Assembly: GCA_009777345.1 (NCBI GenBank)
Contig: WRMB01000006.1
Span: 25,286 to 89,285, forward strand
Length of the DNA stretch: 64,000 bases
Source: Micrococcales bacterium
GTDB taxonomy: Bacteria; Actinomycetota; Actinomycetes; Actinomycetales; Cellulomonadaceae
Reading direction: 5' to 3'
In this document: positions 1 through 64,000 of the stretch, piece after piece
How the letters are laid out: each line of letters starts with the position of its first letter
Position numbering within the stretch: position 1 is the first letter of the stretch
The notes under the pieces: generated by a model
What the model saw: only the letters and a program-made list of their open reading frames with translations
The model's database searches: none
Told to the model about the DNA's origin: nothing
Made by a program: the position numbers and the translations under genes

Positions 1-1390
1 CGAGGAAGCCCCACACCATGTCGTCGGAACTGTCCGGGGCGGCGGTGTCGTAGACGAAACCGCCGGAGCGCAGCCAGGTCTGCAGCGCGAGAGCCTGGTC
101 GTACGCCGTGGTCGCGCCGTCGGTGACCTGCGTCGCCAGGGCCGCGATATCGGCGGAGTGCGGAGTATCGGGCACGGTGAGAGCGTCCGGAGGTCCGGCG
201 CTGGTGCCGACGGCGCGCAGCTGGTCCGCGGTCCAGGCGGGGACCAGCGTCTCCATGGTGTACGACATGCCCTCGGCGCTCCGGTCCGGGAGCCAGACCA
301 GGTCGCGCTCCTCGTCGTACCCCCAGGACTGGTAGAGGTTCAGGGTCCGGGCCGAGGCGGTGATCGGCAGGTAGCGGTCGACCAGGCCGACGATCTCCAC
401 CGTGACGACCGTCGGCGTCTGCTCCGCGCCCTGTGCCGGGGTGCCCAGCGGCCCGCGCGGCGGATCGGTGGTGCCGAAGGGAGGGCGGGGGATGTCCCAG
501 CCTGCCCCGTCGAAGCTGGTCGCCGTGAACACCCGCAGCGGACCCAGCTCGGCGGCCGACACCCCGGACACGGTGTAGCGGAACGCCACGTGGTCGGACT
601 GGGCGGTGAGGTCGTGACGCAGGTCCAGGTCGTCGGACAGCGAGATCGTCTGGTTGAAGGGCAGCAGCCGCACCGCCTCGCCCCAGCCGGGCAGGTGGCC
701 GAAGACCGGGGTGAGTGCGAGCGCCACGACGACGGCGGCGGCCGAGCAGGCCACGACCACCCCGCGCCGCCACCACGTCAGCCGTCCCACGTCGGCCAGC
801 AGCACCAGCCACGGCCCGGCGGTGAGCACCAGCGACCACACCGATGTCGGGTGCCCCAGCACCATGCCCGGCAGCCACGGTGTCAGCAGCGCGAAACCGC
901 TGACCACGGGCACCTCGACGGAGACGCACAGATCGGCGAAGACCAGCAGCGCCGCCGCCCCGGCCACCAGGAACAGCACCACCCCCGGCCCGGCGGCCAG
1001 CGGTGGCTTGCCGACCCATATCTCGTGTGCACCGGAGCGCACGGTCTCGCCGAGCAGGTCGAAGGTCTGGTCGGAAGGCAGCAGGTGGACCGCGTCCGGG
1101 TCGCCGAAGACGGCGACCACCAGCCAGGCGCCGAACAGGACCGCGGCCACGGGGGCCACCCCGGGCCAGGGGAGCAGCAGCCGCACCACCACCAGCACCG
1201 TGGCGACCAGGGCGACGGCGCCGATCACCGCCCCGGTCCACCGGCCCGGCGCCAGCACCGCACCCAGCGACGTGAACGCCCCGGCGACGGCCGCGGCCAG
1301 CAGCCCCGTCTGCCCGGCGCGCGCCCAGTCCCAGGTGCGCGCCGGACGCGGCGGCGGGGGTGGCGGGAACGGTCCCGGTGGCAGGCTCAC
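1..1390 (-). CDS. Membrane protein with DUF3488 region and transglutaminase-like domain (TgpA-like); 3' end runs off the window
   Basis: Not in the ORF track because no stop lies in the window. GTG at 1390 overlaps the DUF58 stop (GTGA). My translation gives multiple TM helices, then TAYDQALALQTWLRSGGFVYD...MVWGFL, the typical lead-in to the transglutaminase core. Third gene of the known MoxR-DUF58-transglutaminase triad. Confidence 0.8.
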   Translation of the reverse strand, partial: MSLPPGPFPPPPPPRPARTWDWARAGQTGLLAAAVAGAFTSLGAVLAPGRWTGAVIGAVALVATVLVVVRLLLPWPGVAPVAAVLFGAWLVVAVFGDPDAVHLLPSDQTFDLLGETVRSGAHEIWVGKPPLAAGPGVVLFLVAGAAALLVFADLCVSVEVPVVSGFALLTPWLPGMVLGHPTSVWSLVLTAGPWLVLLADVGRLTWWRRGVVVACSAAAVVVALALTPVFGHLPGWGEAVRLLPFNQTISLSDDLDLRHDLTAQSDHVAFRYTVSGVSAAELGPLRVFTATSFDGAGWDIPRPPFGTTDPPRGPLGTPAQGAEQTPTVVTVEIVGLVDRYLPITASARTLNLYQSWGYDEERDLVWLPDRSAEGMSYTMETLVPAWTADQLRAVGTSAGPPDALTVPDTPHSADIAALATQVTDGATTAYDQALALQTWLRSGGFVYDTAAPDSSDDMVWGFL

Positions 1391-2610
1391 CGTTGCGCCA
1401 CCAGCTGTCGCCACATCTCGTCCAGGCGGTCGCCGGGACGGGCGACGACCACCCGGCAGCCAGCCCGGCGCAGGTCGGCGACGGCCGGACCGTCGGCACC
1501 CGTCACCACCCAGCAGCGTGCCCCGGACGCCAGCTGGCCCAGCGCGGTACGGGCCGACCGGGTCACCGCCTGGTCGGTCGTGCCGAGCACCGCGACCACC
1601 AGCTGCCCGGCTGGTTCGACCGCGGCCAGCGTCCGCTCCAGCCTCGCCGCCGACTCCTGGGCGCTGCGGGCGCAGGTGGCGTCCAGGGTCGGCGCCAGCA
1701 GGCGGGCCCGGCCCTCCGCCTCGGTCCGGACGCTGACCGGTTCGCCGGGTCCGCCGAGACCGAGCAGCGTCACCAGGTGCCCGGCGTCGAACGCCGCGCA
1801 GGCCACCGAGGCGGCCAGCGACAGCGTCCACTCCAGCTCGGCTGCGCAGGCAGCGGACTGGGCGGACGGGACGGCGGCCACCACCGTGACCGGTCGTAGC
1901 CCGGCGTGCTCGTCGGCGCGCACCATGAGCCGACCACGACGCGCCGAGCTCGCCCAGTGCACCCGGCGCAGGTCGTCGCCCTCGGCGTACTCGCGCAGCG
2001 CGACGTCGTCGGGGGACGGTTCGTGGGCACCGAGCGCGACCTGTTCCGGTTCGCCGAGCGTCGTGCCGTCGGGCGCGCCCAGCGGCACGACGTACGGCCA
2101 CACCCGCACGACGTCCGTCGTGCCCAGCGTCGTGGTGCGTCGCACGGTGCCGAACACGTCCGAGCGCGTCACCGTGAGCGGGCCGAGCGGCCAGCGGCCC
2201 CGGACCAGGGCGTACACCGAGTAGTCCAGCACGATGCGGTTCGGCGCCCGGCCGTCGGGCGACCGGGGGGCCCCGGACCAGCGCCAGACGCGCGGCGGCG
2301 GGCCGTTCCCGACCAGCTGGGGTGCGATCTGCTCGTGCACGGCCGTCGCTCCCGCCCCGACGACCACGACCTGCACCTGGGCCGCGCCGCCGACGTGCAG
2401 CGGTTCGGGGGCGACGGTGCGCTCCACCCGCACGGCCGGACCGTCGGGCAGCAGGCTGAGCACCCCGACCACCAGCACGACGCCGAGCAGCACGGCGACC
2501 CGGACCAGGTCCACCGATCCGATCAGTGTCCCGGCGGTGGCGAAGCCGACGGAGCCGACACCCAGCGTCCAGCCGCGTGGTGTCGGCCGCACCAGGCCCA
2601 GCCGTCGCAC
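1387..2610 (-). CDS. DUF58 domain protein
   Basis: C-terminal part of ORF 1387..3258 with LREYAEGDDLRRVHWASSARRGRLMVR. Start uncertain (GTG 2610 or TTG 2658). Confidence 0.85.
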   Translation of the reverse strand: MRRLGLVRPTPRGWTLGVGSVGFATAGTLIGSVDLVRVAVLLGVVLVVGVLSLLPDGPAVRVERTVAPEPLHVGGAAQVQVVVVGAGATAVHEQIAPQLVGNGPPPRVWRWSGAPRSPDGRAPNRIVLDYSVYALVRGRWPLGPLTVTRSDVFGTVRRTTTLGTTDVVRVWPYVVPLGAPDGTTLGEPEQVALGAHEPSPDDVALREYAEGDDLRRVHWASSARRGRLMVRADEHAGLRPVTVVAAVPSAQSAACAAELEWTLSLAASVACAAFDAGHLVTLLGLGGPGEPVSVRTEAEGRARLLAPTLDATCARSAQESAARLERTLAAVEPAGQLVVAVLGTTDQAVTRSARTALGQLASGARCWVVTGADGPAVADLRRAGCRVVVARPGDRLDEMWRQLVAQR

Positions 2611-2672
2611 GCTGCCGCCGAACAGGGCCAGCCGCGTCGGTCCCCGCCCTGTCTCCAAGCCCGGACCCGCCG

Positions 2673-3662
2673 TCAGGCCCAGACCGCGGCAGGCACCGGG
2701 ACGCGGTGGAGCAGGTCGACGACGATGTCCTCGGTGCCGCGGCCGGCCAGGCGGCTGTTGGCCGACGGCAGCACCCGGTGCGCCAGCACCGGCACGGCCA
2801 GCGCCTGCACGTCGTCGGGCAGCACGTGGTCGCGGCCGTTGACCGCGGCGCGGGCCCGGCTGGCGGCCAGCAGCTGGATGGAGGCCCGGGGGGAGGCGCC
2901 CAGCCGCAGCCCGTCGTGCCAGCGGGTCGCGGTGACCAGGTCGACGACGTACCGCTTGATCGCCGGTGCCGCGTAGGTGCTGCGGGCCAGGGCGATGAGC
3001 TGGGCCAGGTGGTGCGGGTCGGTGACCGGACGTACCGCGTCCAGCGGGTCGGCGGTGTCCCGGGCGTCGAGCATGGCGACCTCGTCGTCGGGGCCGGGGT
3101 AGCCGACGGCGAGCCGGGCCATGAAGCGGTCCCGCTGCGCCTCGGGCAGCGGGTAGGTGCCTTCCATCTCCACGGAGTTCTGGGTGGCCAGCACCAGGAA
3201 GGGCCGGGGCAGCTGGTAGCTGCGGCCGTCCACGGTGACCTGGGCCTCGGCCATGCACTCCAGCAGCGCGGACTGGGTGCGCGGCGACGCCCGGTTGATC
3301 TCGTCGCCGATGACGACGTGCGCGAACACCGGGCCGGGCCGGAACTCGAACTGCTCGTGCCGGTAGATGGTCACGCCGGTCAGGTCGCTGGGCAGCAGGT
3401 CGGGGGTGAACTGGATCCGTCCGACGGACGTGCCCATGGCGGCGGCGATGGCCTTGGCCAGGGTCGTCTTGCCGACGCCGGGTACGTCCTCGACCAGCAG
3501 GTGCCCCTCGGCCAGCAGCACGGTCAGCGCCACCTCGACCAGGGCGGGTCGTCCGCTGAGCACCGAGCCGACGGCCCGGCGCATCGCGGCGACGGCCTCG
3601 ACCAGCTCGTCGAGGCCGACGTTCGTCGCCCGGCCTGCCGACCGGTCTGCTGAGCTGAGCAT
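2673..3662 (-). CDS. MoxR-family AAA+ ATPase
   Basis: Walker A EDVPGVGKT, RIQFTPDLLPSD, DEINRASPRTQSALLECM, LPEAQRDRF. Confidence 0.93.
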   Translation of the reverse strand: MLSSADRSAGRATNVGLDELVEAVAAMRRAVGSVLSGRPALVEVALTVLLAEGHLLVEDVPGVGKTTLAKAIAAAMGTSVGRIQFTPDLLPSDLTGVTIYRHEQFEFRPGPVFAHVVIGDEINRASPRTQSALLECMAEAQVTVDGRSYQLPRPFLVLATQNSVEMEGTYPLPEAQRDRFMARLAVGYPGPDDEVAMLDARDTADPLDAVRPVTDPHHLAQLIALARSTYAAPAIKRYVVDLVTATRWHDGLRLGASPRASIQLLAASRARAAVNGRDHVLPDDVQALAVPVLAHRVLPSANSRLAGRGTEDIVVDLLHRVPVPAAVWA

Positions 3663-3824
3663 CGGCACCTCCCTGTCGTGCTCGGGTCTCAGCCTAGGAC
3701 GTTATCCGCAGGCCGCGGCGGTTCGGCGGTCATCTCCCACGACGGTACCGCTCCGGACCAGGACCCGAATCGTCCTCGGGGTGGACCTTGGCCGGTCCGT
3801 CCGGACGGTGCGGGGCGGTCGGGG

Positions 3825-4061
3825 GTGGTCCTCCACTTTCCTCCACGATCCTGACGACGACCGTTGTCTGAGGCGGCCTGGTGGCATCGGACCGCCCTGG
3901 AGGAGACGGTCTGGCGCCCGCTGGGGACTGGGTGAGCTTGTGGTCCTCCACCTTCCTCCACGCAGATGACCTGGGAAGACGTGGAGGCTCTGGGCGATAT
4001 CCGGAAATTCCCAGAGGCAATGTGGAGGGAAGTGGAGTACCGTGGAGGGCATTGGTGCGGC
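3825..4061. promoter_or_regulatory. MraZ-binding GTGG repeat arrays in both orientations
   Basis: Plus strand: GTGG at 4022, 4032 and 4042 and TTGG at 4052 (10-bp period). Minus strand: two copies of GTGGAGGAA(A/G)GTGGAGGACCAC at 3825-3846 and 3940-3961 (21/22 identical). MraZ is known to bind GTG(G) repeats with 10-bp spacing upstream of mraZ. Confidence 0.7.
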
Positions 4062-4082
4062 CGGACTGCGAAAGGAGGGGCT

Positions 4083-4556
4083 GTGACTGATAAGTCTGCG
4101 ACGGACTTCGCCCTCGCTCTGCCCTTCCTCGGCACCTACACGCCGAAGCTCGACGACAAGGGTCGGCTGATCCTGCCCGCGAAGTTCCGGTCCGCCCTGG
4201 CGGGCGGCCTGGTGATGACCAAGGGCCAGGAGCACTGCCTGTTCGTCATGTCCTTCGACGAGTTCCGCCGGATGCACGACCAGCTGCGCCAGGCCCCGGT
4301 CACCCACAAGCAGTCCCGGGACTACCTGCGCGTCTTCCTGTCCGGGGCGACCGACGAGCTGCCGGACAAGCAGGGTCGGGTCTCCGTCCCGCCGCTGCTG
4401 CGCTCCTATGCCGGGCTCGACCGGGACGTCGCTGTCATCGGCGCCGGGTCCCGCATCGAGATCTGGGACCTGGCCACCTGGGAGGCCTACCTGGCCGAGC
4501 AGGAACCCGGGTACGCCGACACCGCGGAGGAGGTCTTCCCCAACGGACCGTTCTGA
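4083..4556 (+). CDS. mraZ: Division/cell-wall cluster transcriptional repressor MraZ
   Basis: [22 protein letters not shown] and [30 protein letters not shown] precedes GTG 4083. Confidence 0.95.
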
Positions 4557-4565
4557 GCCCCGACC

Positions 4566-4646
4566 GTCGTCTGGTCCGACCTCCCCCCGTCGCTCTGGCG
4601 CACTTCCCCGGCGCCAGAGGGCCGGTGGGGGATCAGACCGGACGAC
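4566..4646 (+). ncRNA. mraW RNA motif (actinobacterial cis-element hairpin)
   Basis: Stem CTCTGGCGC (4593-4601)/GCGCCAGAG (4611-4619) with loop ACTTCCCCG. Outer stem GTCGTCTGGTC/GACCGGACGAC. Lies between mraZ and rsmH(mraW), where this motif with a CUUCCCC loop is known. Confidence 0.75.
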
Positions 4647-4696
4647 CGCACCGACCACGCTGCCGACCACCGACCAGACAGAGAGAGGAGCACATC

Positions 4697-5689
4697 GTGG
4701 AGCCGCAGACCGCCGCCCGGCACACCCCTGTGCTGCTCGACCGCTGCCTGGACCTGCTGGCCCCCGCGCTGGAGCGCGACGGTGCCGTCCTGGTCGACGC
4801 CACCCTGGGCCTGGGGGGTCACACCGAGGCTGTGCTGCGCCGGTTCGCCACGGCGCGGGTGGTCGGCATCGACCGTGACCCGCAGGCCGTGGCGCTGGCC
4901 ACCGACCGGCTGGTCGGCTACGGCGACCGGTTCACCGCGGTGCGGGCCGTGTACGACGAGATCGCCGCCGTCCTCACCGGGCTGGGCCTCGACACGGTGG
5001 ACGGGGTGCTCATGGACCTCGGGGTGTCGTCGCTGCAGCTCGACGAGCCGGAGCGGGGCTTCTCCTACGCCCACGACGCCCCGCTGGACATGCGCATGGA
5101 CCCGGACGACGGCCTGACCGCCGCGCAGGTGCTGGCTACCTACGACGAGGCCGCGCTGGCCCGGGTGCTCAAGGAGTACGGCGAGGAGCGGTTCGCCCGT
5201 CGGATCGCCGCCCGGATCGTCGCCGCCCGGGCCACGACGCCGCTGGCCCGGACCGCCCAGCTGGTCGACCTGGTGCGCGCGGCCGTCCCGGCCGCGGCCC
5301 GTCACACCGGTGGCCATCCCGCCAAGCGCACGTTCCAGGCGCTGCGGATCGAGGTCAACGGCGAGCTGGCGACCCTGGCCCGGGCGCTGCCCCAGGCCGT
5401 CGACCGGCTCGCGGTGACGGGGAGGATCGTCGTCGAGTCGTACCACTCGCTGGAGGACCGCATGGTGAAGCGTACCTTCGCTGCCGGTGCCACGAGCAGC
5501 GCGCCCCGCGGCCTGCCGGTCGAACCAGCCGACGCGGCGCCCTACCTGCGCCTGCTCACCCACGGGGCGGACCGGGCCGACGCGGCCGAGGTGGCCCGCA
5601 ACCCGCGGTCGGCGTCGGTGCGGCTGCGGGCCGCCGAGCGGATCGCGCCCACCCCGGCCCGGCTGCGGCCCCGGGGAGGTGCGTCATGA
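4697..5689 (+). CDS. rsmH: 16S rRNA m4C1402 methyltransferase RsmH
   Basis: [65 protein letters not shown] before GTG 4697. Confidence 0.96.
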
Positions 5690-6216
5690 GCGCCGCCACC
5701 GCCCGGCAGTACTCGTCCCCCCAGCGCACGTCTGGTCAGCGGGCCCCACGACCGGCCCCGCTGGCGCCCCGGCTGCGGCTGGTGCGCCCTCCCCAGCAGG
5801 TGCGCACCCGGGTGCCGTTCGTGCTGACCTGCATGGGCATCCTCGTCACGGCTCTGCTCGCCGCGCTGCTGCTGAACACTGCGATGGCCCAGGCCGCGTT
5901 CGAGACGACCGATGCCCAGCGGCAGCTGGCCCGGCTGGTCCAGGACAACGAAGATCTCCAGGCCCGGCTGGACGAGAAGTCGTCACCCGAGCAGCTGGCC
6001 GCCCAGGCCCGGGCGCTCGGCATGGTGCCCGCGACCGGGACCGGCTGGATCCGGCTGTCCGACCAGACCGTGTCCGGCGTCCAGGACCCGGCCCCGGCCG
6101 AGACACCGGTCGAGGCCCCGGCGGGGACCGACGGCCCAGCCCCGGCCGAGCCCGAGGTCGCACCGACCGGTGAGGCCCCGCCCGAGGCTGACGGGCCGGG
6201 GCTGGGGCAGCCATGA
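5686..6216 (+). CDS. ftsL: Cell division protein FtsL-like
   Basis: Single TM helix followed by a coiled coil ([16 protein letters not shown]) and [12 protein letters not shown]. Located between rsmH and ftsI. Confidence 0.8.
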
Positions 6217-8339
6217 GCGTCCGGAGGGGGCGGACGCCTCGCACGACGCAGGCCCAGCCGCAGGGCACCTCGTCGGGTCGGCCGCGACAGGCCAAGCCTG
6301 GCACGGCTAAGTCCGGCACGGCGAGGTTCGGCACGGCCAAGGGTCAGCCGCGCGCCGTCGAGCCCCAGCCGCGGGCCGCCGCGGCCCGGCGTGGTGCGGC
6401 CCGCACCGGTCAGCCAGAGCCGCGCGCTGCCCGGTCCACGTCGGCCCGCGCTCGGACCCCGGGTGGCACCAGGACGGGCCGGTCGGCGCGGCCGAGCCGG
6501 TCCCAGGCGCGCGAGCTGGCACCGGTCCGCTCGTCCCGGTCGGTACCGGCTCGCACCGAGACGTCTCGGACGGGCGGACCCGCGCGCCCGCGTCCGGTGC
6601 CGGACGCCCGGCTGGTCGAGGTCGGCGGTCGACGCCGGGTGGTGTTCCTGGGCGTGACGCTGACCGTGATGTTCCTGCTGCTCGCCGGGCGGCTGGTGGT
6701 GGTGCAGGTCTTCGACGGTCCAGCCATCGCGGCGCAGGCCCGCGACGCCCGGCTGACGTCCATCACCGTGGTGGGCAGCCGCGGGTCGATCACCGACTCC
6801 ACCGGTAACGTCCTGGCCAGCTCGGTGCCGCGCTACGACATCTCGGTCAACCAGCGGCTGATCCCGGCCAACCCGGGGTCCGAGGAGGAGAACATCCCGG
6901 CCGGGGCGGCGGGCGTCGCCCAACGGCTGGCCCCGCTGCTGGGCATGGACTCCGCCGAGCTGGGCGGCAGGCTGGTCGGCGACGCGGGCTACCGCTACCT
7001 GGCCAAGGGCGTGGAGCCGAAGGTGGCCCGCCAGATCGCGCAGATGGGGCTCTCGGGGATCAACGTGGAGCAGGTCTCCCAGCGGGTGTACCCGAACGGC
7101 TCGCTGGCCGGGGACATCATCGGGTTCACCAACTCCCGTTCGGTGGGCCTGCAGGGGCTGGAGTCGGCACTGGACGCCGAGCTGAGCGGCACGACCGGCA
7201 CCCAGGTGTACGAACGCGGCGGGACGGGCCAGGCCATCCCCGGCGGCTACCGGTCGGGCGAGACCGCGGTGGACGGCCGGTCGGTCCAGCTGACCATCCG
7301 CTCGGACATCCAGTGGAAGGCCGAGGACGCGATCGCCCAGGCCGTCGCTGCCAGCGGTGCCCGTGCGGGCCAGATCGTGGTGCTGGACCCCAAGACCGGC
7401 GCCGTCCTGGCGCTGGCCGACGATTCGACCGTGGACCCGAACGACCCGGGCGAGGACGCCGCCGGGGCGCTGTCCAGCGCGGTCTCGCACGTCTTCGAGC
7501 CCGGTTCGACCGGCAAGGTCGTGACGCTGGCGGCGGCGCTGGAGACCGGCGCGGTCACCCCGACCACCCCGTTCGAGGTGCCGGACACCTACACCGTCGG
7601 GTCGCAGACCTTCCGCGACTCGCACCGCCACCCGGTCCAGCAGCTGACCACGACCGGGATCCTCGCCGAGTCGTCGAACACCGGGACGGTGCAGGTCGGG
7701 CAGCGGATGACCGCCCAGACCGAGTACGACTACCTGCGCCGGTTCGGCTTCGGGTCCTCCACGGGCATCGAGATGCCGGGGGAGTCCGCCGGGATCCTGC
7801 ACCCCGTGGCCGACTGGGACGGCCGCACCCGGTACGCCGTGCTGTTCGGGCAGGGCCTGGCGGTCACCGCGGTGCAGGCCGCCAGCGTGTACGCGACGGT
7901 CGCCAACGGCGGGGTGCGGATCGCCCCGCACCTGGTCAAGGGCTGGACGGAACCGGACGGCACCCGGACCCCGGGCACCGAGCCAGAATCCACCCGGGTG
8001 GTCTCGGCCGAGACGGCCGAGCAGCTGTGCACCATGCTGGAGTCGGTGGTGGACGACGGCACCGGGTCGTCGGCCGCGGTGCCCGGGTACCGGATCGCCG
8101 GCAAGACCGGCACCTCGCAGAACCTCGCCACCGGCGGGTTCACGGCCTCGTTCGTCGGGTTCGCCCCGGCCGACGACCCGCAGGTCGTCGTCGCGGTGAT
8201 CCTGCACGACCCGCAGACGTCGATCTACGGCGGCGTAGTGGCCGCGCCGGTGTTCTCCGACGTGGTGAGCTACGCCCTGACCGCGCTGAACGTGGCACCG
8301 TCGGGCGTCGAGCCGGACCTGTACCCGGCGACCTGGTGA
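6213..8339 (+). CDS. ftsI: Septal transpeptidase PBP3/FtsI
   Basis: RGSITD dimerization domain, FEPGSTGK (SxxK), SSN (SxN), GKTGT (KTG). Confidence 0.92.
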   Translation: MSVRRGRTPRTTQAQPQGTSSGRPRQAKPGTAKSGTARFGTAKGQPRAVEPQPRAAAARRGAARTGQPEPRAARSTSARARTPGGTRTGRSARPSRSQARELAPVRSSRSVPARTETSRTGGPARPRPVPDARLVEVGGRRRVVFLGVTLTVMFLLLAGRLVVVQVFDGPAIAAQARDARLTSITVVGSRGSITDSTGNVLASSVPRYDISVNQRLIPANPGSEEENIPAGAAGVAQRLAPLLGMDSAELGGRLVGDAGYRYLAKGVEPKVARQIAQMGLSGINVEQVSQRVYPNGSLAGDIIGFTNSRSVGLQGLESALDAELSGTTGTQVYERGGTGQAIPGGYRSGETAVDGRSVQLTIRSDIQWKAEDAIAQAVAASGARAGQIVVLDPKTGAVLALADDSTVDPNDPGEDAAGALSSAVSHVFEPGSTGKVVTLAAALETGAVTPTTPFEVPDTYTVGSQTFRDSHRHPVQQLTTTGILAESSNTGTVQVGQRMTAQTEYDYLRRFGFGSSTGIEMPGESAGILHPVADWDGRTRYAVLFGQGLAVTAVQAASVYATVANGGVRIAPHLVKGWTEPDGTRTPGTEPESTRVVSAETAEQLCTMLESVVDDGTGSSAAVPGYRIAGKTGTSQNLATGGFTASFVGFAPADDPQVVVAVILHDPQTSIYGGVVAAPVFSDVVSYALTALNVAPSGVEPDLYPATW

Positions 8340-8407
8340 CCGGGCCGGGGGCAGCGTCAGGGCGAGGCACGTCACGCAGGTGGGGAGGGCACGGTAACCT
8401 CGCCCCC

Positions 8408-10054
8408 ATGGTGTTGCCCCGTGGACGGCTGCGGCCCGAGCATCCGTCCACCCGCACCCTCGTCGAGCTCGTCGACCGGCTCGCCCCGTCCCTCGTCCTG
8501 CCGACGCCGGACCGCGGCGACACCCGGATCAGCGGTGTGGCCATGGCGTCGGGGGAGGTCGCGCCCGGCGACCTGTTCGTCGCCGCGCCGGGAGCCCACC
8601 ACCACGGGGCGCGGTTCGCCGCCGACGCGGCCGCGGCCGGGGCGGTCGCGGTGCTCACCGACGCCGAGGGCGCCGACTTCGTAGCCGGGCTGCCCGGGAC
8701 GGACCGGCTGGTCGTGCTCGTCGCCGACGATCCCCGCGCCCTGGCCGGTCCGGTGGCCGACTGGGTGTACGGGCACCCGTCGGGCCGTCTGGTCACCGTC
8801 GGGGTGACCGGGACCAACGGCAAGACGACGACGGCCTGGTTCGTGGACGCGGCGCTGCGGGCGGTGCACCGGCTGACCGCGTCGCTGGGCACGGTCGAGC
8901 TGCGGATCGGTGACGAAGCGGTTGAGAGCCCCCGGACGACCGTGGAGGCGCCGGTGCTGCACGGTATCGCCGCGCTGGCCGTCGAGCGGGGCGCGGCCAG
9001 CCTGGTCACCGAGGTGTCGTCGCACGCCCTGGCCCTGGGTCGGGTGCGGGGGCTGCGGTTCGACGTCGTGGGGTTCACCAACCTCCAGCGCGACCACCTG
9101 GACTTCCACCACGACATGGACGGTTACTTCGCGGCCAAGGCCCAGCTGTTCACCGCTGAGCAGGCCCGGCGCGGTGTCGTCGTCGTGGACGACGAGTGGG
9201 GCCAGCGCCTGGCGCGGGAGGCGGCCATTCCGGTGGAGACCCTCAGCACCCACCCCGACGACCGTCAGGCGGCCGACTGGACCGTCGTCGAGGCCGATAT
9301 CGGTCTGGACGGGGTGGGGTCCCGGTTCGTCCTGGTCGGCCCCGACGGGGTGCGGCACGAGGCTTTCTCGCCGCTGCCCGGGCTGGTCAACGTGTCCAAC
9401 GCGGCCACCGCGATCGTCCTGGCCGTGGCTGCGGGGGTGCCGCTGGGCACCGCCGTCGCGGCGGTCGGCGGCGCGGGGTCCGTGCCCGGCCGGATGGAGC
9501 GGGTCGTAGAGCGCGGCCAGGGCCTGCCCCTGGGCCTGGTGGACTACGCGCACACGCCCGACGCCCTGGTGCTGGCGCTGGAGGCGGTGCGGCCGATCAC
9601 CCCGGGACGGCTGATCGTCGTGCTGGGGTCGGACGGTGACCGAGACCAGGGCAAGCGCCCCATCATGGGTCAGATCGCCGCCCGGCTGGCCGACGAGGTG
9701 TTCGTCACCGACGAGAACCCGCGCTCGGAGGACCCGGCGGCGATCCGCGCTGCGGTCCTGGCAGGCGCGACAGCAGTAACCGGGGCTATCGTGCACGAGG
9801 TCACGACCAGCCGGGCGGACGCTGTCCGCCAGGCCGTCGCCGGGGCCGACGAGTCAGATACCGTGATCGTCACCGGCAAGGGCCACGAACCGACACAGGA
9901 GATCGCCGGGGTGTTCCACCGTTACAACGACCGTGACGTGCTCGCCGCGCTCCTGGCCGAGCACCAGTCCCAAGACCAGGCTCAAGACAAGGCTCAAGAC
10001 AAGGCTCAAGACAAGGCTCAAGACAAGGCTCAAGACAAGGCAGAGCGGGCATGA
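8408..10054 (+). CDS. murE: UDP-MurNAc-dipeptide:amino acid ligase MurE
   Basis: GVTGTNGKTT, EVSSHAL, TNLQRDHLDFH, VPGRME, VDYAHTPD, DENPRSE, GKGHE. True start ATG 8408 lies inside ORF 7313..10054. Confidence 0.95.
   Translation: MVLPRGRLRPEHPSTRTLVELVDRLAPSLVLPTPDRGDTRISGVAMASGEVAPGDLFVAAPGAHHHGARFAADAAAAGAVAVLTDAEGADFVAGLPGTDRLVVLVADDPRALAGPVADWVYGHPSGRLVTVGVTGTNGKTTTAWFVDAALRAVHRLTASLGTVELRIGDEAVESPRTTVEAPVLHGIAALAVERGAASLVTEVSSHALALGRVRGLRFDVVGFTNLQRDHLDFHHDMDGYFAAKAQLFTAEQARRGVVVVDDEWGQRLAREAAIPVETLSTHPDDRQAADWTVVEADIGLDGVGSRFVLVGPDGVRHEAFSPLPGLVNVSNAATAIVLAVAAGVPLGTAVAAVGGAGSVPGRMERVVERGQGLPLGLVDYAHTPDALVLALEAVRPITPGRLIVVLGSDGDRDQGKRPIMGQIAARLADEVFVTDENPRSEDPAAIRAAVLAGATAVTGAIVHEVTTSRADAVRQAVAGADESDTVIVTGKGHEPTQEIAGVFHRYNDRDVLAALLAEHQSQDQAQDKAQDKAQDKAQDKAQDKAERA
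9971..10042 (+). repeat. 12-bp in-frame tandem repeat (CAAGACAAGGCT x6) at the murE 3' end
   Basis: Four perfect copies plus two single-mismatch copies; encodes QDQA(QDKA)5. Confidence 0.95.
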
Positions 10055-11535
10055 CGGCACTCACCGTGGGCCAGGTCGCCGCGGCGACGGGCGGTCGCCT
10101 CGTCCACGTGGCACCGGCGAGCGTCGTCGACGGTCCGGTCGTCACCGACTCGCGGCAGGTCGGACCAGGGTCGCTGTTCGTGGCGCTCACCGGCGAGCAC
10201 GCCGACGGCCTGGACTACGCCGCCACGGCGGTGGCCTCCGGTGCCGTGGCGGTGCTCGCCGACCGGGAGCCGTCCGGACCGGACGGTCCGCTGCCTGCGG
10301 TCGTCGTGCCGGACACCACCGCGGCGCTGGGACGGCTGGCCCAGGCTGTCCTGGCCGACCTGCGGGAGGCCGCGGCCGGACCGGGCGGGTCCGGGCGGCG
10401 CGTCGTCGCCGTGACCGGGTCGGTCGGCAAGACCACGACCAAAGACCTGCTGGCCCAGGTGCTCGGCGCGGCCGGGCCGACGGTCGCCCCGGTCCGGTCC
10501 TTCAACAACGAGATCGGCCTGCCGCTGACGGTGCTGACGGCCGACGCCCAGACCCGCTACCTGGTGCTGGAGATGGGGGCCAGCGCGCCCGGCGACCTGG
10601 ACTACCTCACGGGGATCGCCCCGCCGGACGTGGCGGTGGTGCTGGCGGTCGGTCAGGCTCACCTCGGCGGGTTCGGCGGCAGCCTGGACGATGTCGCCCG
10701 GGCCAAGTCCGAGCTGGTGACCGGCCTGGCGCCCGGCGGGGTGGCGGTGCTCAACGCCGACGACCCCCGGGTCGCGGCCATGGCCGACCTGGCGCCCGGC
10801 GAGGTGGTGCGGTTCGGCTTCGCCGACACGGCCCAGGTGCGGGCGCAGGGACTGCGCCTGGAACGCGGCCGGGCGGCGTTCACCCTGGCCGTCGACCTGC
10901 CCGGCCGGGCGGTCGGTTCGGCCGAGGTGCGGCTGCGCCTGGTCGGTGAGCACCACGTGCACAACGCGCTGGCCACCGCCGCGGCGGCGCTGGTGGCGGG
11001 CCTGGACCTGGATACCGTGGCCGCGGCTCTGAGCACCGCGGACATCCGCTCGCCCCACCGGATGCACGTGGTGGACCGGCCCGACGGGGTGACGGTGGTG
11101 GACGACTCGTACAACGCCAACCCCGACTCGATGCGGGCCGCGCTCAAGGCCCTGGCGTTGCTGGCCCGTCCGGACGGCCGGTCGGTGGCGGTGCTCGGCG
11201 AGATGCTGGAGCTGGGCGATGCCTCGCTGACCGCCCACGACGCGATCGGGCGGCTGGCGGTGCGGCTGGACATCGCGCTGACCGTCGTCGTCGGGGCCGG
11301 GGCGCACCCGATCGCCACGGGCGCGGCGCACGAGGGCTCCTGGGGTGACGAGGTCGTGGAGGTTCCCGACGTGGACGCCGCGGCGGCCTTGCTGCGCGAC
11401 GAGCTGCGGCCCGGGGACGTGGTGCTGGTCAAGTCGTCCTACGGCTCCGGGCTGTGGCGGCTGGGCGACCGGCTGATCGCCGAGGGCCGGTTGCCCGACG
11501 GCCAGGACGCCGACCCGGACGGGGTGCTGACGTGA
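10051..11535 (+). CDS. murF: D-Ala-D-Ala adding enzyme MurF
   Basis: [51 protein letters not shown]. Confidence 0.95.
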
Positions 11536-12623
11536 GGGCGCTGCTCATCGCCGGGGCGGTCTCGATGATCGTCTCGCTGTTCGGCACGCCGCTGTTCATC
11601 CGGCTGCTGGTGCGCAAGCAGTACGGCCAGTTCATCCGTCAGGACGGACCGACCAGCCACCAGACCAAGCGGGGCACCCCGACGATGGGTGGCGTCGTCA
11701 TCATCGGGGCGACGCTGGTCGGCTGGGTGGTCGCCCTGCTGCTGACCCGGACGACACCGTCAGCCTCGGCGCTGCTGGCGCTGTTCTTGATGGTCGGTCT
11801 GGGCTTCGTCGGGTTCCTCGACGACTACATCAAGATCTCCCGGCAGCGCAGCCTGGGCCTGTCGCCCTGGGCGAAGATCATCGGGCAGGGCGTCGTCGGG
11901 GTGACCTTCGCGGTGCTCGCCCTGCAGTTCCCCAACGAACGGCACCGCTACCCGGCGTCCACCCAGATATCGTTCATCCGGGACACGAAGTTCGACCTGT
12001 CCGACGCGAAGCTCTTCGGGCTCGGGCTCGGGCTGCTGCTGTTCGTCATCTGGGCGAACTTCCTCATCACGGCCTGGTCGAACGCGGTCAACCTGACCGA
12101 CGGGCTGGACGGGCTGGCCACCGGCGCCTCGCTCATCGTGTTCGGCGCGTACGTGCTGCTCGGGGTGTGGCAGAACAACCAGACCTGCCAGCTGATCGAG
12201 ACGGCCGGGCCCCGGTGCTACGAGACCCGCGACCCGATGTCCTTGGCGATGGTGGCCATCGCGATCACCGGGGCGCTGTTCGGCTTCCTGTGGTGGAACG
12301 CCAGCCCGGCGCAGATCTTCATGGGCGACACCGGGTCGCTGGCGCTGGGCGGGGCGCTGGCGGCGCTGTCGATCCTCACCCGCACCGAGCTGCTGGCCGC
12401 GATCATCGGCGGACTGTTCGTGCTGGTGGTGCTGTCCGACGTCATCCAGATCGGCTGGTTCAAGGCGACCCGGAGACGGGTGTTCAAGATGGCGCCGCTG
12501 CACCATCATTTCGAGCTGTCCGGCTGGGGCGAGGTGACGATCGTCATACGGTTCTGGATCATCGCCGGGCTGTGCGTCGCCGTGGGGATCGGGGCGTTCT
12601 ACGCCGAGTGGGTAGCAGGCTAG
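11532..12623 (+). CDS. mraY: Phospho-MurNAc-pentapeptide transferase MraY
   Basis: [52 protein letters not shown]. Confidence 0.97.
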
Positions 12624-14131
12624 TGACTCCGGTGGAGCCAGGGCCGGGTCGGCCGCGGCTGATGGGCGCGCCGGTGCTCGTCGCCGGACTGGGCACGTCA
12701 GGCCGCGCGGCCGCGGCGACGCTGCGGAAGGTCGGCGCGCTGGTGACCACCTACGACGACCGGGCCGAGGATGCCGACCGCCACCACCCCGACGAGGTCG
12801 ACCCGACCGCGTTCCGTCTGGTCGTGACCTCGCCGGGGCTGCCGCCGCACCACCGGCTGCTGGCCGCGGCGGCCGGTCGGGTCGAGGTGGTCTCGGAGGT
12901 CGAGCTGGCCTGGCGGCTGCGGGTCGACCGGGGCGACGGGCGCGGCCCGGCCCCCTGGTTGGCGGTGACCGGTACCAACGGCAAGACCACGACGGTGGGC
13001 ATGCTCGCCGCGATCCTGGAAGCGGCGGGGGAGCGGGTGGCGCTGGTCGGCAACGTCGGCACCCCGGTGGTCGAGGCGGCCGTCGACCCGGCGTGGGACG
13101 TGCTCGCGGTCGAGCTGTCCAGCTTCCAGCTGCACTTCACCACGTCCCTGGCCGTCGAGGCCGGTGCGGTCCTCAACGTCGCCCCCGACCACCTGGACTG
13201 GCACGGGTCCATGGCCGAGTACGCCGCGGACAAGGCCAGGATCTGGCACGGTGCGGAGACCGTCGTCTACGACGTCGACGACCCAGCCACCGTGCAGCTC
13301 GCCCTCGACCGAGGGCTGCGGACGGCCCGCGAGCGCCTTCAGCACCATCAGCACCTGGTGGCGAGCGGCGTCCGGCCGCAGCAGTCGACAGGTTTCACCC
13401 TGGGGTCGCCCGACTGCGGTGAGTACGGGGTGGTCGACGGAGCGCTCGTCGCGGCGGCCAGCGAGGAGCTGATCGAGATAGCGCGGGTCGCCGACCTGGC
13501 TCACCTGGTCGGCCCTGGTCAGCAGGTCCCACCGCACCTGGTGGCCGACGCCCTCGCCGCCGCGGCGCTCGCCCTGGCCCACCACGGGGTCGGGTCGGTC
13601 CACGACGGTCCCAGCTTCGCTCACGTCCGGGCCGGGCTGCGGGCCTACCGCCCCTCAGGGCACCGGATCGCCACCGTCGCACAGCTCGGCGAGGTGTCGT
13701 TCGTCGACGACTCCAAGGCCACCAACGCGCACGCCGCGGCGGCGTCGCTGGCCGGGTTCGCGGCCGGGTCGGTGGTGTGGGTCGCCGGGGGCCTGGCCAA
13801 GGGGGCGACCTTCGACGAGCTGGTCGCGGCCCAGGCCGACCGGCTGCGGGCCGTCGTCCTGATCGGCACCGACCGGAGCCCGTGGCGCGGCGCGCTGGCC
13901 CGACACGCGCCCCAGGTCCCCGTGATCGAGGTGGACGACAGCGAGACTGGGACGGTGATGCCCCGTGCCGTCGCCGCGGCCCACCGGATGGCTTCCGACC
14001 CTGCCCTGGGGTCGGGCCCGGTGGTCGTGCTGCTCGCACCGGCGTCCGCGTCGATGGACCAGTTCGCGTCCTATGCCGACCGCGGAGACCGGTTCGCCCA
14101 GGCAGCGCGCGCGCTGGCACACCAGACGTGA
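12623..14131 (+). CDS. murD: D-glutamate ligase MurD
   Basis: VLVAGLGTSG, VTGTNGKTT, VELSSFQL, LNVAPDHLDWH, DDSKATN, LLAPASASMDQF. Confidence 0.95.
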   Translation: MTPVEPGPGRPRLMGAPVLVAGLGTSGRAAAATLRKVGALVTTYDDRAEDADRHHPDEVDPTAFRLVVTSPGLPPHHRLLAAAAGRVEVVSEVELAWRLRVDRGDGRGPAPWLAVTGTNGKTTTVGMLAAILEAAGERVALVGNVGTPVVEAAVDPAWDVLAVELSSFQLHFTTSLAVEAGAVLNVAPDHLDWHGSMAEYAADKARIWHGAETVVYDVDDPATVQLALDRGLRTARERLQHHQHLVASGVRPQQSTGFTLGSPDCGEYGVVDGALVAAASEELIEIARVADLAHLVGPGQQVPPHLVADALAAAALALAHHGVGSVHDGPSFAHVRAGLRAYRPSGHRIATVAQLGEVSFVDDSKATNAHAAAASLAGFAAGSVVWVAGGLAKGATFDELVAAQADRLRAVVLIGTDRSPWRGALARHAPQVPVIEVDDSETGTVMPRAVAAAHRMASDPALGSGPVVVLLAPASASMDQFASYADRGDRFAQAARALAHQT

Positions 14132-15501
14132 GTGCCCCGGGGCGGACCCGCGCCCCCCGGGACGCACCGGCGGGTGCCCAGGCGCGGGCGTCCAGGGACA
14201 CGACGGGGCAGGCCGTCCGCGACCCGGCAGCCCAGCGTCGGTCGACGGGCGCTGTGCTGCGCTCCGCCGCGGCTCGCCGGTTCAGGGCCGCCTGGGCCGG
14301 TCCGCTGACCACGTACTACCTGCTCGTCGGGTCGACGGCGCTGCTGCTGGTGCTGGGCCTGGTCATGGTGCTGTCGTCGTCGTCGGTGGACTCGATCGTG
14401 CGCGGTGGGTCGCCCTACGCTGCTTTTCTCGACCAGACGAAGTATGCGCTCGTCATCGGGCTGCCGGTGATGCTCCTGGCGACCCGGATGACGACCGCCT
14501 GGCAGGCCCACCTGGCCTGGTTCGCCCTGGTCGCCGCGCTGGTGTTCCAGTCGGCGGTGTTCGTGCCGGGTATCGGCTGCGGATCGGGCGGGAACCAGAA
14601 CTGGGTGTGCCTGCCCGGTTTTTCCGCCCAGCCGTCGGAGGCGGTCAAGCTGGCCCTGGCGCTGTGGCTCGGGGTGGTGCTGGCACGCAAGCAGCCCCTG
14701 CTCGGCCAGGTCAGGCACGTCGTGGTGCCGGGTCTGCTCGGGGCGGGGGTGGCGATCAGCGCGGTCCTGGCGGGCAAGGACCTGGGGACGACGCTGGTGC
14801 TGGGGCTGCTGGTGGCCGGGGCGTTGTTCGTCGCCGGGGTGCCGATGTGGATGTTCGGCACGGGCGGTGCGCTGGGGGCGCTGGGGGTGGCGCTGTTCAT
14901 CGCCTCGCAGCCGGATTCCAACCGGGCGCAGCGGATCGAGAACTGGCTGGGGGGGTGCACCGACTCCGCCGGGCTGTGCTTCCAGCCCAAACACGGGACG
15001 TGGGCGCTGGCCAGCGGCGGGTTCTTCGGGCTGGGGCTGGGGGAGTCGCGGCAGAAGTGGTCGTACCTGCCCGCGGCGCACAACGACTTCATCTTCGCGA
15101 TCATCGGCGAAGAGCTGGGTCTGGCCGGGACGCTGCTGGTGCTGGGCCTGTTCGCGGTGCTGGCCGTGGCGATGCTGCGGCTGGTGCGCTACCACCCCGA
15201 ACCGTCGGCCCGGATTACTACTGCTGGCATCTTCGCCTGGGTCATCGGGCAGGCCCTGATCAACATCGCGGTGGTGCTGCGCCTGGCCCCGGTGGTCGGG
15301 GTGCCGCTGCCGCTGGTCTCCGCCGGGGGGTCGGCGCTGATCATGACGATGGTCGCTCTGGGCGTGGTCATCTCCTACGCCCGGTCCGACCCGCAGGCCG
15401 CCGCGGCGCTGGCCGCCCAGCCCGGGGTGCTGCGCCGGTCCATCGCGGTGCTGGGCCGGTCCTCGTCGGTCGGTAGATCTCGGAGGTCTCGTCGTGGCTG
15501 A
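14128..15501 (+). CDS. ftsW: SEDS peptidoglycan polymerase FtsW
   Basis: QPSEAVK, GKDLG, ALASGGFFGLGLG, YLPAAHNDFIFAIIGEELG, GVPLPLVSAGGS. Confidence 0.95.
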   Translation: MSAPGRTRAPRDAPAGAQARASRDTTGQAVRDPAAQRRSTGAVLRSAAARRFRAAWAGPLTTYYLLVGSTALLLVLGLVMVLSSSSVDSIVRGGSPYAAFLDQTKYALVIGLPVMLLATRMTTAWQAHLAWFALVAALVFQSAVFVPGIGCGSGGNQNWVCLPGFSAQPSEAVKLALALWLGVVLARKQPLLGQVRHVVVPGLLGAGVAISAVLAGKDLGTTLVLGLLVAGALFVAGVPMWMFGTGGALGALGVALFIASQPDSNRAQRIENWLGGCTDSAGLCFQPKHGTWALASGGFFGLGLGESRQKWSYLPAAHNDFIFAIIGEELGLAGTLLVLGLFAVLAVAMLRLVRYHPEPSARITTAGIFAWVIGQALINIAVVLRLAPVVGVPLPLVSAGGSALIMTMVALGVVISYARSDPQAAAALAAQPGVLRRSIAVLGRSSSVGRSRRSRRG

Positions 15502-16663
15502 ACCGTTGCGCGTCCTGCTGGCCGGTGGCGGAACCGCCGGGCACGTCAACCCGCTGCTCGCGCTGGCCGCCGAGCTGCGGTCGCGGCACGACGACGCGCA
15601 GATCGTCGTGCTGGGCACCGCCGAGGGGCTGGAGGCCCGGCTGGTCCCCGCCGCCGGGTTCGAGCTGGCCCAGGTGCCCCGGGCGCCGCTGCCCCGGCGG
15701 CCGTCGCTGGACCTGGTCCGGCTGCCGGGACGGCTGCGCCAGGCGGTGGCCGCCGCGGAACGGGCGATCGACGACGTCGGTGCACAGGTCGTCGTCGGGT
15801 TCGGCGGGTACGTCGCGACCCCGGCCTACCTGGCGGCGGGGCGGGCGTCGGTGCCGGTCGTCGTGCACGAGCAGAACGCCCGGCCCGGGCTGGCCAACCG
15901 GCTGGGCGCCCGCCGGGCTGTCGGGGTGGCGGTGACGTTCCCCGGTACCCCGCTGCCACGGAGCACGGTGACCGGGCTGCCCCTGCGGGCCGCGCTGGCC
16001 GGGCTGGTCGCCGACCTCGATACCGACCGTGAGGGCACCCGTCGCCACGCCGCGCGGGAGCTCGGGCTGTCGCCGGACACCACGACGTTGCTGGTCACCG
16101 GTGGTTCGCTGGGGGCGCTGTCGCTCAACCAGAAGGTCGTCGGCGCGGCCCGGGAGGTGCTGGCCACCGGTGCCCAGGTGCTGCACCTGACCGGCAAGGG
16201 CAAGGCCGACGCCGTGCGCGAAGAACTGGCGAAGACGCTCGGCAGCCCGGCGGACCGGGCGAGCCGCTGGCAGGTCCGCGAGTACCTCGACGATATGCAC
16301 CTGGCGCTGGCCGTGGCCGACCTGGTGGTCTGCCGGGCCGGGGCCGGGACGGTCTGCGAGATGGCCGCGCTCGGCATCCCAGCGGTGTACGTACCGCTGC
16401 CGGTGGGCAACGGCGAGCAGCGGCGCAACGCCCGGGACGTCGTCGCCGCGGGCGGCGGCCTGCTGGTGGACGACAAGGACCTGTCCGTTGCCTGGGTGCG
16501 TGAGCGCGTCCCACCGCTGCTGGGCGCCGACGGTGCCGCCGAGCGGACGCGGATGGGCCAGGCGGCGGCGTCGGTCGGGGTGCGCGACGGCGCGGCCCGC
16601 CTGGCCGACCTGGTCGAGACCCACGCAGCACCCCCGAGCCCACCCCGAGACGAGGCACCGTGA
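15494..16663 (+). CDS. murG: Lipid II GlcNAc transferase MurG
   Basis: GGGTAGHVNP, GFGGY, HEQNA, TGGSLGA, RAGAGT. Confidence 0.96.
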   Translation: MAEPLRVLLAGGGTAGHVNPLLALAAELRSRHDDAQIVVLGTAEGLEARLVPAAGFELAQVPRAPLPRRPSLDLVRLPGRLRQAVAAAERAIDDVGAQVVVGFGGYVATPAYLAAGRASVPVVVHEQNARPGLANRLGARRAVGVAVTFPGTPLPRSTVTGLPLRAALAGLVADLDTDREGTRRHAARELGLSPDTTTLLVTGGSLGALSLNQKVVGAAREVLATGAQVLHLTGKGKADAVREELAKTLGSPADRASRWQVREYLDDMHLALAVADLVVCRAGAGTVCEMAALGIPAVYVPLPVGNGEQRRNARDVVAAGGGLLVDDKDLSVAWVRERVPPLLGADGAAERTRMGQAAASVGVRDGAARLADLVETHAAPPSPPRDEAP

Positions 16664-18192
16664 CAGGACCCGACAGCCTGACGAACTCCGGCCCCGCCGA
16701 TCCGGTCGCGGCGCTGGGCCGGGTCCACCTGGTCGGGGTGGGCGGGGTCGGCATGTCCGCGATCGCGACGCTGCTGGCCGCGCGGGGTGCGAGCGTGTCT
16801 GGCTCCGACGCCCACGACGGCCCGGCGCTGGCCGCGCTGCGTGCCGCCGGGGTGGACGTGCGGGTGGGGCACGACGCGGCGGCCGTCGCCGGGGCCGACA
16901 CCGTCGTGGTGTCGTCCGCGGTGCGCGAGACCAACCCCGAGCTGGCGGCGGCCCGGGCCCAGGGGCGGCGGGTGCTGCACCGGTCCCAGGCGCTGGCCGC
17001 GCTGATGGCCGGACGCACCAGCATCGCCGTGGCCGGGGCGCACGGCAAGACGACGACCTCGGCGATGATCGCCGTGGGTCTGCTGCACGCCGGGGCGGAC
17101 CCGTCGTTCGCCATCGGCGGGGTGGTCCGGGACGACACCGGCCCCTTGGGGGGAGCCCGCGACGGGTCCGGACCGTTCGTGGCCGAGGCCGACGAGTCGG
17201 ACGGCTCGTTCCTGGCCTACACCCCGCAGGTCGCCGTGGTCACCAACGTCGAGCCGGACCACCTGGACCACTACGGCACCGCCGAGGCCTTCGAGCAGGC
17301 CTTCGTCGACTTTGCCGGTCGGATCACCGACCCGGTGCGGCTGCTCGTCTGGTGCGCTGACGACCCCGGTGCGGCGCGCCTGAACGCTGCCCTGAGTCGA
17401 GCGCGGCGCGTCGACGGCGCCGTTCCAGGGCCCTGGACGATCGCCTACGGTGCCGGTCAGGCTGGTACCTGGGACCGCCCGCCGTCCGGTGCTGATATCA
17501 CCGTCGGCCCCGTCGAACCCGACGACGACGGCTGGTCGGTCCGGCTGACCGACCTGGCTGGACGTTTCGGCTGGCCGCCGCTGCCAGACGGCCACGACGG
17601 CTCGGCCGACAGCGCGACGGTCCGGGTGCGGCTGCCCGCCCCTGGTGACCACAACGCCCTGAACGCGGCTGCGGCGTGGGCGGTGCTGTGCGCCCTGGGG
17701 ACCGAACCGCAGGCCGCCGCCGCGGCCCTGAGCCGTTTCCGTGGTACCGGACGCCGTTTCGAGGACCGCGGCACCGCCGCGGGGGTGCGGGTGGTGGACG
17801 ACTACGCCCACCACCCCACCGAGGTCGCGGCGCTGCTGCGCGCCGCCCGGGCGGTGGCCGGTACGGGCCGGGTGCTGGTGCTGTTCCAGCCCCACCTGTT
17901 CTCCCGGACCAAGCAGTTCGCCACCGAGTTCGGCCAGGCGCTGGACCTGGCCGACACCGTCGTGGTCACCGCGGTGTACGCCGCCCGCGAAGACCCGGAC
18001 CCGCTGGTCAGCGGGCAGATGCTGGTCGACGCGGTGCCGACCGCCGACAAGGCCGACTACGTCGCCGACCGCGCGCAGGCCGCGCACACCATCGCGGCCG
18101 CGGCCCGCCCCGGCGACCTGGTCCTGACCGTAGGCGCTGGCGACGTCACCGAGCTGGGCCCAGTGATCCTGGCCGACCTGGCCCGCCGGTGA
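16660..18192 (+). CDS. murC: UDP-MurNAc:L-Ala ligase MurC
   Basis: HLVGVGGVGMS, AGAHGKTTT, EADESDGSF, NVEPDHLD, DDYAHHPTE, FQPHLFSRT. Confidence 0.96.
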   Translation: MTGPDSLTNSGPADPVAALGRVHLVGVGGVGMSAIATLLAARGASVSGSDAHDGPALAALRAAGVDVRVGHDAAAVAGADTVVVSSAVRETNPELAAARAQGRRVLHRSQALAALMAGRTSIAVAGAHGKTTTSAMIAVGLLHAGADPSFAIGGVVRDDTGPLGGARDGSGPFVAEADESDGSFLAYTPQVAVVTNVEPDHLDHYGTAEAFEQAFVDFAGRITDPVRLLVWCADDPGAARLNAALSRARRVDGAVPGPWTIAYGAGQAGTWDRPPSGADITVGPVEPDDDGWSVRLTDLAGRFGWPPLPDGHDGSADSATVRVRLPAPGDHNALNAAAAWAVLCALGTEPQAAAAALSRFRGTGRRFEDRGTAAGVRVVDDYAHHPTEVAALLRAARAVAGTGRVLVLFQPHLFSRTKQFATEFGQALDLADTVVVTAVYAAREDPDPLVSGQMLVDAVPTADKADYVADRAQAAHTIAAAARPGDLVLTVGAGDVTELGPVILADLARR

Positions 18193-18236
18193 CTGCGGAC
18201 CGTGCTCGGCCAGGACCGGTAGGTCCTGTCGTCGAT

Positions 18237-18295
18237 TCGAGGCTTCTGTCGCCGATTCGAGAGTTAAACCCTCGAATCGGCGACAGAAGCCTCGA
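18237..18295. repeat. Perfect 25-bp inverted repeat (REP-like hairpin) between murC and ftsQ
   Basis: TCGAGGCTTCTGTCGCCGATTCGAG (18237-18261), 9-nt loop AGTTAAACC, then the exact reverse complement (18271-18295). A degenerate tandem unit ending CGATTCGA lies just upstream (about 18221-18240). Confidence 0.9.
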
Positions 18296-18322
18296 GTTCG
18301 TCCTCGTCAGGGGTGGGGTCAG

Positions 18323-19255
18323 GTGAGTCCGGCCCGCCCGCCCCGGCCGCGGCGCACCACGGCGCGTTCGGGGCCGGTCACGCCCAGCAAGACGTCGGCC
18401 AAGACGCCCAGGGTGAAGCCGTCCAGACCGGCGAAACCGGCCCGGGGTGAGGTCGTCCAGACGCCTGGGGCGGGGCCGCCGAGCATCGCCCCGCGCGACC
18501 GGGTGGTGGTGGAGCAGGCCGCGCAGCGGTTCGCCGAACGGGCCCAGGCCCGCAGGCGGGTCACGCGGCGCAAGGTGGCGACGGTCGTGGCCGTCGTCCT
18601 GGGGGTCGTCGTGCTGGGCTGGGCTGCGTTCTTCTCGCCGGTGCTGGGGCTGGACACCGACCAGGTCGATATCGTCGGTGACGGTGGCACAGCGTTGACG
18701 GACGACATCGTGGCGGTGGACGACGTGCGCGCCGTGGTCGTCCGGCACGTTGGCGAGCCGCTGCCCCGGCTGGACACGGCCGCGCTGCGCACCGAGCTGC
18801 TGGTGGTGCACGGTGTCAAGGACGTGCACGTCGTCCGCGACTGGCCGCGCGGGCTGACGGTGACCGTGACCCCGCGCGTACCGGTCGCCGCGGTTCCGGT
18901 GGACGACCAGGTGGCGCTGCTCGACGCCGACGGTGTGAGGCTGCGCACCGAACCGGTGGCCCCGGAGGGACTGCCGGTGGTCCAGGTGCCGCTCGACGAC
19001 ACCCGGGCGCTGCTGGCCGCGCTGACCGTGGTGGACGCCCTGCCGCCGGACCAGGCGAGCCAGGTGGCGACGGTGGCGGCGCCCACCCAGGACACGGTGA
19101 CCCTGACCCTGGCCGACGGGGTCCAGGTGCTGTGGGGGAGCGCGGAGGACAGCACGCTCAAGGCTCAGGTGGTGGCGACGCTGCGCGCCGACCAGACTCT
19201 TGCCGATGTGACGACGATCGACGTCTCGGCCCCCCAGATGCCGGTGCTGCGCTGA
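18323..19255 (+). CDS. ftsQ: Cell division protein FtsQ/DivIB
   Basis: Basic N-terminus, TM helix, POTRA-like region (VHVVRDWPRGLTVTVTPRVPVA), C-terminal VLWGS...IDVSAP. Position between murC and ftsZ. Confidence 0.88.
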   Translation: MSPARPPRPRRTTARSGPVTPSKTSAKTPRVKPSRPAKPARGEVVQTPGAGPPSIAPRDRVVVEQAAQRFAERAQARRRVTRRKVATVVAVVLGVVVLGWAAFFSPVLGLDTDQVDIVGDGGTALTDDIVAVDDVRAVVVRHVGEPLPRLDTAALRTELLVVHGVKDVHVVRDWPRGLTVTVTPRVPVAAVPVDDQVALLDADGVRLRTEPVAPEGLPVVQVPLDDTRALLAALTVVDALPPDQASQVATVAAPTQDTVTLTLADGVQVLWGSAEDSTLKAQVVATLRADQTLADVTTIDVSAPQMPVLR

Positions 19256-19327
19256 GCTCCCGAGACGCTCCCACGGGTTCGTCGGGGGCTCTTTAGGGGC
19301 CTGGTCGCGACACGCGCGGCGTGGTCG

Positions 19328-19411
19328 TTGCCCACGGCCCGGCGGACACTTAGCGTCGTCGGACGCAAGGCACCTGACATAACTATAACCCTCAACGTGA
19401 AGGTGAGGGTT
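19328..19411 (+). promoter_or_regulatory. ftsZ promoter and downstream palindromic operator
   Basis: TTGCCC(19328)-N17-TAGCGT(19351). Inverted repeat AACCCTCA-N9-TGAGGGTT at 19387-19411. Confidence 0.6.
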
Positions 19412-19456
19412 TTACCGGCCCAGCCCCTGAGCGATCCTGAACGAGAGGCACCCACT

Positions 19457-20692
19457 GTGGCAGCTCCGCAGAACTACCTGGCGGTCATCAAGGTCGTCGG
19501 CATCGGCGGCGGCGGCGTCAACGCCGTCAACCGGATGATCGAGGTCGGGCTCAAGGGCGTCGAGTTCATCGCCATCAACACCGACGCCCAGGCGCTGCTC
19601 ATGTCGGACGCCGACGTCAAGCTCGACGTCGGCCGCGAGCTGACCCGGGGGCTGGGCGCGGGCGCCGACCCCGAGGTCGGCCGCAAGGCCGCCGACGACC
19701 ACGCCGAGGAGATCGAGGACGTCCTGCGCGGTGCGGACATGGTGTTCGTCACCGCGGGCGAGGGCGGCGGCACCGGCACCGGCGGCGCGCCGGTGGTGGC
19801 CCGGATCGCCCGGTCGCTGGGCGCCCTGACCATCGGTGTGGTCACCCGTCCGTTCACCTTCGAGGGCCGCCGTCGCTCGGTGCAGGCCGACTCGGGCATC
19901 GAGGCGCTGCGGGCCGAGGTCGACACCCTGATCGTCATCCCCAACGACCGGCTGCTGTCGATCTCCGACCGCGGGGTCAGCGTGCTGGACGCCTTCCGGT
20001 CCGCCGACCAGGTGCTGCTGTCCGGTGTCCAGGGCATCACCGACCTCATCACCACGCCGGGCCTGATCAACCTGGACTTCGCGGACGTCAAGTCGGTCAT
20101 GCAGGGTGCCGGGTCGGCGCTCATGGGCATCGGCTACGCCCGCGGCGACGACCGGGCCGTGCAGGCCGCGGAGATGGCGATCAGCTCGCCGCTGCTGGAG
20201 GCCAGCATCGACGGGGCGCACGGGGTGCTGCTGTCCATCCAGGGTGGGTCGGACCTGGGTCTGTTCGAGATCAACGAGGCCGCCCGGCTGGTCCAGGAGG
20301 CCGCGCACGCCGAGGCCAACATCATCTTCGGTGCCGTCATCGACGACGCCCTGGGCGACGAGGTGCGGGTCACCGTCATCGCCGCCGGGTTCGACGGCGG
20401 TTCGCCGCAGGTGCGGCGCGACTCCCGGGCCCTGGGCCAGGTGTCCGGTTCCAGCGGTCGTCCCGTGCCGCGGCCGGTGGTGGAGACCGAGCCGTCCGGA
20501 CCGACCCCGGTCACGCCCCGGCACGCGGCCCCGGCCGCGGGACTGGAGAGGGAAGCGCCGCAGGTACCGGCCTTCCTGTCCGCCGAGGCCGACCCGGCGC
20601 CGATCACCGGGTCGCTGGAGGTGCCGCGGGTGTTCACCGACGAGGTCGGCGTGGTGCGCGAAGAGCTCGACGTGCCGGACTTCCTCAAGTGA
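19457..20692 (+). CDS. ftsZ: Cell division protein FtsZ
   Basis: [34 protein letters not shown] tubulin signature, [10 protein letters not shown]-terminal ELDVPDFLK. Confidence 0.99.
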
Positions 20693-20711
20693 GCCGGCTG
20701 CGGCAGCGTCC

Positions 20712-21515
20712 GTGAAGGAGCTCGTCGCGGCGGTCGACCTGGGTCCGGGTGTCCGGGCCGGGTTCACCACACGGTCAGGTGGCGTCTCCGCGCCGCCGTG
20801 GGACTCGCTGAACCTCGCCGGGCACGTCGGTGACGACCCGGCCGCCGTCGCCGCCAACCGGGACGCGGTCGCCGCCTGGCTGGGCGTCCCGGTGGCCTAT
20901 GCCACCCAGGTGCACGGTGCGCACGTGCGGTGCGTCGCCGGGCCGCCGCCGCCGGGCACGCTGTCGGTCGGCGAGGCCGACGCCCTGGTCACCACCAGCA
21001 CTCAGGTCGGCCTGGGGGTGCTGGTGGCCGACTGTGCGCCGGTGCTGCTGGCCGACCCCCAGGCCGGGGTGGTGGCTGCCGCCCACGCCGGGCGGCCCGG
21101 CCTGGTCGCGGGCGTCGTGCAGGCCACGGTGGCCGCGATGCGCGACCTGGGTGCCCAGGTCGACCGCGTCGTGGCCGTGGTCGGTCCGTGCGTCGCGGGC
21201 CGTTCCTACGAGGTTCCCGCCTCGCTGCGCGACGACGTGGCCGCGGCCGTACCGGGCACCGGGTGCGTCACGGACTGGGGTACTCCCGGGGTGGACGTCG
21301 CCGCCGGGGTGCGAGGCGTCCTGGCTGGTCTGGGCGTGCGCCGGGTCGAGGTGGTCGGCACCGACACCTACCACGAGGGGTCGTTGTTCTCGTACCGGCG
21401 CGACGGTCCGGTGACCGGTCGGTTCGCCGGGCTGGTCCGCCTGCTGGGCCCGGGCGCCCTAGGGGGCTCCCCACCGTCACGCTTACGTGGCACAATCGCT
21501 GCCACCATGCCTTGA
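20712..21515 (+). CDS. pgeF: Peptidoglycan editing factor PgeF / YfiH (DUF152)
   Basis: FTTRSGGVS, LNLAGHVGD, QVHG, DALVT, LVADCAPVLL, AHAGR, SYRR, GRFAG. Directly after ftsZ. Confidence 0.9.
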   Translation: MKELVAAVDLGPGVRAGFTTRSGGVSAPPWDSLNLAGHVGDDPAAVAANRDAVAAWLGVPVAYATQVHGAHVRCVAGPPPPGTLSVGEADALVTTSTQVGLGVLVADCAPVLLADPQAGVVAAAHAGRPGLVAGVVQATVAAMRDLGAQVDRVVAVVGPCVAGRSYEVPASLRDDVAAAVPGTGCVTDWGTPGVDVAAGVRGVLAGLGVRRVEVVGTDTYHEGSLFSYRRDGPVTGRFAGLVRLLGPGALGGSPPSRLRGTIAATMP

Positions 21516-21588
21516 CTGCTGGCCACCTGTTCGGCCGACGACCGAGGTCCTGAGACAGTGTGACGAGCCGGACGTTATCCTGACCTGG

Positions 21589-23493
21589 ATGGTGATGGAC
21601 TGTATGAGCCTGCAGGTGGCCGACCTGGCTCCGGTTGTCGCGGTGCGACGGTTCGTCGACGGGACCTTGGTCTCAGGCATCTTCGAGCAGATGCTGCGTA
21701 CCGACGGTGCCCTCAAGGCGTACCTGTCGACCAAGGACGCGCCGCCCAGCGTCGGCGGCCCCTTGCTGACCTATCTGCGCGAGCTGGACTGGCTGCAGCC
21801 CAAGGACGTGCTGGAGGCCCAGCGCGTGCTCGTCAGGCTGCTGATCGCCGTCGGCGAGGACGTCGCGCCGACCGACCGCTACGAACGTCGCGCCCGCCTG
21901 TTCGACCAGCAGCTCATGCTGTGGTCCAGGGTGCAGCCGACCTGGCTCTCCATCCCCGCCACCTATTTCGCCACGCTGCTCGAGGAGTGCGAGCAGATGC
22001 CCGAGGACTCGCTCGAGAAGGCCATGAAGGCCAAGGTGAGATCTCTCTTCCGGTACCGGACCAGGCCCCCGGTCTGGTTGCACGACGAGACCTGGCCGGT
22101 GAACGCCAACGGCCCGCTGACCTTTGTCGAGCAGATCGACATCTCAGGGCCCTACGACACGTCGTACCGCTATGTGTTCCGCGACGAGACGAGCCACGAG
22201 AGGTACGAGCTGGCGCAGTCGACGGCCCGCTTCGAGCCGACGAGCAGCCCGTTGCCGGCCAGCGCCGCCATGGGGTCTGCGGCCAGCCTGGACCCGCTGG
22301 TGCCCGCCTCCGACGACGACGAACCGGTGCCGATGTCGGTGCTGGAGGCCCTGGCCGAGGCACTGGCGGGCCTCGACGACGAGCTGGACGGCGGTCTGCC
22401 CACGATCGATCCTGGGCCGCAGACCGATCCGATCCCGACCGTCCAGCAGCCGACGCAAGAGATGCCGTCGCCCGTGCAGCCCTGGGTCGACCCGGTGGCG
22501 CTGGGGGCCGACGACCCCACCAAGCCGGTCGTCCCGCCCCCGACCCGGTGGGGGCTGGAGCTGGACGACGGGCGCCGGGTCGAGCTCTGGTCGAGCTCGA
22601 TCGTCCTGGGACGCGAGCCGCAGGTGTCCGGCTCCGCCGTCCAGGGACTGACCGTCACCAGCGACGACCCGTCGACCCTGCTGAACACCCACGCCCGTCT
22701 CGACCTGATCGACGGGGTCTGGTGGGTCACCAACCTCAGCGCAGACGGTGGGGTGGAGGTCGTCGGTGCCAGAGGCAGTCACATAGCGGTCCCAGCGGGC
22801 CGGTCGGTACCGGTACGTACCCACCTCGGTCTCGGTCCGGTCGAGGCGCAGATCGTGCCCCTGCCCGGCCTCGGCCCGGCGCGGCCACCCCTGGGTGCGG
22901 CCGACCCGGACCCGGCCGACCCGGTCGACCCGGACCCGGTCGACGAGAGCACGGAGGAGCCGGTCAAGCGTTCTGGTCTCCGCGCCCGGCCGACGAGGCG
23001 CACCGCCTCGCTGCCGGTCGCGGCGAAGCCCTCGGCGGAGCCGCAGCCGACGACCGATCCCTGGGCCCCCCGGCCAGCACCCCCGCTGACCGCCAGGGTT
23101 CCGTCCGACGACGACCTGGAGGTGACCGTCGAGACCGACCCGTCGGCCTTCGAGCGGTGGACCCTGTCCCTCGGCGACGGCCGGGCCTTCGTGGTCCGGG
23201 CGCCGTCGGTGGTCGTCGGACGGCGTCCGTCGGTGTCGGCACCGGGCATGCAGGCCCTGGCGGTGGCCGACGCGACCCGCACCCTGTCGCGCACGCACGC
23301 TCGGCTCGACCTGGTCGAGGGCGTCTGGCGGGTCACCGACCTGGGGTCGACCAACGGCGTCGTCGTCACCGACGTCGACGGCAAGGAGGCGACGGCCGCA
23401 CCGGGCAGCCCGACCCCGGTGTACGGGTATGTCGCGTTCGGCTCGGTCGAGGCGAGGCTGGTCTCCGGACCGTCGGGACTGGGTGGTTCCTGA
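21589..23493 (+). CDS. Unknown N-terminal domain + Pro/acidic linker + two FHA domains
   Basis: FHA2 has G-R (VVVGRRP), SRTH and STNG. FHA1 is a degenerate copy (LGREP, LNTH, SADG). The roughly 210-aa N-terminal domain ends in PPVWLHDETWPVNANGPLTFVEQID...YVFRD. Start uncertain (21487 GTG, 21589 or 21604 ATG). Confidence 0.75.
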   Translation: MVMDCMSLQVADLAPVVAVRRFVDGTLVSGIFEQMLRTDGALKAYLSTKDAPPSVGGPLLTYLRELDWLQPKDVLEAQRVLVRLLIAVGEDVAPTDRYERRARLFDQQLMLWSRVQPTWLSIPATYFATLLEECEQMPEDSLEKAMKAKVRSLFRYRTRPPVWLHDETWPVNANGPLTFVEQIDISGPYDTSYRYVFRDETSHERYELAQSTARFEPTSSPLPASAAMGSAASLDPLVPASDDDEPVPMSVLEALAEALAGLDDELDGGLPTIDPGPQTDPIPTVQQPTQEMPSPVQPWVDPVALGADDPTKPVVPPPTRWGLELDDGRRVELWSSSIVLGREPQVSGSAVQGLTVTSDDPSTLLNTHARLDLIDGVWWVTNLSADGGVEVVGARGSHIAVPAGRSVPVRTHLGLGPVEAQIVPLPGLGPARPPLGAADPDPADPVDPDPVDESTEEPVKRSGLRARPTRRTASLPVAAKPSAEPQPTTDPWAPRPAPPLTARVPSDDDLEVTVETDPSAFERWTLSLGDGRAFVVRAPSVVVGRRPSVSAPGMQALAVADATRTLSRTHARLDLVEGVWRVTDLGSTNGVVVTDVDGKEATAAPGSPTPVYGYVAFGSVEARLVSGPSGLGGS

Positions 23494-23714
23494 CCGGATA
23501 CCGTCCGGCGGGGCTTTCCTGGTGATCTGTCGCATATGCCCCAGATGCTGCTGTTCATGGCAATCGGGTGCCGACCTGTGAAGGACCGGCGTGCCGGGCG
23601 TGTCGCGACCGCCCTCGTCGTAGCGGTTGCTAGCGTGAGGCGTGGTAGGACGAGAAGGCGGCGTTACCACGCCGCGGAGTCAGTCCCGGGACCACCGGGG
23701 GACGGAGTAGAGCG

Positions 23715-24170
23715 ATGGCCGGTGCGCTGCGCAAGACGATGCTGTACCTGGGCCTGGCCGACGCCCGGCCCGAGGACGAGGACTACCTCGACGAGGAGTA
23801 CCCGATGGACGAGCCTGACGCGCAGGTGACGCCGCTGCGCCGCCCGGTCCGGGTGGCCCCGGACCTCGACGACGGACTGGGTGAGGTTCGCCGGATCACC
23901 ACGATTCACCCGCGGTCGTACAACGACGCCCGCCGGATCGGTGAGGCGTTCCGCGACGGTACCCCGGTGATCATCAACCTCACGGACATGGACGACGGGG
24001 ACGCCAAGCGTCTGGTCGACTTCTCCGCCGGCCTGATCTTCGGGCTGCGCGGGGCGATCGAGCGGGTGACTTCCAAGGTCTTCCTGCTGTCCCCGGCCAA
24101 CGTCGAGATCAGCTCCGGCCCGCGGACCGACGAGGTCGCGGTGCGCGCCGGCTTCTTCAACCAGAGCTGA
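23715..24170 (+). CDS. sepF: Cell division protein SepF
   Basis: [54 protein letters not shown]. Confidence 0.96.
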
Positions 24171-24171
24171 C

Positions 24172-24465
24172 GTGAACATCGTCTTCTCGCTGCTGTACGT
24201 GGTCACGCTGGTCTACGTGCTGATCATGTTCATGCGCCTGATCCTGGACTGGGTGCAGGTCTTCTCCCGCCAGTGGCGCCCGACGGGTCCGCTGCTCGTC
24301 GTCGCCGAGGTCGTGTACACGGCGACCGACCCGCCGCTGAAGGCGCTGCGCAAGGTGCTGCCGCCGATAGGGTTCGGCCAGATCCGGTTCGACCTGGCCT
24401 TCCTGGTGCTGATGCTGGGCTGCTTCGTCCTGCTCAACGTCTTCGCGTGGCTGGCGCGGCCCTGA
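24172..24465 (+). CDS. yggT: YggT family membrane protein
   Basis: Hydrophobic protein with TATDPPLKALRKVLPP...FDLAFLV; follows sepF. Confidence 0.9.
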   Translation: MNIVFSLLYVVTLVYVLIMFMRLILDWVQVFSRQWRPTGPLLVVAEVVYTATDPPLKALRKVLPPIGFGQIRFDLAFLVLMLGCFVLLNVFAWLARP

Positions 24466-24683
24466 GCCCCGGTCGGCCGGTCTCCGCCTGCTGTGCCTCA
24501 CCAGGCGGACGAGCGGCGCTGAGGCGGATCGGCGCTGAGATGCGCCCTGACCGTCTGCCCTTGTCAGAGACACGACGCGCCGTCCCAGGTTCCCATGTGG
24601 CGATTGTCCGCTACGGTGGCAGTCGGACATCCGGTGGAGGGACCGCCGGACACACCAGCACTAGGCGAGGAAGGTGAGTCACC

Positions 24684-25334
24684 ATGGCTCTGCTGACCGC
24701 AGACGACGTCCTGAACAAGAAGTTCCAGTCGACGAAGTTCCGCGAGGGCTACGACCAGGACGAGGTTGACGACTTCCTCGACGAGGTCGTCGCCACCCTG
24801 CGCGAGGTGCACGGCGGCGGCGGAGGTGACTCCGGCCCGGCCGTGCACGCGCTGCAGGCCGAGAACGAGGACCTGACGGTCCGGCTCGCCAACGCCGAAC
24901 GGCGGATCAACGAGCTGGAGTCCGCGGTGGAGTCCGGCGGCCGCTTCGGCTTCAGCCCGTCGACCCCGGCTGTGGAGTCGGCGCTGCGCGGCGGCGGCGA
25001 CGACACGGCACCGGAGTCGGCGCAGGGGCTGCTCGCGATGGCCCAGAAGGTCCACGACGACTACGTCACCTCCGGCAAGCAGGAGGGTGACCGGCTGGTC
25101 GCCGAGGCCCGGGTCCGGGCCGACCAGATCGTCAGCGAGGCCGAAGAGAGCTCCCAGCGCACCCTCGGTCAGCTCGAGCAGGAACGGTCGCTGCTGGAGC
25201 GCAAGATCGACGAGCTGCGGGTCTTCGAGCGCGACTACCGCACCCGCCTGAAGAGCTATCTGGAGAACCTGCTGGGCGACCTCGACTCGCGCGGCAGCGC
25301 TCTGCCTGCCGGTTCCGAGAGCCGCAGCCTGTAG
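24684..25334 (+). CDS. divIVA: Polar growth protein DivIVA/Wag31
   Basis: LTADDVLNKKF...REGYDQDEVDDFLD, coiled coils, FERDYRTRLKSYLE. Confidence 0.95.
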   Translation: MALLTADDVLNKKFQSTKFREGYDQDEVDDFLDEVVATLREVHGGGGGDSGPAVHALQAENEDLTVRLANAERRINELESAVESGGRFGFSPSTPAVESALRGGGDDTAPESAQGLLAMAQKVHDDYVTSGKQEGDRLVAEARVRADQIVSEAEESSQRTLGQLEQERSLLERKIDELRVFERDYRTRLKSYLENLLGDLDSRGSALPAGSESRSL

Positions 25335-25344
25335 CCTGCTCGGC

Positions 25345-25396
25345 ACGACAAGGTCCCGCCGCGTGGGTCACCCACCTACCGGCGGGACCTTGTCGT
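25345..25396 (+). terminator. Strong hairpin after divIVA (likely intrinsic terminator)
   Basis: Perfect 17-bp inverted repeat ACGACAAGGTCCCGCCG/CGGCGGGACCTTGTCGT enclosing an inner GTGGG-TCA-CCCAC hairpin. Confidence 0.7.
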
Positions 25397-25479
25397 CGGT
25401 CCGTCTTGCCGCGTGTCGGGTTGTTCCGCGCGATCAGGCCGCATACAGTCGCGGGACTTCGAGCAAGGGAGCCCCCATC

Positions 25480-25893
25480 ATGTCTGATGCGCCTGGGATG
25501 GCGACCTTCCCCGTCCGTGACGGTGAAGACCCCTGGAGCCCGGCCGAGGTGGAGGGCTTGACCACGGACCTGCAGGCCGAGGTGGCCCGCCTGACGGCCG
25601 AGCTCGAGGTCGCCGACGCGGACCTCACCGAGCTGCTGCGCAACTCTGGTGACGGTGCCGGGGACGACCAGGCCGACTCCGGTTCGTCCGCCCTGGAGCG
25701 CGAGCAGGAGCTCACCCTGGTGAACAACACCCGCGACCTGCTGCTGCAGAGCGAACGCGCCCTGGACCGGATCACCGCGGGCACCTACGGGGTGTGCGAG
25801 TCGTGCGGCAACGCCATCGGCAAGGCCCGTCTGCTCGCCTTCCCGCGGGCGCTGCTGTGCGTGGAGTGCAAGCAGCGCGAAGAACGACGCTAG
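25480..25893 (+). CDS. TraR/DksA family zinc-finger protein
   Basis: DDQAD acidic tip, GTYGVCESCGNAIGKARL...LCVECK (C4 finger). Confidence 0.9.
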   Translation: MSDAPGMATFPVRDGEDPWSPAEVEGLTTDLQAEVARLTAELEVADADLTELLRNSGDGAGDDQADSGSSALEREQELTLVNNTRDLLLQSERALDRITAGTYGVCESCGNAIGKARLLAFPRALLCVECKQREERR

Positions 25894-25903
25894 ACTCCCC
25901 GCC

Positions 25904-26467
25904 GTGTCCGACGAACCGGCGGCCGAGCCGCAGACAGCCGTCCGGGTGTCCCGACGGGCCGTCGTGGTGGTGGTCGCGGTCGTCGTGCTCCTGGTCGACC
26001 AGCTGACCAAGGTGTGGGCGCTGTCCGCGCTGGACGCCACCCCGCGCCGGGCGCTGGTCGGGGACCTGCTCGGTCTGGAGCTGACCCGCAACGCGGGGGC
26101 GGCGCTGTCCATCGGCACCCGGATGACCTGGGTGCTGACGCTGGCGGCGGTCGTCGTGGTGGTGGTCGTGGTGCGCACGGCGCGTCGTGTGGCGTCGAAC
26201 GTCTGGGCGGTGACGTTCGGGCTGCTGCTCGGCGGTGCGCTGGGCAACCTCGGCGACCGGCTGTTCCGCGAGCCGGGGCCGTTGCGTGGTCATGTCGTGG
26301 ACTTCATCGCCTACGGGGACTGGTTCATCGGCAACGTCGCGGACATCGCCATCGTCGTCGCGGCCGGTCTGGTGATACTGCTGGTCGTCCGGGGCGTGCA
26401 GCTGGACGGTACCCGCGAGGTCCGTCGCCGGGCCGCGCACCGGGCTGAGCCCCGTGACGATGGCTGA
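25904..26467 (+). CDS. lspA: Lipoprotein signal peptidase
   Basis: [30 protein letters not shown]. Confidence 0.95.
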
Positions 26468-26475
26468 ACGACGCT

Positions 26476-27432
26476 GTGCCCGGTGGGCGGGTGCTGCCGG
26501 TGCCTGACAGGCGGGTGCTGCCGGTGCCTGACGGGCTGGCTGGTGAGCGCGTGGACACCGGTCTGGCCCGGTTGCTCGGGCTGTCGCGGGCCCGCGCCGC
26601 CGGGCTGGCCACCGACGGTGGGGTGACGGTGGACGGGCGCACCGTCGGCAAGTCTGACCGGCTGGTTGCCGGGACCTGGTTGGAGGTCGTCCTGCCCGAT
26701 CCGCCCGAGGCGGCGCCCGCCGAGCCGGTCCCGGCGGCTGTGCCGGGGCTGGCGCTGGTGCACGAGGACGACGACCTCGTCGTGGTCGACAAGCCGGTCG
26801 GGGTGGCGGCGCACCCGTCGCCGGGCTGGACCGGGCCGACCGTCGTCAGCGGGCTGGCCGCCGCGGGGGTGCAGGTGGCCCGGTCCGGGCCCGCGGAACG
26901 GCAGGGCGTCGTGCACCGGCTCGACGTGGGCACGTCGGGGCTGATGGTCGTGGCCAAGTCACCCCGGGCCTACGCGACCCTGAAACGGGCCTTCGCCGCC
27001 CGGACCGTGGACAAGGTGTACCTGGCCCTGGCCCAGGGGTACCCCGACCCCACGTCCGGCACCATCGACGCGCCGATCGGTCGTCATCCCGGCAACGACT
27101 GGAAGTTTGCCGTGGTGGCCGACGGCAAGCCGTCGGTGACGCACTACCGGCTGCTGGAGGCCGTGCCGTCAGCGTCGCTGCTGGAGGTGGACCTGGAGAC
27201 CGGCCGCACCCACCAGATCCGGGTGCACCTGGCCGCGGTGCGCCACCCGCTGGTCGGCGACCTCACCTACGGTGCCGACCCGGTGCTGGCCCAGCGCCTG
27301 GGCCTGACCCGGCAGTGGCTGCACGCCGCCCGCCTGGGTTTCACCCACCCCGGCACCGGTCAGCGGCTGGAGCTGGTCAGCGACCCGCCGGAGGACCTGG
27401 CACAGGCCCTGACGACGCTGCGCGAGACATGA
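26476..27432 (+). CDS. rluD: RluA/RluD family 23S rRNA pseudouridine synthase
   Basis: S4-like N-terminus, [15 protein letters not shown] catalytic motif, [13 protein letters not shown]. Start may be GTG 26500. Confidence 0.9.
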
Positions 27433-27501
27433 GCCTGTCCCGGGCTCGTCCTGTCCCTGCGCTGTCCCTGTCCTCGGGGCTGGCACCAGTAGGATCGCCT
27501 C

Positions 27502-30500
27502 ATGGCGGCCCCTGACGAACCTCACGACCACGCAGCGGTGCCGGGCACAGCGTCGGTGCCGGACACAGCGTCGTCGGACGGCTTCGTCCACCTGCACTGT
27601 CACTCCGACTACTCGATGCTCGACGGTGCTGCCCGGGTGAAAGACATGCTGACCGAGGCCCAGCGGCTGGGGCAGCCTGCGATGGCGCTGACCGACCACG
27701 GGTACCTGTTCGGCGCCTACGACTTCTGGGCCACCGCCCGGGACCTGGGCGTCAAGCCGATCATCGGCCTGGAGGCGTACGTCACCCCGGGCACCTCCCG
27801 CTTCGACCGGACCAAGGTGCGTTGGGGCGACCCGTCGCAGAAGGACGACGATGTCTCCGCCAGCGGCGCGTACACGCATATGACCCTGCTGTCGCGGACC
27901 ACCGCGGGGATGCACAACCTGTTCCGGCTGGGCTCCCTGGCGTCCCTCGACGGTCAGATGGGCAAGTGGCCCCGCATGGACCGCGAGCTGCTCGACCGCT
28001 ACCACGACGGGCTGATCGCCACGACTGGCTGCCCCTCGGGGGAGGTGCAGACCCGGCTGCGCCTGGGCCAGTACGACGAGGCGCTGCGCGCCGCGGGCGA
28101 GCTGCAGGACCTCTTCGGCTCCGACGCGTTCTACGTCGAGCTGATGGACCACGGCCTGGACATCGAGCAGCGCGTCATCAAGGACCTGCTGCGCCTGGCC
28201 GAGGCCATCGGCGCGCCGCTGCTGGCGACCAACGACCTGCACTACGCACACGAGTCCGACGCCCACGCCCACGAGGCGTTACTAGCGGTCCAGTCCGGGT
28301 CGACCCTGGACGAACCCACCTACGAGCAGGGCGGCAACCGTTTCGCGTTCTCCGGGTCGGGCTACTACGTCAAGCCCGCCGCGGCGATGCGCCGCACCTG
28401 GGCCGAGCTGCCTTCAGCCTGCGACAACACGCTGCTCGTGGCCGAGCAGTGCGAGGTCGACTTCCCGTCCGGCGCCAACTACATGCCCCGCTACGCCGTG
28501 CCGGCGGGCGAGGACGAGAACTCCTGGTTCGTCAAAGAGGTGGAACGGGGGCTGCACGGCCGCTACCGGGGCCAGGTTCCCGACGACGTGCACACCCGGG
28601 CCCAGTACGAGGTCGAGACCATTACCTCGCTGGGTTTCGCCGGGTACTTCCTGGTCGTCGCGGACTTCATCGGCTGGGCCAAGCAGCAGGGCATCCGGGT
28701 GGGACCGGGGCGTGGTTCGGCCGCCGGGTCGATGGTGTCGTACGCCATGGGTATCACCGAGCTCGACCCGATCCGGCACGGACTGATCTTCGAACGCTTC
28801 CTCAACCCGGAGCGGGTCAGCTGGCCGGATATCGACGTGGACTTCGACGAGCGTCGACGCGGCGAGGTGATCCGGTACGTCACCGACAAGTACGGCGACG
28901 ACCGGGTGGCCCAGATCGTCACCTACGGCACCATCAAGGCCAAGCAGGCACTCAAGGACTCGTCCCGGGTGCTCGGCTTCCCCTTCGCCATGGGGGAGAA
29001 GCTGACCAAAGCCATGCCGCCGTCGGTGATGGGCAAGGACATCCCGCTGTCGGGTATCGAGGACCCCGAGCACCCCCGCTACGCGGAGGCCGAGGAGTTC
29101 CGCCAGGTGGTCGCCGCCGACCCGGAGGCGCAGCGGGTGGTCGAGACCGCGCGCGGGCTGGAAGGCCTGAAACGGCAGTGGGGGGTGCACGCCGCGGGCG
29201 TCATCATGTCGTGCGACCCGCTGGTCGACATCATCCCCATCATGAAGCGCCCCCAGGACGGCGCGACCATCACCCAGTTCGACTACCCCACGTGCGAGGG
29301 GCTCGGACTGATCAAGATGGACTTCCTGGGGCTGCGCAACCTGACGATCATCGACGACGCCCTGGCGAATATCGTCGCGAACGGCAAGGTCGCGCTGGAC
29401 CTGGAATCCCTGGAGCTGGACGACGGGGCCACCTACGAGCTCCTGGCCCGCGGCGACACCCTGGGCGTGTTCCAGCTCGACGGCGGGCCGATGCGGTCCC
29501 TGCTGCGGCAGATGCGACCGGACAGCTTCGAGGATATCTCCGCGGTGCTGGCGCTGTACCGGCCCGGTCCCATGGGTGTGGGTTCGCACACCAACTACGC
29601 GCTGCGCAAGAACAACCTGCAGAAGATCGAGCCGATCCACCCCGAGCTGGAAGCGCCTCTGCGTGAGGTGCTGGAGCCGACCTACGGTCTCATCGTCTAC
29701 CAGGAGCAGGTCCAGTGGGCCGCGCAGATCCTCGCGGGGTACAGCCTGGGCCAGGCCGACCTGCTGCGCCGGGCCATGGGCAAGAAGAAGAAAGAGATCC
29801 TGGACTCCGAGTTCGTCCCCTTCGCCGCGGGCTGCCGTGAACGGGGCTACTCCGACGCGGCGATCAGCGCGGTCTGGGACGTGCTGGTCCCGTTCGCCGG
29901 CTACGCCTTCAACAAGGCGCACACCGCCGGGTACGGGCTGGTCTCGTACTGGACGGCGTACCTCAAGGCCAACTACGCCACGGAGTACATGGCGGCGCTG
30001 CTGACCTCGGTCCGCGACGACAAGGACAAGTCGGCGCTGTACCTCAACGAGTGCCGCCGCATGGGTATCAAGGTGCTGCCGCCGGACGTCAACGCGTCGT
30101 CGGCGTTGTTCACCGCCGTCGGTGACGATATCCGGTTCGGGCTGACCGCCGTGCGCAACGTCGGCGCCGGAGTGGTCGACGATATCGTCACCGCCCGGCG
30201 CGACGCTGGCGCGTTCACGTCGTTCACCGACTTCCTGGACAAGGTGCCCGCCGCGGTGTGCAACAAACGGACCATCGAGTCGTTGATCAAAGCGGGCGCG
30301 TTCGACTCGTTGCACCCCAGTCGCCGGGCCCTGCTGCTGGTCCACGAGCAGGCGGTGGACGCGGTCATCGGGGTGAAGCGCAAGGAGGCCGAGGGCCAGT
30401 TCGACCTGTTCGCCGACGTGTTCGGTGCCGCCGACGACGCGACGTTCACCGTGGCCGTCCCGGACGTGTCGGACTGGGACAAGAAGCAGCGTCTGGCCTT

Positions 30501-31119
30501 CGAGCGGGAGATGCTCGGCCTGTATGTCTCGGACCATCCGCTGTCCGGGCTGGAGCACGTGCTGGCCGGGGCGGCGGACACCTCGGTCGCGGCGCTGGTC
30601 GGCGACGAGGAACGCCCCGACGGTTCGCAGGTGACGGTCGCGGGCCTGGTCACGACGCTGACCCGGAAGATGTCGAAGCAGGGCAACCCGTGGGCGCAGG
30701 TGACCATCGAGGACATGGAAGGCTCGGTCGACGTGCTGTTCTTCGGCGAGACCTACCTGGCCTACTCGGCGGTCCTGGCCGAGGACGCGGTGCTGGCGGT
30801 CAAGGGTCGGGTGCGGCGGCGGGACGAGACCATCCAGATCCAGGCCGTCGAGGTCAGCGTGCCGGACACCTCCCACACCGACGATGCCCCTCTGGTCGTC
30901 CACCTGGACACCGCGCGCTGCACCCCACCGGTGGTCGAGCGCCTGCGCGAGGTGCTGGGCACCCACCCGGGGACCGTCGAGGTGCACGTCCGCCTCACCA
31001 GCCCGGGCCGGGCCACGGTGATGAAGCTCGACGACCGTCTGCGCGTCACCCGCACCCCGGCCCTGTTCGGCGACCTCAAGGCCCTGCTCGGCGCGGGCTG
31101 CCTGCAGCTGACGACGTGA
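27502..31119 (+). CDS. dnaE: DNA polymerase III alpha subunit
   Basis: HLHCHSDYSMLDG PHP domain, GRGSAAGS, FERFLNPER, PDIDVDF, KMDFLGL, FNKAH, OB-fold. Normal length, no intein. Confidence 0.98.
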   Translation: MAAPDEPHDHAAVPGTASVPDTASSDGFVHLHCHSDYSMLDGAARVKDMLTEAQRLGQPAMALTDHGYLFGAYDFWATARDLGVKPIIGLEAYVTPGTSRFDRTKVRWGDPSQKDDDVSASGAYTHMTLLSRTTAGMHNLFRLGSLASLDGQMGKWPRMDRELLDRYHDGLIATTGCPSGEVQTRLRLGQYDEALRAAGELQDLFGSDAFYVELMDHGLDIEQRVIKDLLRLAEAIGAPLLATNDLHYAHESDAHAHEALLAVQSGSTLDEPTYEQGGNRFAFSGSGYYVKPAAAMRRTWAELPSACDNTLLVAEQCEVDFPSGANYMPRYAVPAGEDENSWFVKEVERGLHGRYRGQVPDDVHTRAQYEVETITSLGFAGYFLVVADFIGWAKQQGIRVGPGRGSAAGSMVSYAMGITELDPIRHGLIFERFLNPERVSWPDIDVDFDERRRGEVIRYVTDKYGDDRVAQIVTYGTIKAKQALKDSSRVLGFPFAMGEKLTKAMPPSVMGKDIPLSGIEDPEHPRYAEAEEFRQVVAADPEAQRVVETARGLEGLKRQWGVHAAGVIMSCDPLVDIIPIMKRPQDGATITQFDYPTCEGLGLIKMDFLGLRNLTIIDDALANIVANGKVALDLESLELDDGATYELLARGDTLGVFQLDGGPMRSLLRQMRPDSFEDISAVLALYRPGPMGVGSHTNYALRKNNLQKIEPIHPELEAPLREVLEPTYGLIVYQEQVQWAAQILAGYSLGQADLLRRAMGKKKKEILDSEFVPFAAGCRERGYSDAAISAVWDVLVPFAGYAFNKAHTAGYGLVSYWTAYLKANYATEYMAALLTSVRDDKDKSALYLNECRRMGIKVLPPDVNASSALFTAVGDDIRFGLTAVRNVGAGVVDDIVTARRDAGAFTSFTDFLDKVPAAVCNKRTIESLIKAGAFDSLHPSRRALLLVHEQAVDAVIGVKRKEAEGQFDLFADVFGAADDATFTVAVPDVSDWDKKQRLAFEREMLGLYVSDHPLSGLEHVLAGAADTSVAALVGDEERPDGSQVTVAGLVTTLTRKMSKQGNPWAQVTIEDMEGSVDVLFFGETYLAYSAVLAEDAVLAVKGRVRRRDETIQIQAVEVSVPDTSHTDDAPLVVHLDTARCTPPVVERLREVLGTHPGTVEVHVRLTSPGRATVMKLDDRLRVTRTPALFGDLKALLGAGCLQLTT

Positions 31120-32645
31120 GTGCCAGACCGGGGCACAGGAGACGAGCCGTCGGCGTGCTGGGCCTGCTGGTGGCGGTCGGCTGCACGGTGGTGCCGGTGG
31201 CCGGTCCGGCGACCGGCGCGGCTCAGGCACCGCAGGTGCCGACGGTCGAGCCCGTCTGGCCGGAGCAGTTCCTCATGGGGATCGCTTCCCACCTGGGGAA
31301 CAGCAGGCCACGGGCCTCCGACGGCAAGCGGGACGGCGAGATCGCCCTGACCGAGCTGGGTGCCACCACCCTGCGCGACGAGGCCGGCTGGGCGGACATC
31401 GACCATCCGGGCTGGGCGGACGCCCTGCAGATCGTCCCGCAGCACGGCGGGACCATCATGCTGCTGCTGGACTACGGCAACCCGAACTACCTGGAGGGTG
31501 GGGCCTTCCCGGACACCCCGGAGGAGCGTCAGGCATTTTTGGAGTACGCGCTGACGCTCGTGGCCAAGGTCGGCCCGGAGAACCTGGCCGGGCTCGAGGT
31601 GTGGAACGAGTGGTCCAACTACCTGGGCTGGCACGGCGCCTACCGGTGGGGCGACCCGTGCCCGGTGGACCCGTCCGACGCGCCGGGCTGTCCCCGGGTC
31701 TACGCCCAGCTGGTGGAGTCCCTGCTCTACCCGGAACGCGAGGGTCTGGACCTGCCGTCGTTGCGGGAGGCCGCCCCCGGGGTGCCGGTCGTCGTCAACG
31801 CCGTCTCGGCGCGCGACGCACCGTGGACCGAGACCGTGATGTCGCAGCTGCGCGACCGGGACGTCCAGGTGGACGGTGCGGTGCTGCACCCCTACGTCTC
31901 CGGGGAGAACGGCTGCCCCGGCACGTCGAGCACCCCGGCGGGGGCGCAGGTCGCCGCCGCCTGCGTACGGCTCGTGGCCGACGAGGTGGCCGCCGCCTAC
32001 GGGCAGCGGCTGCCGATCTACGTCACCGAGGTCGGCTGGTCGTCGTACGACGGTCCGCACGGGGTCAGCGAAGACGTCCAGGCCCGCAACCTGGTCGAGT
32101 TCTACGTGCGGGCCCGGGCCACCGGTGACGTGGCCGGGATCTGGTGGTACGACCTGGTCGAAGACCGGAACGACGACCCCGGCGAGGTCCACTTCGGCCT
32201 GATCCGGCGCGACCCGTCCGACCCGATGCGCCCCGGCGAGACCAAACCCGCAGGTCACGCCTATGCTGCGCTGGCTCGTTTCTGGGCGGGGTGCGCCGAG
32301 GTCGACGGTATGTACCAGGAGAACCGGTTCACCCTGCCGTGCGCGGACGGGCAGCGGCAGATCGTCCTGGACGCGACACGGGCCGATCTGGAGACCGCCC
32401 TGGCAGATGATCTTGCCCTGGTGGACCTGCTCGGCGCGGTACCGGACGTCGGTACCGGTGGCGACGTGACCCGGCTCGTCGGGCGCCCGGTCGGCCTGGG
32501 AGTCCCCGGGTCGGCGCAGGCGGTGCCCGCGCCTTCCGCGCCTAGCGTCTGGCAGCCTGTGACGATCGCGGCGGTCGTGGTGGCCGTGGTGCTGGTCGGT
32601 CTGGTTGGTGGGTATGTCCGGCGTCGGACGCGGCGCCGTTGGTAG
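31116..32645 (+). CDS. Secreted, C-terminally anchored clan GH-A glycoside hydrolase (GH39/GH5-like)
   Basis: Signal peptide; EVWNE (acid/base) and YVTEVGW (nucleophile); WWYDL, FGLI; C-terminal TM helix followed by RRRTRRRW. GTG start overlaps the dnaE stop. Confidence 0.75.
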   Translation: MSARPGHRRRAVGVLGLLVAVGCTVVPVAGPATGAAQAPQVPTVEPVWPEQFLMGIASHLGNSRPRASDGKRDGEIALTELGATTLRDEAGWADIDHPGWADALQIVPQHGGTIMLLLDYGNPNYLEGGAFPDTPEERQAFLEYALTLVAKVGPENLAGLEVWNEWSNYLGWHGAYRWGDPCPVDPSDAPGCPRVYAQLVESLLYPEREGLDLPSLREAAPGVPVVVNAVSARDAPWTETVMSQLRDRDVQVDGAVLHPYVSGENGCPGTSSTPAGAQVAAACVRLVADEVAAAYGQRLPIYVTEVGWSSYDGPHGVSEDVQARNLVEFYVRARATGDVAGIWWYDLVEDRNDDPGEVHFGLIRRDPSDPMRPGETKPAGHAYAALARFWAGCAEVDGMYQENRFTLPCADGQRQIVLDATRADLETALADDLALVDLLGAVPDVGTGGDVTRLVGRPVGLGVPGSAQAVPAPSAPSVWQPVTIAAVVVAVVLVGLVGGYVRRRTRRRW

Positions 32646-32666
32646 AACCGCCGCGACGCTCTGGGT

Positions 32667-33419
32667 TCAGGCCTCGGCGGCGGCGGTGTCCAGCAGCCAG
32701 ACGGTCTCGGTGCGGCCTACGGCACCGGCGGCGGGGATATCGGCCGGGATACCGCCGTGCAGGGCGTGGGCGACGGCGTCGGCCTTGGCCGCACCGGCGG
32801 CGACCACCCAGACGCGCCGGGCGGCCCGGATGGTGGGGAAGGTGAAGGAGACCCGGGTCGCCGGGGGCTTGGGGGAGTCGTGCACCGCGGTCACCGAGAC
32901 GTCCCGGACGCTGGCGGCCGGGTGGCCGGGGAACAGCGACGCGACGTGCCCGTCCGGGCCGAGACCGAGCAGGGCGATGTCGAAGTCGGGCGCCTGGGCA
33001 CCGAACGGGGACGCGTCGTCCAGCGCGTCGGCGTAGCGGCGGGCGGCGGTCTCCGCGTCGGGCACGTCCGGGCCGGGCCCGGGGACGGGGTGGACGTTCT
33101 CCGGCGGCAGGCGGTCGCCGAGCTGGTCGAGGAGGGCCAGCCGGGCACCGGTCTCGTTGCGCTCCGGGTCACCGGTGGGCAGGAACCGCTCGTCGGACCA
33201 CCACAGGTGCACACCGCTCCACTCGACCAGGTCCAGCAGCGGGTCGTCGGCCATAGCCGCCAGGGTGTCGGTACCCACGCCGCCGCCGGTGAGCGCGACG
33301 TGCACCGGGGTGTTGACGCTCTGGGCGTCGACCAGGGTGAGCAGCAGCCGACTGGCCGTGGTTCGGGCGACCGCGGCAGCGTCGGGCACGACGACGACCC
33401 GCCGGTTCACGACGGGCAT
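32667..33419 (-). CDS. pgl: 6-phosphogluconolactonase
   Basis: ALTGGG, WSDERF, LGLGPDGHVASLFP, SPKPP...RVSFT. Confidence 0.93.
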   Translation of the reverse strand: MPVVNRRVVVVPDAAAVARTTASRLLLTLVDAQSVNTPVHVALTGGGVGTDTLAAMADDPLLDLVEWSGVHLWWSDERFLPTGDPERNETGARLALLDQLGDRLPPENVHPVPGPGPDVPDAETAARRYADALDDASPFGAQAPDFDIALLGLGPDGHVASLFPGHPAASVRDVSVTAVHDSPKPPATRVSFTFPTIRAARRVWVVAAGAAKADAVAHALHGGIPADIPAAGAVGRTETVWLLDTAAAEA

Positions 33420-33447
33420 CCCTCTGTCGTGGTCACCCAGGCCGGGC

Positions 33448-35688
33448 TCACGAAGCCCCCTGCCCGGCGCGCGCCGCCGCCATGTTTTCTGCCGTGCCTT
33501 CTACCGCCGCACCGTGGACGGTCGAACCCCAGGCCGCGGCGATGGACTCGTGCGCCGCCGCGACGACCGCCTCGGTGGTGATCCCCAGCTCGGCGAACAG
33601 CCGCTGCGGCGACGCCGACGCTCCGAAGCGCTCCAGCGACACCGCGCGGCCGTGGTCGCCGAGCAGCCGGTACCAGGGCATGGCGATCCCGGCCTCGACC
33701 GATACCCGGGCGCGCACCTGCGGCGGCAGCACCTGGTCCCGGTAGGCCGGGGGCTGTTCGTCGAACCACTCCAGGCAGGGCACCGAGACCACCCGGGCGG
33801 CGACGCCGTCGGCGGCGAGCCGTTCGCGGGCGGCCACCGCCAGGGCCACCTCCGACCCGGTGGCCAGCAGCACGACGTCCGGTGCACGCCCAGTGTCTTC
33901 GGCGGGCAGCCCGGAGCCCAGCACAGGGGAGCCCAGCACAGGGGCGTCCAGCAGGGTGTAGGCGCCGCGGGCCACGTCCGCCGGGGCGTAGCCGTCGGTG
34001 CCACGCGGGAACGTCGGCACGTCCTGCCTGGTCAGCACCAGGGCGACAGGACCGTCGTCGCGGCTGAGCACGGCGGCCCAGGCGGCGGTGGTCTCGTTGG
34101 CGTCGGCGGGGCGGACCACCGCCAGCCCGGGGATGGCCCGGTAGGCGGCCAGGTGCTCGACCGGCTGGTGGGTGGGGCCGTCCTCGCCCAGGCCGATCGA
34201 GTCGTGCGTCCACACGTACACCACGCGCGCTTCCATCAGCGCCGCCAGCCGCACCGCCGGGCGCATGTAGTCGGCGAACTGGAAGAACGTGCCGCCGTAC
34301 GGCCGCGTCAACCCGTGGAGCCAGATACCGGACAGGATCGCCCCCATGGCGTGCTCGCGGATGCCGAAGTGTATGGTCCGCCCGTAAGGCTCACCGGGCC
34401 GCTGGGCCGACGACCGGGCCGTGGGCAGGAACGACGGTTCGGCGGTTATCGTCGTGTTGTTCGACCCGGCCAGGTCGGCCGAACCGCCCCACAGCTCGGG
34501 CAGCAGGGGGGCCAGGGTGTTGAGCACGGTGCCGGACGCGGCTCGGGTCGCGAGGTCCTGGCCCGCCTCGAAGACGGGCAGCGCCTCGGCCCAACCGTCG
34601 GGCAGCCGCCGGGCGACCAGCCGGTCCAGCAGCGCCTTGCGCTCGGGGTGCGCCGCCGCCCAGGCGTCGAACGACGCCTGCCAGACCGCCCGGTCGGCCG
34701 CGGCCCGGTCGCGCAGGGCGCGGGTGTGTGCCAGCACGTCGTCGGCGACGACGAACGTCGCGTCCGGGTCGAACCCGAGGGTCTGCTTCAGCCCGCGCAC
34801 CGCCGCGGTGCCCAGTTTCGCCCCGTGGGCCGAGGCGTCGGCGGTCTTGCCCGGTGTCGGCCAGGCGATGAGGGTGCGCAGCGCGACGAACGACGGTCGT
34901 CCGGTCTCGGCCTTCGCCGCGTCGAGCGCCGCCGCCAGGGCGTCGACGTTTTCGCGGTAGGTCCCACCGTTACTGGTCGGGTCGGTCCAGTCGACGGTCT
35001 GGGTGTGCCAGCCGTACGCGGCGTACCGGGCGACGACGTCCTCGGTGAACGTGATCTGAGTGTCGCCCTCGATGGAGATCTGGTTGTCGTCCCAGATCAC
35101 CACGAGGTTGCCGAGCTCCTGGGTACCGGCCAGCGACCCGGCCTCGGCGGTGACGCCCTCCTCGATGTCCCCGTCGGAGGCGATGACGACGATGTGGTGG
35201 TCGAAAGGCGAGGTGCCCGGTGCGGCGTCCGGGTCGAGCAGGCCCCGTTCGCGCCGCGCGGCCATCGCCATGCCCACCGCCGACGCCAGGCCCTGGCCCA
35301 GCGGCCCGGTGGTCATCTCCACCCCGGCGGTCAGCCCGTGCTCCGGGTGGCCCGGGGTCAGCGAGCCCCAGGTGCGCAGCGCCTGCAGGTCGGCCAGCTC
35401 CAGGCCGAACCCACCGAGGTACAGCTGCACGTACTGGGTGAGCGCGCTGTGCCCGCAGGACAGCACGAACCGGTCCCGGCCCAGCCAGGTCGGGTCGGCC
35501 GGGTCGTGCCGCAGCACGTTCTGGTACAGCAGGTACGCGACCGGGGCCAGGCTGATCGCGGTGCCGGGATGGCCGTTGCCGACCTTCTCCACCGCGTCGG
35601 CGGTGAGCACCCGGGCGGTGTCGACCGCCCGCAGGTCCAGATCGGTCCAGCCCACGTGCTGGGCGAGCGGCGCCTTCACTCTCTCCAA
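33448..35688 (-). CDS. tkt: Transketolase
   Basis: GHPG, DRFVLSCGH, TPGHPE, TTGPLGQG, SDGDIEEG (TPP motif), FGIREH, THDSIGLGEDGPTHQP. Confidence 0.97.
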   Translation of the reverse strand: MERVKAPLAQHVGWTDLDLRAVDTARVLTADAVEKVGNGHPGTAISLAPVAYLLYQNVLRHDPADPTWLGRDRFVLSCGHSALTQYVQLYLGGFGLELADLQALRTWGSLTPGHPEHGLTAGVEMTTGPLGQGLASAVGMAMAARRERGLLDPDAAPGTSPFDHHIVVIASDGDIEEGVTAEAGSLAGTQELGNLVVIWDDNQISIEGDTQITFTEDVVARYAAYGWHTQTVDWTDPTSNGGTYRENVDALAAALDAAKAETGRPSFVALRTLIAWPTPGKTADASAHGAKLGTAAVRGLKQTLGFDPDATFVVADDVLAHTRALRDRAAADRAVWQASFDAWAAAHPERKALLDRLVARRLPDGWAEALPVFEAGQDLATRAASGTVLNTLAPLLPELWGGSADLAGSNNTTITAEPSFLPTARSSAQRPGEPYGRTIHFGIREHAMGAILSGIWLHGLTRPYGGTFFQFADYMRPAVRLAALMEARVVYVWTHDSIGLGEDGPTHQPVEHLAAYRAIPGLAVVRPADANETTAAWAAVLSRDDGPVALVLTRQDVPTFPRGTDGYAPADVARGAYTLLDAPVLGSPVLGSGLPAEDTGRAPDVVLLATGSEVALAVAARERLAADGVAARVVSVPCLEWFDEQPPAYRDQVLPPQVRARVSVEAGIAMPWYRLLGDHGRAVSLERFGASASPQRLFAELGITTEAVVAAAHESIAAAWGSTVHGAAVEGTAENMAAARAGQGAS

Positions 35689-36067
35689 CCACCTTCCACG
35701 CCGTCACCGGCGTTGTCGTCACAGGGTCGTCGTTGTGCTGCTGTCGTCACGACTGGCAGCGTGCTGCTCTGCGGCGCTCCTGGGCAGCACCCCTGGCCGT
35801 CTGGGAGCACCTTAGCCCCGAGCCCGGTCTGCGGCTTGTCCGGGTCCGTACAGCGGACGGTGGGTGGTTGAGGAAGGGACCGAAGGCCTGGCCGACCGGC
35901 CGGTGGGCGGCGCGTCCGGAACGTCGGGAATGTCCGAGGCAGGACGAGTGATGTGGTTAGGCCGTCTGTCGGACGTTTTTCCGGGGGCGCCCGTCGGCCG
36001 GGGGTGCTGGGATAGTTTTTTGGGCTTGTCGGTCCGAGACGCGGGCCATGAGCGTCGAGGACGGGTA

Positions 36068-36296
36068 ATGAGCGTGCGGCAGTGGGCGGACCGGGCAGTG
36101 AGCATGCTCGTCGTCGTGGTTCTGGTGGCCTCGGGGCTGGCGGCGGTGTCGGTGGTCTCGGGTGCGGGGGTGGCCCCGGCGGCGGCGGTCCCGGGGCCGG
36201 TCTCGGTCGTCCCGACGGCGGTGTCGCTGGAAGCGGACCGGATGGTGTTCGCGGTCGGCGAGCAGGTGACGCTGACCGCGACCCCTGACCAGGACG
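36068..36296 (+). pseudogene. N-terminal remnant (signal peptide + start of a beta-rich domain) of a large secreted RHS-type protein
   Basis: MSVRQWADRAVSMLVVVVLVASGLAAVSVVSGAGVAPAAA|VPGPVSVVPTAVSLEADRMVFAVGEQVTLTATPDQD in host-like GC, then an abrupt switch to lower-GC toxin sequence in another frame. Confidence 0.6.
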
Positions 36297-36623
36297 ACTG
36301 CGAACACCGCGGCTCGCACGTCAGGGAGCCTGACCGACCTTCGCATCGCCGCGCAGGCTGCGGATCGCAATGGCCTGACACAAGTTGGACGCGCTCTGCA
36401 GAAACACTCGGGACGTGGGGGCAGCGTGTTCGAAGGCATGTCAACTGGCAGTGCGACCGCACGGAACGAACAGGGTCTTCGGGTGCTGGACGATATTCTC
36501 AGCGATCCAAACAGGCGCACCGAGGTACTGGATCGTGTGACGAACATCTAGGACTCACAGGGTCGCGGTGTTCGTTATGGCAATGACGGGTCGTTCATGG
36601 GATTCTTGGAGCCGATCAGATGA
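36297..36623 (+). pseudogene. Toxin C-terminal domain 1 (RALQKH...GFLEP type) with internal stop
   Basis: My translation: TANTAAR...DRNGLTQVGRALQKHSGRGGSVF...RNEQGLRVLDDILSDP...TNI*DSQGRGVRYGNDGSFMGFLEPIR. In-frame TAG at 36549-36551; terminal TGA overlaps the next ATG. Confidence 0.7.
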
Positions 36624-36826
36624 AAATGTACAAACTTCTACTGGTAAGCGCTGTCGGAGACCGCGATGGCATGGCGCTTGAACTCGCAACAGAGTCTGGT
36701 GAGCAGGTTGCCGAAGTTTTTATGGACGATCTTACGGGTGCTCGAACCGTTAGATTCTACACGGACCATCCCGTACCGCTAGATGTTGTGACGTGGCTTC
36801 TTTCTGAAGCTGCAAGGCGATTGTGA
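36620..36826 (+). CDS. Putative immunity protein for toxin 1
   Basis: 68-aa acidic ORF with ATGA overlap to the toxin stop: DRDGMALEL...VAEVFMDD...VVTWLLSEAARRL. Confidence 0.65.
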   Translation: MKMYKLLLVSAVGDRDGMALELATESGEQVAEVFMDDLTGARTVRFYTDHPVPLDVVTWLLSEAARRL

Positions 36827-36875
36827 AACCGTGAAAGAGGTGGCCAAACTGGCAAGGGTGATGTATGGGAATTGA

Positions 36876-37031
36876 GGCAGCAGCGGCGCCACCTGGTCGG
36901 CGGCCGAGGGTACGTGCACCGTGAAGACCTCGTTCCAAAACTCAGATGGAGTGATCGTGACGGCCCATCGCGGTAAAAGTTATGATGATCTGGCTGGCAG
37001 GGCAAGGAACAACGGGTGGTCAGGATGGTAG
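36876..37031 (+). pseudogene. Toxin C-terminal tip 2 (fragment)
   Basis: ...TSFQNSDGVIVTAHRGKSYDDLAGRARNNGWSGW*. No start codon; its stop overlaps the DUF2283 ATG. Confidence 0.45.
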
Positions 37032-37189
37032 AATGTTCGCTTGTGTATACGTACGACAGAGTCGCAGACGCCTCCTATATTTACATGCGCCCGTTCGAGC
37101 CGGATTCGCTGGCAAGGACCGGTTTCGCGGACATCAGAAGGGCGACAACGTTGGATTCAATGTTAAGGATTCTCGGAGGAATACAGTGA
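37025..37189 (+). pseudogene. DUF2283 protein, N-terminal half
   Basis: MVECSLVYTYDRVADASYIYMRPFEPDSLART matches the YD..ADA.YI start of DUF2283. Similarity ends at about 37132. Confidence 0.65.
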
Positions 37190-37521
37190 CAAAGAAGGAG
37201 CAGGAAATCCATGCTCGCTGGGCCAACAGTATCCCGTCGAATCGCGACACGGGAGACCCGTGCTATCGAGAGGAGTGGTATCTCGAGCAGTGTGGGAACT
37301 GTCGTCACTGGATCTCTCTGGAGGGCCCTCTCGGTGCCGACTGGGGAGTTTGTTCGAACGGCGATTCGACGCTTGACGGTCACGTAATGTTTGAGCATGA
37401 CGGATGTGATTCGTTCGAGACGGCGACTGGGGCTTCTGATGGGAAAGACGACGTTCTTGGGCCTACGGAGTGCACGCCGCCTCGTGGAGATGATCATCGG
37501 TCGAGGAACACCATTCTATGA
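37186..37521 (+). CDS. DUF3027-like Cys-rich protein (orphan immunity-type); C-terminal tail probably read-through
   Basis: RBS GGAGGA; QCGNCRHWISLEGPLGADWGVCSNGDSTLDGHVMFEHDGC. Confidence 0.65.
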   Translation: MTKKEQEIHARWANSIPSNRDTGDPCYREEWYLEQCGNCRHWISLEGPLGADWGVCSNGDSTLDGHVMFEHDGCDSFETATGASDGKDDVLGPTECTPPRGDDHRSRNTIL

Positions 37522-37654
37522 CAGGAGCGGAGTCCCGAAGGTACGATGGGATGCAGGCGTTACGACGGGCGTCGGTCCTGACGGCTCACGTCTGACGGGT
37601 ATGATTGCCTCGTACTCCAGTAAGGGATGGCATGGCTGGCCGACGAACCTCTGA
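37439..37654 (+). pseudogene. Toxin C-terminal domain 3, Ntox50/EndoU-like (fragment)
   Basis: GKTTFLGLRSARRLVEMIIGRGTPF...VRWDAGVTTG...TGMIASYSSKGWHGWP resembles the terminal YS..G.H..P motif of polymorphic toxin type 50. Confidence 0.5.
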
Positions 37655-38124
37655 GTGGGATGTTATCAACCGGTTCCTGGTGCTGACGGTTGGGAGTCAC
37701 CGCGGGAACTGGTCGCTCGGCCGTGCGCGACAAGCCGCTTTCGATGGTATCATGGAACAACCTAGCGACGGAACTCATTGGCGGTGAGATGAAGGTCGTC
37801 ACAGACTCGAACACGAACACCTCGTGCGTTTTCGAAATCGGACCTCACGGTGACGTGCTATATCTATCAACCGTGCTTCCATTCTTTACCACGTGGTCCG
37901 GCTCCGAGTGCTTGGATCAGTGCCCCAGCTGGGCAAACCTGTTCACTGTCTGCGGGTTCTCGTACCTGGGGTCTGTCGTCACGCGGACGTTGAGCCCGTA
38001 CAAAGACAAGGAAGCCGGGCGCAGGCTCACCTACTTTGAATTACTGTTCGAATGGACGGAAGGATCGGACGGCCCGACCCAGCAGAGATTAGTAGACCCT
38101 TGGGCTTCGTACGGTGCACTGTAG
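37627..38124 (+). pseudogene. Putative immunity protein for toxin 3 (in-frame TGA at 37684 if started at ATG 37627; otherwise intact from 37690)
   Basis: Overlaps the end of the toxin 3 frame; aromatic-rich, no recognisable family. Confidence 0.45.
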
Positions 38125-38474
38125 TGACGGTGATTCTTTGGGGCGGCAAGGCGACGAAGGGCGCAGATGATGGCGTCTCGCTGTTCAAGGCTCCGCAGCG
38201 CGGTCTAGGACGAGACCAGTTTGAGAACGGATATCGATCCGAGAATTTCCCAGGGAATGACGCCCACTTCGCACGTGAACGTGAGATTGCCGACAGTTAT
38301 GCTGTCCACTACGGCGAAGGAGTCGTCGAGACGCGCATTCCGCGAAGTGTCAATAACGAGCACTTCGCATCATACGAGATGAGGTATCTGGGATCTCCGC
38401 CCGGAACGGAACTTGCAGTACCTCCTGGAAAACTTCCGTTCCTCAGTTCGTTCGAGAGGGTGCGGCACCAGTGA
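38124..38474 (+). CDS. Orphan toxin domain 4, ADP-ribosyltransferase-like fold (inferred)
   Basis: Linker GGKATKGADDG, then SLFKAP...AHFA...IADSYAVHYGEGVVETRIP...GTELAVP. The strand and Glu pattern is ART-like. GTG overlaps the upstream TAG; the frame is open. Confidence 0.55.
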   Translation: MTVILWGGKATKGADDGVSLFKAPQRGLGRDQFENGYRSENFPGNDAHFAREREIADSYAVHYGEGVVETRIPRSVNNEHFASYEMRYLGSPPGTELAVPPGKLPFLSSFERVRHQ

Positions 38475-38719
38475 TGATGCACGATCCAGTTCTGCGCCTT
38501 GTTCGGGGCGTCGTCACCCGTCACGAGGCGTATGGCTTCTATCTCGACTTTGATGAGCCGGTGGAAGGGCTAGTAGTAATAACGATGGTCGTCGATGATC
38601 CACATCTTGCGAACCCGGACTTCCCTCCCGTCGGTGCGATCGTGGAAGCCGCGCTGCTCGGCTATGCCGAGGGAACCGGGCAGCCTCGACTGAGTACCCG
38701 GCCGGCCGATCTCGCGTGA
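38471..38719 (+). CDS. S1/OB-fold protein, putative immunity for toxin 4
   Basis: VRGVVTRHEAYGFYLDFDEPVEGLVVITMV...VGAIVEAALLGY...RLSTRP follows the S1 consensus; start overlaps the toxin stop. Confidence 0.7.
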   Translation: MMMHDPVLRLVRGVVTRHEAYGFYLDFDEPVEGLVVITMVVDDPHLANPDFPPVGAIVEAALLGYAEGTGQPRLSTRPADLA

Positions 38720-38770
38720 TATGTCGTGAAAACGCGATGCGCATGCAGTGCGACACCCTGGAGCCGAGCA

Positions 38771-39214
38771 ATGAAGTACCTGCACCCCGACACCTGTAGG
38801 ATCGACGATCCGGAGGTTGCTGATGACGAACTCGCTATACTGAAGATCGTCGTCGACGGTGAGGAGATCATCGCATACGGGCTGCACGGCGCCATCAGGA
38901 AAGCCTCTTGCTTTCTCCAAGGTGCGTGGCGTGCGGACCGAACACCGTCGCTGTATACTCTCCGCGGGGACGGTTGGGAGGTCCTGATGTGGGAGATTCT
39001 GATAGAGTCGCGGCCCAAGGCTGCCGCTCTGGATGTGTCGATAAGGACCACACTGTTTCGACTAATTCACTCGGGTTGCCGTGTTGCCTGGATAGGTGCT
39101 GAGGGACTGTCGTTCTGTGATCCATACCTGGGGTGGACTGCCGACTATGGGCAGGACAGTGGGGAGCGACTGGACTACATCAGATCGAGAACACACGTGG
39201 AGTTCGGGCTATGA
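38771..39214 (+). CDS. Hypothetical protein (orphan immunity-type)
   Basis: Open ORF in the array with no preceding toxin tip; stop overlaps the next ATG. Confidence 0.5.
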   Translation: MKYLHPDTCRIDDPEVADDELAILKIVVDGEEIIAYGLHGAIRKASCFLQGAWRADRTPSLYTLRGDGWEVLMWEILIESRPKAAALDVSIRTTLFRLIHSGCRVAWIGAEGLSFCDPYLGWTADYGQDSGERLDYIRSRTHVEFGL

Positions 39215-39561
39215 ACATCCGATCCATCATTCTCTCCGCGCTACCTCTGAACATCAGCGGTGTTGAAGTAGTGGATCCGGTCGTCACGCTGTTCGGCGAA
39301 GACTGGTCGCTTAATCTGATGTGTCCTTGGAAATTTGAAGATGCTGAGTCGTCTTTCTCGTGGGAGTCAGAATCCGTAGATCGGCGTGCGCGAAGTCTGG
39401 TAGGGCGTAAAATTGAGAAATTGATCGCCGGGGCGGAGGCGATTGACCCGGTTTTCTGTCTCTCTGGCGCTGCCTATCTTTCCATTTATGCCGATACCGA
39501 CATCGATCCCTGGACTCTGGTGATACCAGGATCCATAATTACTGGAAAGAAAGCGGGTTGA
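39211..39561 (+). CDS. Hypothetical beta-rich protein (orphan immunity-type)
   Basis: LFGEDWSLNLMCPW...LVGRKIE...DPVF...LSIYADTDIDPWTL; ATGA-coupled. Confidence 0.6.
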   Translation: MNIRSIILSALPLNISGVEVVDPVVTLFGEDWSLNLMCPWKFEDAESSFSWESESVDRRARSLVGRKIEKLIAGAEAIDPVFCLSGAAYLSIYADTDIDPWTLVIPGSIITGKKAG

Positions 39562-39576
39562 GGTTTGCGCCTCGGA

Positions 39577-39741
39577 GACGTTCAACTCGACCGAGCCGCG
39601 ATTGTGGTAGATTTTACAGAGGAAGGGAGAATGGTAGGGCTCGAGATTCTAGACGCTAGTAGGGTGTTGCCTGCACTGCTCATGAATGACACGTCTGGTG
39701 ATGACCCCGGATCCAGGCCAAGAACCCAGGAGCGACCCTAG
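39577..39741 (+). pseudogene. DUF2283 protein, C-terminal half
   Basis: My translation DVQLDRAAIVVDFTEEGRMVGLEILDASRVLPALL matches the DUF2283 C-terminal consensus (vDfd..G..vGiEil.AS..lp). No N-terminal half here. Confidence 0.7.
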
Positions 39742-40262
39742 TGAAGCAGATGTGGTCAAAATGCATCAACCTACCCGTCGGCGATGTATTGGTTGGTATT
39801 CACTACGAGTTGACGCGGTGGGAAACGCCGCCTTCATCGGAGTCGCCCGTCGATGAAGTTTGGGTCGCGTTGACACTACACTGGCAGGCCTCGCCCGCGA
39901 CACGAATCTCCTGCTCTGCTGACACCCAGCGAGAGGGTCTGGTTTCGGGTGGGCCAAGGGAAGGCGACCCCGGGCCAGACACTGAGACCACCGATGTGTC
40001 GGAACGTTGGCATTGCTTAATGGGAAAACGTTTGGAGGAATATTCCTTCTCGCACTCCGATTCTCCCACATTCTTGCCGTGGGCAGTGAAACTTCGTTTC
40101 GCCTCCGGTGAACATCTCATCATCTCGTTGGGCGAATTACTGCCTGATGGTCCGGGTTACATGCCGGACTCTCTGCTGGTCACCGACTCACGTGAGGTCG
40201 CTCATGCCCTACGTCCACAAGCCGCACTAGGCACTGCCTGGGGGGATGATGATAAACAGTGA
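39741..40262 (+). CDS. Hypothetical protein (orphan immunity-type)
   Basis: 173-aa open ORF, TAGTG-coupled; WAVKLRFASGEHLIISLGE...YMPDSLLV. Confidence 0.6.
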   Translation: MKQMWSKCINLPVGDVLVGIHYELTRWETPPSSESPVDEVWVALTLHWQASPATRISCSADTQREGLVSGGPREGDPGPDTETTDVSERWHCLMGKRLEEYSFSHSDSPTFLPWAVKLRFASGEHLIISLGELLPDGPGYMPDSLLVTDSREVAHALRPQAALGTAWGDDDKQ

Positions 40263-40440
40263 TTTTTCTACAGGGGCCCTCGTGATCGCTCGCAGCATTC
40301 TGAAGATAGTCGACGGCGGTGAAGAGGTGCAAGGCCCCGCAATCCGAGCCGACAACCTTGCGGAGATGGTAGATGGTCATGGTCATAACGCGTGAAGAAC
40401 TCGCTGCAGCGATCAATGAGACGTCGCTGGTGGGCAGCCA

Positions 40441-40743
40441 ATGACCGAACCGAACCCCGCCGACGCTTACGAGCGGTGGCAGGACGCCTACGAAACCGTG
40501 TGGCAGCACCCGACACGCCTGACGGCGACGCCGTGCCCGAGTTGTGGGCATCTAGACCTGAGGCTGCTCTTCGTGGCCTTTTCGGGCTCGTCATCTGCCG
40601 TGATGCCTGCCTTCTGGTGTGACGCGTGCCGACGGGGACTCCCACCAACGCGGGGCGTCCTGCCGCCGTGGGCGACATCGGTACAGTGGGAGTCTGTCGA
40701 CCTGCCCGACTATCGCCTGGTGGTGCCAGAGGAGTCGGAGTAA
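40441..40743 (+). CDS. Small zinc-ribbon protein (putative immunity)
   Basis: CPSCG...FWCDAC (two CxxC pairs), 100 aa. Confidence 0.65.
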   Translation: MTEPNPADAYERWQDAYETVWQHPTRLTATPCPSCGHLDLRLLFVAFSGSSSAVMPAFWCDACRRGLPPTRGVLPPWATSVQWESVDLPDYRLVVPEESE

Positions 40744-40744
40744 G

Positions 40745-40810
40745 CGTCAGGAGTACACGATCGTGCGGGACTGTTTTGGCGGACTGGTGACAATACACCC
40801 TGGGAGGTAG
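40745..40810 (+). pseudogene. Very short toxin C-terminal tip (fragment)
   Basis: RQEYTIVRDCFGGLVTIHPGR* resembles terminal Y.vV.D..G.++T.HPG motifs of RNase-type toxin tips. Confidence 0.35.
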
Positions 40811-40814
40811 GGGC

Positions 40815-41096
40815 GTGCCAATTACTGTAGTACTCAGACTGGTCGTCGTGGTGGTGACTGGTGCCTGGGGTGCGGCGGGTCCTCTGGCGCGGTCTGGTGG
40901 GGTCGGTGGGCAGTACGACTATGCCTGGGGCGACGACGGTCAGGTCGTGTCGGTGGTGTTCCCCAACCAGGTCACCACCGCCTGGGACTACGACGATGCC
41001 GGGCGAGGTAAGCCGAACAGTCGGGGGCAGACCGTGGTAGTTCGGGGTGCTGTCGTTGACGGCGTCCCGCGTGCTGGGACGGCGTTCACTCCATGA
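40815..41096 (+). pseudogene. YD/RHS repeat remnant fused in-frame to the last ~29 aa of a toxin tip
   Basis: QYDYAWGDDGQVVSVVFPNQVTTAWDYDDAGR (YD repeats) joined to GKPNSRGQTVVVRGAVVDGVPRAGTAFTP*. Confidence 0.7.
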
Positions 41097-41443
41097 CTGT
41101 GAACCCGATTCCGCCGCTAGTGTTGGATCTCATCGAGTCTATCATCAATCACCTTCCCGAAGCGGATCGCTCAGTCCTCCTTGCCCAAGCACGATCGGCG
41201 GATGTCGTAGAGGAGATTCCGGGTCGAGCGATCGATTTTGTCGTGAATTCGGACGCATCGCGTTCGTCGATACCAGATGGACCTGTTCGACCGATCCCCG
41301 CTGTAATGAGGCAAGATGGGCGGCTAGTTGGGGAGGTGATCCTTTGGATCCGGTCGGGCTACATCATTGGCCTGGAACAGCCTTGGTTTGGCGAATCTCC
41401 TATTGAGTTGTGGCCGAGGGCGAGCGACTTGGACTTCCCGTGA
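41093..41443 (+). CDS. Putative immunity protein
   Basis: ATGA-coupled; DGRLVGEVILWIRSGYIIGLEQPWFGESPIELWP. Confidence 0.65.
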   Translation: MTVNPIPPLVLDLIESIINHLPEADRSVLLAQARSADVVEEIPGRAIDFVVNSDASRSSIPDGPVRPIPAVMRQDGRLVGEVILWIRSGYIIGLEQPWFGESPIELWPRASDLDFP

Positions 41444-41571
41444 CAGAGCCTGCGAGCAGTTATGCCAATCCTCGGGGAAGGCCTGCAATCCGAGCTGGCA
41501 CGACGGTCGTCTCACGCACCAATACTGTCCGTGCGGTTGCGAACGAGCACAGTTTGATGATCCACGCGCGG

Positions 41572-41770
41572 ATGGATAAACTCATCAATGCTGATAGGGG
41601 TTATATTGGCGGCAGTAGTTTTACCGGCGGGACAACAGGCCACGCAGCGCAGCGCATCGCCGAAGCAGGTCTCGACGATCTCGATGCTCGATGTTGCTAT
41701 TCTCCGCGCAGGCCGATCACTCGAACAGGCAGACGGTGCCACTGCCTTCGTGACCTCTGCAGGAAGGAAC
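41572..41770 (+). pseudogene. DUF4258/colicin-like RNase toxin fragment, frameshifted by a 7-bp duplication
   Basis: GGTTGHAAQRIAEAGLDDLD. Removing one copy of CTCGATG (41680-41693) restores ...DLDVAILRAGRSLEQADGATAFV. Confidence 0.55.
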
Positions 41771-41789
41771 ACCGGCTTCGGCGGCATGA

Positions 41790-41951
41790 CGCAAAGCACG
41801 TGGCTTCACCGTCGACGCGGTCGTCGCGGCGACAGCGCTCGCACTGCCTGCCCCGGTGCTGGTCGTCACGGCAGATCCAGGCGACCTGTCGCTCCTGCTC
41901 GACGGCACGAACGTCACCGTCAGAGCTATCGCGGACGGCGCGACGAGTTGA
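41790..41951 (+). pseudogene. C-terminal half of a PIN-domain protein
   Basis: My translation GFTVDAVVAATALALPAPVLVVTADPGDLSLLLDGTNVTVRAI matches the DA.vAA.A...vvT.D..Dl PIN C-terminus. Confidence 0.6.
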
Positions 41952-42033
41952 CGGTAGCCACACCGCCTGGCGCGTCGGGGGGCCTCGGCCCTGCCTGCGC
42001 GGGGGAGTGAGAAGCGTGCCCTAGCCTTCGTCC

Positions 42034-42996
42034 ATGACCACTGCTACGTCCGAGCATCTGGACGTGCTGGCCCGGTCCCTGGAGACGTACCTGACGCATC
42101 TCGCGGTGGAACGTGGCCTGTCGGCCAACACGCTGGCCGCGTACCGTCGGGACCTGGTTCGCTATGTCGCCTATCTGCGCGGCCGGGGGGTCGGCGCGCC
42201 GGACGGGGTGGACGAGCGGGACATCGAGGAGTACGTCGTCGTGGCCCGGACCGGGTCCGACGGGCACGCGCCGCTGGGTGCGGGGTCCTCGGCCCGGGCG
42301 GTGGTCGCGGTGCGCGGCTGGCACCGCTTCCTGGCCGCGGAGGGCCTGACCGCCGACGACCCGGCCTGCCAGGTCCGCCCGCCGTCCCAGCCCCGGCGGC
42401 TGCCCAAGGCGATCACCGTGGACCAGGTGACTCGGCTGCTGGCGACAACCGAGGGCGAGGGCGCGTGCCGGATGCGCGACCGGGCGCTGCTGGAGCTGCT
42501 GTACTCCACCGGGGCCCGGATCTCCGAGGCCGTCGGGCTGGACGTGGACGATATCGACCTGACCGCGGACCGCGCCGCCGTGCGGCTGCTCGGCAAGGGC
42601 GGCAAGGAACGGGTGGTGCCCGTCGGCAGCTACGCGGTGCGGGCGCTGGAGGCGTACCTGGTGCGGGCCCGTCCGTCGCTGGTCGCGGCCGGACGCGGTA
42701 CCCCCGCGGTGTTCTGCAACACCCGCGGCGGTCGGCTGTCGCGGCAGAGCGCCTGGCAGGTGCTGCGCCGGGCCGCGGTGCGCGCCGGGCTGCCCAACGC
42801 CGAGCACATCTCGCCGCACACGCTGCGGCACTCGTTCGCCACCCACCTGCTGTCCGGCGGCGCGGACGTGCGGGTGGTCCAAGAGCTGCTGGGTCACGCC
42901 TCGGTCAGCACCACCCAGCTGTACACGCTGGTCACGGTGCAGGGCCTGCGGGAGGTCTACCTGGCCGCCCACCCGCGGGCGGTAGAAGCCCGGTGA
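42034..42996 (+). CDS. xerD: Tyrosine recombinase XerD
   Basis: [72 protein letters not shown]...TQLY; upstream of parA-scpAB. Confidence 0.93.
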
Positions 42997-43096
42997 CCAG
43001 GGCGGTCGCCCTGAGCCTCGAGCACCAGGGACCGGGTGACAGGGCTCGCGGTGTGCCCAACCTCACGTCGTGGGCATTTCGGGTAAGTTGTCACCC

Positions 43097-43966
43097 GTGG
43101 TGACTACCGAGACCACGCCTGGTCAGACCGACATCGTGGGCAGGCCTCTGCTCGACTTCGCGGAACCGCCGCCGTTGACCCAGCACGGTCCGGCGCGGGT
43201 GATCGCGCTGTGCAACCAGAAGGGCGGCGTCGGCAAGACCACGACGACGATCAACCTGGCCGCGGCCCTGGCCGAGTACGGCCGCCGGGTGCTCGTCGTG
43301 GACTTCGACCCGCAGGGCGCGGCGACGGTCGGGCTGGGCGTCAGCCCGTACGAGATCGAGCAGTCCGTCTACGACCTCATCATGTCGACCGAGCCGGACC
43401 CGGTGTCCGTGCTCAAACACACCCCGGTCGAGGGTCTGGACGTCGTCCCGGCGAATATCGACCTGTCCGCGGCCGAGGTGCAGCTGGTCAACGAGGTGGC
43501 CCGGGAGCAGGTGCTGTCCCGGGCGATCCGACCGGTCCTCGACGACTACGACATCGTGCTGATCGACTGCCAGCCGTCGTTGGGGCTGCTCACCATCAAC
43601 GCGCTGACCGCCGCCCACGGGGTGCTCATCCCGCTGGTCTGCGAGTTCTTCGCGCTGCGCGGGGTGGGGCTGCTCAAGGAGACGACGATCGACAAGGTCT
43701 CCGACCGGCTGAACCCCCGGCTGCGCATCGACGGCATCGTCGCCACCATGTTCGACCCGCGTCCGCTGCACTCGCGGGAGATGGTCCAGGTGGTCTACGA
43801 CCGCTTCGGCGACACGCTGCTGCAGACCACTATCCCGCGGACCGTGAAGCTGCCCGACGCCACGGTCGCCGCCGAACCGATCACTACCTACGCCCCGACG
43901 CACGCCAGCGCGGACGCCTACCGCCAGCTGGCCCGTGAGCTCGTCGCCCGTGGCGACGCCGCCTGA
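43097..43966 (+). CDS. ParA/Soj family ATPase
   Basis: NQKGGVGKTTT, DFDPQG, IDCQPSLGLL. Confidence 0.93.
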   Translation: MVTTETTPGQTDIVGRPLLDFAEPPPLTQHGPARVIALCNQKGGVGKTTTTINLAAALAEYGRRVLVVDFDPQGAATVGLGVSPYEIEQSVYDLIMSTEPDPVSVLKHTPVEGLDVVPANIDLSAAEVQLVNEVAREQVLSRAIRPVLDDYDIVLIDCQPSLGLLTINALTAAHGVLIPLVCEFFALRGVGLLKETTIDKVSDRLNPRLRIDGIVATMFDPRPLHSREMVQVVYDRFGDTLLQTTIPRTVKLPDATVAAEPITTYAPTHASADAYRQLARELVARGDAA

Positions 43967-44867
43967 CGTCGCGCGGGACCAGCCCCAGCCGTCGGGCGTC
44001 GGTTCGTCCGACCGGCCGTCGGGAACCTCGGGGTTCGAGGTCCACCTGGACGTCTTCTCCGGGCCGTTCGACCTGCTGCTGGGGTTGATCGCCAAGCACA
44101 AGCTGGACATCACCGAGGTGGCGCTGTCGCAGGTCACCGACGAGTTCCTGGGCTACCTGCGGGCTGCGGAGGCCGTCGGGTCCACCGGACACCCGGTTGA
44201 CGGCTGGGACCTGTCGCAGGCCAGCGAGTTCCTCGTCGTCGCCGCGACCCTGCTGGACCTCAAAGCGGCCCGGCTGCTGCCCGCCGGGGACGTGGAGGAC
44301 GCCGAAGACCTGGAGCTGCTGGAGGCCCGGGACCTGCTGTTCGCCCGCCTGCTGCAGTACCGCGCCTACAAGGAGATCGCCGCCACCCTGAGACAGCGCT
44401 GGGCCGTCGGGGCGCTGAGCCGCCCCCGGTCGGTGACCCTGGAACCACAGCTGGCGGTGCTGCTGCCCGATCTGGTCTGGACGCTGGGCCCCGACCAGCT
44501 GGCGGCGCTGGCGGCCCGGGCCCTGGCCCCGAAACCCGCCCCACCCGGGGTGGACCTGTCCCACCTGCACGTCAATGTGGTGTCGGTGCGGGAGCAGGCC
44601 GCGGTGCTGGCCGACCGGCTGCGCCGTCACGCCTCGGTGTCGTTCCGGGTGCTGGTGGCCGACGCCGGGTCCACGCTCGTCGTCGTGGCCCGGTTCCTGG
44701 CCCTGCTAGAGCTGTACCGGGAGGGCGCGGTGGCGTTCGACCAGGTCGTGGCGCTGGGTGACCTGACCGTACGGTGGACCGGCAGCGACGACGGCGCGGT
44801 GGACCTGACCACCGACTACGACGTCGACGGACTGGAAGCACCCGAGAACCAGGAGGCGTCGTCATGA
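43935..44867 (+). CDS. scpA: Condensin subunit ScpA
   Basis: FSGPFDLLLGLI, EFLVVAATLLDLK, RFLALLELY. Confidence 0.93.
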   Translation: MSSSPVATPPDVARDQPQPSGVGSSDRPSGTSGFEVHLDVFSGPFDLLLGLIAKHKLDITEVALSQVTDEFLGYLRAAEAVGSTGHPVDGWDLSQASEFLVVAATLLDLKAARLLPAGDVEDAEDLELLEARDLLFARLLQYRAYKEIAATLRQRWAVGALSRPRSVTLEPQLAVLLPDLVWTLGPDQLAALAARALAPKPAPPGVDLSHLHVNVVSVREQAAVLADRLRRHASVSFRVLVADAGSTLVVVARFLALLELYREGAVAFDQVVALGDLTVRWTGSDDGAVDLTTDYDVDGLEAPENQEASS

Positions 44868-45535
44868 CGCAGGACCCTGATGCAACCGAGTCGATCGACG
44901 AACCGGTCGACGAGAACGCCCCCGACGAGCCGGGATTCGACGTCGCCGACCTGCCCGGCGGTGCCGCCGCGGCGGTCGAGGCGGTGCTCATGGTGGCCGA
45001 CGAACCGGTGCCCGTGGTGCGGCTGGCCGCGCTGCTGGCGCTGCCCACCGCGGAGGTCGCCGCGCTCTGCGAAGAGCTGGCCGCGGAGTACCGGGGCGAG
45101 CACGGCGGTCGTCCCCGCGGTTTCGCGCTGCGGCAGGTGGCCGACGGCTGGCGGTTCTACTCGGCGGAGTCCTGCGCGGACGTCGTCGGCCGGTTCGTGG
45201 TCGACGGCCAGACCGCCCGGCTGACCCAGGCGGCGCTGGAGACGCTGGCGGTGGTGGCCTACCGCCAGCCGGTGAGCCGCGGGCAGGTCTCCGCGGTGCG
45301 GGGGGTGAACGTGGACGGGGTGATGCGTACCCTGACCAGTCGGGGCCTGGTCGCCGAGGTGGACCACGACCCGGTCACCGGCGCGGTGCTGTTCGGCACC
45401 ACGGGATACTTCCTGGAACGGATGGGCATGACCTCGTTGGACGAGCTGCCGCCGCTGGCCCCGCACCTGCCGGGCCTGGACGAGCTGGACATAGCCGAGC
45501 TGGGCATGGCCGAGCTGGACGACGTGGAGAGATGA
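44864..45535 (+). CDS. scpB: Condensin subunit ScpB
   Basis: VEAVLMVADEP, LTQAALETLAVVAYRQP, VRGVN, GTTGYFL...LDELPPL. Confidence 0.95.
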   Translation: MTQDPDATESIDEPVDENAPDEPGFDVADLPGGAAAAVEAVLMVADEPVPVVRLAALLALPTAEVAALCEELAAEYRGEHGGRPRGFALRQVADGWRFYSAESCADVVGRFVVDGQTARLTQAALETLAVVAYRQPVSRGQVSAVRGVNVDGVMRTLTSRGLVAEVDHDPVTGAVLFGTTGYFLERMGMTSLDELPPLAPHLPGLDELDIAELGMAELDDVER

Positions 45536-45545
45536 GGACCCGGGG

Positions 45546-46445
45546 ATGAGCGCGCGCAAGGCAGACCGACAGCAGGCGGCCGGTTCGGGTCGGCGGTCCG
45601 GCGGGTCCGGTCGTCGGCCTGACTCGTCCGGTCGTCCTGACCAGCCCCGTCGCTCTGCTCCCCAGCGCCGGGGTGCGTCGGGGCAGGAGCAGGACGGGCG
45701 TGACCGCGATGTGCACGACCCGGACGGGGTGCGGCTGCAGAAGGTGCTGGCCGGGGCGGGGCTGGGGTCCCGCCGGGCTTGCGAAGAGCTCATCGCCGCC
45801 GGTCGGGTGACCGTCGCCGGGCAGGTGGTCCGCGAGCTGGGGGTGCGGGTGGACCCGGTGGCCGCGGTCCTCCACGTCGACGGGGTGCGGGTGCCGCTGG
45901 ATACCACCCTGGTGACGCTGGCGCTGAACAAGCCGGTCGGGGTGGTCTCGTCCATGCGCGACGAGCAGGGCCGCCCGGACCTCGCCCAGTACGTCGCCGA
46001 CCGGCCCGAACGGCTGTTCCACGTCGGCCGCCTGGACGAGGAGACCGAAGGGCTGCTGCTGCTCACCAACGACGGCGACCTGGCGCACGGCCTGACCCAC
46101 CCGTCGCACGAGGTGGTGAAGACCTACCTGGCGGAGGTCGAGGGTCAGGTGCGGCCCCAGCTGGCCAAGCGCCTGCGCGCCGGGGTCGAGCTGGACGACG
46201 GCCCGGTGCGGGTCGACCGGTTCCAGGTGGTACAGCTGGGCTACCGCTCGACCCTGGTCGAGGTGGACCTGCACTCGGGACGCAACCGGGTGGTGCGTCG
46301 GCTCATGGAGCAGGTCGGGCACCCCGTGGTGCGCCTGGTGCGCACCCGGTTCGGGCCGATCCGCCTGGGCGAGCTGCGGTCGGGGCGCACCCGGGTGCTG
46401 TCGGCGCCGGAGGTGGGGTCGTTGATGTCGGCCGCGGGACTGTGA
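45546..46445 (+). CDS. rluB: RsuA/RluB-family pseudouridine synthase
   Basis: RLQKVLA..GLGSRR S4 domain, VGRLDEETEGLLLLTNDG, GRNRVVRR. Confidence 0.9.
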   Translation: MSARKADRQQAAGSGRRSGGSGRRPDSSGRPDQPRRSAPQRRGASGQEQDGRDRDVHDPDGVRLQKVLAGAGLGSRRACEELIAAGRVTVAGQVVRELGVRVDPVAAVLHVDGVRVPLDTTLVTLALNKPVGVVSSMRDEQGRPDLAQYVADRPERLFHVGRLDEETEGLLLLTNDGDLAHGLTHPSHEVVKTYLAEVEGQVRPQLAKRLRAGVELDDGPVRVDRFQVVQLGYRSTLVEVDLHSGRNRVVRRLMEQVGHPVVRLVRTRFGPIRLGELRSGRTRVLSAPEVGSLMSAAGL

Positions 46446-47605
46446 GCCGCGGGGCTGTGGGCGGCCCGGGCTCGCCCCTGGTACCGGGGGTGGCCGCCAC
46501 GACGGGCCCGGTGCGCATCGTCGGCGCTGGTCTGCTGGGTGCGTCGGTGGGGCTGGGCCTGCGCCGCAGCGGTGTCGAGGTGACGCTGGCCGATCCGTCG
46601 CCGACGGCGGTGGCCCTGGCCCGGGACGTCGGCGCGGGCCGCCCGGCCGCCGACGGCGACGCCGGACCGGCCCTGGTCGTGGTGGCCGCCCCGCCGGACG
46701 TCACCGCCGGTGTCGTAGCCGCCGAGCTGGTCGCGCACCCGTCGGCGGTGGTAACCGACGTGGCGTCGGTCAAGGGGCAGGTGCTGGCCACCCTGCGTAC
46801 CGTCGGGGCCGATCTGACCCGGTACGTCGGGTCGCACCCCATGGCCGGGCGGGAACGCACCGGCCCGGCCGCGGCGCTGCCGGACCTGTTCGCGGGCCGA
46901 CCCTGGGTGATCGTCGACCACGGCGACCAGGGCAACGCCCCCCGGACCGATGCCGTCCTGGCGGTGCGGAACCTCGCCGTGGACCTGGGTGCGGTGCCGG
47001 TGACGCTGGACGCCGCGACGCACGACCAGGCGGTGGCTATCGTCTCGCACCTGCCGCAGCTGGTGGCCAGCCTGGTGGCGGCCCGGCTGCGTGACGCCCC
47101 GCCCGAGGCCCTGGAGCTGGCCGGGCAGGGGCTGCGCGACGTGACCCGGATCGCCGCCTCCGACCCGCAGCTGTGGACGGCGATCCTCGCGGCCAACGCG
47201 GCGGCGGTGCGCACCGGGCTGTCGGCGCTGCGCGACGACCTGGACGTCGTGCTGGACGCCCTGGGGCGGGTGCCGAGCCCCGCGGGCGGCGGCGCGCCCG
47301 AGGGGGTGCTGTCGGCGCTGGCCCGGACCCTGGCGGCGGGCAACGACGGGGTGGCGCGGGTGCCCGGCAAGCACGGCGGCCAGCGGCGACGCTACGCGCA
47401 GGTCAGCGTCCTGGTCCCGGACACGCCCGGGTCGCTGGCGGCGCTGCTCACCCAGGTCGGCGAGACCGGGGTGAACCTGGAGGACTTGGCGATCGAGCAC
47501 GCCGCCGGTCGACCGGTGGGTATCGCCGACGTGTCGGTGCTGCCAGAGGCGGCCGCTCGGCTGGAGACTGAGCTGACCGCCCGGGGATGGACGGTCGTGC
47601 GGTGA
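46442..47605 (+). CDS. tyrA: Prephenate dehydrogenase with C-terminal ACT domain
   Basis: GAGLLGAS Rossmann motif, DVASVK, GSHPMAGRE, HDQAVAIVSHLPQ, RDVTRIAASDP, VPDTPGSLA. Confidence 0.92.
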   Translation: MSRGAVGGPGSPLVPGVAATTGPVRIVGAGLLGASVGLGLRRSGVEVTLADPSPTAVALARDVGAGRPAADGDAGPALVVVAAPPDVTAGVVAAELVAHPSAVVTDVASVKGQVLATLRTVGADLTRYVGSHPMAGRERTGPAAALPDLFAGRPWVIVDHGDQGNAPRTDAVLAVRNLAVDLGAVPVTLDAATHDQAVAIVSHLPQLVASLVAARLRDAPPEALELAGQGLRDVTRIAASDPQLWTAILAANAAAVRTGLSALRDDLDVVLDALGRVPSPAGGGAPEGVLSALARTLAAGNDGVARVPGKHGGQRRRYAQVSVLVPDTPGSLAALLTQVGETGVNLEDLAIEHAAGRPVGIADVSVLPEAAARLETELTARGWTVVR

Positions 47606-47640
47606 GCGGGAAGGTAGGGTTCCTACGACTTGCTGCCAGT

Positions 47641-47665
47641 TCGAGAACTCTGCCGTCGATTCGAG
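47641..47665 (+). repeat. Second, degenerate copy of the murC-ftsQ REP-like arm
   Basis: TCGAGAACTCTGCCGTCGATTCGAG versus TCGAGGCTTCTGTCGCCGATTCGAG: 20/25 identical; intergenic between tyrA and cmk. Confidence 0.55.
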
Positions 47666-47720
47666 TCGATGACCGAGGTCTCGGACGCGACCTCTTGCGG
47701 GAGTGCTGGAAGGTAGTGCG

Positions 47721-48503
47721 ATGAACAGCGTGGCGAACATGCAGCCCTCCTCGCCCGACGGGCTCGTGGTGGCGATCGACGGGCCGTCGGGGTCCGGCAA
47801 GTCCTCGGTGGCCAGGGGGGTGGCGCAGGCCTTCGGTCTGGCGTACCTGGACACCGGGGCGATGTACCGGGCGGCGACCTGGTGGTGCCGGGAGCAGGGC
47901 GTGAACCTCGACGACGGTCCCCGCGTGGCCGCCGTGGTGGCCGCCATGCCTCTGGTGGTGGGCCTGGACCCGTCCGCGCCGAGCGTGCACGTCTCCGGGG
48001 TGGACGTCGGTGGGGCGATCCGCCGTTCGGAGGTTTCCGCCGCGGTCAGCCAGGTGGCGACCAACCTGGACGTGCGGGCCGGTCTGGTGGCCCGGCAGCA
48101 GGCCGTGGTGGCCGCCGAGCGTGTCGGCGGGTTCTCCGACGGCCGGGGCGTCGTGGTCGAGGGCCGGGACATCACCACGGTCGTGGTGCCTGATGCCCAG
48201 GTGCGGGTGCTGCTCACCGCGTCGCCCGCGGCCCGCCTGGCGCGGCGCGCCACCGAGGTGCACGGCAACGCCTCGGCCCAGGCGGTCGCCGCCACCCGGG
48301 ACCAGGTGCTGCGCCGCGACGCGGACGACTCCACGGTGGTCGAGTTCCACCAGGCCGCCCCGGGCGTGGCCACGGTGGACTCCACGGACCTGGACCTGGA
48401 CCAGACGGTGGCCGCGGTCCTGGGCCTGGTGGTCGAGGCCACAGGACTGGACGTGCCGACCGAGGCCGGTGGGCCGGACGTCCCTCCGGCCGGGCAGCCG
48501 TGA
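47721..48503 (+). CDS. cmk: Cytidylate kinase
   Basis: IDGPSGSGKSS, LDTGAMYRA, VEGRDI, RRDADDS. Confidence 0.96.
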   Translation: MNSVANMQPSSPDGLVVAIDGPSGSGKSSVARGVAQAFGLAYLDTGAMYRAATWWCREQGVNLDDGPRVAAVVAAMPLVVGLDPSAPSVHVSGVDVGGAIRRSEVSAAVSQVATNLDVRAGLVARQQAVVAAERVGGFSDGRGVVVEGRDITTVVVPDAQVRVLLTASPAARLARRATEVHGNASAQAVAATRDQVLRRDADDSTVVEFHQAAPGVATVDSTDLDLDQTVAAVLGLVVEATGLDVPTEAGGPDVPPAGQP

Positions 48504-49186
48504 GCGCGCCGCAGGCCCCGAGCCGCTGGGGGCCGGTGTGGGCGCGCTGGGTGGGCTGGTTCATGCTCCGGGTGGTGTGGCGGGCCCGTCCGGTCGGCAA
48601 GGACCGCGTGCCGCGGACCGGCCCGGTGGTGCTCGCCGCGAACCACGTGCACTGGCTGGACGGCCCGATGCTCATCGGGCTGGCCCCGCGTCCGTTGCAC
48701 ATCCTGGTCAAGCAGGAGATGTTCCACGGTTTCCTCGGTCTGGTGATGCGCGCCGCGGCGCAGATCAAGACGGACCGCTCCAACGGTCGCCAGGCCCTGG
48801 CGCAGGGCCTGGCGGTGCTGCGGCGCGGGGGAGCGGTCGGTATCTTCCCCGAGGGCGAGCGCGGCTCCGGCAAGGTCGAGTCCGCCCGGGCAGGCGCCGC
48901 GTGGCTGGCGGTCCACGGCGGTGCGCGCGTCGTCCCCGTGGCGATCCTCGGCACCCGTCGCCCTGGTCAGGGCAAGGACCAGATGCCCCCGCCGGGCCGC
49001 CGTTTCGTCATCGAGTTCGGCGAGCCGATCGACGTGACCCGCGACGACGTCCCCCGCCGCGAGGCCGTCGCCGAGGCGGCCGAGACCATCCGCGCCGCGA
49101 TGGCCGCCCTGGTCGCCGAGGCGTCCGGACGCACCGGTCTGGGTACCGGCGCCGACTCGGCGCCCGGCCCGACGACCTTGGACTGA
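48500..49186 (+). CDS. Lysophospholipid acyltransferase (PlsC family)
   Basis: NHVHWLD (HxxxxD), IFPEGER, VVPV. Confidence 0.9.
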   Translation: MSAPQAPSRWGPVWARWVGWFMLRVVWRARPVGKDRVPRTGPVVLAANHVHWLDGPMLIGLAPRPLHILVKQEMFHGFLGLVMRAAAQIKTDRSNGRQALAQGLAVLRRGGAVGIFPEGERGSGKVESARAGAAWLAVHGGARVVPVAILGTRRPGQGKDQMPPPGRRFVIEFGEPIDVTRDDVPRREAVAEAAETIRAAMAALVAEASGRTGLGTGADSAPGPTTLD

Positions 49187-49234
49187 ACTTGACTAGACCA
49201 GATTAGGACGCCTAGAATCTAGTCTGACCAGATT
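49186..49234 (+). promoter_or_regulatory. Sigma70-type promoter and operator repeats of the phd-vapC operon
   Basis: TTGACT(49189)-N18-TAGAAT(49213). Near-palindrome AATCTAGTC-T-GACCAGATT (49216-49234). Half-site GACCAGATT is repeated at 49196. Confidence 0.7.
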
Positions 49235-49251
49235 GAGCAAGGAGGTGTCGG

Positions 49252-49512
49252 ATGCATGCCGACGCTGTGAGCGTCTACGAGGCGAAGACCAACCTGTCCA
49301 GGCTCATCGCTCAGGCCAAGGCCGGATTCCCCTTCGTCATCACCAGCCACGGCAAGCCGCAGGTGATCGTCCAGGCGGTTGACGCAGGCCAGGCGGAGCG
49401 CAAGCCGCAGCGGACAGGGTTTCTCAAGGACGAGCTCAAGGATTTCCGGCTGCCCGACGATTTTGATACGATGATGCAGGACGAGATCATCTCCCTGTTC
49501 GAAGGGGACTGA
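49252..49512 (+). CDS. Phd/YefM family antitoxin
   Basis: VSVYEAKTNLSRLIAQAKAG..FVITSHGKPQ, C-terminal PDDFD; RBS AAGGAGG. Confidence 0.9.
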   Translation: MHADAVSVYEAKTNLSRLIAQAKAGFPFVITSHGKPQVIVQAVDAGQAERKPQRTGFLKDELKDFRLPDDFDTMMQDEIISLFEGD

Positions 49513-49522
49513 GGGGGCGCAC

Positions 49523-49909
49523 GTGGATCTTCTGCTCGACTCAAACATCATCATCCTTGCCGCCGGGGGTAGCCTGTCAGAGGACGTCACGGCGCTGGTC
49601 GAGTCCGAGCACAATCGACTCTTCTTCAGCACCGCGGCCTACTGGGAGATCTCCATAAAGTACGCCAGCGGACGGCTTGCACTCCCGATCGAGCCGTGGC
49701 TGCTCGTCGACGCCCTTGTGAAGAACGGATACCGTGAGGTCCCGATAGGACGCAAGCACGTCTACACGCTCAGCAGCATCGCCGATGTTCACAAGGATCC
49801 GTTCGACAGGATCATGGTGGCTCAGGCCATCGCTGAAGACATGCTGCTCCTCACCACTGACGCTCTCCTGCACGGCTACGGCCAGAACGTGAGAGTCGTC
49901 AGAAAATGA
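49523..49909 (+). CDS. vapC: VapC/PIN-domain toxin
   Basis: LLLDSNII, YWEISIK, HKDPFDRIMVAQA...LLTTD. Confidence 0.92.
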   Translation: MDLLLDSNIIILAAGGSLSEDVTALVESEHNRLFFSTAAYWEISIKYASGRLALPIEPWLLVDALVKNGYREVPIGRKHVYTLSSIADVHKDPFDRIMVAQAIAEDMLLLTTDALLHGYGQNVRVVRK

Positions 49910-50014
49910 GACCAATTCCTGGGGTGACGGTGACGAGAAAGTGATCGTGATCGGATGCCGCGGCGGCACACTGCGGTCGTCCCGCCCGGATCATCATGCC
50001 TAGTGATCGCCTGG

Positions 50015-50821
50015 TCAACTCCAGTCGAAGGTGAGTGCGGCGGTACGAGTCTCGGGTTCGAAGAACAGCAGGATCTGGTCGGCGCCTTGGTTCCGCCAGG
50101 GGTATCCGGCGGTGCCTCCGATGTAGGTGAACGGTCGGCCGTCGGCCAGCCGGAGCACCGGAGCTGCCGGATCGCTCGAGTCCAGCGCGAATGCTTTGGG
50201 CGGAGGGAACTCATGCCAGTTGCCGTAGCCGGGCTCACCGCCTATCTCGTCGACGAGGGCGATATCGGTGCCCCAGCTTTCGCGCTGCCGGGTGGGATCC
50301 TGCGCGTCGCCCCAGACCAGGGCACCGAGCCGCTCCCAGCGTGCCTTGGTGCCTGTGAACTCGGCGTCGGCTGCGGCGTATGTCTCGTACAGCGCACTCG
50401 GGTCTTCTTGCTCACCCGACGCTTCCATGTCCTCGATCTCGAAGAACCGCCGCTGCCCGAGGAACCGGTAGCGGCCGTCGTTCTCGACGTGGAACGAGAT
50501 CCAGTTCTCGCAGGCGAAGTCGTCGTGGTGCGCGGAAGTGTCCTCGCCCAGCAGGCCCTCCTCGGGCTCTACAGGGCTCAGCAGGTGCACACGGCCGCTC
50601 CACGCCGGGTCGAACGCGGTCAGTTCGACAGAGACGAGCGGATGAAGCAGTCGGACGAGCCACGGCTGGTCGTCGACGAACACCTCGGCGGGATCAGGCA
50701 GCACGACGACCCGCGGGTCCGGGGCGATGATGCGCTCGCCGTCGTCAGGGTCACGCACCGGTTCCGCGAGCAGGTGCTGAGGGAGAGGATAGGGGCGGGC
50801 ATCCGCAGCGAATTCATCCAC
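50015..50821 (-). CDS. Conserved hypothetical acidic protein
   Basis: Coding part of ORF 50015..51073 from GTG 50821: LHPLVSVEL...WSGRVHLLSPVEP.EG...ENWISF...RYRFLG...GEPGYGNW...TFDWS. No function recognised. Confidence 0.65.
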   Translation of the reverse strand: MDEFAADARPYPLPQHLLAEPVRDPDDGERIIAPDPRVVVLPDPAEVFVDDQPWLVRLLHPLVSVELTAFDPAWSGRVHLLSPVEPEEGLLGEDTSAHHDDFACENWISFHVENDGRYRFLGQRRFFEIEDMEASGEQEDPSALYETYAAADAEFTGTKARWERLGALVWGDAQDPTRQRESWGTDIALVDEIGGEPGYGNWHEFPPPKAFALDSSDPAAPVLRLADGRPFTYIGGTAGYPWRNQGADQILLFFEPETRTAALTFDWS

Positions 50822-51137
50822 CGCGCCGATCCTACCTTGTGAGGACGCGAGACTACCGCGGCTCGACGATGTCGCATACGGCCTCCGGGAACAGCTTGCC
50901 GACGGTCGTGGCCGACGCGACCGCAGCACGACCCGAGACCTCGCCGAGGGCGTCCTGGGACAACCCGGTCTGAACCTTGCTGGCTTGGCCCTCCTGAAGA
51001 GACGCCGGAGCATCGAGGGGCGGCACGCCGGGCCGCAGCAGGGGCCACCGTGGGACACGTTGTGGTCCCACACCGAAGCATTATGTGAGTCTCGTCGGAC
51101 CCTCGCACCACAGCCGCACCGAGGTTATACTGAGTTC

Positions 51138-52190
51138 ATGGTATTAAGACCGATGAAGCGCGTTCCCACTCTCGACGGACTCGACCTCTACCGGCGGATC
51201 GACTCGCCCCGCACGGACCAGGCCGTGAACGACCCGGAACGGGTGGATGCGGTTGTCAAGGAGTTGCGGCAAGGCGTAACTGAGGCACTGGCAACGCCGA
51301 CGACGGTACAGGGCTGGCGCGCACAAGCATTGTTCGCGTCGATGGTGGTGGCACTGGACGGCTGCACGATGATGACGCAGGTAGATTTGGGAGAAATATT
51401 TGCAGACGGCGACCCGGTAAAGGCACCAGACTTCTTTTTGCACTTGCGCGACGGTAGGCGAATTCTTGTAGATGTTAAGAGTCTGCCGAAGTCCATAAAG
51501 GATCCCGTCAAGTTCACAAAGAGTGAGGTGGCCCGACTCCGGCGGTTTGGAGAGTTGTACGGAGCGGAAGTCCACCTAGCCCTGTACTTCTCCAGCATGT
51601 CGATGTGGCTTCTAATATCGATCGACGACCTGTCTCCTGGACCAGGAGGTGGCCTCCGGATCACTATGGAGAAAGCGTTGATGCGCAACGACATGGCCGC
51701 TATCAGTGACTGGACCATCGGCGTAGAGCCGCCGTTGGAGTTGGTACTCCATCCAGACCCTTCATCAGAAAACCGAATCACCGAAGATGGTCGCGCGGAA
51801 TTTAGGGTGGGGAGTGTAGAGGTCCGCGCTGGTGGTCGCAGGGTATACACCAAGGAGGACCAGCAGATTGTATGGTTCCTGATGATGTATGGTAAATGGA
51901 GCCAATCGGAGCATCTGCGCATAGAGGGGTCAAAACTGGTAAGCCTGACGTGGCGCGCCGAGCCGGAGGAGCGCGAAAATCTAGATCAGCGCTTTGAACT
52001 AGTCGGGTCTCTAGCATCAATGTACACGCAGTTTTTCGAGATCGGCACGAGGGGTGATGCGGGGATAATCGGACTGGACCTTCCCACGGAACCCGGGGCG
52101 ATGATCTCACTGATTCCCCATGACTATCATTCCGACGACCTACCGTTGTGGCGTTTTAGAATCGCACCTAGGACAGACCTTCCGAAATGA
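51138..52190 (+). CDS. Stand-alone PD-(D/E)xK nuclease-fold protein
   Basis: APDFFLHLRDGRRILVDVK (PD...DxK) in the N-terminal half; lower GC; TATACT at 51126-51131, 6 nt before the ATG (leaderless-type). Confidence 0.7.
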   Translation: MVLRPMKRVPTLDGLDLYRRIDSPRTDQAVNDPERVDAVVKELRQGVTEALATPTTVQGWRAQALFASMVVALDGCTMMTQVDLGEIFADGDPVKAPDFFLHLRDGRRILVDVKSLPKSIKDPVKFTKSEVARLRRFGELYGAEVHLALYFSSMSMWLLISIDDLSPGPGGGLRITMEKALMRNDMAAISDWTIGVEPPLELVLHPDPSSENRITEDGRAEFRVGSVEVRAGGRRVYTKEDQQIVWFLMMYGKWSQSEHLRIEGSKLVSLTWRAEPEERENLDQRFELVGSLASMYTQFFEIGTRGDAGIIGLDLPTEPGAMISLIPHDYHSDDLPLWRFRIAPRTDLPK

Positions 52191-52238
52191 GCACATAACC
52201 GGGACTGGATGCTACTACGCCCAGGGCCCTCGTCATGC

Positions 52239-52440
52239 CTACCGTCCCACCCTTACATCCGGCGGCTCCGGCGGCAGCAACGCCTCGACCGTCGTGCCGA
52301 GCACCTGCGCCAGGGGCGACGAGGTTCAGCAGCGTGGGGTTGGCGACGCGGCCGACGCGAGACTCGCCCTTCTCCAACTGGTGGTAGTAGCCCCGGGTCA
52401 GGCCAGCGGCATGGGCAACCTTCTCTTGGCTGAGGTCGGC
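52239..52440 (-). pseudogene. XRE-family HTH regulator remnant (5'-truncated, +1 frameshift)
   Basis: My translation ADLSQEKVAHAAGLTRGYYHQLEKGESRVGRVANPTLLNLVA / LAQVLGTTVEALLP. An extra C in GCCCCTG shifts the frame. Confidence 0.7.
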
Positions 52441-52916
52441 CTCACACCCAGTACCGAGCCGACCACACCGGACGCCAACTGATGAACCAAGCCGTTTTCG
52501 AAGCCATCTGGATCGGCGACGACAACATCGACGCTGCTCGAGTCCGACCAGGACTGGCCGAGTTGATCAGCACCGACCTGGACCAGCAGTTGGCCCACGA
52601 CGAAGCCGAGGCAGCCCAGTCCCGAGCCAGCGGACGAAGGTCGGGCGCGCTGACATGAGCACCGAACGAGCCAGAGGTCGCGCCGAGCGAGGCACGCGTT
52701 GCGTCCCATCGCACCTCGTCGCTGCCAGCGTCGGAACCGACACGTTGGCCGCCGAACTGGGCTTCCAGCCCGAGCAGACCGACCAACCGACCGCCGAGCA
52801 CGCGACCAACCTCTACGTCGCTCATCTCCTGCGTCACCGCAGGTCAGAGCGCATCCCGGGACACGAACAGAACCTCCGGCGCAGTCGGCGTGCCGGAGGT
52901 TCTAACAAGACAGTTC
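52440..52916 (+). pseudogene. C-terminal remnant of a large serine recombinase
   Basis: PHTQYRADHTGRQLMNQAVFEAIWIGDDNI (typical recombinase tail). After a frame change it continues ...GGSNKTVLVGLAGFEPAT, reading into the tRNA as tRNA-targeting recombinases commonly do. Confidence 0.65.
52870..52902 (-). terminator. Hairpin downstream of tRNA-Pro
   Basis: GAACCTCCGGC / GCCGGAGGTTC 11-bp stem with an 11-nt loop. Confidence 0.55.
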
Positions 52917-52993
<77 letters not shown>

Positions 52994-53080
52994 TGGTGCA
53001 CCGGTGGCCCGGCACGGCCAGCAACTCTACCGTGTCCTGGACCGTGGTGGCGACGTCTTATCCGGTCCGCGTGGCGGAGG

Positions 53081-53512
53081 TCACCCGGTGACGACCGGCT
53101 TGCCTGCCTGGGTCCAGGCGAGGATGCCGCCGGAGAGGTCGACGACGCGGATGAACCCGGCGTCGAGCATCATCTGCCTGGCGGTGGCGGAGCGCACACC
53201 AGAGCGGCAGTACAGGGCGTAGGTGGTGTTCTTGTCCAGGCCAGCGATGCCAGCGGCGAAGTCGCTCTGGACGTCGAGGCTCGTCGCGCCTGCCAGGTGA
53301 CCGGTGGCGAACTCGTCGGGGGTGCGCACGTCGATGATCTGCACCCCGTCCTGGGCGACCAGGGACTCGAAGCCGGCCACGCCGAGGCTGGTGGCGGTCT
53401 CGGAGACCGGACTGGTGTCGGTGCTGGTGCCGTCGTCCGAGCAGCCGACCAGCAGACCCGCACTCAGCAGCCCGACCATCATCACCGAGCCGAGCCGTCG
53501 TAGAGATCCCAT
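53081..53512 (-). CDS. Rhodanese-domain lipoprotein
   Basis: Lipobox LVGC; IIDVRTPDEFATGHLAGA; YCRSGVRS active-site loop. Confidence 0.88.
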   Translation of the reverse strand: MGSLRRLGSVMMVGLLSAGLLVGCSDDGTSTDTSPVSETATSLGVAGFESLVAQDGVQIIDVRTPDEFATGHLAGATSLDVQSDFAAGIAGLDKNTTYALYCRSGVRSATARQMMLDAGFIRVVDLSGGILAWTQAGKPVVTG

Positions 53513-53566
53513 GGGCCCAAGCCTACGGACCCGCGCCGACCAGACGTCACCAACCCGGGGGCTGGC

Positions 53567-55033
53567 TCAGCGACGCCGTCGCTCCCGGACGCGGACGCCC
53601 AGGCGGATCGGGGTGCCCTCGAAGCCGAAGGTCTCGCGCAGGCGGCGTTCGACGAAGCGGCGGTAGCCGGGGTCCAGGAACCCGGTGGTGAACAGCACGA
53701 TACGCGGCGGTCGGGTCGACGCCTGGGTGGCGAACAGGACGCGCGGCTGCTTGCCGCCCCGCACCGGGTGCGGATGGGCGGCGACCAGCTGGCCCAGGAA
53801 GGCGTTGAGGCGGCCGGTGGAGATCCGGGTGTCCCACGACGCCAGCGAGCGTTCCAGGGCGGGGACCAATCGGTCGGCGTGCCAGCCGGTACGCGCGGAG
53901 ACGTTCACCCGGGGCGCCCAGCGCACCTGGCCCAGGTCTTGCTCGATCTCGCGTTCCAGGAGGGTCCGACGGTCGGCGTCGGTGAGGTCCCACTTGTTGT
54001 ACGCCAGTACCAGGGCCCGGCCCGCGTCGACGACCTGGGTGATCACCCGGACGTCCTGCACGGTCAGCGGCTCGGCGGCGTCCAGCAGCACCACCGCGAC
54101 CTCGGCCTTCTCGATGGCGGCCGTGGTGCGCAGCGAAGCGTAGTAGTCGGCGCCGGACGTCATGTGCACCCGACGACGGATACCGGCGGTGTCCACCATG
54201 ACCCACGGCTGCCCGCCGAGCACCACCAGCTCGTCGACCGGGTCTCGGGTGGTCCCCGGGACGTCGTGGACCACGACCCGTTCCGACCCGGCCAGTCGGT
54301 TGAGCAGCGACGACTTGCCGACGTTCGGCCGTCCCACCAGGGCCACCCGGCGCGGGCCGTCCGGCCGCAGCGCGTCGCGCGCCGAGACCTCCGGCAGCAC
54401 CGCCAGCGCCGCGTCCAGCAGGTCGCCGATGCCCCGGCCGTGCACCGCGGAGACCGCGTAGGGCTCTCCCAGGCCCAGGCCCCACAAGGCGAGCGCGTCG
54501 GACTCCTGCGACGGACCGTCCACCTTGTTCGCGGCCAGCACCACCGGGCGGCCGGAGCGGCGCAGCATGCGCACCACCTGCTCGTCGGTGTCGGTGGTGC
54601 CGACGGTGGCGTCCACCACGAGCACCACGGCGTCAGCCAGCTCCACGGCGATCTCCGCCTGCTCGGCGACGCGTGCGTCGATCCCCGCGACGTCCACCTC
54701 CCAGCCACCGGTGTCCACGACGGTGAACTGCCGCCCCGCCCACTCCGCCGGGTAGCTCACCCGGTCCCGGGTGACACCGGGGGTGTCCTGCACGACCGCC
54801 TCCCGACGGCCCAGGATCCGGTTCACCAGGGTCGACTTGCCGACGTTCGGCCGTCCGACGACGGCCAGCACCGGGTGCGCCAGGGACGGCCCCGCCTCAG
54901 GGGCAGCCTCGTCGACGTCCAGCAGGGACAGGTCGTCGTCAGCCAGGTCGTAGTCGGCCAGGCCCGCACGCAGCGCGGAGGCCCACGCCTCGTCGTCGTC
55001 GGGCGGGACGGTCGGCATCTCGGTCACGCGCAC
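53567..55033 (-). CDS. der: Ribosome biogenesis GTPase Der (EngA)
   Basis: Two G-domains ([20 protein letters not shown]), DTGG/DTAG, NKVD/NKWD, KH-like C-terminus. Confidence 0.97.
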
Positions 55034-55153
55034 ATTCTGCCGTGCCGACGCCCGTACCCGTGCACGCAGACGACCCCGCCCCCACAGGAGAGCCGGGCCC
55101 GGCGCCGTGACGTGCCGGGTCCGGCAGGGCTAGGATGCGACACCGACAGACGT

Positions 55154-55187
55154 TCCTTTAAGACCCGTCCAGAGAGGCGGGGAAGGG
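55154..55187 (+). promoter_or_regulatory. PyrR-binding RNA element
   Basis: TCCTTTAAGACCCGTC-CAGAGA-GGCGGGGAAGG: CUUUAA segment plus CNGNGA hexaloop stem, abutting the pyrR RBS. A -10-like TAGGAT lies at 55131. Confidence 0.85.
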
Positions 55188-55197
55188 AGTCGGGCGC

Positions 55198-55821
55198 ATG
55201 GTCGCACCCAGCGATCCCCAGGGCCGCGGTCCGGTACCGGACGATCAACCAAGGCAGAACCCCGTCGACGACGCACGGACGATCCTTACCGCCGACGACA
55301 TGGCCCGGGCCCTGGTCCGGATCGGCCACGAGATCCTCGAACGCAACAAGGGCGCCGACGACGTCGTGCTGCTCGGCGTCCTGACCCGTGGCGGGCCGCT
55401 GGCCCGGCGCCTGGCCCGGGTGGTCGCGGACGTCGAGGACCAGGTGGACGCCGACGCGGTGGTCGGTGTCCTCGACGTCACCATGCACCGCGACGACCTG
55501 GCCGACCAGCCGACCCGGGCGCTGGGCACCACGTCGCTGCCGCGCGGCGGGATCGACAGCAAGGTCGTGGTGCTGGTCGACGACGTGCTGTACTCCGGGC
55601 GCACCATCCGGGCCGCGCTGGACGCCCTCAACGACCTGGGCCGTCCCCGGGCGGTCCAGCTGGCGGTGCTGGTGGACCGGGGGCACCGTCAGCTGCCGAT
55701 CCGGGCCGACTACGTCGGCAAGAACCTGCCCACCGCCGCGGACGAACGGGTCCGGGTGCTGCTGGCTGAGACCGACGGCCGGGACGCCGTGCTGCTCGAC
55801 AGCAACGGGAGGCAGCGATGA
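55198..55821 (+). CDS. pyrR: Pyrimidine operon regulator / UPRTase PyrR
   Basis: [56 protein letters not shown]. Confidence 0.97.
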
Positions 55822-56795
55822 AGCACCTGCTGTCCGCCGGTGACCTGTCCCGCGACGAGGCGGTGCTGATACTCGACACCGCCGCCGCGATGGCCGCCAC
55901 CCAGGAACGAGCCATCAAGAAGCTGCCGACGCTGCGCGGGCGGACCGTCGTCAACCTGTTCTTCGAGGACTCCACCCGCACCCGGATCTCGTTCGAGACG
56001 GCTGCCAAACGGCTGTCCGCCGATGTGATCAACTTCTCCGCCCGCGGGTCGAGCGTGTCCAAGGGCGAGTCGCTGAAAGACACCGCCCTGACGCTGCAGG
56101 CCATGGGCGCCGACGCCGTCGTCATCCGGCACTCGGCCTCCGGCGCGCCGCACGTGCTGGCCCGCTCCGGTTGGACCCGCGGCGCGGTGCTCAACGCCGG
56201 GGACGGCACCCACCAGCACCCCACCCAGGCGCTGCTCGACGCCTTCACGCTGCGACGGCACCTGGTGGGCCGGCGCCACGGGACGGACGCGGCCGGGCAG
56301 GATCTAGCCGGGCTCCACGTGGTGATCGTCGGCGACGTGCTGCACTCGCGGGTGGCCCGCTCCAACGTCGAGCTGCTGCACACCCTGGGGGCCCGGGTCA
56401 CCCTCGTCGCCCCGCCGACGCTGGTGCCGGTCGGGGTGGAACCGTGGACCTGCGAGGTGGCCTACGGCCTGGACGACGTGCTCGCCACCGGCCCGGACGC
56501 GGTGATGATGCTGCGCATCCAGCGCGAACGGATGGCCGACGGCGGGTTCTTCCCCAGCCCCCGGGAGTACACCCGCAGCTACGGCCTAGACGCCCGGCGC
56601 CTGGCCCGGCTGCCCGAGCACACCATCGTCCTGCACCCCGGCCCGATGAACCGGGGCCTGGAGATCTCCGCCGACGCCGCCGACAGCCCGCGCGCGGTCA
56701 TCGTCGAGCAGGTCGGCAACGGGGTCGCGGTGCGCATGGCCGCGCTGTACCTGCTGCTCGCCGGGGCCGACCGACCGACAGGAGAGACCGAATGA
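55818..56795 (+). CDS. pyrB: Aspartate carbamoyltransferase catalytic subunit
   Basis: [42 protein letters not shown]. Confidence 0.97.
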
Positions 56796-58105
56796 CCGCC
56801 TACCTGCTCACCGGGGCCCGGCCGCTGGGCGAAGAGTCCACGGACGTGCTCGTCGTCGACGGCCAGATCGCCGCGCTGGGTGCGACCGCCGCCGACACTG
56901 CTGTCGATACTGCGGCCGAGCGCGTCGACGCCACCGGCCTGGTGCTGCTCCCCGGGCTGGTGGACCTGCACACCCACCTGCGCGAACCCGGGAGGGAGGA
57001 CGCCGAGACCGTGGCCTCGGGCAGCCGGGCGGCGGCGCTCGGTGGCTACACCTGCGTGCACGCCATGGCCAACACCTCGCCGGTGGCCGATACCGCGGGC
57101 GTCGTCGAGCAGGTCTGGCAGCTGGGCCGTGACGCCGGGTACGTCGACGTGCGCCCGGTCGGCGCGGTGACGGTCGGGCTGGCGGGGGAGCGGCTGGCCG
57201 AGCTGGGCGCGATGGCCCAGTCGCACGCCGCGGTCCGGGTGTTCTCCGACGACGGCCGGTGCGTGGCCGACCCGGTCGTCATGCGCCGGGCGCTGGAGTA
57301 CGCCAAGGCCTTCGACGCGGTGATCGCCCAGCACGCCCAGGAACCGCGCCTGACCGCCCACGCGCAGATGCACGAGGGTGTGGTCAGCGCCGAGCTGGGC
57401 CTGGCCGGGTGGCCCGCCGTGGCCGAGGAGGCCATCGTCGCCCGGGACGTGCTGCTGGCCGAGCACGTCGGGTCCCGGCTGCACGTCCTGCACCTGTCTA
57501 CCGCCGGGTCGGTGGAGATCGTGCGCTGGGCCAAGACCAGGGGCATCGACGTCACCGCCGAGGCCACGCCGCACCACCTGTACCTGACCGACGAGCTGGT
57601 CCGCGGCTACGACCCCAGATTCAAGGTCAACCCGCCGCTGCGCACCGCCGTCGATGTCGAGGCCGTGCGGGCCGGGCTGGCCGACGGGACCATTGACATC
57701 GTGGGGACCGATCACGCCCCGCACCCGCGCGAGGACAAGGACTGCGAGTGGGCCGCCGCCGCGTTCGGCATGACCGGGCTGGAGACGGCCCTGTCCGTGG
57801 TCCAGGCCGCGATGGTCGACACCGGCCGGATGACCTGGGCCGACGTGGCCCGGGTCATGTCGGTCGGGCCGGCCCGCATCGGCCGGGTGGCCGACCAGGG
57901 CCGACCGCTCGCGGTGGGGGAACCGGCCAACCTGACGCTGGTCGACCCGGCCGCCCGCCGCACGGTCCTGCCCGGCGAGCAGGCCACCGCCTCGGTGAAC
58001 ACCCCGTTCGCCGGGATGGAGCTGCCCGGGCGGGTCGTGGCGACGTTCCTGCACGGACGGCCCACGGTGCTCGACGGTCGGCTCGTCCGCCCGGGGGACC
58101 GTTGA
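56792..58105 (+). CDS. pyrC: Dihydroorotase
   Basis: [45 protein letters not shown]. Confidence 0.96.
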
Positions 58106-58160
58106 TGGGCTGGCTCGCGCCCGCCGGACGCGTTCCCGCCGGCAGCGCTGCTCTTAGCCC

Positions 58161-58205
58161 CTGTGCTTTCCACGGCTGTGCTCTCAACAGCTGTGTTCTC
58201 GACGA
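58161..58205. repeat. Degenerate 15-bp tandem repeat x3 upstream of carA
   Basis: CTGTGCTTTCCACGG / CTGTGCTCTCAACAG / CTGTGTTCTCGACGA. Confidence 0.7.
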
Positions 58206-58217
58206 CAAGGAGTGCTC

Positions 58218-59450
58218 ATGACACCCGCGGTACTGATGCTGGAGGACGGCCGGACCTTCCGGGGTGAGGCCTACGGGGCGGTCGGCGAGACGGTCGGCGA
58301 GATCGTCTTCACCACCGCGATGACCGGCTACCAGGAGACGCTCACCGACCCGTCGTACCACCGCCAGATCGTGGTGATGACGGCCCCGCACATCGGCAAC
58401 ACCGGGGTGAACGACGACGACCCGGAGTCGAAGCAGATCTGGGTGGCCGGCTACGTGGTGCGCGACCCGTCCCGCGTGGCGTCGAGCTGGCGGGCCCAGC
58501 GTCGCCTGGACGACGACCTGGTCGCCGCGGGCGTCGTGGGGATCAGCGGGATCGACACCCGGGCGCTCACCCGCCACCTGCGCGACCGCGGGGTGATGCG
58601 GGCCGGGATCTTCTCCGGCGCGGCGCTGGACGACCGCGCCGACGCCGACCGGCTGGCCCAGGTCCAGGCCGCGCCCGCTATGCAGGGAGCCCACCTGGCC
58701 GCGGCGGTGTCCACGACCGAGCCGTACGTGGTCGCGGCCCGGGGTCCCGACGGTGCCCCGCTCGACCGGCCGCTGTTCCGGGTGGTGGCGCTCGACCTGG
58801 GCATCAAGTCCATGACCCCGTACCGGATGGCCGAACGCGGTATCGAGGTCCACGTGCTGCCCGCCACCTCCACCCTCGACGACCTGCTGGCCGTCGCGCC
58901 CGACGGGGTGTTCTTCTCCAACGGTCCGGGCGACCCGGGGGCGGCCAGGCACGAGATCGCGCTGCTGCGGTCCGTGCTGGACCGCAAGGTCCCCTTCTTC
59001 GGGATCTGCTTCGGCAACCAGCTGTTCGGCCGGGCCCTGGGCTTCGAGACGTACAAGCTGGTCTACGGCCACCGCGGGACGAACCAACCGGTGCTGGACC
59101 GGGCCACCGGCAAGGTCGAGATCACCACGCACAACCACGGGTTCGCCGTGGATGCGCCGCTGGAGGGCGAGACCGTCGCTCCCCACGACGGCGGACGCTA
59201 CGGCCGGGTCAAGGTCAGCCACGTCAACCTCAACGACAACGTCGTCGAGGGCCTGGAGGCCCTGGACCTGCCGGCCTTCACCGTCCAGTACCACCCCGAG
59301 GCTGCCGCGGGCCCCCGTGACGCCTCCTACCTGTTCGACCGGTTCTGCGACCTGATGCGGACCCACTCCCCGAACGCCGGTCCCGACAGCACCGGCCCAG
59401 ACAGCACCAGTTCAGACAGCACCGGTTCAGACGAGGAGCACGCAGCCTGA
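58218..59450 (+). CDS. carA: Carbamoyl-phosphate synthase small subunit
   Basis: [32 protein letters not shown] (catalytic Cys), VQYHPE. Confidence 0.97.
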
Positions 59451-62400
59451 TGCCACGACGTACCGATATCAACTCTGTCCTGGTCATCGGGTCCGGTCCG
59501 ATCGTCATCGGACAGGCCTGCGAGTTCGACTACTCCGGCACCCAGGCCTGCCGGGTGCTCAAGGCCGAGGGCATGCGTGTCGTCCTGGTCAACTCCAACC
59601 CGGCGACGATCATGACCGACCCGGACTTCGCCGACGCCACCTACGTCGAGCCGATCAACCTCGAGGTGCTGACCTCGGTGATCGACAAGGAACGCCCCGA
59701 CGCGATCCTGCCGACCCTGGGCGGCCAGACCGGGCTCAACGCGGCCGTCGCGCTGCACGAGGCCGGGGTGCTAGAACGCTACGGTGTCGAGCTCATCGGC
59801 GCGGACGTCGACGCGATCCGCAAGGGGGAGGACCGCGAGCAGTTCCGCGAGGTCGTCACCCGCTGCGGCGGCGAGAACGCCCGGTCGGCCATCGCCCACA
59901 CCCTCGACGAGTGCTTCGCCGCGGCCGACGATCTTGGCTACCCGCTGGTGGTCAGGCCGTCGTTCACCATGGGCGGGCTCGGCTCGGGCATCGCCTATAC
60001 CCCTGACGACCTGCGGGAGATCGCCGGTGCCGGGCTGCACTACTCGCCGGTGACGGAGGTGCTGCTCGAAGAGTCGATCCTGGGCTGGAAAGAGATCGAG
60101 CTGGAGCTGATGCGCGACAGGAACGACAACGTCGTCGTGGTCTGCTCGATCGAGAACGTGGACCCGGTCGGGGTGCACACCGGCGACTCGGTGACGATCG
60201 CCCCGGCCCTGACCCTGACCGACCGGGAGTACCACCGGCTGCGGGACCTGGGCATCGCGATCATCCGTGAGGTCGGGGTCGAGACGGGCGGCTGCAATAT
60301 CCAGTTCGCGGTCCACCCGGCCAACGGCCGCATCATCGTCATCGAGATGAACCCCCGGGTGTCGCGCTCGTCGGCGCTGGCCTCCAAGGCCACGGGGTTC
60401 CCCATCGCCAAGATCGCCGCCCGCGTCGCCATCGGCTACACCCTGGACGAGATCACCAACGACATCACCGGCACCACCCCGGCGTCGTTCGAGCCGACCG
60501 TGGACTACATCGTGGTCAAGGTGCCCCGGTTCGCGTTCGAGAAGTTCCCCTCGGCCGACCCGACCCTGACCACCACCATGAAGTCCGTCGGCGAGGCCAT
60601 GTCGCTGGGCCGGAACTTCACCGAGGCGCTGGGCAAGGCGCTGCGCTCCATCGACAAGAAAGGCACCAGCTTCCACTGGGACGGCGAACCGCCCACCGGC
60701 GCGCAGCTGGACGCTCTGGTCGAGTCGCTGCGGGTGCCTACCGAGCACCGGTTCGTCGACCTGCAGCAGGCGCTGCGGGCGGGCGCGTCGGTCGAGCGGG
60801 TGTTCGACGCGACCTGGATCGACCCGTGGTTCCTCGACCAGGTCCAGCTGGTCAACGAGGTGGCCGAGGCCACCCGTACCGCACCGCGGCTCACCGCCGA
60901 GGTGCTGGTCCGGGCCAAGAAGCACGGGCTGTCCGATGTGCAGATCGCCTCGCTGCGGGGCGTCAGCGAGGACACGGTGCGGGCCTACCGCTGGGCGCTG
61001 GACGTGCGGCCGGTCTACAAGACGGTCGACACCTGCGCCGCGGAGTTCGCCGCCCGCACCCCGTACCACTACTCGGCCTACGACGAGGAGACGGAGATCG
61101 CCCCGCGGGAACGTCCCGCCGTCATCATCCTCGGGTCAGGTCCGAACCGGATCGGGCAGGGCATCGAGTTCGACTACTCATGTGTGCACGCCGCGCTGGC
61201 CCTGCGCACGGAGTACGAGACCGTCATGGTCAACTGCAACCCCGAGACGGTGTCCACCGACTACGACACCTCGGACCGGCTGTACTTCGAGCCGCTGACC
61301 TTCGAGGACGTACTCGAGGTCTACGAGGCCGAGCTGGCCGCCGGACCGGTGGCCGGGCTGATCGTCACCCTCGGCGGGCAGACGCCGCTGTCGCTGGCCC
61401 AGCGGTTGGCCGACGCGGGCCTGCCCATCTGGGGCACACCCCCGGAGGCGATCGACGCCGCCGAGGACCGGGGCCGGTTCGGCGCGGTGCTCGAGGCGGC
61501 GGGGCTGCCCGCCCCGGCCTACGGCACCGCGACCACGCTGGCCGCCGCCCGCCAGACCGCACACCGCATCGGCTTCCCGGTACTGGTGCGACCCAGCTAT
61601 GTGCTGGGCGGACGTGGCATGGAGATCGTCTACGACGACGCCGCCCTCACCGAGTACGTCGAGCGGGCCCTGGCCGCGGGTGACCCGGCCCGGGCCGGGT
61701 CGATGCCGCCGCTGCTGATCGACCGCTTCCTGGACGACGCGATCGAGATCGACGTCGACGCCCTCTACGACGGGACCGAGCTGTACCTGGGCGGGGTGAT
61801 GGAGCATATCGAGGAAGCGGGGATCCACTCCGGCGACTCGGCCTGCGCCCTGCCTCCGGTGACGCTCTCGGCCAACGAGCTGGCCCGGATCAGGAGCAGC
61901 ACCGAGGCCATCGCCCGGGGCGTCGGGGTGCGCGGGCTGCTGAACATCCAGTTCGCCCTGCTGTCGGACGTGCTGTACGTGCTGGAGGCCAACCCACGGG
62001 CCTCGCGCACGGCACCGTTCGTCTCCAAGGCCACCGGGGTGCCGCTGGCCAAGGCCGCGGCGCTGGTCATGGCCGGGCACACCATCGCCGACCTGCGGTC
62101 GTCGGGCGTCCTGCCGGTGGCCGACGCGGCGGTGCTCGACCTGGCAGCGCCGATCGCGGTCAAGGAGGCGGTACTGCCGTTCAAGCGGTTCCGCACCAAG
62201 CGCGGGCACCTGGTCGACACCCTGCTCGGCCCGGAGATGCGCTCCACCGGTGAGGTCATGGGCTTCGCCGCCGACTTCCCGACGGCCTTCGCCAAGTCCC
62301 AGGCCGGGGCGTTCGGCGGGCTGCCCACCTGCGGCACGGTGTTCGTCTCGGTGGCCGACCGGGACAAGCGGGCCGTGGTACTACCCGTGCGGCGGCTGTC

Positions 62401-62770
62401 CGAGCTGGGTTTCCGGGTGCTGGCCACCGAGGGCACGGCCGTGGTGCTGCACCGTTCGGGCGTCGGCTCGACCGTGGTGGCCAAGCACACCCAAGGCCGG
62501 GCGACCGGGGTGCAGACCATCGTCGACCTGATCATGGCCGGCCAGGTCGACATGGTCGTCAACACCCCGTCGGGGCAGGGCGCCCGGCTCGACGGCTACG
62601 AGATCCGGGCGGCCACCACCGCGGCGGACAAGGCGATCATCACCACGGTGCAAGAGCTCGACGCCGCGGTCCAGGCGATCGAGGCGGTCCGTGCCGGACC
62701 GTTCGAGGTGACCAGCCTGCAGGACCACGCCGCGGCCGCCCAGGCCCGACAGGCCGGGACCGCCCTGTGA
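59450..62770 (+). CDS. carB: Carbamoyl-phosphate synthase large subunit
   Basis: [18 protein letters not shown], two ATP-grasp domains, [18 protein letters not shown]-like C-terminus. Confidence 0.99.
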
Positions 62771-63621
62771 CCGGTTTCGGGGACCGTCTGGCCGCGGCCA
62801 TGGACCGTCACGGTCCGCTGGCCGTCGGCATCGACCCGCACCCGGCGCTGCTGCGCGCCTGGGGGCTGACCGATGACGGGGTGGGTCTACGGGCCTTCGC
62901 CCTGGGCGTCGTGGACGCCCTCGGGGGTCGCGTGGCCGCCCTCAAGCCCCAGTCGGCACTGTTCGAACGGCACGGCGCGGCCGGGGTCGGGGTGCTCGAA
63001 GAGGTGATCTTCGCGGCCCGCCGGTCCGAGACGCTGGTCATCGTGGACGCCAAACGGGGTGATGTCGGCTCGACCATGGCCGGATACGCCGACGCCTACC
63101 TGCGGGACGGTTCGCCGCTCGCCGGTGACGCGGTGACGCTGTCGCCGTACCTGGGTTTCGGCTCCTTGCTGCCCGCCGTCGACGCGGCCGTGGCCAGCGG
63201 TCGGGGGGTGTTCGTCCTGGCGCTGACGTCGAACCCGGAAGGGGTCGGCGTGCAGCACGCCGCGGACGGTGACGGGACGCCCGTGGCCGTCGCGGTCGCT
63301 CGGGCGGCGGCGCAGGTCAACGCGGAGAACCTGGGGGAGTCGGGGCTGGGTCCGGTGGGGCTGGTCGTGGGTGCCACGGTGGGTGGTGCACCGGCCCGGC
63401 TGGGCCTGGACCTGGCCGCTGTGCACGGTCCGCTGCTGGCCCCCGGGGTGGGTGCTCAGGGGGCTGGCGCGGTCGAGCTGGCGCAGGTGTTCGGGACCGC
63501 GCGACGGGCCGTCCTGGCCTCGGCGTCCCGCAGCGTGCTGGCCGCCGGACCGGACCCCCAGGCCCTGGCCGATGCGACCGCGCAGGCCGCCGCGCAGGCC
63601 CGTGCGGCGCTTCGCCCGTGA
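62767..63621 (+). CDS. pyrF: Orotidine-5'-phosphate decarboxylase
   Basis: [46 protein letters not shown]. Confidence 0.96.
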
Positions 63622-63732
63622 CACCCCGTGGGCGCACACGTTGCCGACACGCCTGGTGATGATAGGTTCGAAGCACTGAACCGCCCTGAGAGGCGTGAGT
63701 CCAATCCCGACGTTCACGAGAAGGTGACCCGC

Positions 63733-64000
63733 GTGGCTCTTCCCCATCTGACTCCCGAACAACGTGCCGAAGCCCTTCAGAAGGCCGCCGCTGCCCGCCA
63801 GAAGCGGGCCGAGGTGAAGAACCGGCTCAAGTACTCCCAAGGCAAGCTCTCCGAGGTGATCGAGCAGGGCAAGCAGGACGAGACCATCGGCAAGCTGAAG
63901 GTCGTCTCCCTGCTGGAGTCCCTGCCTGGTGTCGGCAAGGTCAAGGCCAAGAAGGTCATGGCTGATATCGGCATCTCTGAGACCCGCCGGGTGCGCGGCC
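63733..64000 (+). CDS. mihF: Actinobacterial integration host factor mIHF (3' end off window)
   Basis: MALPHLTPEQRAEALQKAAAARQKRAEVKNRLK...KLKVVSLLESLPGVGKVKA...RRVRG. Confidence 0.95.
   Translation, partial: MALPHLTPEQRAEALQKAAAARQKRAEVKNRLKYSQGKLSEVIEQGKQDETIGKLKVVSLLESLPGVGKVKAKKVMADIGISETRRVRG

Follow-up and report, generated by a model that had tools for sequence, protein, structure and literature searches.

FhaA (Rv0020c) of Mycobacterium tuberculosis consists of a globular N-terminal domain, a disordered linker of ~100-300 aa and a canonical C-terminal FHA domain, and acts on the cell-envelope and division machinery by binding phosphothreonine (pThr) made by kinases. FhaB/FipA (Rv0019c), a membrane protein of ~155 aa, reportedly forms a phospho-dependent bridge between FtsZ and FtsQ. 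In the ABC transporter Rv1747, two FHA domains are joined by a disordered linker, and FHA-2 is the more divergent of the two. [quoted passage not shown] The Esr loci also contain genes for MoxR, vWA, kinase/phosphatase and EsrA beta-propeller proteins. Immunity proteins of the Tox-LHH toxins have been described as Imm-SUKH (Zhang et al. 2012, PMC3482391). The TYPP module of YwqG/DUF1963, which is built from two strand-swapped repeats and contains a GGxP motif, has been proposed to mediate protein-protein interactions (Burroughs and Aravind 2014, PMC4275035).

The gene described here was found in a window, by which we mean the whole 64,000-nucleotide stretch of DNA that was analysed. It encodes an N-terminal domain, here called X, and two FHA folds, FHA1 and FHA2. 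Like FhaA, the protein has a globular N-domain, a long disordered linker and a canonical FHA domain at the C-terminus, and FhaA FHA structures (2lc1, 3oun) are among its top fold matches. Unlike FhaA, it has two FHA domains instead of one, and X in place of DUF3662, for which the Pfam search of the protein gave no match. The FhaA gene is located in the pknB/pstP operon and is universal in Actinobacteria, whereas the X-FHA gene is located in the division (dcw) cluster of 4 out of 110 species. The Rv1747 FHA structures 6ccd and 6cah are also among the fold matches, but in our protein it is the N-proximal FHA domain that is degenerate, and the FHA pair is fused to an immunity-type domain rather than to a transporter. 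FhaB/FipA (NF049868) is the closest NCBIfam model to FHA2 (E 1.9e-7), with a score of 31.3 bits against an equivalog cut-off of 125 bits, and the FipA protein lacks an X domain. X is not among the EsrG N-domains named in the available text of PMC13622651, and no Esr-type genes are found beside the X-FHA gene, which has dcw neighbours, or beside its paralogues.

On the immunity side, the stand-alone relatives of X resemble Imm-SUKH proteins in being small, acidic and translationally coupled behind LHH tips, but X is not a SUKH protein and has no significant SMI1_KNR4 match. One TYPP repeat (PxW..WP..PLxFxxQ...YxF) can be aligned with the last ~50 residues of X. In contrast to TYPP, X has only a single repeat-like unit, located behind an eight-helix domain. 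On this single-repeat view, X would be expected to pair with itself as a strand-swapped dimer similar to TYPP.

Gene model and FHA domains

The open frame is unbroken from 21487 to 23493 on the plus strand and encodes a protein of 629 aa (Table 1). The sequence-only reading had started the gene at the ATG at 21589, which is in frame, but the ATG at 21604, 15 nt further on, is the better start. It is preferred because of the Shine-Dalgarno match in front of it (GGTGAT, complementary to the 3' end of 16S rRNA) and because of the orthologue N-termini. MS[LV]Q is the start in the gene calls of 6 of the 7 retrieved orthologues, and sequence conservation also begins there in all 8.

Table 1. Coordinates of the X-FHA gene, its parts and its flanking genes in the window
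Feature	Position	Strand	Description
pgeF (Cu-oxidase_4)	20712..21515	+	PF02578, E 1.7e-65; single start candidate, start approximate
Shine-Dalgarno-like GGTGAT	21591..21596	+	7 nt before ATG 21604; read from sequence
Whole X-FHA gene	21604..23493	+	629 aa plus stop; X, linker, FHA1, linker, FHA2; based on open frame, orthologue N-termini and Shine-Dalgarno match
X domain, aa 5-210	21616..22233	+	eight helices, then three-stranded C-terminal beta unit
Signature PPxW(L)xxxxWP...PLxFxxQxD...YVFxD	22066..22188	+	single TYPP/DUF1963-like repeat
Linker 1, aa 211-312	22234..22539	+	acidic, Pro-rich, predicted disordered; pLDDT below 50
Amphipathic helix PMSVLEALAEALAGLDDELD in linker 1	22330..22389	+	conserved in orthologues
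DDPTKPVV motif	22510..22533	+	immediately N-terminal of FHA1; candidate phospho-acceptor Thr, hydrophobic +3
FHA1, aa 313-422	22540..22869	+	FHA fold, degenerate pThr pocket; pLDDT about 88
Linker 2, aa 423-513	22870..23142	+	Pro-rich, disordered (AlphaFold2 model)
DPWAPR motif in linker 2	23053..23082	+	conserved in part
FHA2, aa 514-623	23143..23472	+	canonical FHA; PF00498; pLDDT about 90
sepF	23715..24170	+	PF04472, E 2e-26

The product is a cytoplasmic three-module scaffold, in which X, FHA1 and FHA2 are connected by long, acidic, Pro-rich disordered linkers. The AlphaFold2 full-length model has the modules in the order read from the sequence, and X is folded in it (pLDDT about 95). AlphaFold2 also gave a pLDDT of 93.7 for X. 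Linker 1 has a net charge of -16, a Pro content of 20% and a dN/dS of 0.44-0.67. Its helix, modelled with low confidence at aa 245-261, retains VPMPVL.ALAEAL..LD in 8/8 orthologues. Conservation of the candidate Thr motifs is not universal among the orthologues. At the DDPTKPVV position, 7 of 8 have Thr, with V, I or M at +3, and the other (P0009) has Ser, with F at +3. Judged from its sequence, this Thr may be a phosphosite.

FHA2 scores 35.7 bits against PF00498 (cut-off 20.7 bits), which is the sole Pfam match in the protein. It has the pThr-contact residues (G539-R540, S562-R563-T564-H565 and S582-T583-N584-G585), and these motifs are kept in the orthologues. By profile score and contact residues, it is thus a member of the FHA family. 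FHA1 has no Pfam match, even at E<=10. It is nevertheless an FHA domain by fold and homology, with an FHA-type beta-sandwich of eleven strands in the AlphaFold2 model and 43-44% identity to FHA2 (tblastn, E 1e-18), but its pThr pocket is not intact. GR is kept, but in 8/8 orthologues LL[N/D]TH replaces S-R-x-H, and S-A-D-G or G-V-D-x replaces S-T-N-G. FHA1 therefore lacks the Ser, Arg, Thr and Asn that contact phosphothreonine, all of which FHA2 retains. The "tandem FHA" of the sequence-only reading is hence a degenerate FHA1 and a canonical FHA2. The top Foldseek matches of the full-length model are FHA structures of OdhI, GarA, FhaA, DgcB and Rv1747.

A search for the same arrangement elsewhere, as the sequence-only reading had proposed, found the X-FHA-FHA architecture in 8 orthologues from independent assemblies, with synteny demonstrated for 5 of them. 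X has a dN/dS ratio of 0.18-0.22, FHA1 one of 0.33-0.59 and FHA2 one of 0.32-0.43. The gene is real and under purifying selection. The orthologue conservation and the dN/dS values rule out that a frameshift has artificially joined two genes.

The X family and its toxin neighbours

X belongs to a family of at least 157 representative clusters (at 50% identity), which includes stand-alone members. All but 4 clusters have sizes of 61-263 aa, mostly 185-210 aa, and lack an FHA part. The family is spread over Proteobacteria, Bacteroidota, Firmicutes, Deinococcota, Planctomycetota and Actinobacteria. The other 4 are FHA fusions, and each of these comes from a metagenome-assembled genome of Micrococcales. 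Fusion to FHA, which the sequence-only reading did not recognise, is thus rare. Scans of X and stand-alone members with Pfam, NCBIfam and PADLOC gave nothing significant, and the family is absent from Pfam and NCBIfam. A profile search of the PDB sequences with the X-family alignment gave no matches, and Foldseek of the X model against the PDB gave nothing under E 0.01. The predicted fold is confident, and it is without a counterpart among solved structures.

The invariant columns of the X-family signature are P, W, W and F, and X of our protein retains every invariant residue of the family. The motif given for the end of the domain by the sequence-only reading is present, as PPVWLHDETWPVNANGPLTFVEQID...YRYVFRDE, although the spacing in its shorthand was slightly wrong. 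The alignments of X and DUF1963 are matched by hhalign with 80% probability (E 1.5e-5), locally and over one repeat only. PF09234 gives weak matches in 6 of 60 X-family members (best E 3.4e-4), over ~50 positions only. X does not qualify as a DUF1963/TYPP member, which would have two repeats, GGxP, the conserved Gln and a score above 23 bits; our protein has no match to the model, and Foldseek of X did not retrieve the YwqG structure 1PV5. The X family has no conserved set of polar residues such as catalytic sites typically have. All sampled stand-alone members are acidic, as is X in our protein.

A tight 16-member alignment as the query found related loci; the Salmonella protein alone gave no relatives. 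X-family genes immediately follow LHH tips with scores over the Pfam cut-off in Pseudomonas and Sphingomonas, with a PAAR-Rhs locus among the latter, and also on a short Methanobacterium-binned contig. In Salmonella, an orphan Rhs tip ahead of an X-family gene has the same motif and scores below the cut-off. In Firmicutes, X-family genes are located behind PT-HINT toxins. Other members adjoin Imm70, Tdi1-like, SUKH-like and Barstar genes in immunity-gene arrays. Altogether, a toxin tip is immediately upstream of a stand-alone X homologue at 12 loci or more. The description of X as an immunity-like, complete stand-alone protein fits these ~200-aa homologues, which occur behind Tox-LHH Rhs/PT-HINT tips or in immunity arrays. 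Judging from such neighbourhoods, the X family is likely to comprise the cognate immunity proteins of Tox-LHH (HNH/EndoVII-fold) DNase toxins. The Tox-REHH/RehhI system was considered as a match and rejected, as both its toxin and its immunity families are different. The analysis thus defines a widespread ~200-aa family that is new to Pfam and NCBIfam and likely to provide immunity to Tox-LHH.

In our genome, the gene upstream of the X-FHA gene is pgeF and not a toxin tip. The tblastn search with two LHH tips and the search with the PF14411 profile did not identify an LHH toxin in this genome, and G000 and G006 yielded no LHH domain. X is the most constrained module of the protein (dN/dS about 0.2) and may therefore have kept an ordinary immunity function. 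The gene could then be an orphan that neutralises the LHH-type DNase toxins of competitors, with the FHA part tuning abundance, location or activity, and with the pgeF-sepF gap as a merely permissive, constitutively transcribed insertion site. We regard this combination as rather unlikely. It would agree with the constraint on X, the retention of its invariant residues and acidity, and the frequency of cognate-less genes in the family, as no toxin immediately precedes the gene at 45 of 55 X-family loci. The window also contains a decayed RHS toxin/immunity array, which indicates that the organism engages in toxin conflicts. However, stand-alone X members need no extra domains, and simple immunity does not explain why the FHA domains are under selection and the linker motifs conserved. 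The fused X domains form a single clade (100/100 support), and the length of its branch, 0.74 substitutions per site, suggests a changed function. Moreover, no entry of Gram-negative Rhs/T6SS-delivered LHH toxins into actinobacteria is known.

Insertion into the division cluster and possible function

Upstream of the X-FHA gene are murC, ftsQ, ftsZ and pgeF, and downstream are sepF, yggT, divIVA and a dksA-type zinc-finger gene. The neighbour profiles bear out the placement between ftsZ-pgeF and sepF that had been read from the sequence. The gene is co-oriented with the division genes, 88 bp past pgeF and 222 bp ahead of sepF. A scan for promoters and terminators at the gene found nothing, with an E. 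coli-type consensus that is weak for a high-GC actinobacterium. In view of the shared orientation, the short gaps and the lack of a terminator match, the gene probably shares a transcript with ftsZ-pgeF-sepF-yggT-divIVA, and its site of action would accordingly be the divisome or the cell envelope. The order ftsZ-pgeF-[gene]-sepF is found in the genomes G000, G006, G472 and G496, and also on two contigs from metagenomes. Five further species of the genus have sepF immediately after pgeF. The insertion has not displaced yggS: insert-free relatives also lack yggS at this position, and a yggS-like gene is found elsewhere.

As all FHA-fused X domains fall into one clade, the fusion had a single origin. 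It is present in 5 of the 110 species of the genus, one more than have the division-cluster copy. The carriers are a handful of small-genome Cellulomonas-like species, most of them known only from metagenomes. This narrow distribution limits the generality of the finding, and the "undescribed system" of the sequence-only reading was an overstatement for a single lineage-restricted gene. The older paralogues (P0010, P0011, P0012 and C4 of the same genome) always have an OmpR-type response regulator as a neighbour, in some cases together with a histidine kinase. Their neighbours also include nrf genes and unknown large proteins, but not division genes. P0010 has the architecture X-FHA-X-FHA; by comparison, the dcw copy lacks the second X and the FHA1 pocket. 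The dcw copy was inserted late and derives from an older X-FHA-X-FHA gene beside two-component systems. An immunity domain has thus left its conflict context by a single fusion to FHA, a duplication, and the move of one copy into a conserved division cluster.

These losses and the occurrence in only 4 of 110 species might suggest that the dcw copy is a functionless duplicate that is decaying or neutral. This is very improbable, and was already disfavoured by the dN/dS of X, FHA1 and FHA2, each far under 1. All 8 orthologues, with identities down to 63% overall (77% in the X domain), have an unbroken frame, and even the degenerate FHA1 sequence is conserved (LL[N/D]THARLDL, WWVTN).

We tentatively prefer the view, which falls just short of probable, that the protein is a phosphothreonine-dependent, kinase-controlled adaptor with a co-opted immunity-type binding domain. 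X, an acidic domain taken once from the stand-alone Tox-LHH immunity family, would be the protein-binding part. By analogy with FhaA, EsrG, the Rv1747 module and GarA/OdhI, FHA2 would dock on a Thr that has been phosphorylated by a host Ser/Thr kinase; the genome of 3.3 Mb contains 32 Pkinase matches. The Thr could belong to a partner or to the linker of the protein itself, with DDPTKPVV as a candidate for the latter. X would be positioned or unmasked on docking and might then bind and sequester a ligand, much as an immunity protein does with its toxin. The position of the gene suggests a possible role in division, and a possible link to Pkn kinases, FtsZ, SepF or DivIVA, but the neighbourhoods of the older paralogues speak against this. 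If the adaptor reading is true, Ser/Thr-kinase signalling has recruited an immunity protein as a regulatory binding module.

Alternatively, X could be a bait for a nuclease toxin or another effector, and binding could alter FHA phospho-signalling. The signal would be routed through two-component systems (paralogues) or the divisome (dcw copy) and lead to a division pause or defence. Such a toxin or threat sensor is improbable. The constant association of the four paralogues with OmpR-type response regulators would suit it, and EsrG shows that an actinobacterial FHA protein with a variable N-domain can be the output of a threat-sensing pathway (PMC13622651). A link between nucleases and division is also conceivable, since DNase toxins cause filamentation (bioRxiv 10.64898/2026.09.22.753552). 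However, the case is purely contextual, and MoxR, vWA or EsrA-type genes do not adjoin any copy. Slightly less probable again is an effector-triggered version, in which an incoming nuclease toxin, or a host protein mimicking one, is caught by X. The FHA pair, together with Ser/Thr kinases, would then bring about a division pause in the case of the dcw copy, or a response at the level of transcription in the case of the paralogues beside two-component systems. If true, this would be a bacterial guard or decoy circuit made from an immunity protein.

The lower GC content of the X region could be taken as a hint of recent horizontal transfer. This was rejected, because its GC3 of 0.93 matches that of the neighbouring genes, and the lower GC content thus reflects the amino-acid composition.

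The gene and its product

The gene under study lies inside the division operon, oriented like the surrounding division genes, and no terminator was found near it with a consensus scan, the E. coli-type consensus being weak for a high-GC actinobacterium. The sequence-only reading started it at ATG 21589, which is in frame, but ATG 21604 is the better candidate, judged by a GGTGAT Shine-Dalgarno match 7 nt upstream and by the N-termini of orthologues. Of the seven retrieved orthologues, six have gene calls that open with the motif MS[LV]Q; the conserved part of all eight opens with it too, and in the more distant orthologue from another species of the genus (G006) conservation is absent upstream of it. 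The product has 629 residues, numbered here from ATG 21604.

The search for the same architecture and synteny elsewhere, suggested by the sequence-only reading, was productive. The architecture is common to eight orthologues, seven from independent assemblies or metagenomes and one an open frame read directly from the G006 genome; carriers are mostly metagenome-derived genomes. The order ftsZ-pgeF-gene-sepF-yggT-divIVA was confirmed where checked, on two metagenome contigs and in three further species genomes. An artificial fusion by sequencing frameshift is ruled out by these orthologues and by dN/dS (Nei-Gojobori, window gene versus three orthologues), which is 0.18-0.22 for the N-terminal domain (X), 0.33-0.59 for FHA1, 0.32-0.43 for FHA2 and 0.42-0.80 for the linkers, X being the most constrained segment. 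The protein is thus under purifying selection. The GC content of the X region is below that of its surroundings, but since its GC3 (0.93) equals that of ftsZ, sepF and divIVA, this reflects amino acid composition only.

The full-length AlphaFold2 model contains three folded blocks with two disordered stretches between them. FHA2 is the sole Pfam match in the protein (35.7 bits, cut-off 20.7). FHA1 has none even at E≤10, but shares 43-44% identity with FHA2 (E 1e-18). Foldseek with the whole model finds the FHA structures of OdhI, GarA, FhaA/Rv0020c, Rv1747 FHA-1, DgcB and ArnA (E from 4e-6). In the alignment of the eight orthologues, FHA2 keeps all phosphothreonine contacts (G-R, S-R-T-H, S-T-N-G). 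FHA1 keeps G-R alone, with Ser-Arg changed to Leu-Asn/Asp (LL[N/D]TH) and Thr-Asn to Ala-Asp or similar, both changes being conserved among the orthologues. The tandem FHA domains seen earlier are thus two in number, but only the second is canonical, and the first is degenerate. The linkers are variable in the same alignment, apart from three motifs.

Features of the window, of the window protein (aa) and of contigs of the same genome (C-numbers)
Feature	Position	Remarks
murC	16660-18192	Pfam
ftsQ	18323-19255	Pfam
ftsZ	19328-20692	Pfam
pgeF (Cu-oxidase_4)	about 20712-21515	Pfam; directly before window gene
Uninterrupted frame	21487-23493 (+)	contains window gene
Window gene	21604-23493 (+)	favoured start
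sepF	23715-24170	Pfam; next after window gene
yggT	24172-24465	named from position and length agreement with orthologous loci
divIVA	24684-25334	Pfam
dksA/traR-type zinc-finger gene	25363-25893	Pfam
X	aa 5-210	pLDDT about 95; eight helices, then three-stranded sheet
Linker 1	aa 211-312	pLDDT below 50; net charge -16, 20% Pro
VPMxVLEALAEAL..LD	aa 243-262	conserved motif; amphipathic helix in linker 1
DDPTKPVV		conserved motif immediately N-terminal to FHA1
FHA1	aa 313-422	pLDDT about 88; eleven strands
Linker 2	aa 423-513	pLDDT below 50; Pro-rich
DPWAPR		conserved motif in linker 2
FHA2	aa 514-623	pLDDT about 90; canonical FHA
DUF1963/TYPP gene	C1:55965-56657 (-)	two repeats, YwqG family
FHA-X-FHA paralogue	C4:48460-46289	
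yggS-like gene	C9:60586-61254	PLP-binding
FHA paralogue	C5:26020-27408	
FHA paralogue	C10:58068-59591 (+)	
FHA paralogue	C10:60355-62070 (+)	
FHA paralogue	C14:18844-19872	
FHA paralogues	C24:9649-15867	three genes
FHA paralogue	C28:25773-28562 (-)	

The X family and its stand-alone members

X matches nothing in Pfam, NCBIfam or PADLOC and no sequence in the PDB, and Foldseek of the confident X model (pLDDT 93.7) against the PDB gave nothing below E 0.01. Searched exhaustively with phmmer, 1.84 billion cluster representatives yielded 157 homologues at E≤1e-3. Only the best four are FHA fusions, namely the window protein and three paralogues outside the division cluster (P0010, P0011, P0012). 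The others (61-263 aa, most 185-210 aa) lack the FHA part, are called hypothetical where the source gives a name, and come from Salmonella enterica, Commensalibacter, Deinococcus, Erysipelotrichaceae and proteobacterial metagenome-assembled genomes, among other sources. NCBIfam does not cover these stand-alone members.

P, W, W and F columns are invariant in the family alignment, which shows the signatures QPxWL and PPxWLQxPxWP...PLxFxGQLD...YVFxD and contains no conserved polar set of active-site type. All stand-alone members sampled are acidic (median pI 5.2). X is a putative binding domain of immunity type, non-catalytic and acidic. Its C-terminal residues (about 50) resemble one TYPP/DUF1963 (YwqG) repeat: hhalign of the family against the DUF1963 alignment gives 80% probability and E 1.5e-5 at repeat 1, PF09234 is weakly matched by 6 of 60 members, and an ORF of another actinomycete with two TYPP-like repeats (GGxP) also matched the family profile. 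According to one proposal (PMC4275035), TYPP is a module for protein-protein interaction that consists of a duplicated, strand-swapped unit. As X has only one such unit, dimerisation is conceivable by analogy. The genome of the window also encodes a bona fide two-repeat DUF1963/TYPP protein (166 bits), at a position unrelated to the X-FHA genes.

The context of X was surveyed in one genome per species, with loci located by one conserved peptide pattern. In 7 of the resulting 55 loci (four Pseudomonas, two Sphingomonas, one short contig binned as Methanobacterium), the same LHH tip (Tox-LHH, PF14411, an HNH/EndoVII-fold DNase toxin tip) lies immediately upstream of the X gene, with a gap of -4 to +9 nt; the LHH match was confirmed at 33-36 bits in three of them. 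On a Sphingomonas plasmid, the X gene follows 9 bp after a DcrB-PAAR-Rhs-Rhs-core operon, the tip of which matches Pfam LHH at 38.5 bits (cut-off 23.3). The Salmonella gene starts 10 bp past an orphan Rhs fragment ending ...PLDANGNPYELHHNNPQR...REVTREQHAELDPYRHL, in an array that also holds SMI1_KNR4, WHH, Tox-URI2 and DUF4265 genes. In three Firmicutes loci among the 55, a PT-HINT pretoxin with an ILHHP...QH...IH tip is found upstream. Other members adjoin known immunity genes (Imm70; Tdi1-type and weak SUKH-like; or Barstar), and the remaining loci are orphans.

These toxin-adjacent contexts suggest that X is a previously unnamed putative immunity family for LHH-type HNH/EndoVII DNase toxins. 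The earlier view of the N-terminal domain as immunity-like is borne out, its homologues being stand-alone proteins behind toxin tips or in immunity arrays. The immunity partner of Tox-LHH has been listed as Imm-SUKH (Zhang et al. 2012, PMC3482391); X is a family distinct from Imm-SUKH. It is a new family of polymorphic-toxin immunity proteins, a class already known, and its fold has no solved relative.

The Rhs tip KRWK.GDAIDKP...RSRYWKNR...PLDANGN.MELHHHxPQR...NLREVTREQH..LD..RHL is common to Pseudomonas, Sphingomonas and Salmonella (loci L074, L075, L077, L078, L097, L099, L057, L009-L012), with an X-family gene after it in every case, and the two appear to be a clean, seemingly uncharacterised toxin/immunity pair. 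The Methanobacterium sp. locus (L087), a 2.2-kb contig with a bacterial-type LHH tip and an X-family gene, is probably a mis-binned bacterial contig and not an archaeal toxin system. In many Chryseobacterium species (L070-L073, L079, L084, L090 and others), an orphan X gene lies 90-180 bp after the same gene of about 794 aa, with no toxin upstream, which suggests that an orphan immunity gene has been kept there over a long time.

History of the fusion

The maximum-likelihood tree unites all fused X domains in a single clade (100/100 support), which has a long stem branch and arises from within the stand-alone proteins. P0010 has the layout X-FHA-X-FHA. The X of the window protein clusters with its first X, and that of the FHA-X-FHA paralogue on contig C4 with its second. 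P0010 has two canonical FHA domains, so FHA1 degenerated within the lineage of the division cluster. All copies outside this cluster (P0010, P0011, P0012 and C4) adjoin an OmpR-type response regulator, in some cases together with a histidine kinase. The paralogues P0011 (locus L036) and P0010 (L017) are also flanked by very large proteins without Pfam match (1610, 841, 752+ and 689 aa), and in L036 the start of a 441-aa WD40-like protein overlaps the X-FHA stop; these neighbourhoods may be a larger sensing module.

X is carried by 5 of 110 species genomes of the genus (Cellulomonas according to one source), and a search of 400 other Actinomycetes genomes gave no match. The insertion in the division cluster is present in the genome of the window and in G006, G472 and G496. 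G473 (99% complete) has the X-FHA-X-FHA form only, with pgeF then sepF directly, and four more species of the genus also have sepF directly after pgeF. In other Actinobacteria, yggS often sits between these genes. It is missing there across the genus (window 21516-23714 versus loci L028-L031 and L125), and a yggS-like gene is found elsewhere in the genome of the window. In the most economical history, an immunity gene would have been captured once and fused to FHA, the X-FHA module would have been duplicated in tandem, a copy would have entered the pgeF-sepF interval in one sub-lineage, and the second X would then have been lost and the FHA1 pocket have decayed.

Possible role, and other FHA proteins

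No LHH domain was found in the genome of the window or in G006 (tblastn with two tips; PF14411). The ligand of X would thus be either a foreign toxin, X acting as orphan immunity, or a new endogenous partner, X having been co-opted. Co-option is favoured over orphan immunity because the branch to the fused clade is long, both FHA domains have been retained and linker motifs are conserved. If the protein resembles FhaA, EsrG, GarA/OdhI, DgcB and the Rv1747 regulatory module in its mode of action, FHA2 might read a kinase-written phosphothreonine on a partner or on its own linker; this contact could localise or gate X, which would sequester a protein ligand. We give this adaptor reading of the co-opted protein somewhat less than an even chance. 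The divisome, a candidate site of action, is suggested solely by gene position. The 3.3-Mb genome is rich in Ser/Thr kinases, with 32 Pkinase (PF00069) matches. About 13 of these are partial, covering profile positions of about 100-200 only, and point to a family of pseudokinase or kinase-like domains.

By membership tests, the window protein does not belong to FhaA, FipA, TYPP or EsrG. FHA adaptors with variable N-domains are already known; an immunity-family domain as cargo, combined with the insertion in the division cluster, is new. The term undescribed system, used at first, is too strong for one lineage-restricted gene with paralogues.

The same genome has an expanded set of FHA paralogues, with a C-terminal FHA 40-65% identical to FHA2. 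Three combine an N-terminal DUF5684 membrane domain with a very long Pro-rich repeat linker. TM segments occur in three genes that form a cluster, one of which also has, by eye, an NHL-like repeat region; two paralogues have apparent RDD-like membrane domains, again by eye. The C10 pair adjoins a paralogous RR-HK pair and a partial kinase-like ORF.

Follow-up and report, generated by a model that had tools for sequence, protein, structure and literature searches.

Remnants of an RHS polymorphic-toxin locus: leftover toxin tips among mostly intact immunity genes

We analysed a stretch of DNA of 64,000 nucleotides (the window) and find that a low-GC island within it is best read as the wreck of an RHS polymorphic-toxin locus, in which leftover toxin tips lie among mostly intact immunity genes and for which no selected library of immunity genes needs to be invoked, a reading to which we give a probability of roughly 0.6. 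The locus belongs to a well-known kind, and its selection into an immunity library is not supported by the tests we ran. A preliminary description of this DNA had proposed a collapsed RHS locus with an orphan toxin-tip/immunity array, and both proposals are borne out by homologues in relatives, which establish the identity of the parts: tip 1, A/B, E and G (named as in the list below) are the C-termini of intact toxin ORFs, and the tip 1/imm1, A/B plus DUF2283, E plus F and G plus H pairs recur there. A search of relatives for intact RHS genes carrying these tips, which the preliminary description had suggested, found four of them, each followed by a homologue of its partner. Every element that had been listed is present on the + strand where it had been placed and is backed by homologues beyond ORF statistics.

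The island is about 6 kb in size, and the site in the nearest relative (G006) is a 110-bp tkt–xerD spacer. Positions 35812–35860 and 42019 onward of the window align to this spacer and to xerD, and the island is absent from the same site in at least 14 further genomes of the genus; at the level of sequence alignment it is shown to be an insertion relative to G006. The xerD gene lies immediately 3' of the array in the same orientation, with parA next after it in the window, and in at least 15 of 18 genomes of the genus it is a neighbour of the tkt region. Apart from 76 RHS-type codons, the island contains six pieces of toxins, a single fragment each of an Ig repeat and a YD repeat, and some 11 small co-oriented ORFs, and seven stop/start overlaps couple the ORFs of the array (GTGA being found among them as well as the ATGA and TAGTG reported earlier). 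The number of different toxin tips, given before as about seven, comes down to five types in six fragments (tip 1, the E tail, G, the O tail, and A with B). The features are as follows.

35890–42018, +: low-GC island, limits approximate (GC 55–61% against 72–75% in the flanks, from a composition profile)
36068–36296, +: start of the parent gene for a secreted RHS-type protein (its first 76 codons), with signal peptide and start of an Ig-like repeat (homologues in G006, G083 and G082)
36297–36622, +: toxin tip 1, without a delivery part and joined out of frame to the N-terminus (matches RHS ORF ends in relatives)
36620–36826, +: imm1, open, 68 aa, partner of tip 1 (ATGA overlap with tip 1; SD-like motif at -12)
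36876–36935, +: Ig-like repeat fragment of the parent gene (20 aa with 85% identity to an Ig repeat of G006), fused in frame to B
36936–37031, +: B, last 31 codons of toxin A/B (60% identity to the end of an RHS C-terminal toxin in G082)
37016–37189, +: 5' half of a DUF2283 gene, partner of toxin A/B (matches the first ~36 residues of the G082 DUF2283 gene, 3' of the RHS gene)
37129–39561, +: multi-cassette block of 2.4 kb (D, E tail, F, G, H, I, J) inside the DUF2283 gene, halves of which lie on both sides
37186–37521, +: D, open, small and Cys-rich, similar to DUF3027 in its C-terminal part (Pfam 1.1e-7)
37437–37654, +: E, 3' end of a toxin tip (about 72 codons), 5'-truncated and without a start codon (matches in G045 and L137)
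37632–38124, +: F, broken partner of E (1-nt frameshift near 37744, remainder in the next frame)
38052–38474, +: G, orphan RHS C-terminal toxin with a complete ADP-ribosyltransferase (ART)-fold domain (from RHS ORF tips and predicted structure)
38471–38719, +: H, open, 82 aa, S1/OB-like partner of G, overlapping the G stop codon (Pfam S1 7.9e-4, under the cut-off)
38771–39214, +: I, open, 147 aa, immunity-type, without a preceding toxin remnant
39211–39561, +: J, open, 116 aa, ATGA-coupled to I, of a family with many small members
39562–39741, +: 3' half of the DUF2283 gene (Pfam DUF2283 7.4e-6; 60% identity to the G082 DUF2283 gene)
39741–40262, +: L, open, 173 aa, immunity-type (35% identity over 156 aa to a G237 gene)
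40246–40395, +: M, 49-codon ORF without homologue support or SD motif
40441–40743, +: N, open, 100 aa, Cys-rich, immunity-type (50% identity to a G004 gene in an orphan array behind a toxin)
40815–41096, +: O, YD-repeat fragment (~40878–41020) plus the last 23 codons of a toxin (41025–41096) (Pfam RHS_repeat; relatives)
41093–41443, +: P, open, 116 aa, partner of the O tail (ATGA overlap with O; 40% identity to a G237 gene)
41464–41772, +: A, 5' two-thirds of toxin A/B (43–64% identity to the G082 RHS C-terminal toxin), cut off at 41770–41772
41770–41951, +: 3' remnant of a PIN-like gene with host-like GC (57–65% identity to the C-terminal ends of paralogues of ~135 aa, from contigs C43, C75 and C72)
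42034–42996, +: xerD, housekeeping tyrosine recombinase in the flank (70–83% match in 30 of 30 relatives searched)

Little is left of the delivery gene. In G006 the beginning of a gene for a secreted Ig-repeat protein (on contig C45, which stops within the Ig repeats) shares 78% DNA identity with the N-terminal piece; at the protein level the piece matches the product of that gene and, in G083 and G082, RHS ORFs over their N-terminal Ig-repeat parts. Its GC3 is host-like, at 0.94. The YD fragment of O scores 7.4e-4 against Pfam RHS_repeat, under the cut-off, with 44–65% identity to the RHS ORFs of relatives, and is the sole RHS_repeat match in the whole genome (98.6% complete). The Rhs core (TIGR03696) and PT-HINT gave no match anywhere in this draft in a profile search, though an RHS gene could sit in an unassembled gap between its 101 contigs. 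The delivery gene has been lost from the site, as had been reported, and since the island has no delivery part and the draft genome no RHS core or PT-HINT elsewhere, toxin export should be impossible. RHS matches were obtained in 71 of 110 genomes of the genus, where the listed ORFs are mostly of 1200–2400 aa, and another organism (L114) has a collapsed locus of its own that shares this N-terminal piece.

In our reading, the site formerly encoded a protein secreted by the Sec route, with Ig-like repeats and an RHS shell, of the kind that other species of the genus still have. After the part for its C-terminal toxin came an immunity gene, and beyond this a series of displaced orphan tip/immunity cassettes, foreign and lower in GC. 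Deletions and cassette insertions would have taken out nearly all of the delivery gene and left a patchwork with at least 11 junctions, many within coding sequence. The open partners may be transcribed, perhaps from the promoter region of the parent gene; if so, their sole plausible output would be orphan immunity against neighbours with matching tips, which exist within the same genus and order; their neutralising activity, and any benefit from it, are likewise putative.

The origin of the first pair is clear from G410, where tip 1 and imm1 are the end of a 2272-aa RHS ORF (72% identity for the tip) plus the next gene. Tip 1 also matches a G177 tip that follows a PT-HINT-like end (81% identity) and the end of a 2062-aa RHS ORF in G218 (44%), and imm1 shares 69–71% identity with 68-aa genes directly 3' of the tip 1 homologues in G177 and G410. 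Tip 1 has a relative in the CdiA-CT tRNase (BECR fold) of P. aeruginosa PABL017, according to its match to PDB 6D7Y_A (E 1.2e-6), a toxin whose function is described in PMC9086364. The nonsense codon placed at 36549 is real, as an in-frame TAG (36549–36551) stands where intact relatives have a sense codon. In G045, a 2640-aa ORF with PT-HINT and the E toxin at its end is followed by an F gene, and the end of this ORF shares 53% identity with E. E also has 65% identity to an L137 stretch immediately 5' of an F homologue, and full-length F homologues of 161–169 aa span 96–97% of both pieces of F read jointly (intact copies are found in G010 and G016). The O tail shares 78% identity with a G237 stretch ahead of the P homologue, so that P's match follows the same toxin tail there, and more homologues of P occur in G272, G056, G010 and G016.

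The remaining small ORFs were placed by their homologues or by position. Homologues of I lie directly 3' of a small secreted toxin (G200) and in toxin/immunity arrays (G396, G216 and L112), and the G237 match of L lies directly 3' of a PT-HINT plus tip 1-like toxin. J has at least 40 representative homologues of 110–130 aa with full-length coverage (a word-index search returned none), and a J-like gene comes after Barstar in the L135 array; N has at least 25, as well as a paralogue in the genome's second toxin locus (contig C59). D has homologues in at least 60 small proteins of 90–130 aa and an SD motif (GGAGG at -11 to -9), its final ~28 codons are read from E-derived DNA with the native C-terminal end gone, and it is an immunity candidate through position only. 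Most of the open partner ORFs are preceded by SD-like motifs or are stop/start-coupled. M is probably not a gene, its own sequence being the only one among the 150 matches listed from a search of 1.84 billion proteins.

It had been proposed that selection keeps the immunity genes and purges the toxins, and the strongest rival to our reading, possible but rather unlikely in our view, develops this: after loss of delivery the partners would have been actively kept as a pre-emptive defence against the RHS toxins of neighbours while the toxins decayed, and the locus would act like a heterogeneous polyimmunity or acquired-interbacterial-defence locus. The toxins had been described as nearly all broken, and truncations, the nonsense codon and a duplication agree with this, but the domain of G is complete. 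Most partners are open as had been said (nine of 11 supported partner-type ORFs, with a conserved domain that is complete against homologues; imm1, H, I, J, L, N, P and, as a candidate, D make up eight open immunity-type ORFs), but F and DUF2283 are broken. Set against a complete domain in one of five toxins, these counts favour retention numerically, which is suggestive. The partners are moreover co-oriented, tightly packed and coupled, 4–5 of them (I, J, L and N) have no preceding toxin remnant, like polyimmunity loci, and the matching toxins in the genus and order include intact ones. Zhang et al. (2012; PMC3482391) describe heterogeneous polyimmunity loci, actinobacteria included, often beside XerC/D genes, and propose such a pre-emptive role (see also 10.1101/471110); these fit the position of the array next to xerD, and they also show that the novelty claimed for an actinobacterial immunity cluster was overstated.

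However, two dead partners, F and DUF2283, sit poorly with active retention, and the toxins show no significant excess of point lesions (two in 1.37 kb of toxin DNA vs one or two in 3.55 kb of partner DNA; P = 0.19–0.31). Pairwise dS is saturated, and tip 1 is conserved more than imm1. Open frames need not imply long retention and may just reflect recent arrival, because the cassettes are little adapted to the host (GC3 0.45–0.77 vs 0.93 in host genes). Toxin damage is mostly 5' truncation, and here the truncated toxins resemble the orphan cassettes in L135, where a truncated tail of this kind and open partners come after an RHS gene that is intact. Special selection is therefore not needed, as orphan tips are truncated at formation, the cassettes look recent and the lesions are not significantly enriched; none of the tests that we ran supports the proposed keeping of immunity genes and purging of toxins by selection, and we retain the reading of a wrecked RHS locus.

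The one complete toxin domain raises the question of addiction. The G domain forms the tip of 1200–1800-aa RHS ORFs in 18 named genomes (including Streptomyces and Amycolatopsis) and retains all of the residues invariant across 21 aligned family members; its AlphaFold model (pLDDT 88) was matched by Foldseek to PDB entries which, among those listed, are ART-fold proteins (E of at least 4.5e-3, probability 0.9–1.0 for the top ~40). H, which in tblastn shares 55% identity with its G177 counterpart and 73% with that of L114, overlaps the G stop codon, and in 17 of 18 loci the gene directly 3' of the G domain was judged by eye to be of S1/OB type, with the same pattern of motifs. The G–H pair, and perhaps others, might then be an internal toxin–antitoxin module that stabilises the island, as reported for the Salmonella orphan Rhs element, a precedent for Rhs orphans as type II modules (PMC7043789). 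We consider this improbable, as no SD-like motif was found upstream of either candidate start of G, its 5' end is a truncated remnant of the RHS core (a degenerate core-end trace, RPLGF, without a delivery part), and the G177 homologue of G is frameshifted.

The wrecked-locus reading has also to accommodate the pieces of toxin A/B. A is frameshifted by the 7-bp tandem duplication reported earlier (CTCGATG twice, 41680–41693) and stops six codons ahead of the start of B in toxin coordinates in a codon-level alignment; by sequence they complement each other as halves of a single toxin, and they lie in permuted order with 4.5 kb between them. B also shares 74% identity with an orphan tail in L135. 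A/B and DUF2283 correspond to the end of a 1942-aa RHS ORF plus the next gene in G082 (Pfam DUF2283 7e-10 on the G082 protein). Homology of the 5' half of the DUF2283 gene stops near 37128, the rest of the ORF reading into inserted DNA, and the right edge of the 2.4-kb block coincides exactly with the J stop codon; a JGI metagenome contig (L113) is 100% identical over 37413–39676, right block junction included. RHS genes usually recombine at the conserved end of the core, which does not account for the permuted halves or for the block within the DUF2283 gene. That the patchwork, above all the permuted A/B, comes from mis-joined metagenome reads or a collapsed tandem duplication is hardly credible: the genome appears to be a metagenome-linked draft, because JGI 3300002462 contigs are 100% identical to it, and a tandem or circular form would explain breakpoints just six codons apart, but two shorter JGI contigs cross the J/DUF2283 and A/PIN junctions unbranched, the A-end sequence occurs in one metagenome stretch only, internal repeats able to mislead an assembler were not found, and comparable patchworks occur in unrelated assemblies (L114 and L135).

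The junction between A and the PIN-like remnant is also present in a second assembly (L138). The right-hand 180 nt (41770–41951) are not toxin DNA; they are what is left of the 3' end of a PIN-like gene and lie outside the toxin system. Pfam PIN scores 2.3e-4 on a paralogue of this remnant.

The GC content of the window is 72–75%, but the composition profile falls to 55–61% at 36–42 kb, between tkt and xerD. In the nearest relative we found (G006, 81–83% DNA identity) the tkt–xerD gap is 110 bp, and as its tkt–xerD spacer and xerD align with window positions 35812–35860 and from 42019 onward, the intervening ~6.1 kb (~35.89–42.02 kb) is extra DNA. The third-position GC content (GC3) is 0.45–0.77 in the cassettes of this island versus 0.93 in host genes, which suggests a short residence in the host. 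All of the homologue-supported island ORFs are on the plus strand, and no minus-strand island ORF of at least 95 aa gave a Pfam match. The features discussed here are listed below.

Features of the low-GC island and its flanks
33448–35688, minus strand: tkt, left flank of the low-GC stretch
36068–36296, plus strand: N-terminus of the parent gene, codons 1–76, with a host-like GC3 of 0.94
36297–36622, plus strand: toxin fragment tip1, out of frame with the N-terminus and without a delivery part
36876–36935, plus strand: Ig fragment of 20 codons, a surviving piece of the parent gene
36936–37031, plus strand: B, part of toxin A/B, in-frame fusion with the Ig fragment
~37437–37654, plus strand: E, last ~72 codons of the tip ending a 2640-aa ORF with PT-HINT in the relative G045
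38052–38474, plus strand: G, complete toxin domain
41025–41096, plus strand: O tail, last 23 toxin codons, fused to the YD fragment
41464–41772, plus strand: A, part of toxin A/B, fused to the 3' PIN-like remnant
42034–42996, plus strand: xerD, right flank, followed by parA

The tkt–xerD distance is 1.3–1.5 kb in at least 14 relatives from the genus. We note that ctaB lies in the one such gap inspected (in the genus genome G016), that a gap of the same size is found in at least 13 other genus genomes, and that ctaB is absent from this site in both the source genome and G006 (window 35689–36067 and 42019–42033 compared). The right edge of the island is the 3' remnant of a PIN-like gene of host GC (41770–41951), and at least eight genes of this ~135-aa family, all at host GC, were seen (this one and others on contigs C43, C75, C72, C1, C64 and C35). 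The uppS–dedA interval, which is the RHS site of G006, was rejected as the original site of the locus because glyS lies directly there in the source genome. Another lower-GC stretch of the window is found at 49000–53000 (58–67% GC).

The preliminary description had read the island as a collapsed RHS toxin locus turned into a selected actinobacterial immunity library. We agree with the identity of the locus, while the cause of its appearance is unproven and loci of this kind have been described already. The parent N-terminus has 78% DNA identity with the start of a G006 protein in which Ig-like repeats come after a signal peptide, and the same Ig repeats precede YD repeats, a core end (...DPLGL) and a C-terminal toxin in a 1942-aa RHS ORF of the relative G082. 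RHS matches were obtained in 71 of 110 genus genomes, with the ORFs among those listed mostly 1200–2400 aa long. A profile search of the source genome (98.6% complete, 101 contigs) returned window 40932–41006 as its sole RHS_repeat match, a lone YD fragment which scores 20.3 bits against the Pfam RHS_repeat cut-off of 22 and is 44–65% identical to the YD regions of intact RHS ORFs in relatives; it is best read as a remnant and not as a shell. Neither the RHS core (TIGR03696; core end PxxxxDPxGL) nor a PT-HINT domain was matched in the source genome, and the only trace of a core end is a degenerate RPLGF upstream of G which aligns with the DPLGL of relatives. As there are only N-terminal codons and Ig and YD scraps left, and the genome lacks both RHS core and PT-HINT, the delivery gene is gone, just as had been claimed.

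Toxin remnants are present as well, though as five types in six pieces and not the seven or so tips first counted. The check proposed earlier, a search of relatives for intact RHS genes carrying the same tips, gave RHS ORFs for tip1, A/B and G and a PT-HINT ORF for E. Tip1 shares 72% identity with the final 110 residues of a 2272-aa RHS ORF in G410, 81% with a tip following a PT-HINT-like end in G177, and 44% with the C-terminal end of a 2062-aa RHS ORF in G218. It also aligns across the whole of the solved CdiA-CT toxin of P. aeruginosa PABL017 (PDB 6D7Y, E 1.2e-6), which is a BECR-fold tRNase (PMC9086364), and keeps the conserved xALxKHxGR stretch. Unlike the PABL017 CdiA-CT/CdiI system, however, the tip1 family is carried by actinobacterial RHS or PT-HINT proteins and not by CdiA, and the window copy is truncated and interrupted by the nonsense codon noticed earlier, an in-frame TAG at 36549–36551.

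A and B each align with the toxin at the C-terminus of the RHS protein of G082, with A ending in ...SAGRN, B starting with QNSDG, and six codons missing between them. The reported 7-bp duplication was also found, as CTCGATG twice in tandem at 41680–41693 within A. The idea that toxin A/B might be DUF4258-like, as part of a DUF4258/DUF2283 toxin–antitoxin pair, found no sequence support: the intact G082 homologue has no Pfam match at E < 0.05 and no PDB sequence match at E < 1; the DUF2283 match belongs only to the partner of toxin A/B and not to the toxin. The tail seen in O also precedes a homologue of the partner ORF P in the relative G237.

In Streptomyces, Amycolatopsis and others, full-length RHS ORFs (1200–1800 aa) end in a tip of the G family. 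The family is absent from Pfam and NCBIfam, and the window copy keeps all of the residues that are invariant across 21 aligned members. An AlphaFold model based on this 21-sequence alignment had a pLDDT of 88.4 and a pTM of 0.78 (a model from nine sequences only had a pLDDT of 44 and was unusable), and the 50 Foldseek PDB matches listed for it were proteins with an ADP-ribosyltransferase (ART) fold, including KptA/Tpt1, the diphtheria toxin catalytic domain, the Rhs toxins TreX and TreTu, and tankyrase. These matches were weak by E-value (4.5e-3 to 0.39), with probabilities of 0.9–1.0 for the top ~40 and TM-scores of 0.38–0.56. According to the model, G is an ART-fold tip. The S1/OB-like partner ORF H takes the immunity position in 17 of 18 G loci, and an OB-fold immunity protein against an ART toxin is unusual. 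There is no Shine–Dalgarno-like motif before G. The G/H pair (window 38052–38719; loci L115–L132 from other assemblies) is conserved in 18 named genomes, the hosts being Streptomyces, Amycolatopsis, Pseudonocardiaceae, Actinomycetaceae, Oceanospirillum and Thiomargarita.

The partner genes had been described as mostly open, and this holds for imm1, D, H, I, J, L, N and P, whereas F and the DUF2283 gene are dead, which had gone unnoticed. The open ones are mutually unrelated in sequence and are putative immunity genes on account of their neighbourhoods. In relatives, imm1 (68 aa), H and P are found in the same downstream position, and the adjacency of tip and partner is conserved for imm1, DUF2283, F, H and P. 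A homologue of I directly follows a small secreted toxin in G200, one of L follows PT-HINT and a tip1-like toxin in G237, and one of N lies in an array behind a toxin in G004. The J family has at least 40 representatives in an exhaustive HMMER search (a word-index homology search had returned J itself only), the N family has at least 25, and D, the last ~28 codons of which come from E-derived DNA, belongs to a group of at least 60 small proteins of the DUF3027 C-terminal type. F is full length (161–169 aa) in 10 relatives and frameshifted by 1 nt near 37744 in the window, and the DUF2283 gene is split into a 5' half (37016–~37128) and a 3' half (39562–39741) separated by the 2.4-kb block D-E-F-G-H-I-J. 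A further ORF, M, has no homologue support as a gene. The stop/start coupling claimed earlier is seen in seven overlaps, and Shine–Dalgarno-like motifs precede imm1, D, F, I, J and L. When all ORFs and their intact homologues were compared with Pfam and NCBIfam, the only matches were DUF3027-like, DUF2283, weak S1, weak RHS_repeat and PIN on a paralogue, with no family match in either database for imm1.

The proposal that selection keeps immunity genes and purges toxins was not demonstrated by lesion counts, pS/pN or GC3. Truncation at the 5' end accounts for most of the toxin breakage, and where the RHS gene is still intact (locus L135, from another assembly) the orphan tips behind it are in the same state. 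Mutational lesions number 2 in 1367 nt of toxin DNA versus 1–2 in 3546 nt of partner DNA (P = 0.19–0.31). Pairwise Nei–Gojobori pS values for tip1, imm1, G, H and the N-terminus are 0.6–0.87 and saturated, making dN/dS uninformative, and as pN is lower for tip1 than for imm1 (0.10 vs 0.20), there is no sign of faster toxin decay. A selected immunity library, with its mostly open partner genes, is a possible but rather unlikely reading, and one that is not needed.

At least 11 junctions are found inside 6 kb, several of them within coding sequence. They are N-terminus/tip1, imm1 flank/Ig fragment, Ig fragment/B, DUF2283/D leader, D/E, F/G, J stop/DUF2283, N flank/YD fragment, YD fragment/O tail, P/A and A/PIN remnant. 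In a search of 35700–42100, the junctions showed neither target-site duplications nor inverted or integron-like repeats, and no direct-repeat family exceeded 27 nt or chance quality; a promoter and terminator scan gave nothing usable. Two short contigs of JGI metagenome 3300002462 match the window with 100% identity (L113, 37413–39676; L138, 41129–42205) and cross the J/DUF2283 and A/PIN junctions unbranched, which argues against a collapsed tandem repeat. The source genome is thus probably an isolate or a bin obtained from that community.

A collapsed RHS locus could have reached this arrangement from a standard one, in which a main gene with an O-type tip end would have been followed by P, orphan A–B, DUF2283, L and N. 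The order Ig/B...N/O-P-A/PIN would then be derivable via one intralocus translocation of the B-to-N segment, or alternatively via a duplication followed by two deletions. Related arrays exist elsewhere, which indicates that collapse and reshuffling are recurrent in the group. In L135 and L136 (ENA ERZ27241893; Logan SRR4051758) the RHS gene is intact, and its tip, which differs from those of the window, has a DUF6959 partner. The L135 orphan array behind this gene consists of a B-type tail, the first ~10 codons of DUF2283 joined to F, then Barstar and a J-like gene with a frameshift. L114 (Logan SRR23967709 contig, 3463 bp), from a different organism with ~73% DNA identity, is another collapsed locus, where the RHS N-terminus seen in the window runs into a partial G, and H, IS/transposase remnants, the E tail and the start of F come next. 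We note that the B-type tail of L135 is cut at its 5' end within 15 codons of the A/B breakpoints in the window, and this closeness may reflect a recombination-prone spot. Homologues of J, P and F also occur within 17 kb and on both strands in the complete genome G016 (C1:3,968–3,985 kb), with a mirror region in G010, and this may be a dispersed immunity-gene region.

The patchwork could also be taken not for passive decay but for active cassette capture and shuffling, i.e. an integron-like or XerD-assisted immunity-gene collector outside the Bacteroidales. The signs cited for this are the 2.4-kb block inside DUF2283, the A/B halves exchanged in order with breakpoints six codons apart, the differently cut related arrays in L135 and L114, and the array abutting xerD, yet we regard it as highly improbable. 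In the rAID-1 arrays of the Bacteroidales, a dedicated recombinase of the XerD type stands on the 5' side and integron-like repeats lie between the genes (Ross et al. 2019; 10.1101/471110). These arrays share with the window a low-GC orphan immunity array adjoining and co-oriented with an XerD-family gene. Here, however, xerD is 3' of the array and syntenic across the genus (matched in 30 of 30 relatives searched, and adjoining a tkt region without such an array in at least 15 of 18 genus genomes), and the toxins are RHS and not Bacteroidales T6SS effectors. Membership of rAID-1 was rejected despite the low GC, because xerD is a housekeeping gene at the 3' end and the repeats are absent.

The collapsed RHS locus is closer to two systems which have been described since 2011–2012, orphan cassettes and polyimmunity loci, and current concepts are unchanged by it. 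It shares with the rhs-CT orphan modules of E. coli, Salmonella and Dickeya (Poole et al. 2011, PMC3150448; Koskiniemi et al. 2014, PMC3967940) variable toxins at the C-terminus with a cognate immunity gene behind each, displaced tips that are truncated at the 5' end and retain a piece of the core end (RPLGF in front of G, and a YD fragment in front of the O tail), GC below that of the host, and rearrangement by recombination. It differs in that the main rhs gene is destroyed with no other RHS gene detectable in the genome, in that the parent is an actinobacterial Sec/Ig-repeat RHS protein and not linked to T6SS PAAR/VgrG, and in that several junctions lie inside genes and not at the core/tip boundary. 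The account of Zhang et al. 2012 (PMC3482391, section 39) describes heterogeneous polyimmunity loci in lineages including actinobacteria, with at least four tandem, co-directional, tightly spaced and unrelated immunity-type genes, content that differs between relatives, and often an adjacent XerC/D gene, and proposes a role in pre-emptive defence. In the window, H, I, J, L, N and P plus imm1 and D are likewise all on the plus strand with overlaps or short gaps. In contrast to polyimmunity loci, the array keeps delivery-gene wreckage and five toxin remnants, and because these are still recognisable its origin from a toxin locus is visible; in addition, its families include no Imm, SUKH or SuFu family of Pfam, and the adjoining xerD is a housekeeping gene.

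If the open partners are expressed, RHS-mediated attack would have been given up while at least seven toxin types of relatives may still be resisted, and this, if true, bears on the evolution of toxin 'disarmament' and cheating in communities. As a by-product, the analysis gives a list of toxin and immunity families that neither Pfam nor NCBIfam contains. On it are the PABL017-like tRNase tip and its 68-aa partner imm1, as well as the predicted ART-fold RHS tip and its S1/OB-fold partner, a combination conserved in Streptomyces, Amycolatopsis and some Gammaproteobacteria; E/F and O/P are further pairs, and the families of I, J, L and N complete the list. Another by-product is a set of permuted and split genes. 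It should be noted that the organism has not wholly abandoned toxins, as a second polymorphic-toxin locus outside the window (contig C59 of the source genome, 1240–5936) encodes a multi-pass membrane protein of ~1150 aa with a Pro-rich linker and a CdiA_C tip (Pfam PF18451, 2e-15). Downstream of this are low-GC small genes, including a paralogue of N with 36–39% identity.

Follow-up and report, generated by a model that had tools for sequence, protein, structure and literature searches.

A solitary Hjc-like nuclease gene in a low-GC island at tRNA-Pro, a plausible candidate for anti-phage defence

The closest characterised relatives of the protein described here, Hjc and RecU, are resolvases of DNA repair or phage maturation and are not defence enzymes. 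Hjc (PF01870; PDB 2wcw, 2eo0, 1hh1, 1gef) is a stand-alone dimer of 120-140-aa subunits found in archaea and their viruses, and it cleaves four-way junctions in a structure-specific manner. Solitary modification-dependent enzymes of type IV or IIM, such as Mrr, DpnI and PvuRts1I, combine a nuclease with a second domain in a single polypeptide, have no methyltransferase, and are mobile and patchy in distribution. Solitary protective nucleases that are free of a methyltransferase need another solution to the problem of self and non-self, and each new one has so far been informative. The family of the gene P0001 is compact, with one gene and 350 aa; its structure model is confident, and its accessory domain is without a known fold.

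One member of this family has been flagged computationally. The E. coli protein WP_024176454.1 is listed as a "putative novel defense gene" by DefensePredictor (Science 2026; PMC13092281 Table S10) with a mean log-odds of 9.27, where the stringent cut-off is 4, and is marked in that table neither as a defence homologue nor as a defence-system protein. Neither Table S6 nor Table S7 contains it, and it lies outside the 118 transcription units that were cloned (PMC13092281). Among the predictions that were tested in that study 45% protected, and no domain was commoner in the newly validated systems than the PD-(D/E)xK nuclease (PMC13092281). WP_024176454.1 is a full-length homologue of P0001 (E 2e-48; 323 of 350 aa aligned at 28% identity, across both domains), is of the same length and is also a solo gene. 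It differs in being an E. coli prophage gene and a machine prediction in a supplementary table, where it is unnamed and not discussed, and the study does not cover the actinobacterial branch of the family or its leaderless promoter (PMC13092281). Because DefensePredictor uses genomic context, its score is not fully independent of the neighbourhood argument given below. No main text of an article was found that ties the family or its phages to defence, and this supplement is the sole mention found. A first-pass annotation of the locus had called the gene undescribed; the word is correct in that the family is unnamed and without a PADLOC match, but not in that a member had already been flagged in a published supplementary table.

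The 64,000-nt window (the whole stretch of DNA that was analysed) carries P0001 as an intact gene for a protein of 350 aa (Table 1). The reading frame opens with an ATG at 51138 and closes with a stop codon at 52188-52190. Since an N-terminal (M/V)VLxxxxR is retained in the alignment of homologues, this ATG is preferred as the start over the database-annotated Met6. P0001 has a GC content of 56.1% (GC3 64%), compared with 74-75% (GC3 93%) for cmk, plsC and der. The gene is intact cargo, foreign in composition and horizontally acquired, and lies in a small island at tRNA-Pro. No Shine-Dalgarno sequence precedes the ATG, and in 8 of the 11 actinobacterial loci with a homologue a TANNNT box stands 6-7 nt ahead of the conserved start (binomial P ~1e-17). 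Since this layout recurs across the branch, it supports a putative leaderless promoter that belongs to the gene itself. A sigma-70 two-hexamer scan gives no call at the TATACT box of the window. The annotation of an intact, lower-GC gene with a leaderless-type promoter of its own is therefore borne out, as is the PD-x13-DVK motif that it reported, which is found as P97-D98, 13 residues and D112-V113-K114.

Table 1. Positions of P0001, its parts and its neighbours in the 64,000-nt window.
Feature	Position	Strand	Basis or remark
Intact Phd/YefM antitoxin (49252-49512) and PIN/VapC toxin (49523-49909) genes	49252..49909	+	Pfam E 1e-8 and 3e-9
Conserved hypothetical gene, divergent from P0001	50015..50821	-	72 homologues; one with UniRef name 'DUF1963 domain-containing'
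TATACT, -10-type hexamer of putative leaderless-type promoter	51126..51131	+	exactly 6 nt 5' of ATG, read from sequence
P0001, intact 350-aa gene of unnamed Hjc-like nuclease family	51138..52190	+	AF2 model pLDDT 91.5, pTM 0.88
N-terminal helical extension, residues 1-53, conserved R19, D22, R35	51138..51296	+	alignment; secondary structure of AF2 model
Predicted Hjc-type PD-(D/E)xK nuclease domain, residues 54-185	51297..51692	+	Foldseek vs PDB; family profile vs PDB
Codon of putative catalytic D98 (PD motif)	51429..51431	+	invariant in 137 homologues
D112-V113-K114 codons, (D/E)xK motif, aligned to Hjc E-V-K	51471..51479	+	profile alignment; homologue alignment
Family-specific C-terminal domain, residues 186-350	51693..52187	+	without match to a known fold
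N-terminally truncated XRE-type HTH remnant	52213..52440	-	partial HTH_3, profile positions 9-35 of 55, E 5e-5
~90-nt repeat with 13-bp hairpin, directly 3' of tRNA	52826..52916		about four full or partial genome copies
tRNA-Pro(GGG), right border of low-GC island	52917..52993	-	ARAGORN; 95% identical in congeners

The nuclease domain resembles Hjc in both fold and sequence. In Foldseek the AF2 model matches Hjc and RecU with a probability of 1.0, and against the PDB A. fulgidus Hjc is found at E 1e-6 with a TMt of up to 0.80. The family profile finds S. tokodaii Hjc ST1444 (E 9e-6) among PDB sequences, and the profile searches made there with the whole family and with the C-terminal domain brought up nothing but Hjc. 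Matches among the viral structures of BFVD are limited to small resolvases and nucleases. P0001 and Hjc have in common an alpha-beta-beta-beta-alpha-beta core, the D...(13-14 residues)...(E/D)-V-K motif aligns residue for residue, and the likeness extends through the next helix and two strands. D98 does not vary across 137 diverse homologues, in which conservation is 90% or higher at (E/D)112, V113 and K114. P0001 keeps the metal-binding and catalytic residues D98, D112 and K114, and one more acidic position, D83, is conserved. The modelled protein has the alpha/beta core fold, and its strands 2 and 3 bear the D...(D/E)-x-K motif; both features place it in the PD-(D/E)xK superfamily. The differences from Hjc are also clear. 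P0001 adds a 53-aa helical N-terminal extension and a 165-aa domain to reach 350 aa, and its family consists of rare, mobile genes of bacteria, plasmids or prophages. The conserved glutamate of the first helix of Hjc is not evident in the family, in which E/D82-D83-x-G85 is conserved in a loop. Pfam PF01870 does not match P0001 and matches 15 of 137 members below threshold (best E 1e-4), while the NCBIfam Hjc model NF040854 reaches E 3e-4 and 20.6 bits against a cut-off of 70.

The C-terminal domain was thought at first to comprise about 190 residues of unknown fold. The fold has no match, but the domain is about 165 aa long, since the Hjc-like core extends to about residue 185. Its conserved positions among the 137 homologues are G190, D191, P199 and W254. 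Pfam, PHROG, PADLOC and PDB sequences give no match for residues 186-350, and the structure prediction that the annotation had proposed as a check (the domain modelled alone, pLDDT 67) finds nothing better in the PDB than E 0.17 and TM <=0.24. No modified-base reader fold (SRA, Mrr_N winged helix or similar) was found in it by sequence or by fold.

Three further comparisons concern named nucleases. The second domain of P0001 is neither a winged helix nor SRA-like by Foldseek and HMM search, which separates it from Mrr, DpnI and PvuRts1I; DpnI appears in the Foldseek search at E 0.07 only, and PADLOC mREase_IV matches neither P0001 nor the 137 members. DREN-APAZ of SPARDA (PDB 9qcc, 9jsz) has an N-terminal PD-(D/E)xK domain followed by a C-terminal domain of similar size and matches over the full length in Foldseek (E 2e-3), but with an rmsd of 22-28 Å and a TM of ~0.26. 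Since the C-terminal domain alone finds nothing in the PDB, this match came from the nuclease domain. An APAZ/SPARDA assignment was rejected, as APAZ is not found when the C-terminal domain is searched by itself, and no Argonaute- or Piwi-like gene is adjacent in the window or in the inspected homologue loci. A Tn7 TnsA-like endonuclease was also rejected; its matches are weak (E 0.07-0.1), and transposition genes (TnsB/TnsC) stand beside no copy examined.

The family comprises ~725 clusters at 50% identity, and nearly all of its members are 340-370 aa long. The N-terminal helices and the C-terminal domain are conserved throughout, from Actinomycetota to Enterobacteria, and both domains are retained down to 25-30% identity over hundreds of clusters. 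Since the invariant residues are kept as well, the whole protein appears to be under purifying selection. None of 40 relatives has the gene, and it is present in 1 of 400 other Actinomycetota genomes and in 28 of 5426 E. coli genomes. There are 43 plasmid matches (34 of them to conjugative plasmids), two E. coli phage records (a phage together with a variant of it), and two unrelated kinds of E. coli prophage that carry the gene beyond their tail-fibre genes. The family is rare and patchy, and as cargo it is found in islands, at the ends of prophages and on plasmids of the conjugative kind. A related-locus search of genome contigs gave 5 loci, and the cluster listing of the family gave metagenomic singletons. 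Pfam, NCBIfam, PHROG and PADLOC hold no model of the family. The PADLOC search, another of the proposed checks, assigned no family to P0001 or five homologues (PADLOC-DB v2.0.0 HMMs at E up to 1), and no PADLOC family was consistently matched among 137 members.

The genes that surround the family repeatedly include known or candidate defence genes, as the inspected homologue loci show. A homologue on a Rhizobium plasmid adjoins GajA (E 6e-213) and GajB (E 1e-227), which together are Gabija, the E. coli homologue adjoins PDC-S15 (E 7e-99), and the Yersinia homologue adjoins PDC-S06 (E 7e-156). An Mrr-like REase is found near the homologue on MOBH plasmids, and an Aga_REase-like gene is also among the adjacent genes. 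Actinobacterial loci have Vsr, a type II MTase, NucC-like, PD-T7-4/mad3-like and PDC-S68 genes within 8 kb. Other neighbours are DUF4145, HEPN, DUF4365, ScoMcrA, integrases and TrwC. Placement beside known or candidate defence genes thus recurs in unrelated genomes, as a qualitative observation. The gene itself is solitary, as first annotated. An all-vs-all BLASTP of the neighbours from six homologue loci, together with a tblastn of these neighbours against the window, revealed no conserved partner gene. The hypothetical gene divergent from P0001 was rejected as a partner, being an independent family that is absent from the homologue loci.

P0001 is a plausible and credible candidate anti-phage nuclease. 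We hold it to be somewhat better than an even chance that it is a self-contained mobile DNA endonuclease of an unnamed family whose most likely role is defence by a single gene, directed at phages or other invading DNA. The annotation as a single-gene defence candidate stands as regards the solo gene, its mobile cargo setting, its defence neighbours and the machine-learning prediction; the protective activity itself is putative, and its mode may be either of the two that the annotation named, abortive infection or modification-dependent restriction. By analogy with Hjc, P0001 would probably act as a dimer and may cut double-stranded or branched DNA. A solitary and apparently constitutive nuclease has to leave the chromosome of its host uncut, so discrimination is probably provided by the family-specific C-terminal domain together with the helices at the N-terminus. 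These parts may either direct cleavage to a feature of foreign DNA or restrain the nuclease until infection. Candidate features would be a base modification, as in type IV systems, or branched replication or recombination intermediates, which would fit an Hjc ancestry. This self/non-self step we purely infer, as no known fold of a reader or sensor is seen in the C-terminal domain. It is possible, though doubtful, that the family is a new single-protein immune system common to Actinomycetota and Proteobacteria, in which a C-terminal domain of new fold lets an Hjc-derived nuclease tell foreign or infected-state DNA from that of the host, for example by detecting the branched intermediates of phage replication instead of a sequence or methyl mark. 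The E. coli homologues on prophage PhiR11_1 and on MOBH plasmids make the family quick to test. If it is not protective, P0001 is another uncharacterised cargo nuclease.

The same ancestry and carriers may also be explained by a housekeeping role, in which the nuclease is not immune but resolves or debranches the recombination or replication intermediates of its own mobile element, like RecU, RusA or T7 endonuclease I. In fold as in sequence the protein comes closest to Holliday-junction resolvases, plasmids and prophages carry the gene, and two of the plasmids have par or rep genes no more than a few kb away from it. However, the copies on the two prophage types occupy cargo regions and not replication or recombination modules, and the family is also found in islands without phage or plasmid functions, such as that of P0001. 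A core function would call for a gene far commoner than this one is in related elements and genomes, and P0001 is 2-3 times the size of a resolvase, with extra conserved domains. A housekeeping role is therefore unlikely.

The island at tRNA-Pro is relevant to a second alternative, namely that P0001 is a selfish or decaying passenger without benefit to the cell, whether it acts as a homing-type endonuclease that stands alone or as an addiction toxin, or is an inactive relic. P0001 sits in 3.7 kb of low-GC DNA next to tRNA-Pro(GGG), among host genes of ~75% GC, and the island has no phage, plasmid or transfer functions. The tRNA and the XRE remnant of the first-pass annotation are both present. 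No convincing att repeats flank the island, and a simple empty site was not found in congeners, the locus being rearranged rather than just filled. The degraded state of the island with its truncated XRE gene, the toxin-antitoxin pair nearby, the patchy spread and the foreign composition would all suit a passenger. Purifying selection on the whole protein, as suggested by its conservation, does not suit one, no antitoxin-like conserved neighbour occurs in the six homologue loci, and the insertion contexts are unrelated, so that a homing target is not evident. A passenger without benefit is improbable.

A further reading, which is highly improbable, takes P0001 for an orphan type II restriction endonuclease that has either lost its methyltransferase here or has it encoded elsewhere in the genome. 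The catalytic core is of PD-(D/E)xK type, one source labels a homologue 'restriction endonuclease', and an MTase_II match (E 5e-72) occurs among the pooled neighbours. One of 15 homologue loci (L005) has a type II MTase alongside in convergent orientation (N6_N4_Mtase). However, no methyltransferase adjoins P0001 in the window, as first annotated, or the family gene in the 14 other inspected loci. P0001 has no PADLOC REase_II match, and single members match weakly (E 0.02-0.05). Without protection a type II enzyme would kill its host, whereas the gene is intact and has a conserved promoter. Least probable of all, and barely likely, is a role in anti-defence or exclusion, in which the gene would work for its mobile element, against the host or competing elements, and not for the host against phages: the conjugative plasmids and prophages among its carriers, and prophage-end cassettes that hold both kinds of function, are compatible with this, but the adjacent genes are defence genes and not known anti-defence genes, and chromosomal island copies such as P0001 have no transfer machinery.

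The island contains one further annotated feature that did not stand. A wrecked recombinase had been reported beside P0001; the plus-strand frames at 52482-52951 have no Pfam match and no tblastn match in phages, and a recombinase remnant was rejected, the last ~90 nt of the stretch being the hairpin-bearing repeat next to the tRNA. This repeat has a predicted fold of -42.9 kcal/mol (z -3.0), and one further copy, which can be aligned to that in the window, lies beside tRNA-Val.

The gene at 51138-52190 on the plus strand encodes P0001, an intact, selected, mobile and partner-less Hjc-type nuclease with two family-specific appendages and its own promoter. Translation from the ATG at 51138 to the stop at 52190 gives 350 aa, while the public gene call starts at Met6 and gives 345 aa. 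The upstream start is preferred since an N-terminal (M/V)VLxxxxR is kept in most homologues in the alignment. The GC content of the gene is 56.1% (GC3 64%) compared to 74-75% (GC3 93%) for the host neighbours cmk, plsC and der. This agrees with the first-pass annotation, which described an intact, lower-GC gene of this length with TATACT 6 nt before its ATG. The hexamer (51126-51131) ends exactly 6 nt upstream of the start codon and no Shine-Dalgarno sequence is found there. A two-hexamer sigma-70 scan did not call it, which fits an actinobacterial promoter with a -10 element only. The region was compared across 11 actinobacterial homologue loci, with the database starts of two of them (L005 and L007) corrected via the conserved N-terminus. 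In 8/11 loci TANNNT lies 6 or 7 nt upstream of the conserved start without a Shine-Dalgarno sequence; with a local background of ~0.2% per position the binomial P is ~1e-17, the independent cases being somewhat fewer since L009 and L011 are close relatives. Since this layout recurs across actinobacterial loci, the prediction of a leaderless promoter is supported. Database starts fall downstream of (M/V)VL for P0001 (51138-51152), L005 (7995-8000) and L007 (7986-8000); gene callers seem to overlook leaderless ATG or GTG starts that immediately follow a TANNNT box.

P0001 has the PD-x13-DVK motif reported earlier, with P97-D98 separated by 13 residues from D112-V113-K114 (codons 51429-51431 and 51471-51479). 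It has no match among Pfam, PHROG and PADLOC models, and NCBIfam gives only a sub-threshold Hjc match (E 3e-4, 20.6 bits, cut-off 70). Judged by sequence similarity, P0001 is not an orphan. There are 53 close, full-length homologues (39-62% identity) from Microbacterium, Frondihabitans, Sanguibacter, Geodermatophilus and metagenomes, and when 1.84 billion cluster representatives are searched exhaustively with phmmer, 725 family clusters have E <=1e-3 and 218 have E <=1e-30. Nearly all are 340-370 aa long and align end to end; those looked up are tiny and without names. Among 137 diverse members, aligned at a mean identity of 29%, F66, D98, W157 and W254 are invariant and D83, G85, E/D112, V113, K114, G190, D191 and P199 are kept in at least 90%; all of these residues are present in P0001.

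The AlphaFold2 model of P0001 (28-sequence alignment) has a pLDDT of 91.5 and a pTM of 0.88. Foldseek against the PDB matches the core to archaeal Hjc (E 1e-6, target-normalised TM up to 0.80) and more weakly to RecU; the viral structure matches are small resolvases too. The family profile also reaches Sulfolobus tokodaii Hjc (ST1444) by sequence (E 9e-6), where LVdVK of the family is aligned to LIEVK and the similarity runs ~70 residues further. When the 137 members are scanned singly, the sole recurrent Pfam matches, all sub-threshold, are Hjc (15/137) and DUF790 (7/137). P0001 falls outside Hjc proper, since its scores are below the cut-offs of that family and its size and domain content are different.

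The full-length Foldseek search also lists SPARDA DREN-APAZ chains, with an rmsd >22 Å. Residues 186-350 were modelled alone from ten sequences as a test of this likeness. The pLDDT of the fragment is 67; its residues 7-92 are still well predicted and the final ~70 are less confident. These last ~70 residues would pack against the nuclease domain in full-length P0001. The isolated model has no significant match in the PDB (best E 0.17, TM <=0.24), and HMM profiles of the domain have no match among PDB sequences. Therefore, the unfamiliar C-terminal fold of the first-pass annotation stands within the reach of these tools, but the domain is ~165 residues in size and not 190. A second catalytic site is unlikely in this domain, since the 137-member alignment has few conserved charged residues there.

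Features of the nuclease, the low-GC island and the hairpin repeat (nucleotide positions are those of the window unless a contig is named)
Feature	Position	Strand	Description
P0001 N-terminal region	residues 1-53		two helices (AlphaFold2)
P0001 core	residues 54-185		alpha-beta-beta-beta-alpha-beta-beta (AlphaFold2)
P0001 C-terminal region	residues 186-350		mixed alpha/beta (AlphaFold2)
Phd/YefM-VapC(PIN) toxin-antitoxin pair, intact	49252-49909		left end of island
Conserved hypothetical gene, divergent from nuclease gene	50015-50821	minus	GC3 81%
XRE HTH gene, truncated	52213-52440	minus	HTH_3 profile positions 9-35 of 55, E 5e-5
~90-nt repeat, perfect 13-bp hairpin AGAACCTCCGG...CCGGAGGTTCT	52826-52916		directly 3' of tRNA-Pro(GGG)
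~90-nt repeat, other copies	own genome (G000), contig C2: 17071-17156, 11280-11356 (-), 9338-9375
tRNA-Pro(GGG)	52917-52993	minus	right edge of low-GC block

The gene is present in one copy in its own genome. Homologues occur in 0/24 genomes of congeneric species, 0/16 genomes of other families of the order (one each), 1/400 evenly sampled genomes of other Actinomycetota and 28/5426 complete E. coli genomes. Homologues with 27-30% identity over 90-99% of the length are carried by 43 plasmids, of which 34 are conjugative. Among the hosts are Providencia, Proteus and E. coli (MOBH plasmids), Rhizobium, Agrobacterium, Burkholderia, Yersinia, Nocardia and Streptomyces. The E. coli phage PhiR11_1 and its variant PhiR11_1_star carry a homologue past the side-tail-fibre genes. 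In E. coli the homologue is the middle member of a fixed cassette of three genes (L020 7489-11345, L021 7489-11345 and L014 2003-5859), flanked by the gene for an FRG-domain protein (PADLOC PDC-S15) on one side and a hypothetical gene of ~270 aa on the other. Two unrelated types of prophage have this cassette at their cargo end, and it is also present in PhiR11_1, where it adjoins IS2.

The neighbours from six homologue loci have no detectable similarity to one another or to the window, so the gene is a solo unit, as had been proposed. Its neighbours are frequently defence genes, a defence-island signal that is qualitative in kind. On a Rhizobium plasmid the genes after the homologue are GajB (E 1e-227) and GajA (E 6e-213), and those before it encode a GIY-YIG nuclease, an integrase and a Phd/VapC pair. 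The FRG protein adjoining the E. coli homologue matches the PADLOC candidate PDC-S15 (E 7e-99), and the ATPase adjoining the Yersinia plasmid homologue matches PDC-S06 (E 7e-156), with DUF4145 close by. The MOBH plasmids have the homologue amid DUF4365, an Mrr-like REase (PDC-S02 / mREase_IV) and a UvrD-like helicase, and the Burkholderia plasmid amid DUF4435, PLD, PIN and RES proteins and an integrase. Within 8 kb, the actinobacterial loci contain Vsr, a type II MTase, an Aga_REase-like giant protein and NucC-like, PD-T7-4/mad3-like and PDC-S68 proteins; ScoMcrA, HEPN, an integrase and a TrwC relaxase are present in these loci too.

In the metagenomic actinobacterial locus L005, a tyrosine integrase lies on one side of the homologue and, on the other, a convergent gene (9263-10621, minus) with a weak N6_N4 methyltransferase signature. 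The latter is followed by a HATPase_c protein and a 606-aa protein (11452-15344, plus). The pooled PADLOC table does not assign matches to individual neighbour proteins; the L005 proteins are likely the sources of its MTase_II (E 5e-72) and mad3/PD-T7-4-like matches. Possibly these neighbours form a multi-gene defence system of their own.

The P0001 family did not turn up in literature searches of main texts. In the E. coli loci of the two prophage types the homologue is annotated as WP_024176454.1, which aligns to P0001 with 28% identity over 323 residues and both domains (E 2e-48). It is listed in DefensePredictor Table S10, 'Predictions for 3,000 E. coli strains', sheet 'uncharacterized_clusters' (Science 2026, PMC13092281). 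Its mean log-odds is 9.27 (range 8.4-10.3), where the stringent cut-off is 4, and it is marked predicted_defensive TRUE and 'Putative novel defense gene' (PMC13092281). The best HHblits match is a type III REase with only 24% query coverage and a probability of 61, and there is no Foldseek match (PMC13092281). Of 94 cloned predictions, 45% were protective and the validation rate went up with log-odds; WP_024176454.1 is not in the tables of cloned units (PMC13092281). From this entry and the alignment, the family has therefore already been flagged by a machine-learning model, unnamed and undiscussed there. The suggestion of a candidate single-gene anti-phage system keeps the support of a solo gene with defence-gene neighbours and no PADLOC family, but a homologue is already in a published prediction table.

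On balance, we lean slightly towards a role of the P0001 family in defence. The main rival explanation is a resolvase that serves its mobile element; it is weakened by the location of the gene among cargo, by how rare the gene is and by the additional domains. As a defence protein, P0001 would work by analogy like a solitary restriction-type nuclease. Residues D98, D112 and K114 are presumably its metal-dependent phosphodiesterase site, as in PD-(D/E)xK enzymes, and Hjc-like cores are dimers that act on duplex or branched DNA. A nuclease that stands alone, is apparently expressed constitutively and is tolerated by its hosts would have to be aimed or gated, and the conserved C-terminal domain would be the obvious candidate for this. 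It may recognise DNA modification in a type IV-like manner, which would be the simplest route without a methyltransferase. It may instead recognise phage-specific DNA structures or be activated by infection, which would fit because of the Hjc ancestry and the lack of a known reader fold. The two sub-models fit equally well. P0001 was tested against type II R-M, the known type IV families, SPARDA and the PADLOC families and could be assigned to none of them; it is a homologue of the predicted E. coli cluster of WP_024176454.1. The protein is easily tested and could reveal a new recognition domain, while as a category it is unsurprising.

The gene is carried by a low-GC block bounded by the end of plsC (49186) and by tRNA-Pro(GGG). 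Synteny was compared between window 47703-55033 and the congeneric loci L024-L031. Five complete congeneric genomes have the order tRNA-Pro, der, plsC, cmk, with der, plsC and cmk on one strand. In the window the orientation of the der-to-tRNA-Pro block is reversed with respect to cmk-plsC, so that the gene order is broken up, with the island at the junction. Therefore, the site is rearranged and is not a simple tRNA insertion. A search for direct repeats of the tRNA end on either side of the island found none. The site is variable within the genus, as no part of the window matches the 7 kb past the tRNA in the congeners.

A Phd/VapC pair is also near the Rhizobium plasmid homologue (L019 3263-3885), with no recurrence in the other loci. 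The product of the divergent hypothetical gene has no Pfam match and 72 homologues (Actinomycetota, Burkholderia), one of which is UniRef-named 'DUF1963 domain-containing'. The Arg/Pro/Ser-rich N-terminus of its longest ORF version (to 51073) is probably untranslated. The wrecked XRE gene of the first-pass annotation is confirmed by its partial HTH_3 match, but the wrecked recombinase is not: the plus-strand frames of 52482-52951 match nothing in Pfam, nor does tblastn find them in 50,697 phage records. In a six-frame search, the best relatives of the supposed recombinase 'tail' are within the same genome and are copies of the ~90-nt hairpin sequence. The ORF reads 'into the tRNA' because of the copy in the window. 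Another contig has a second copy directly 3' of tRNA-Val(TAC), and there are further copies near a low-GC membrane-protein gene. The repeat may act as a tRNA terminator, or it may be a small mobile repeat or a sequence related to att.
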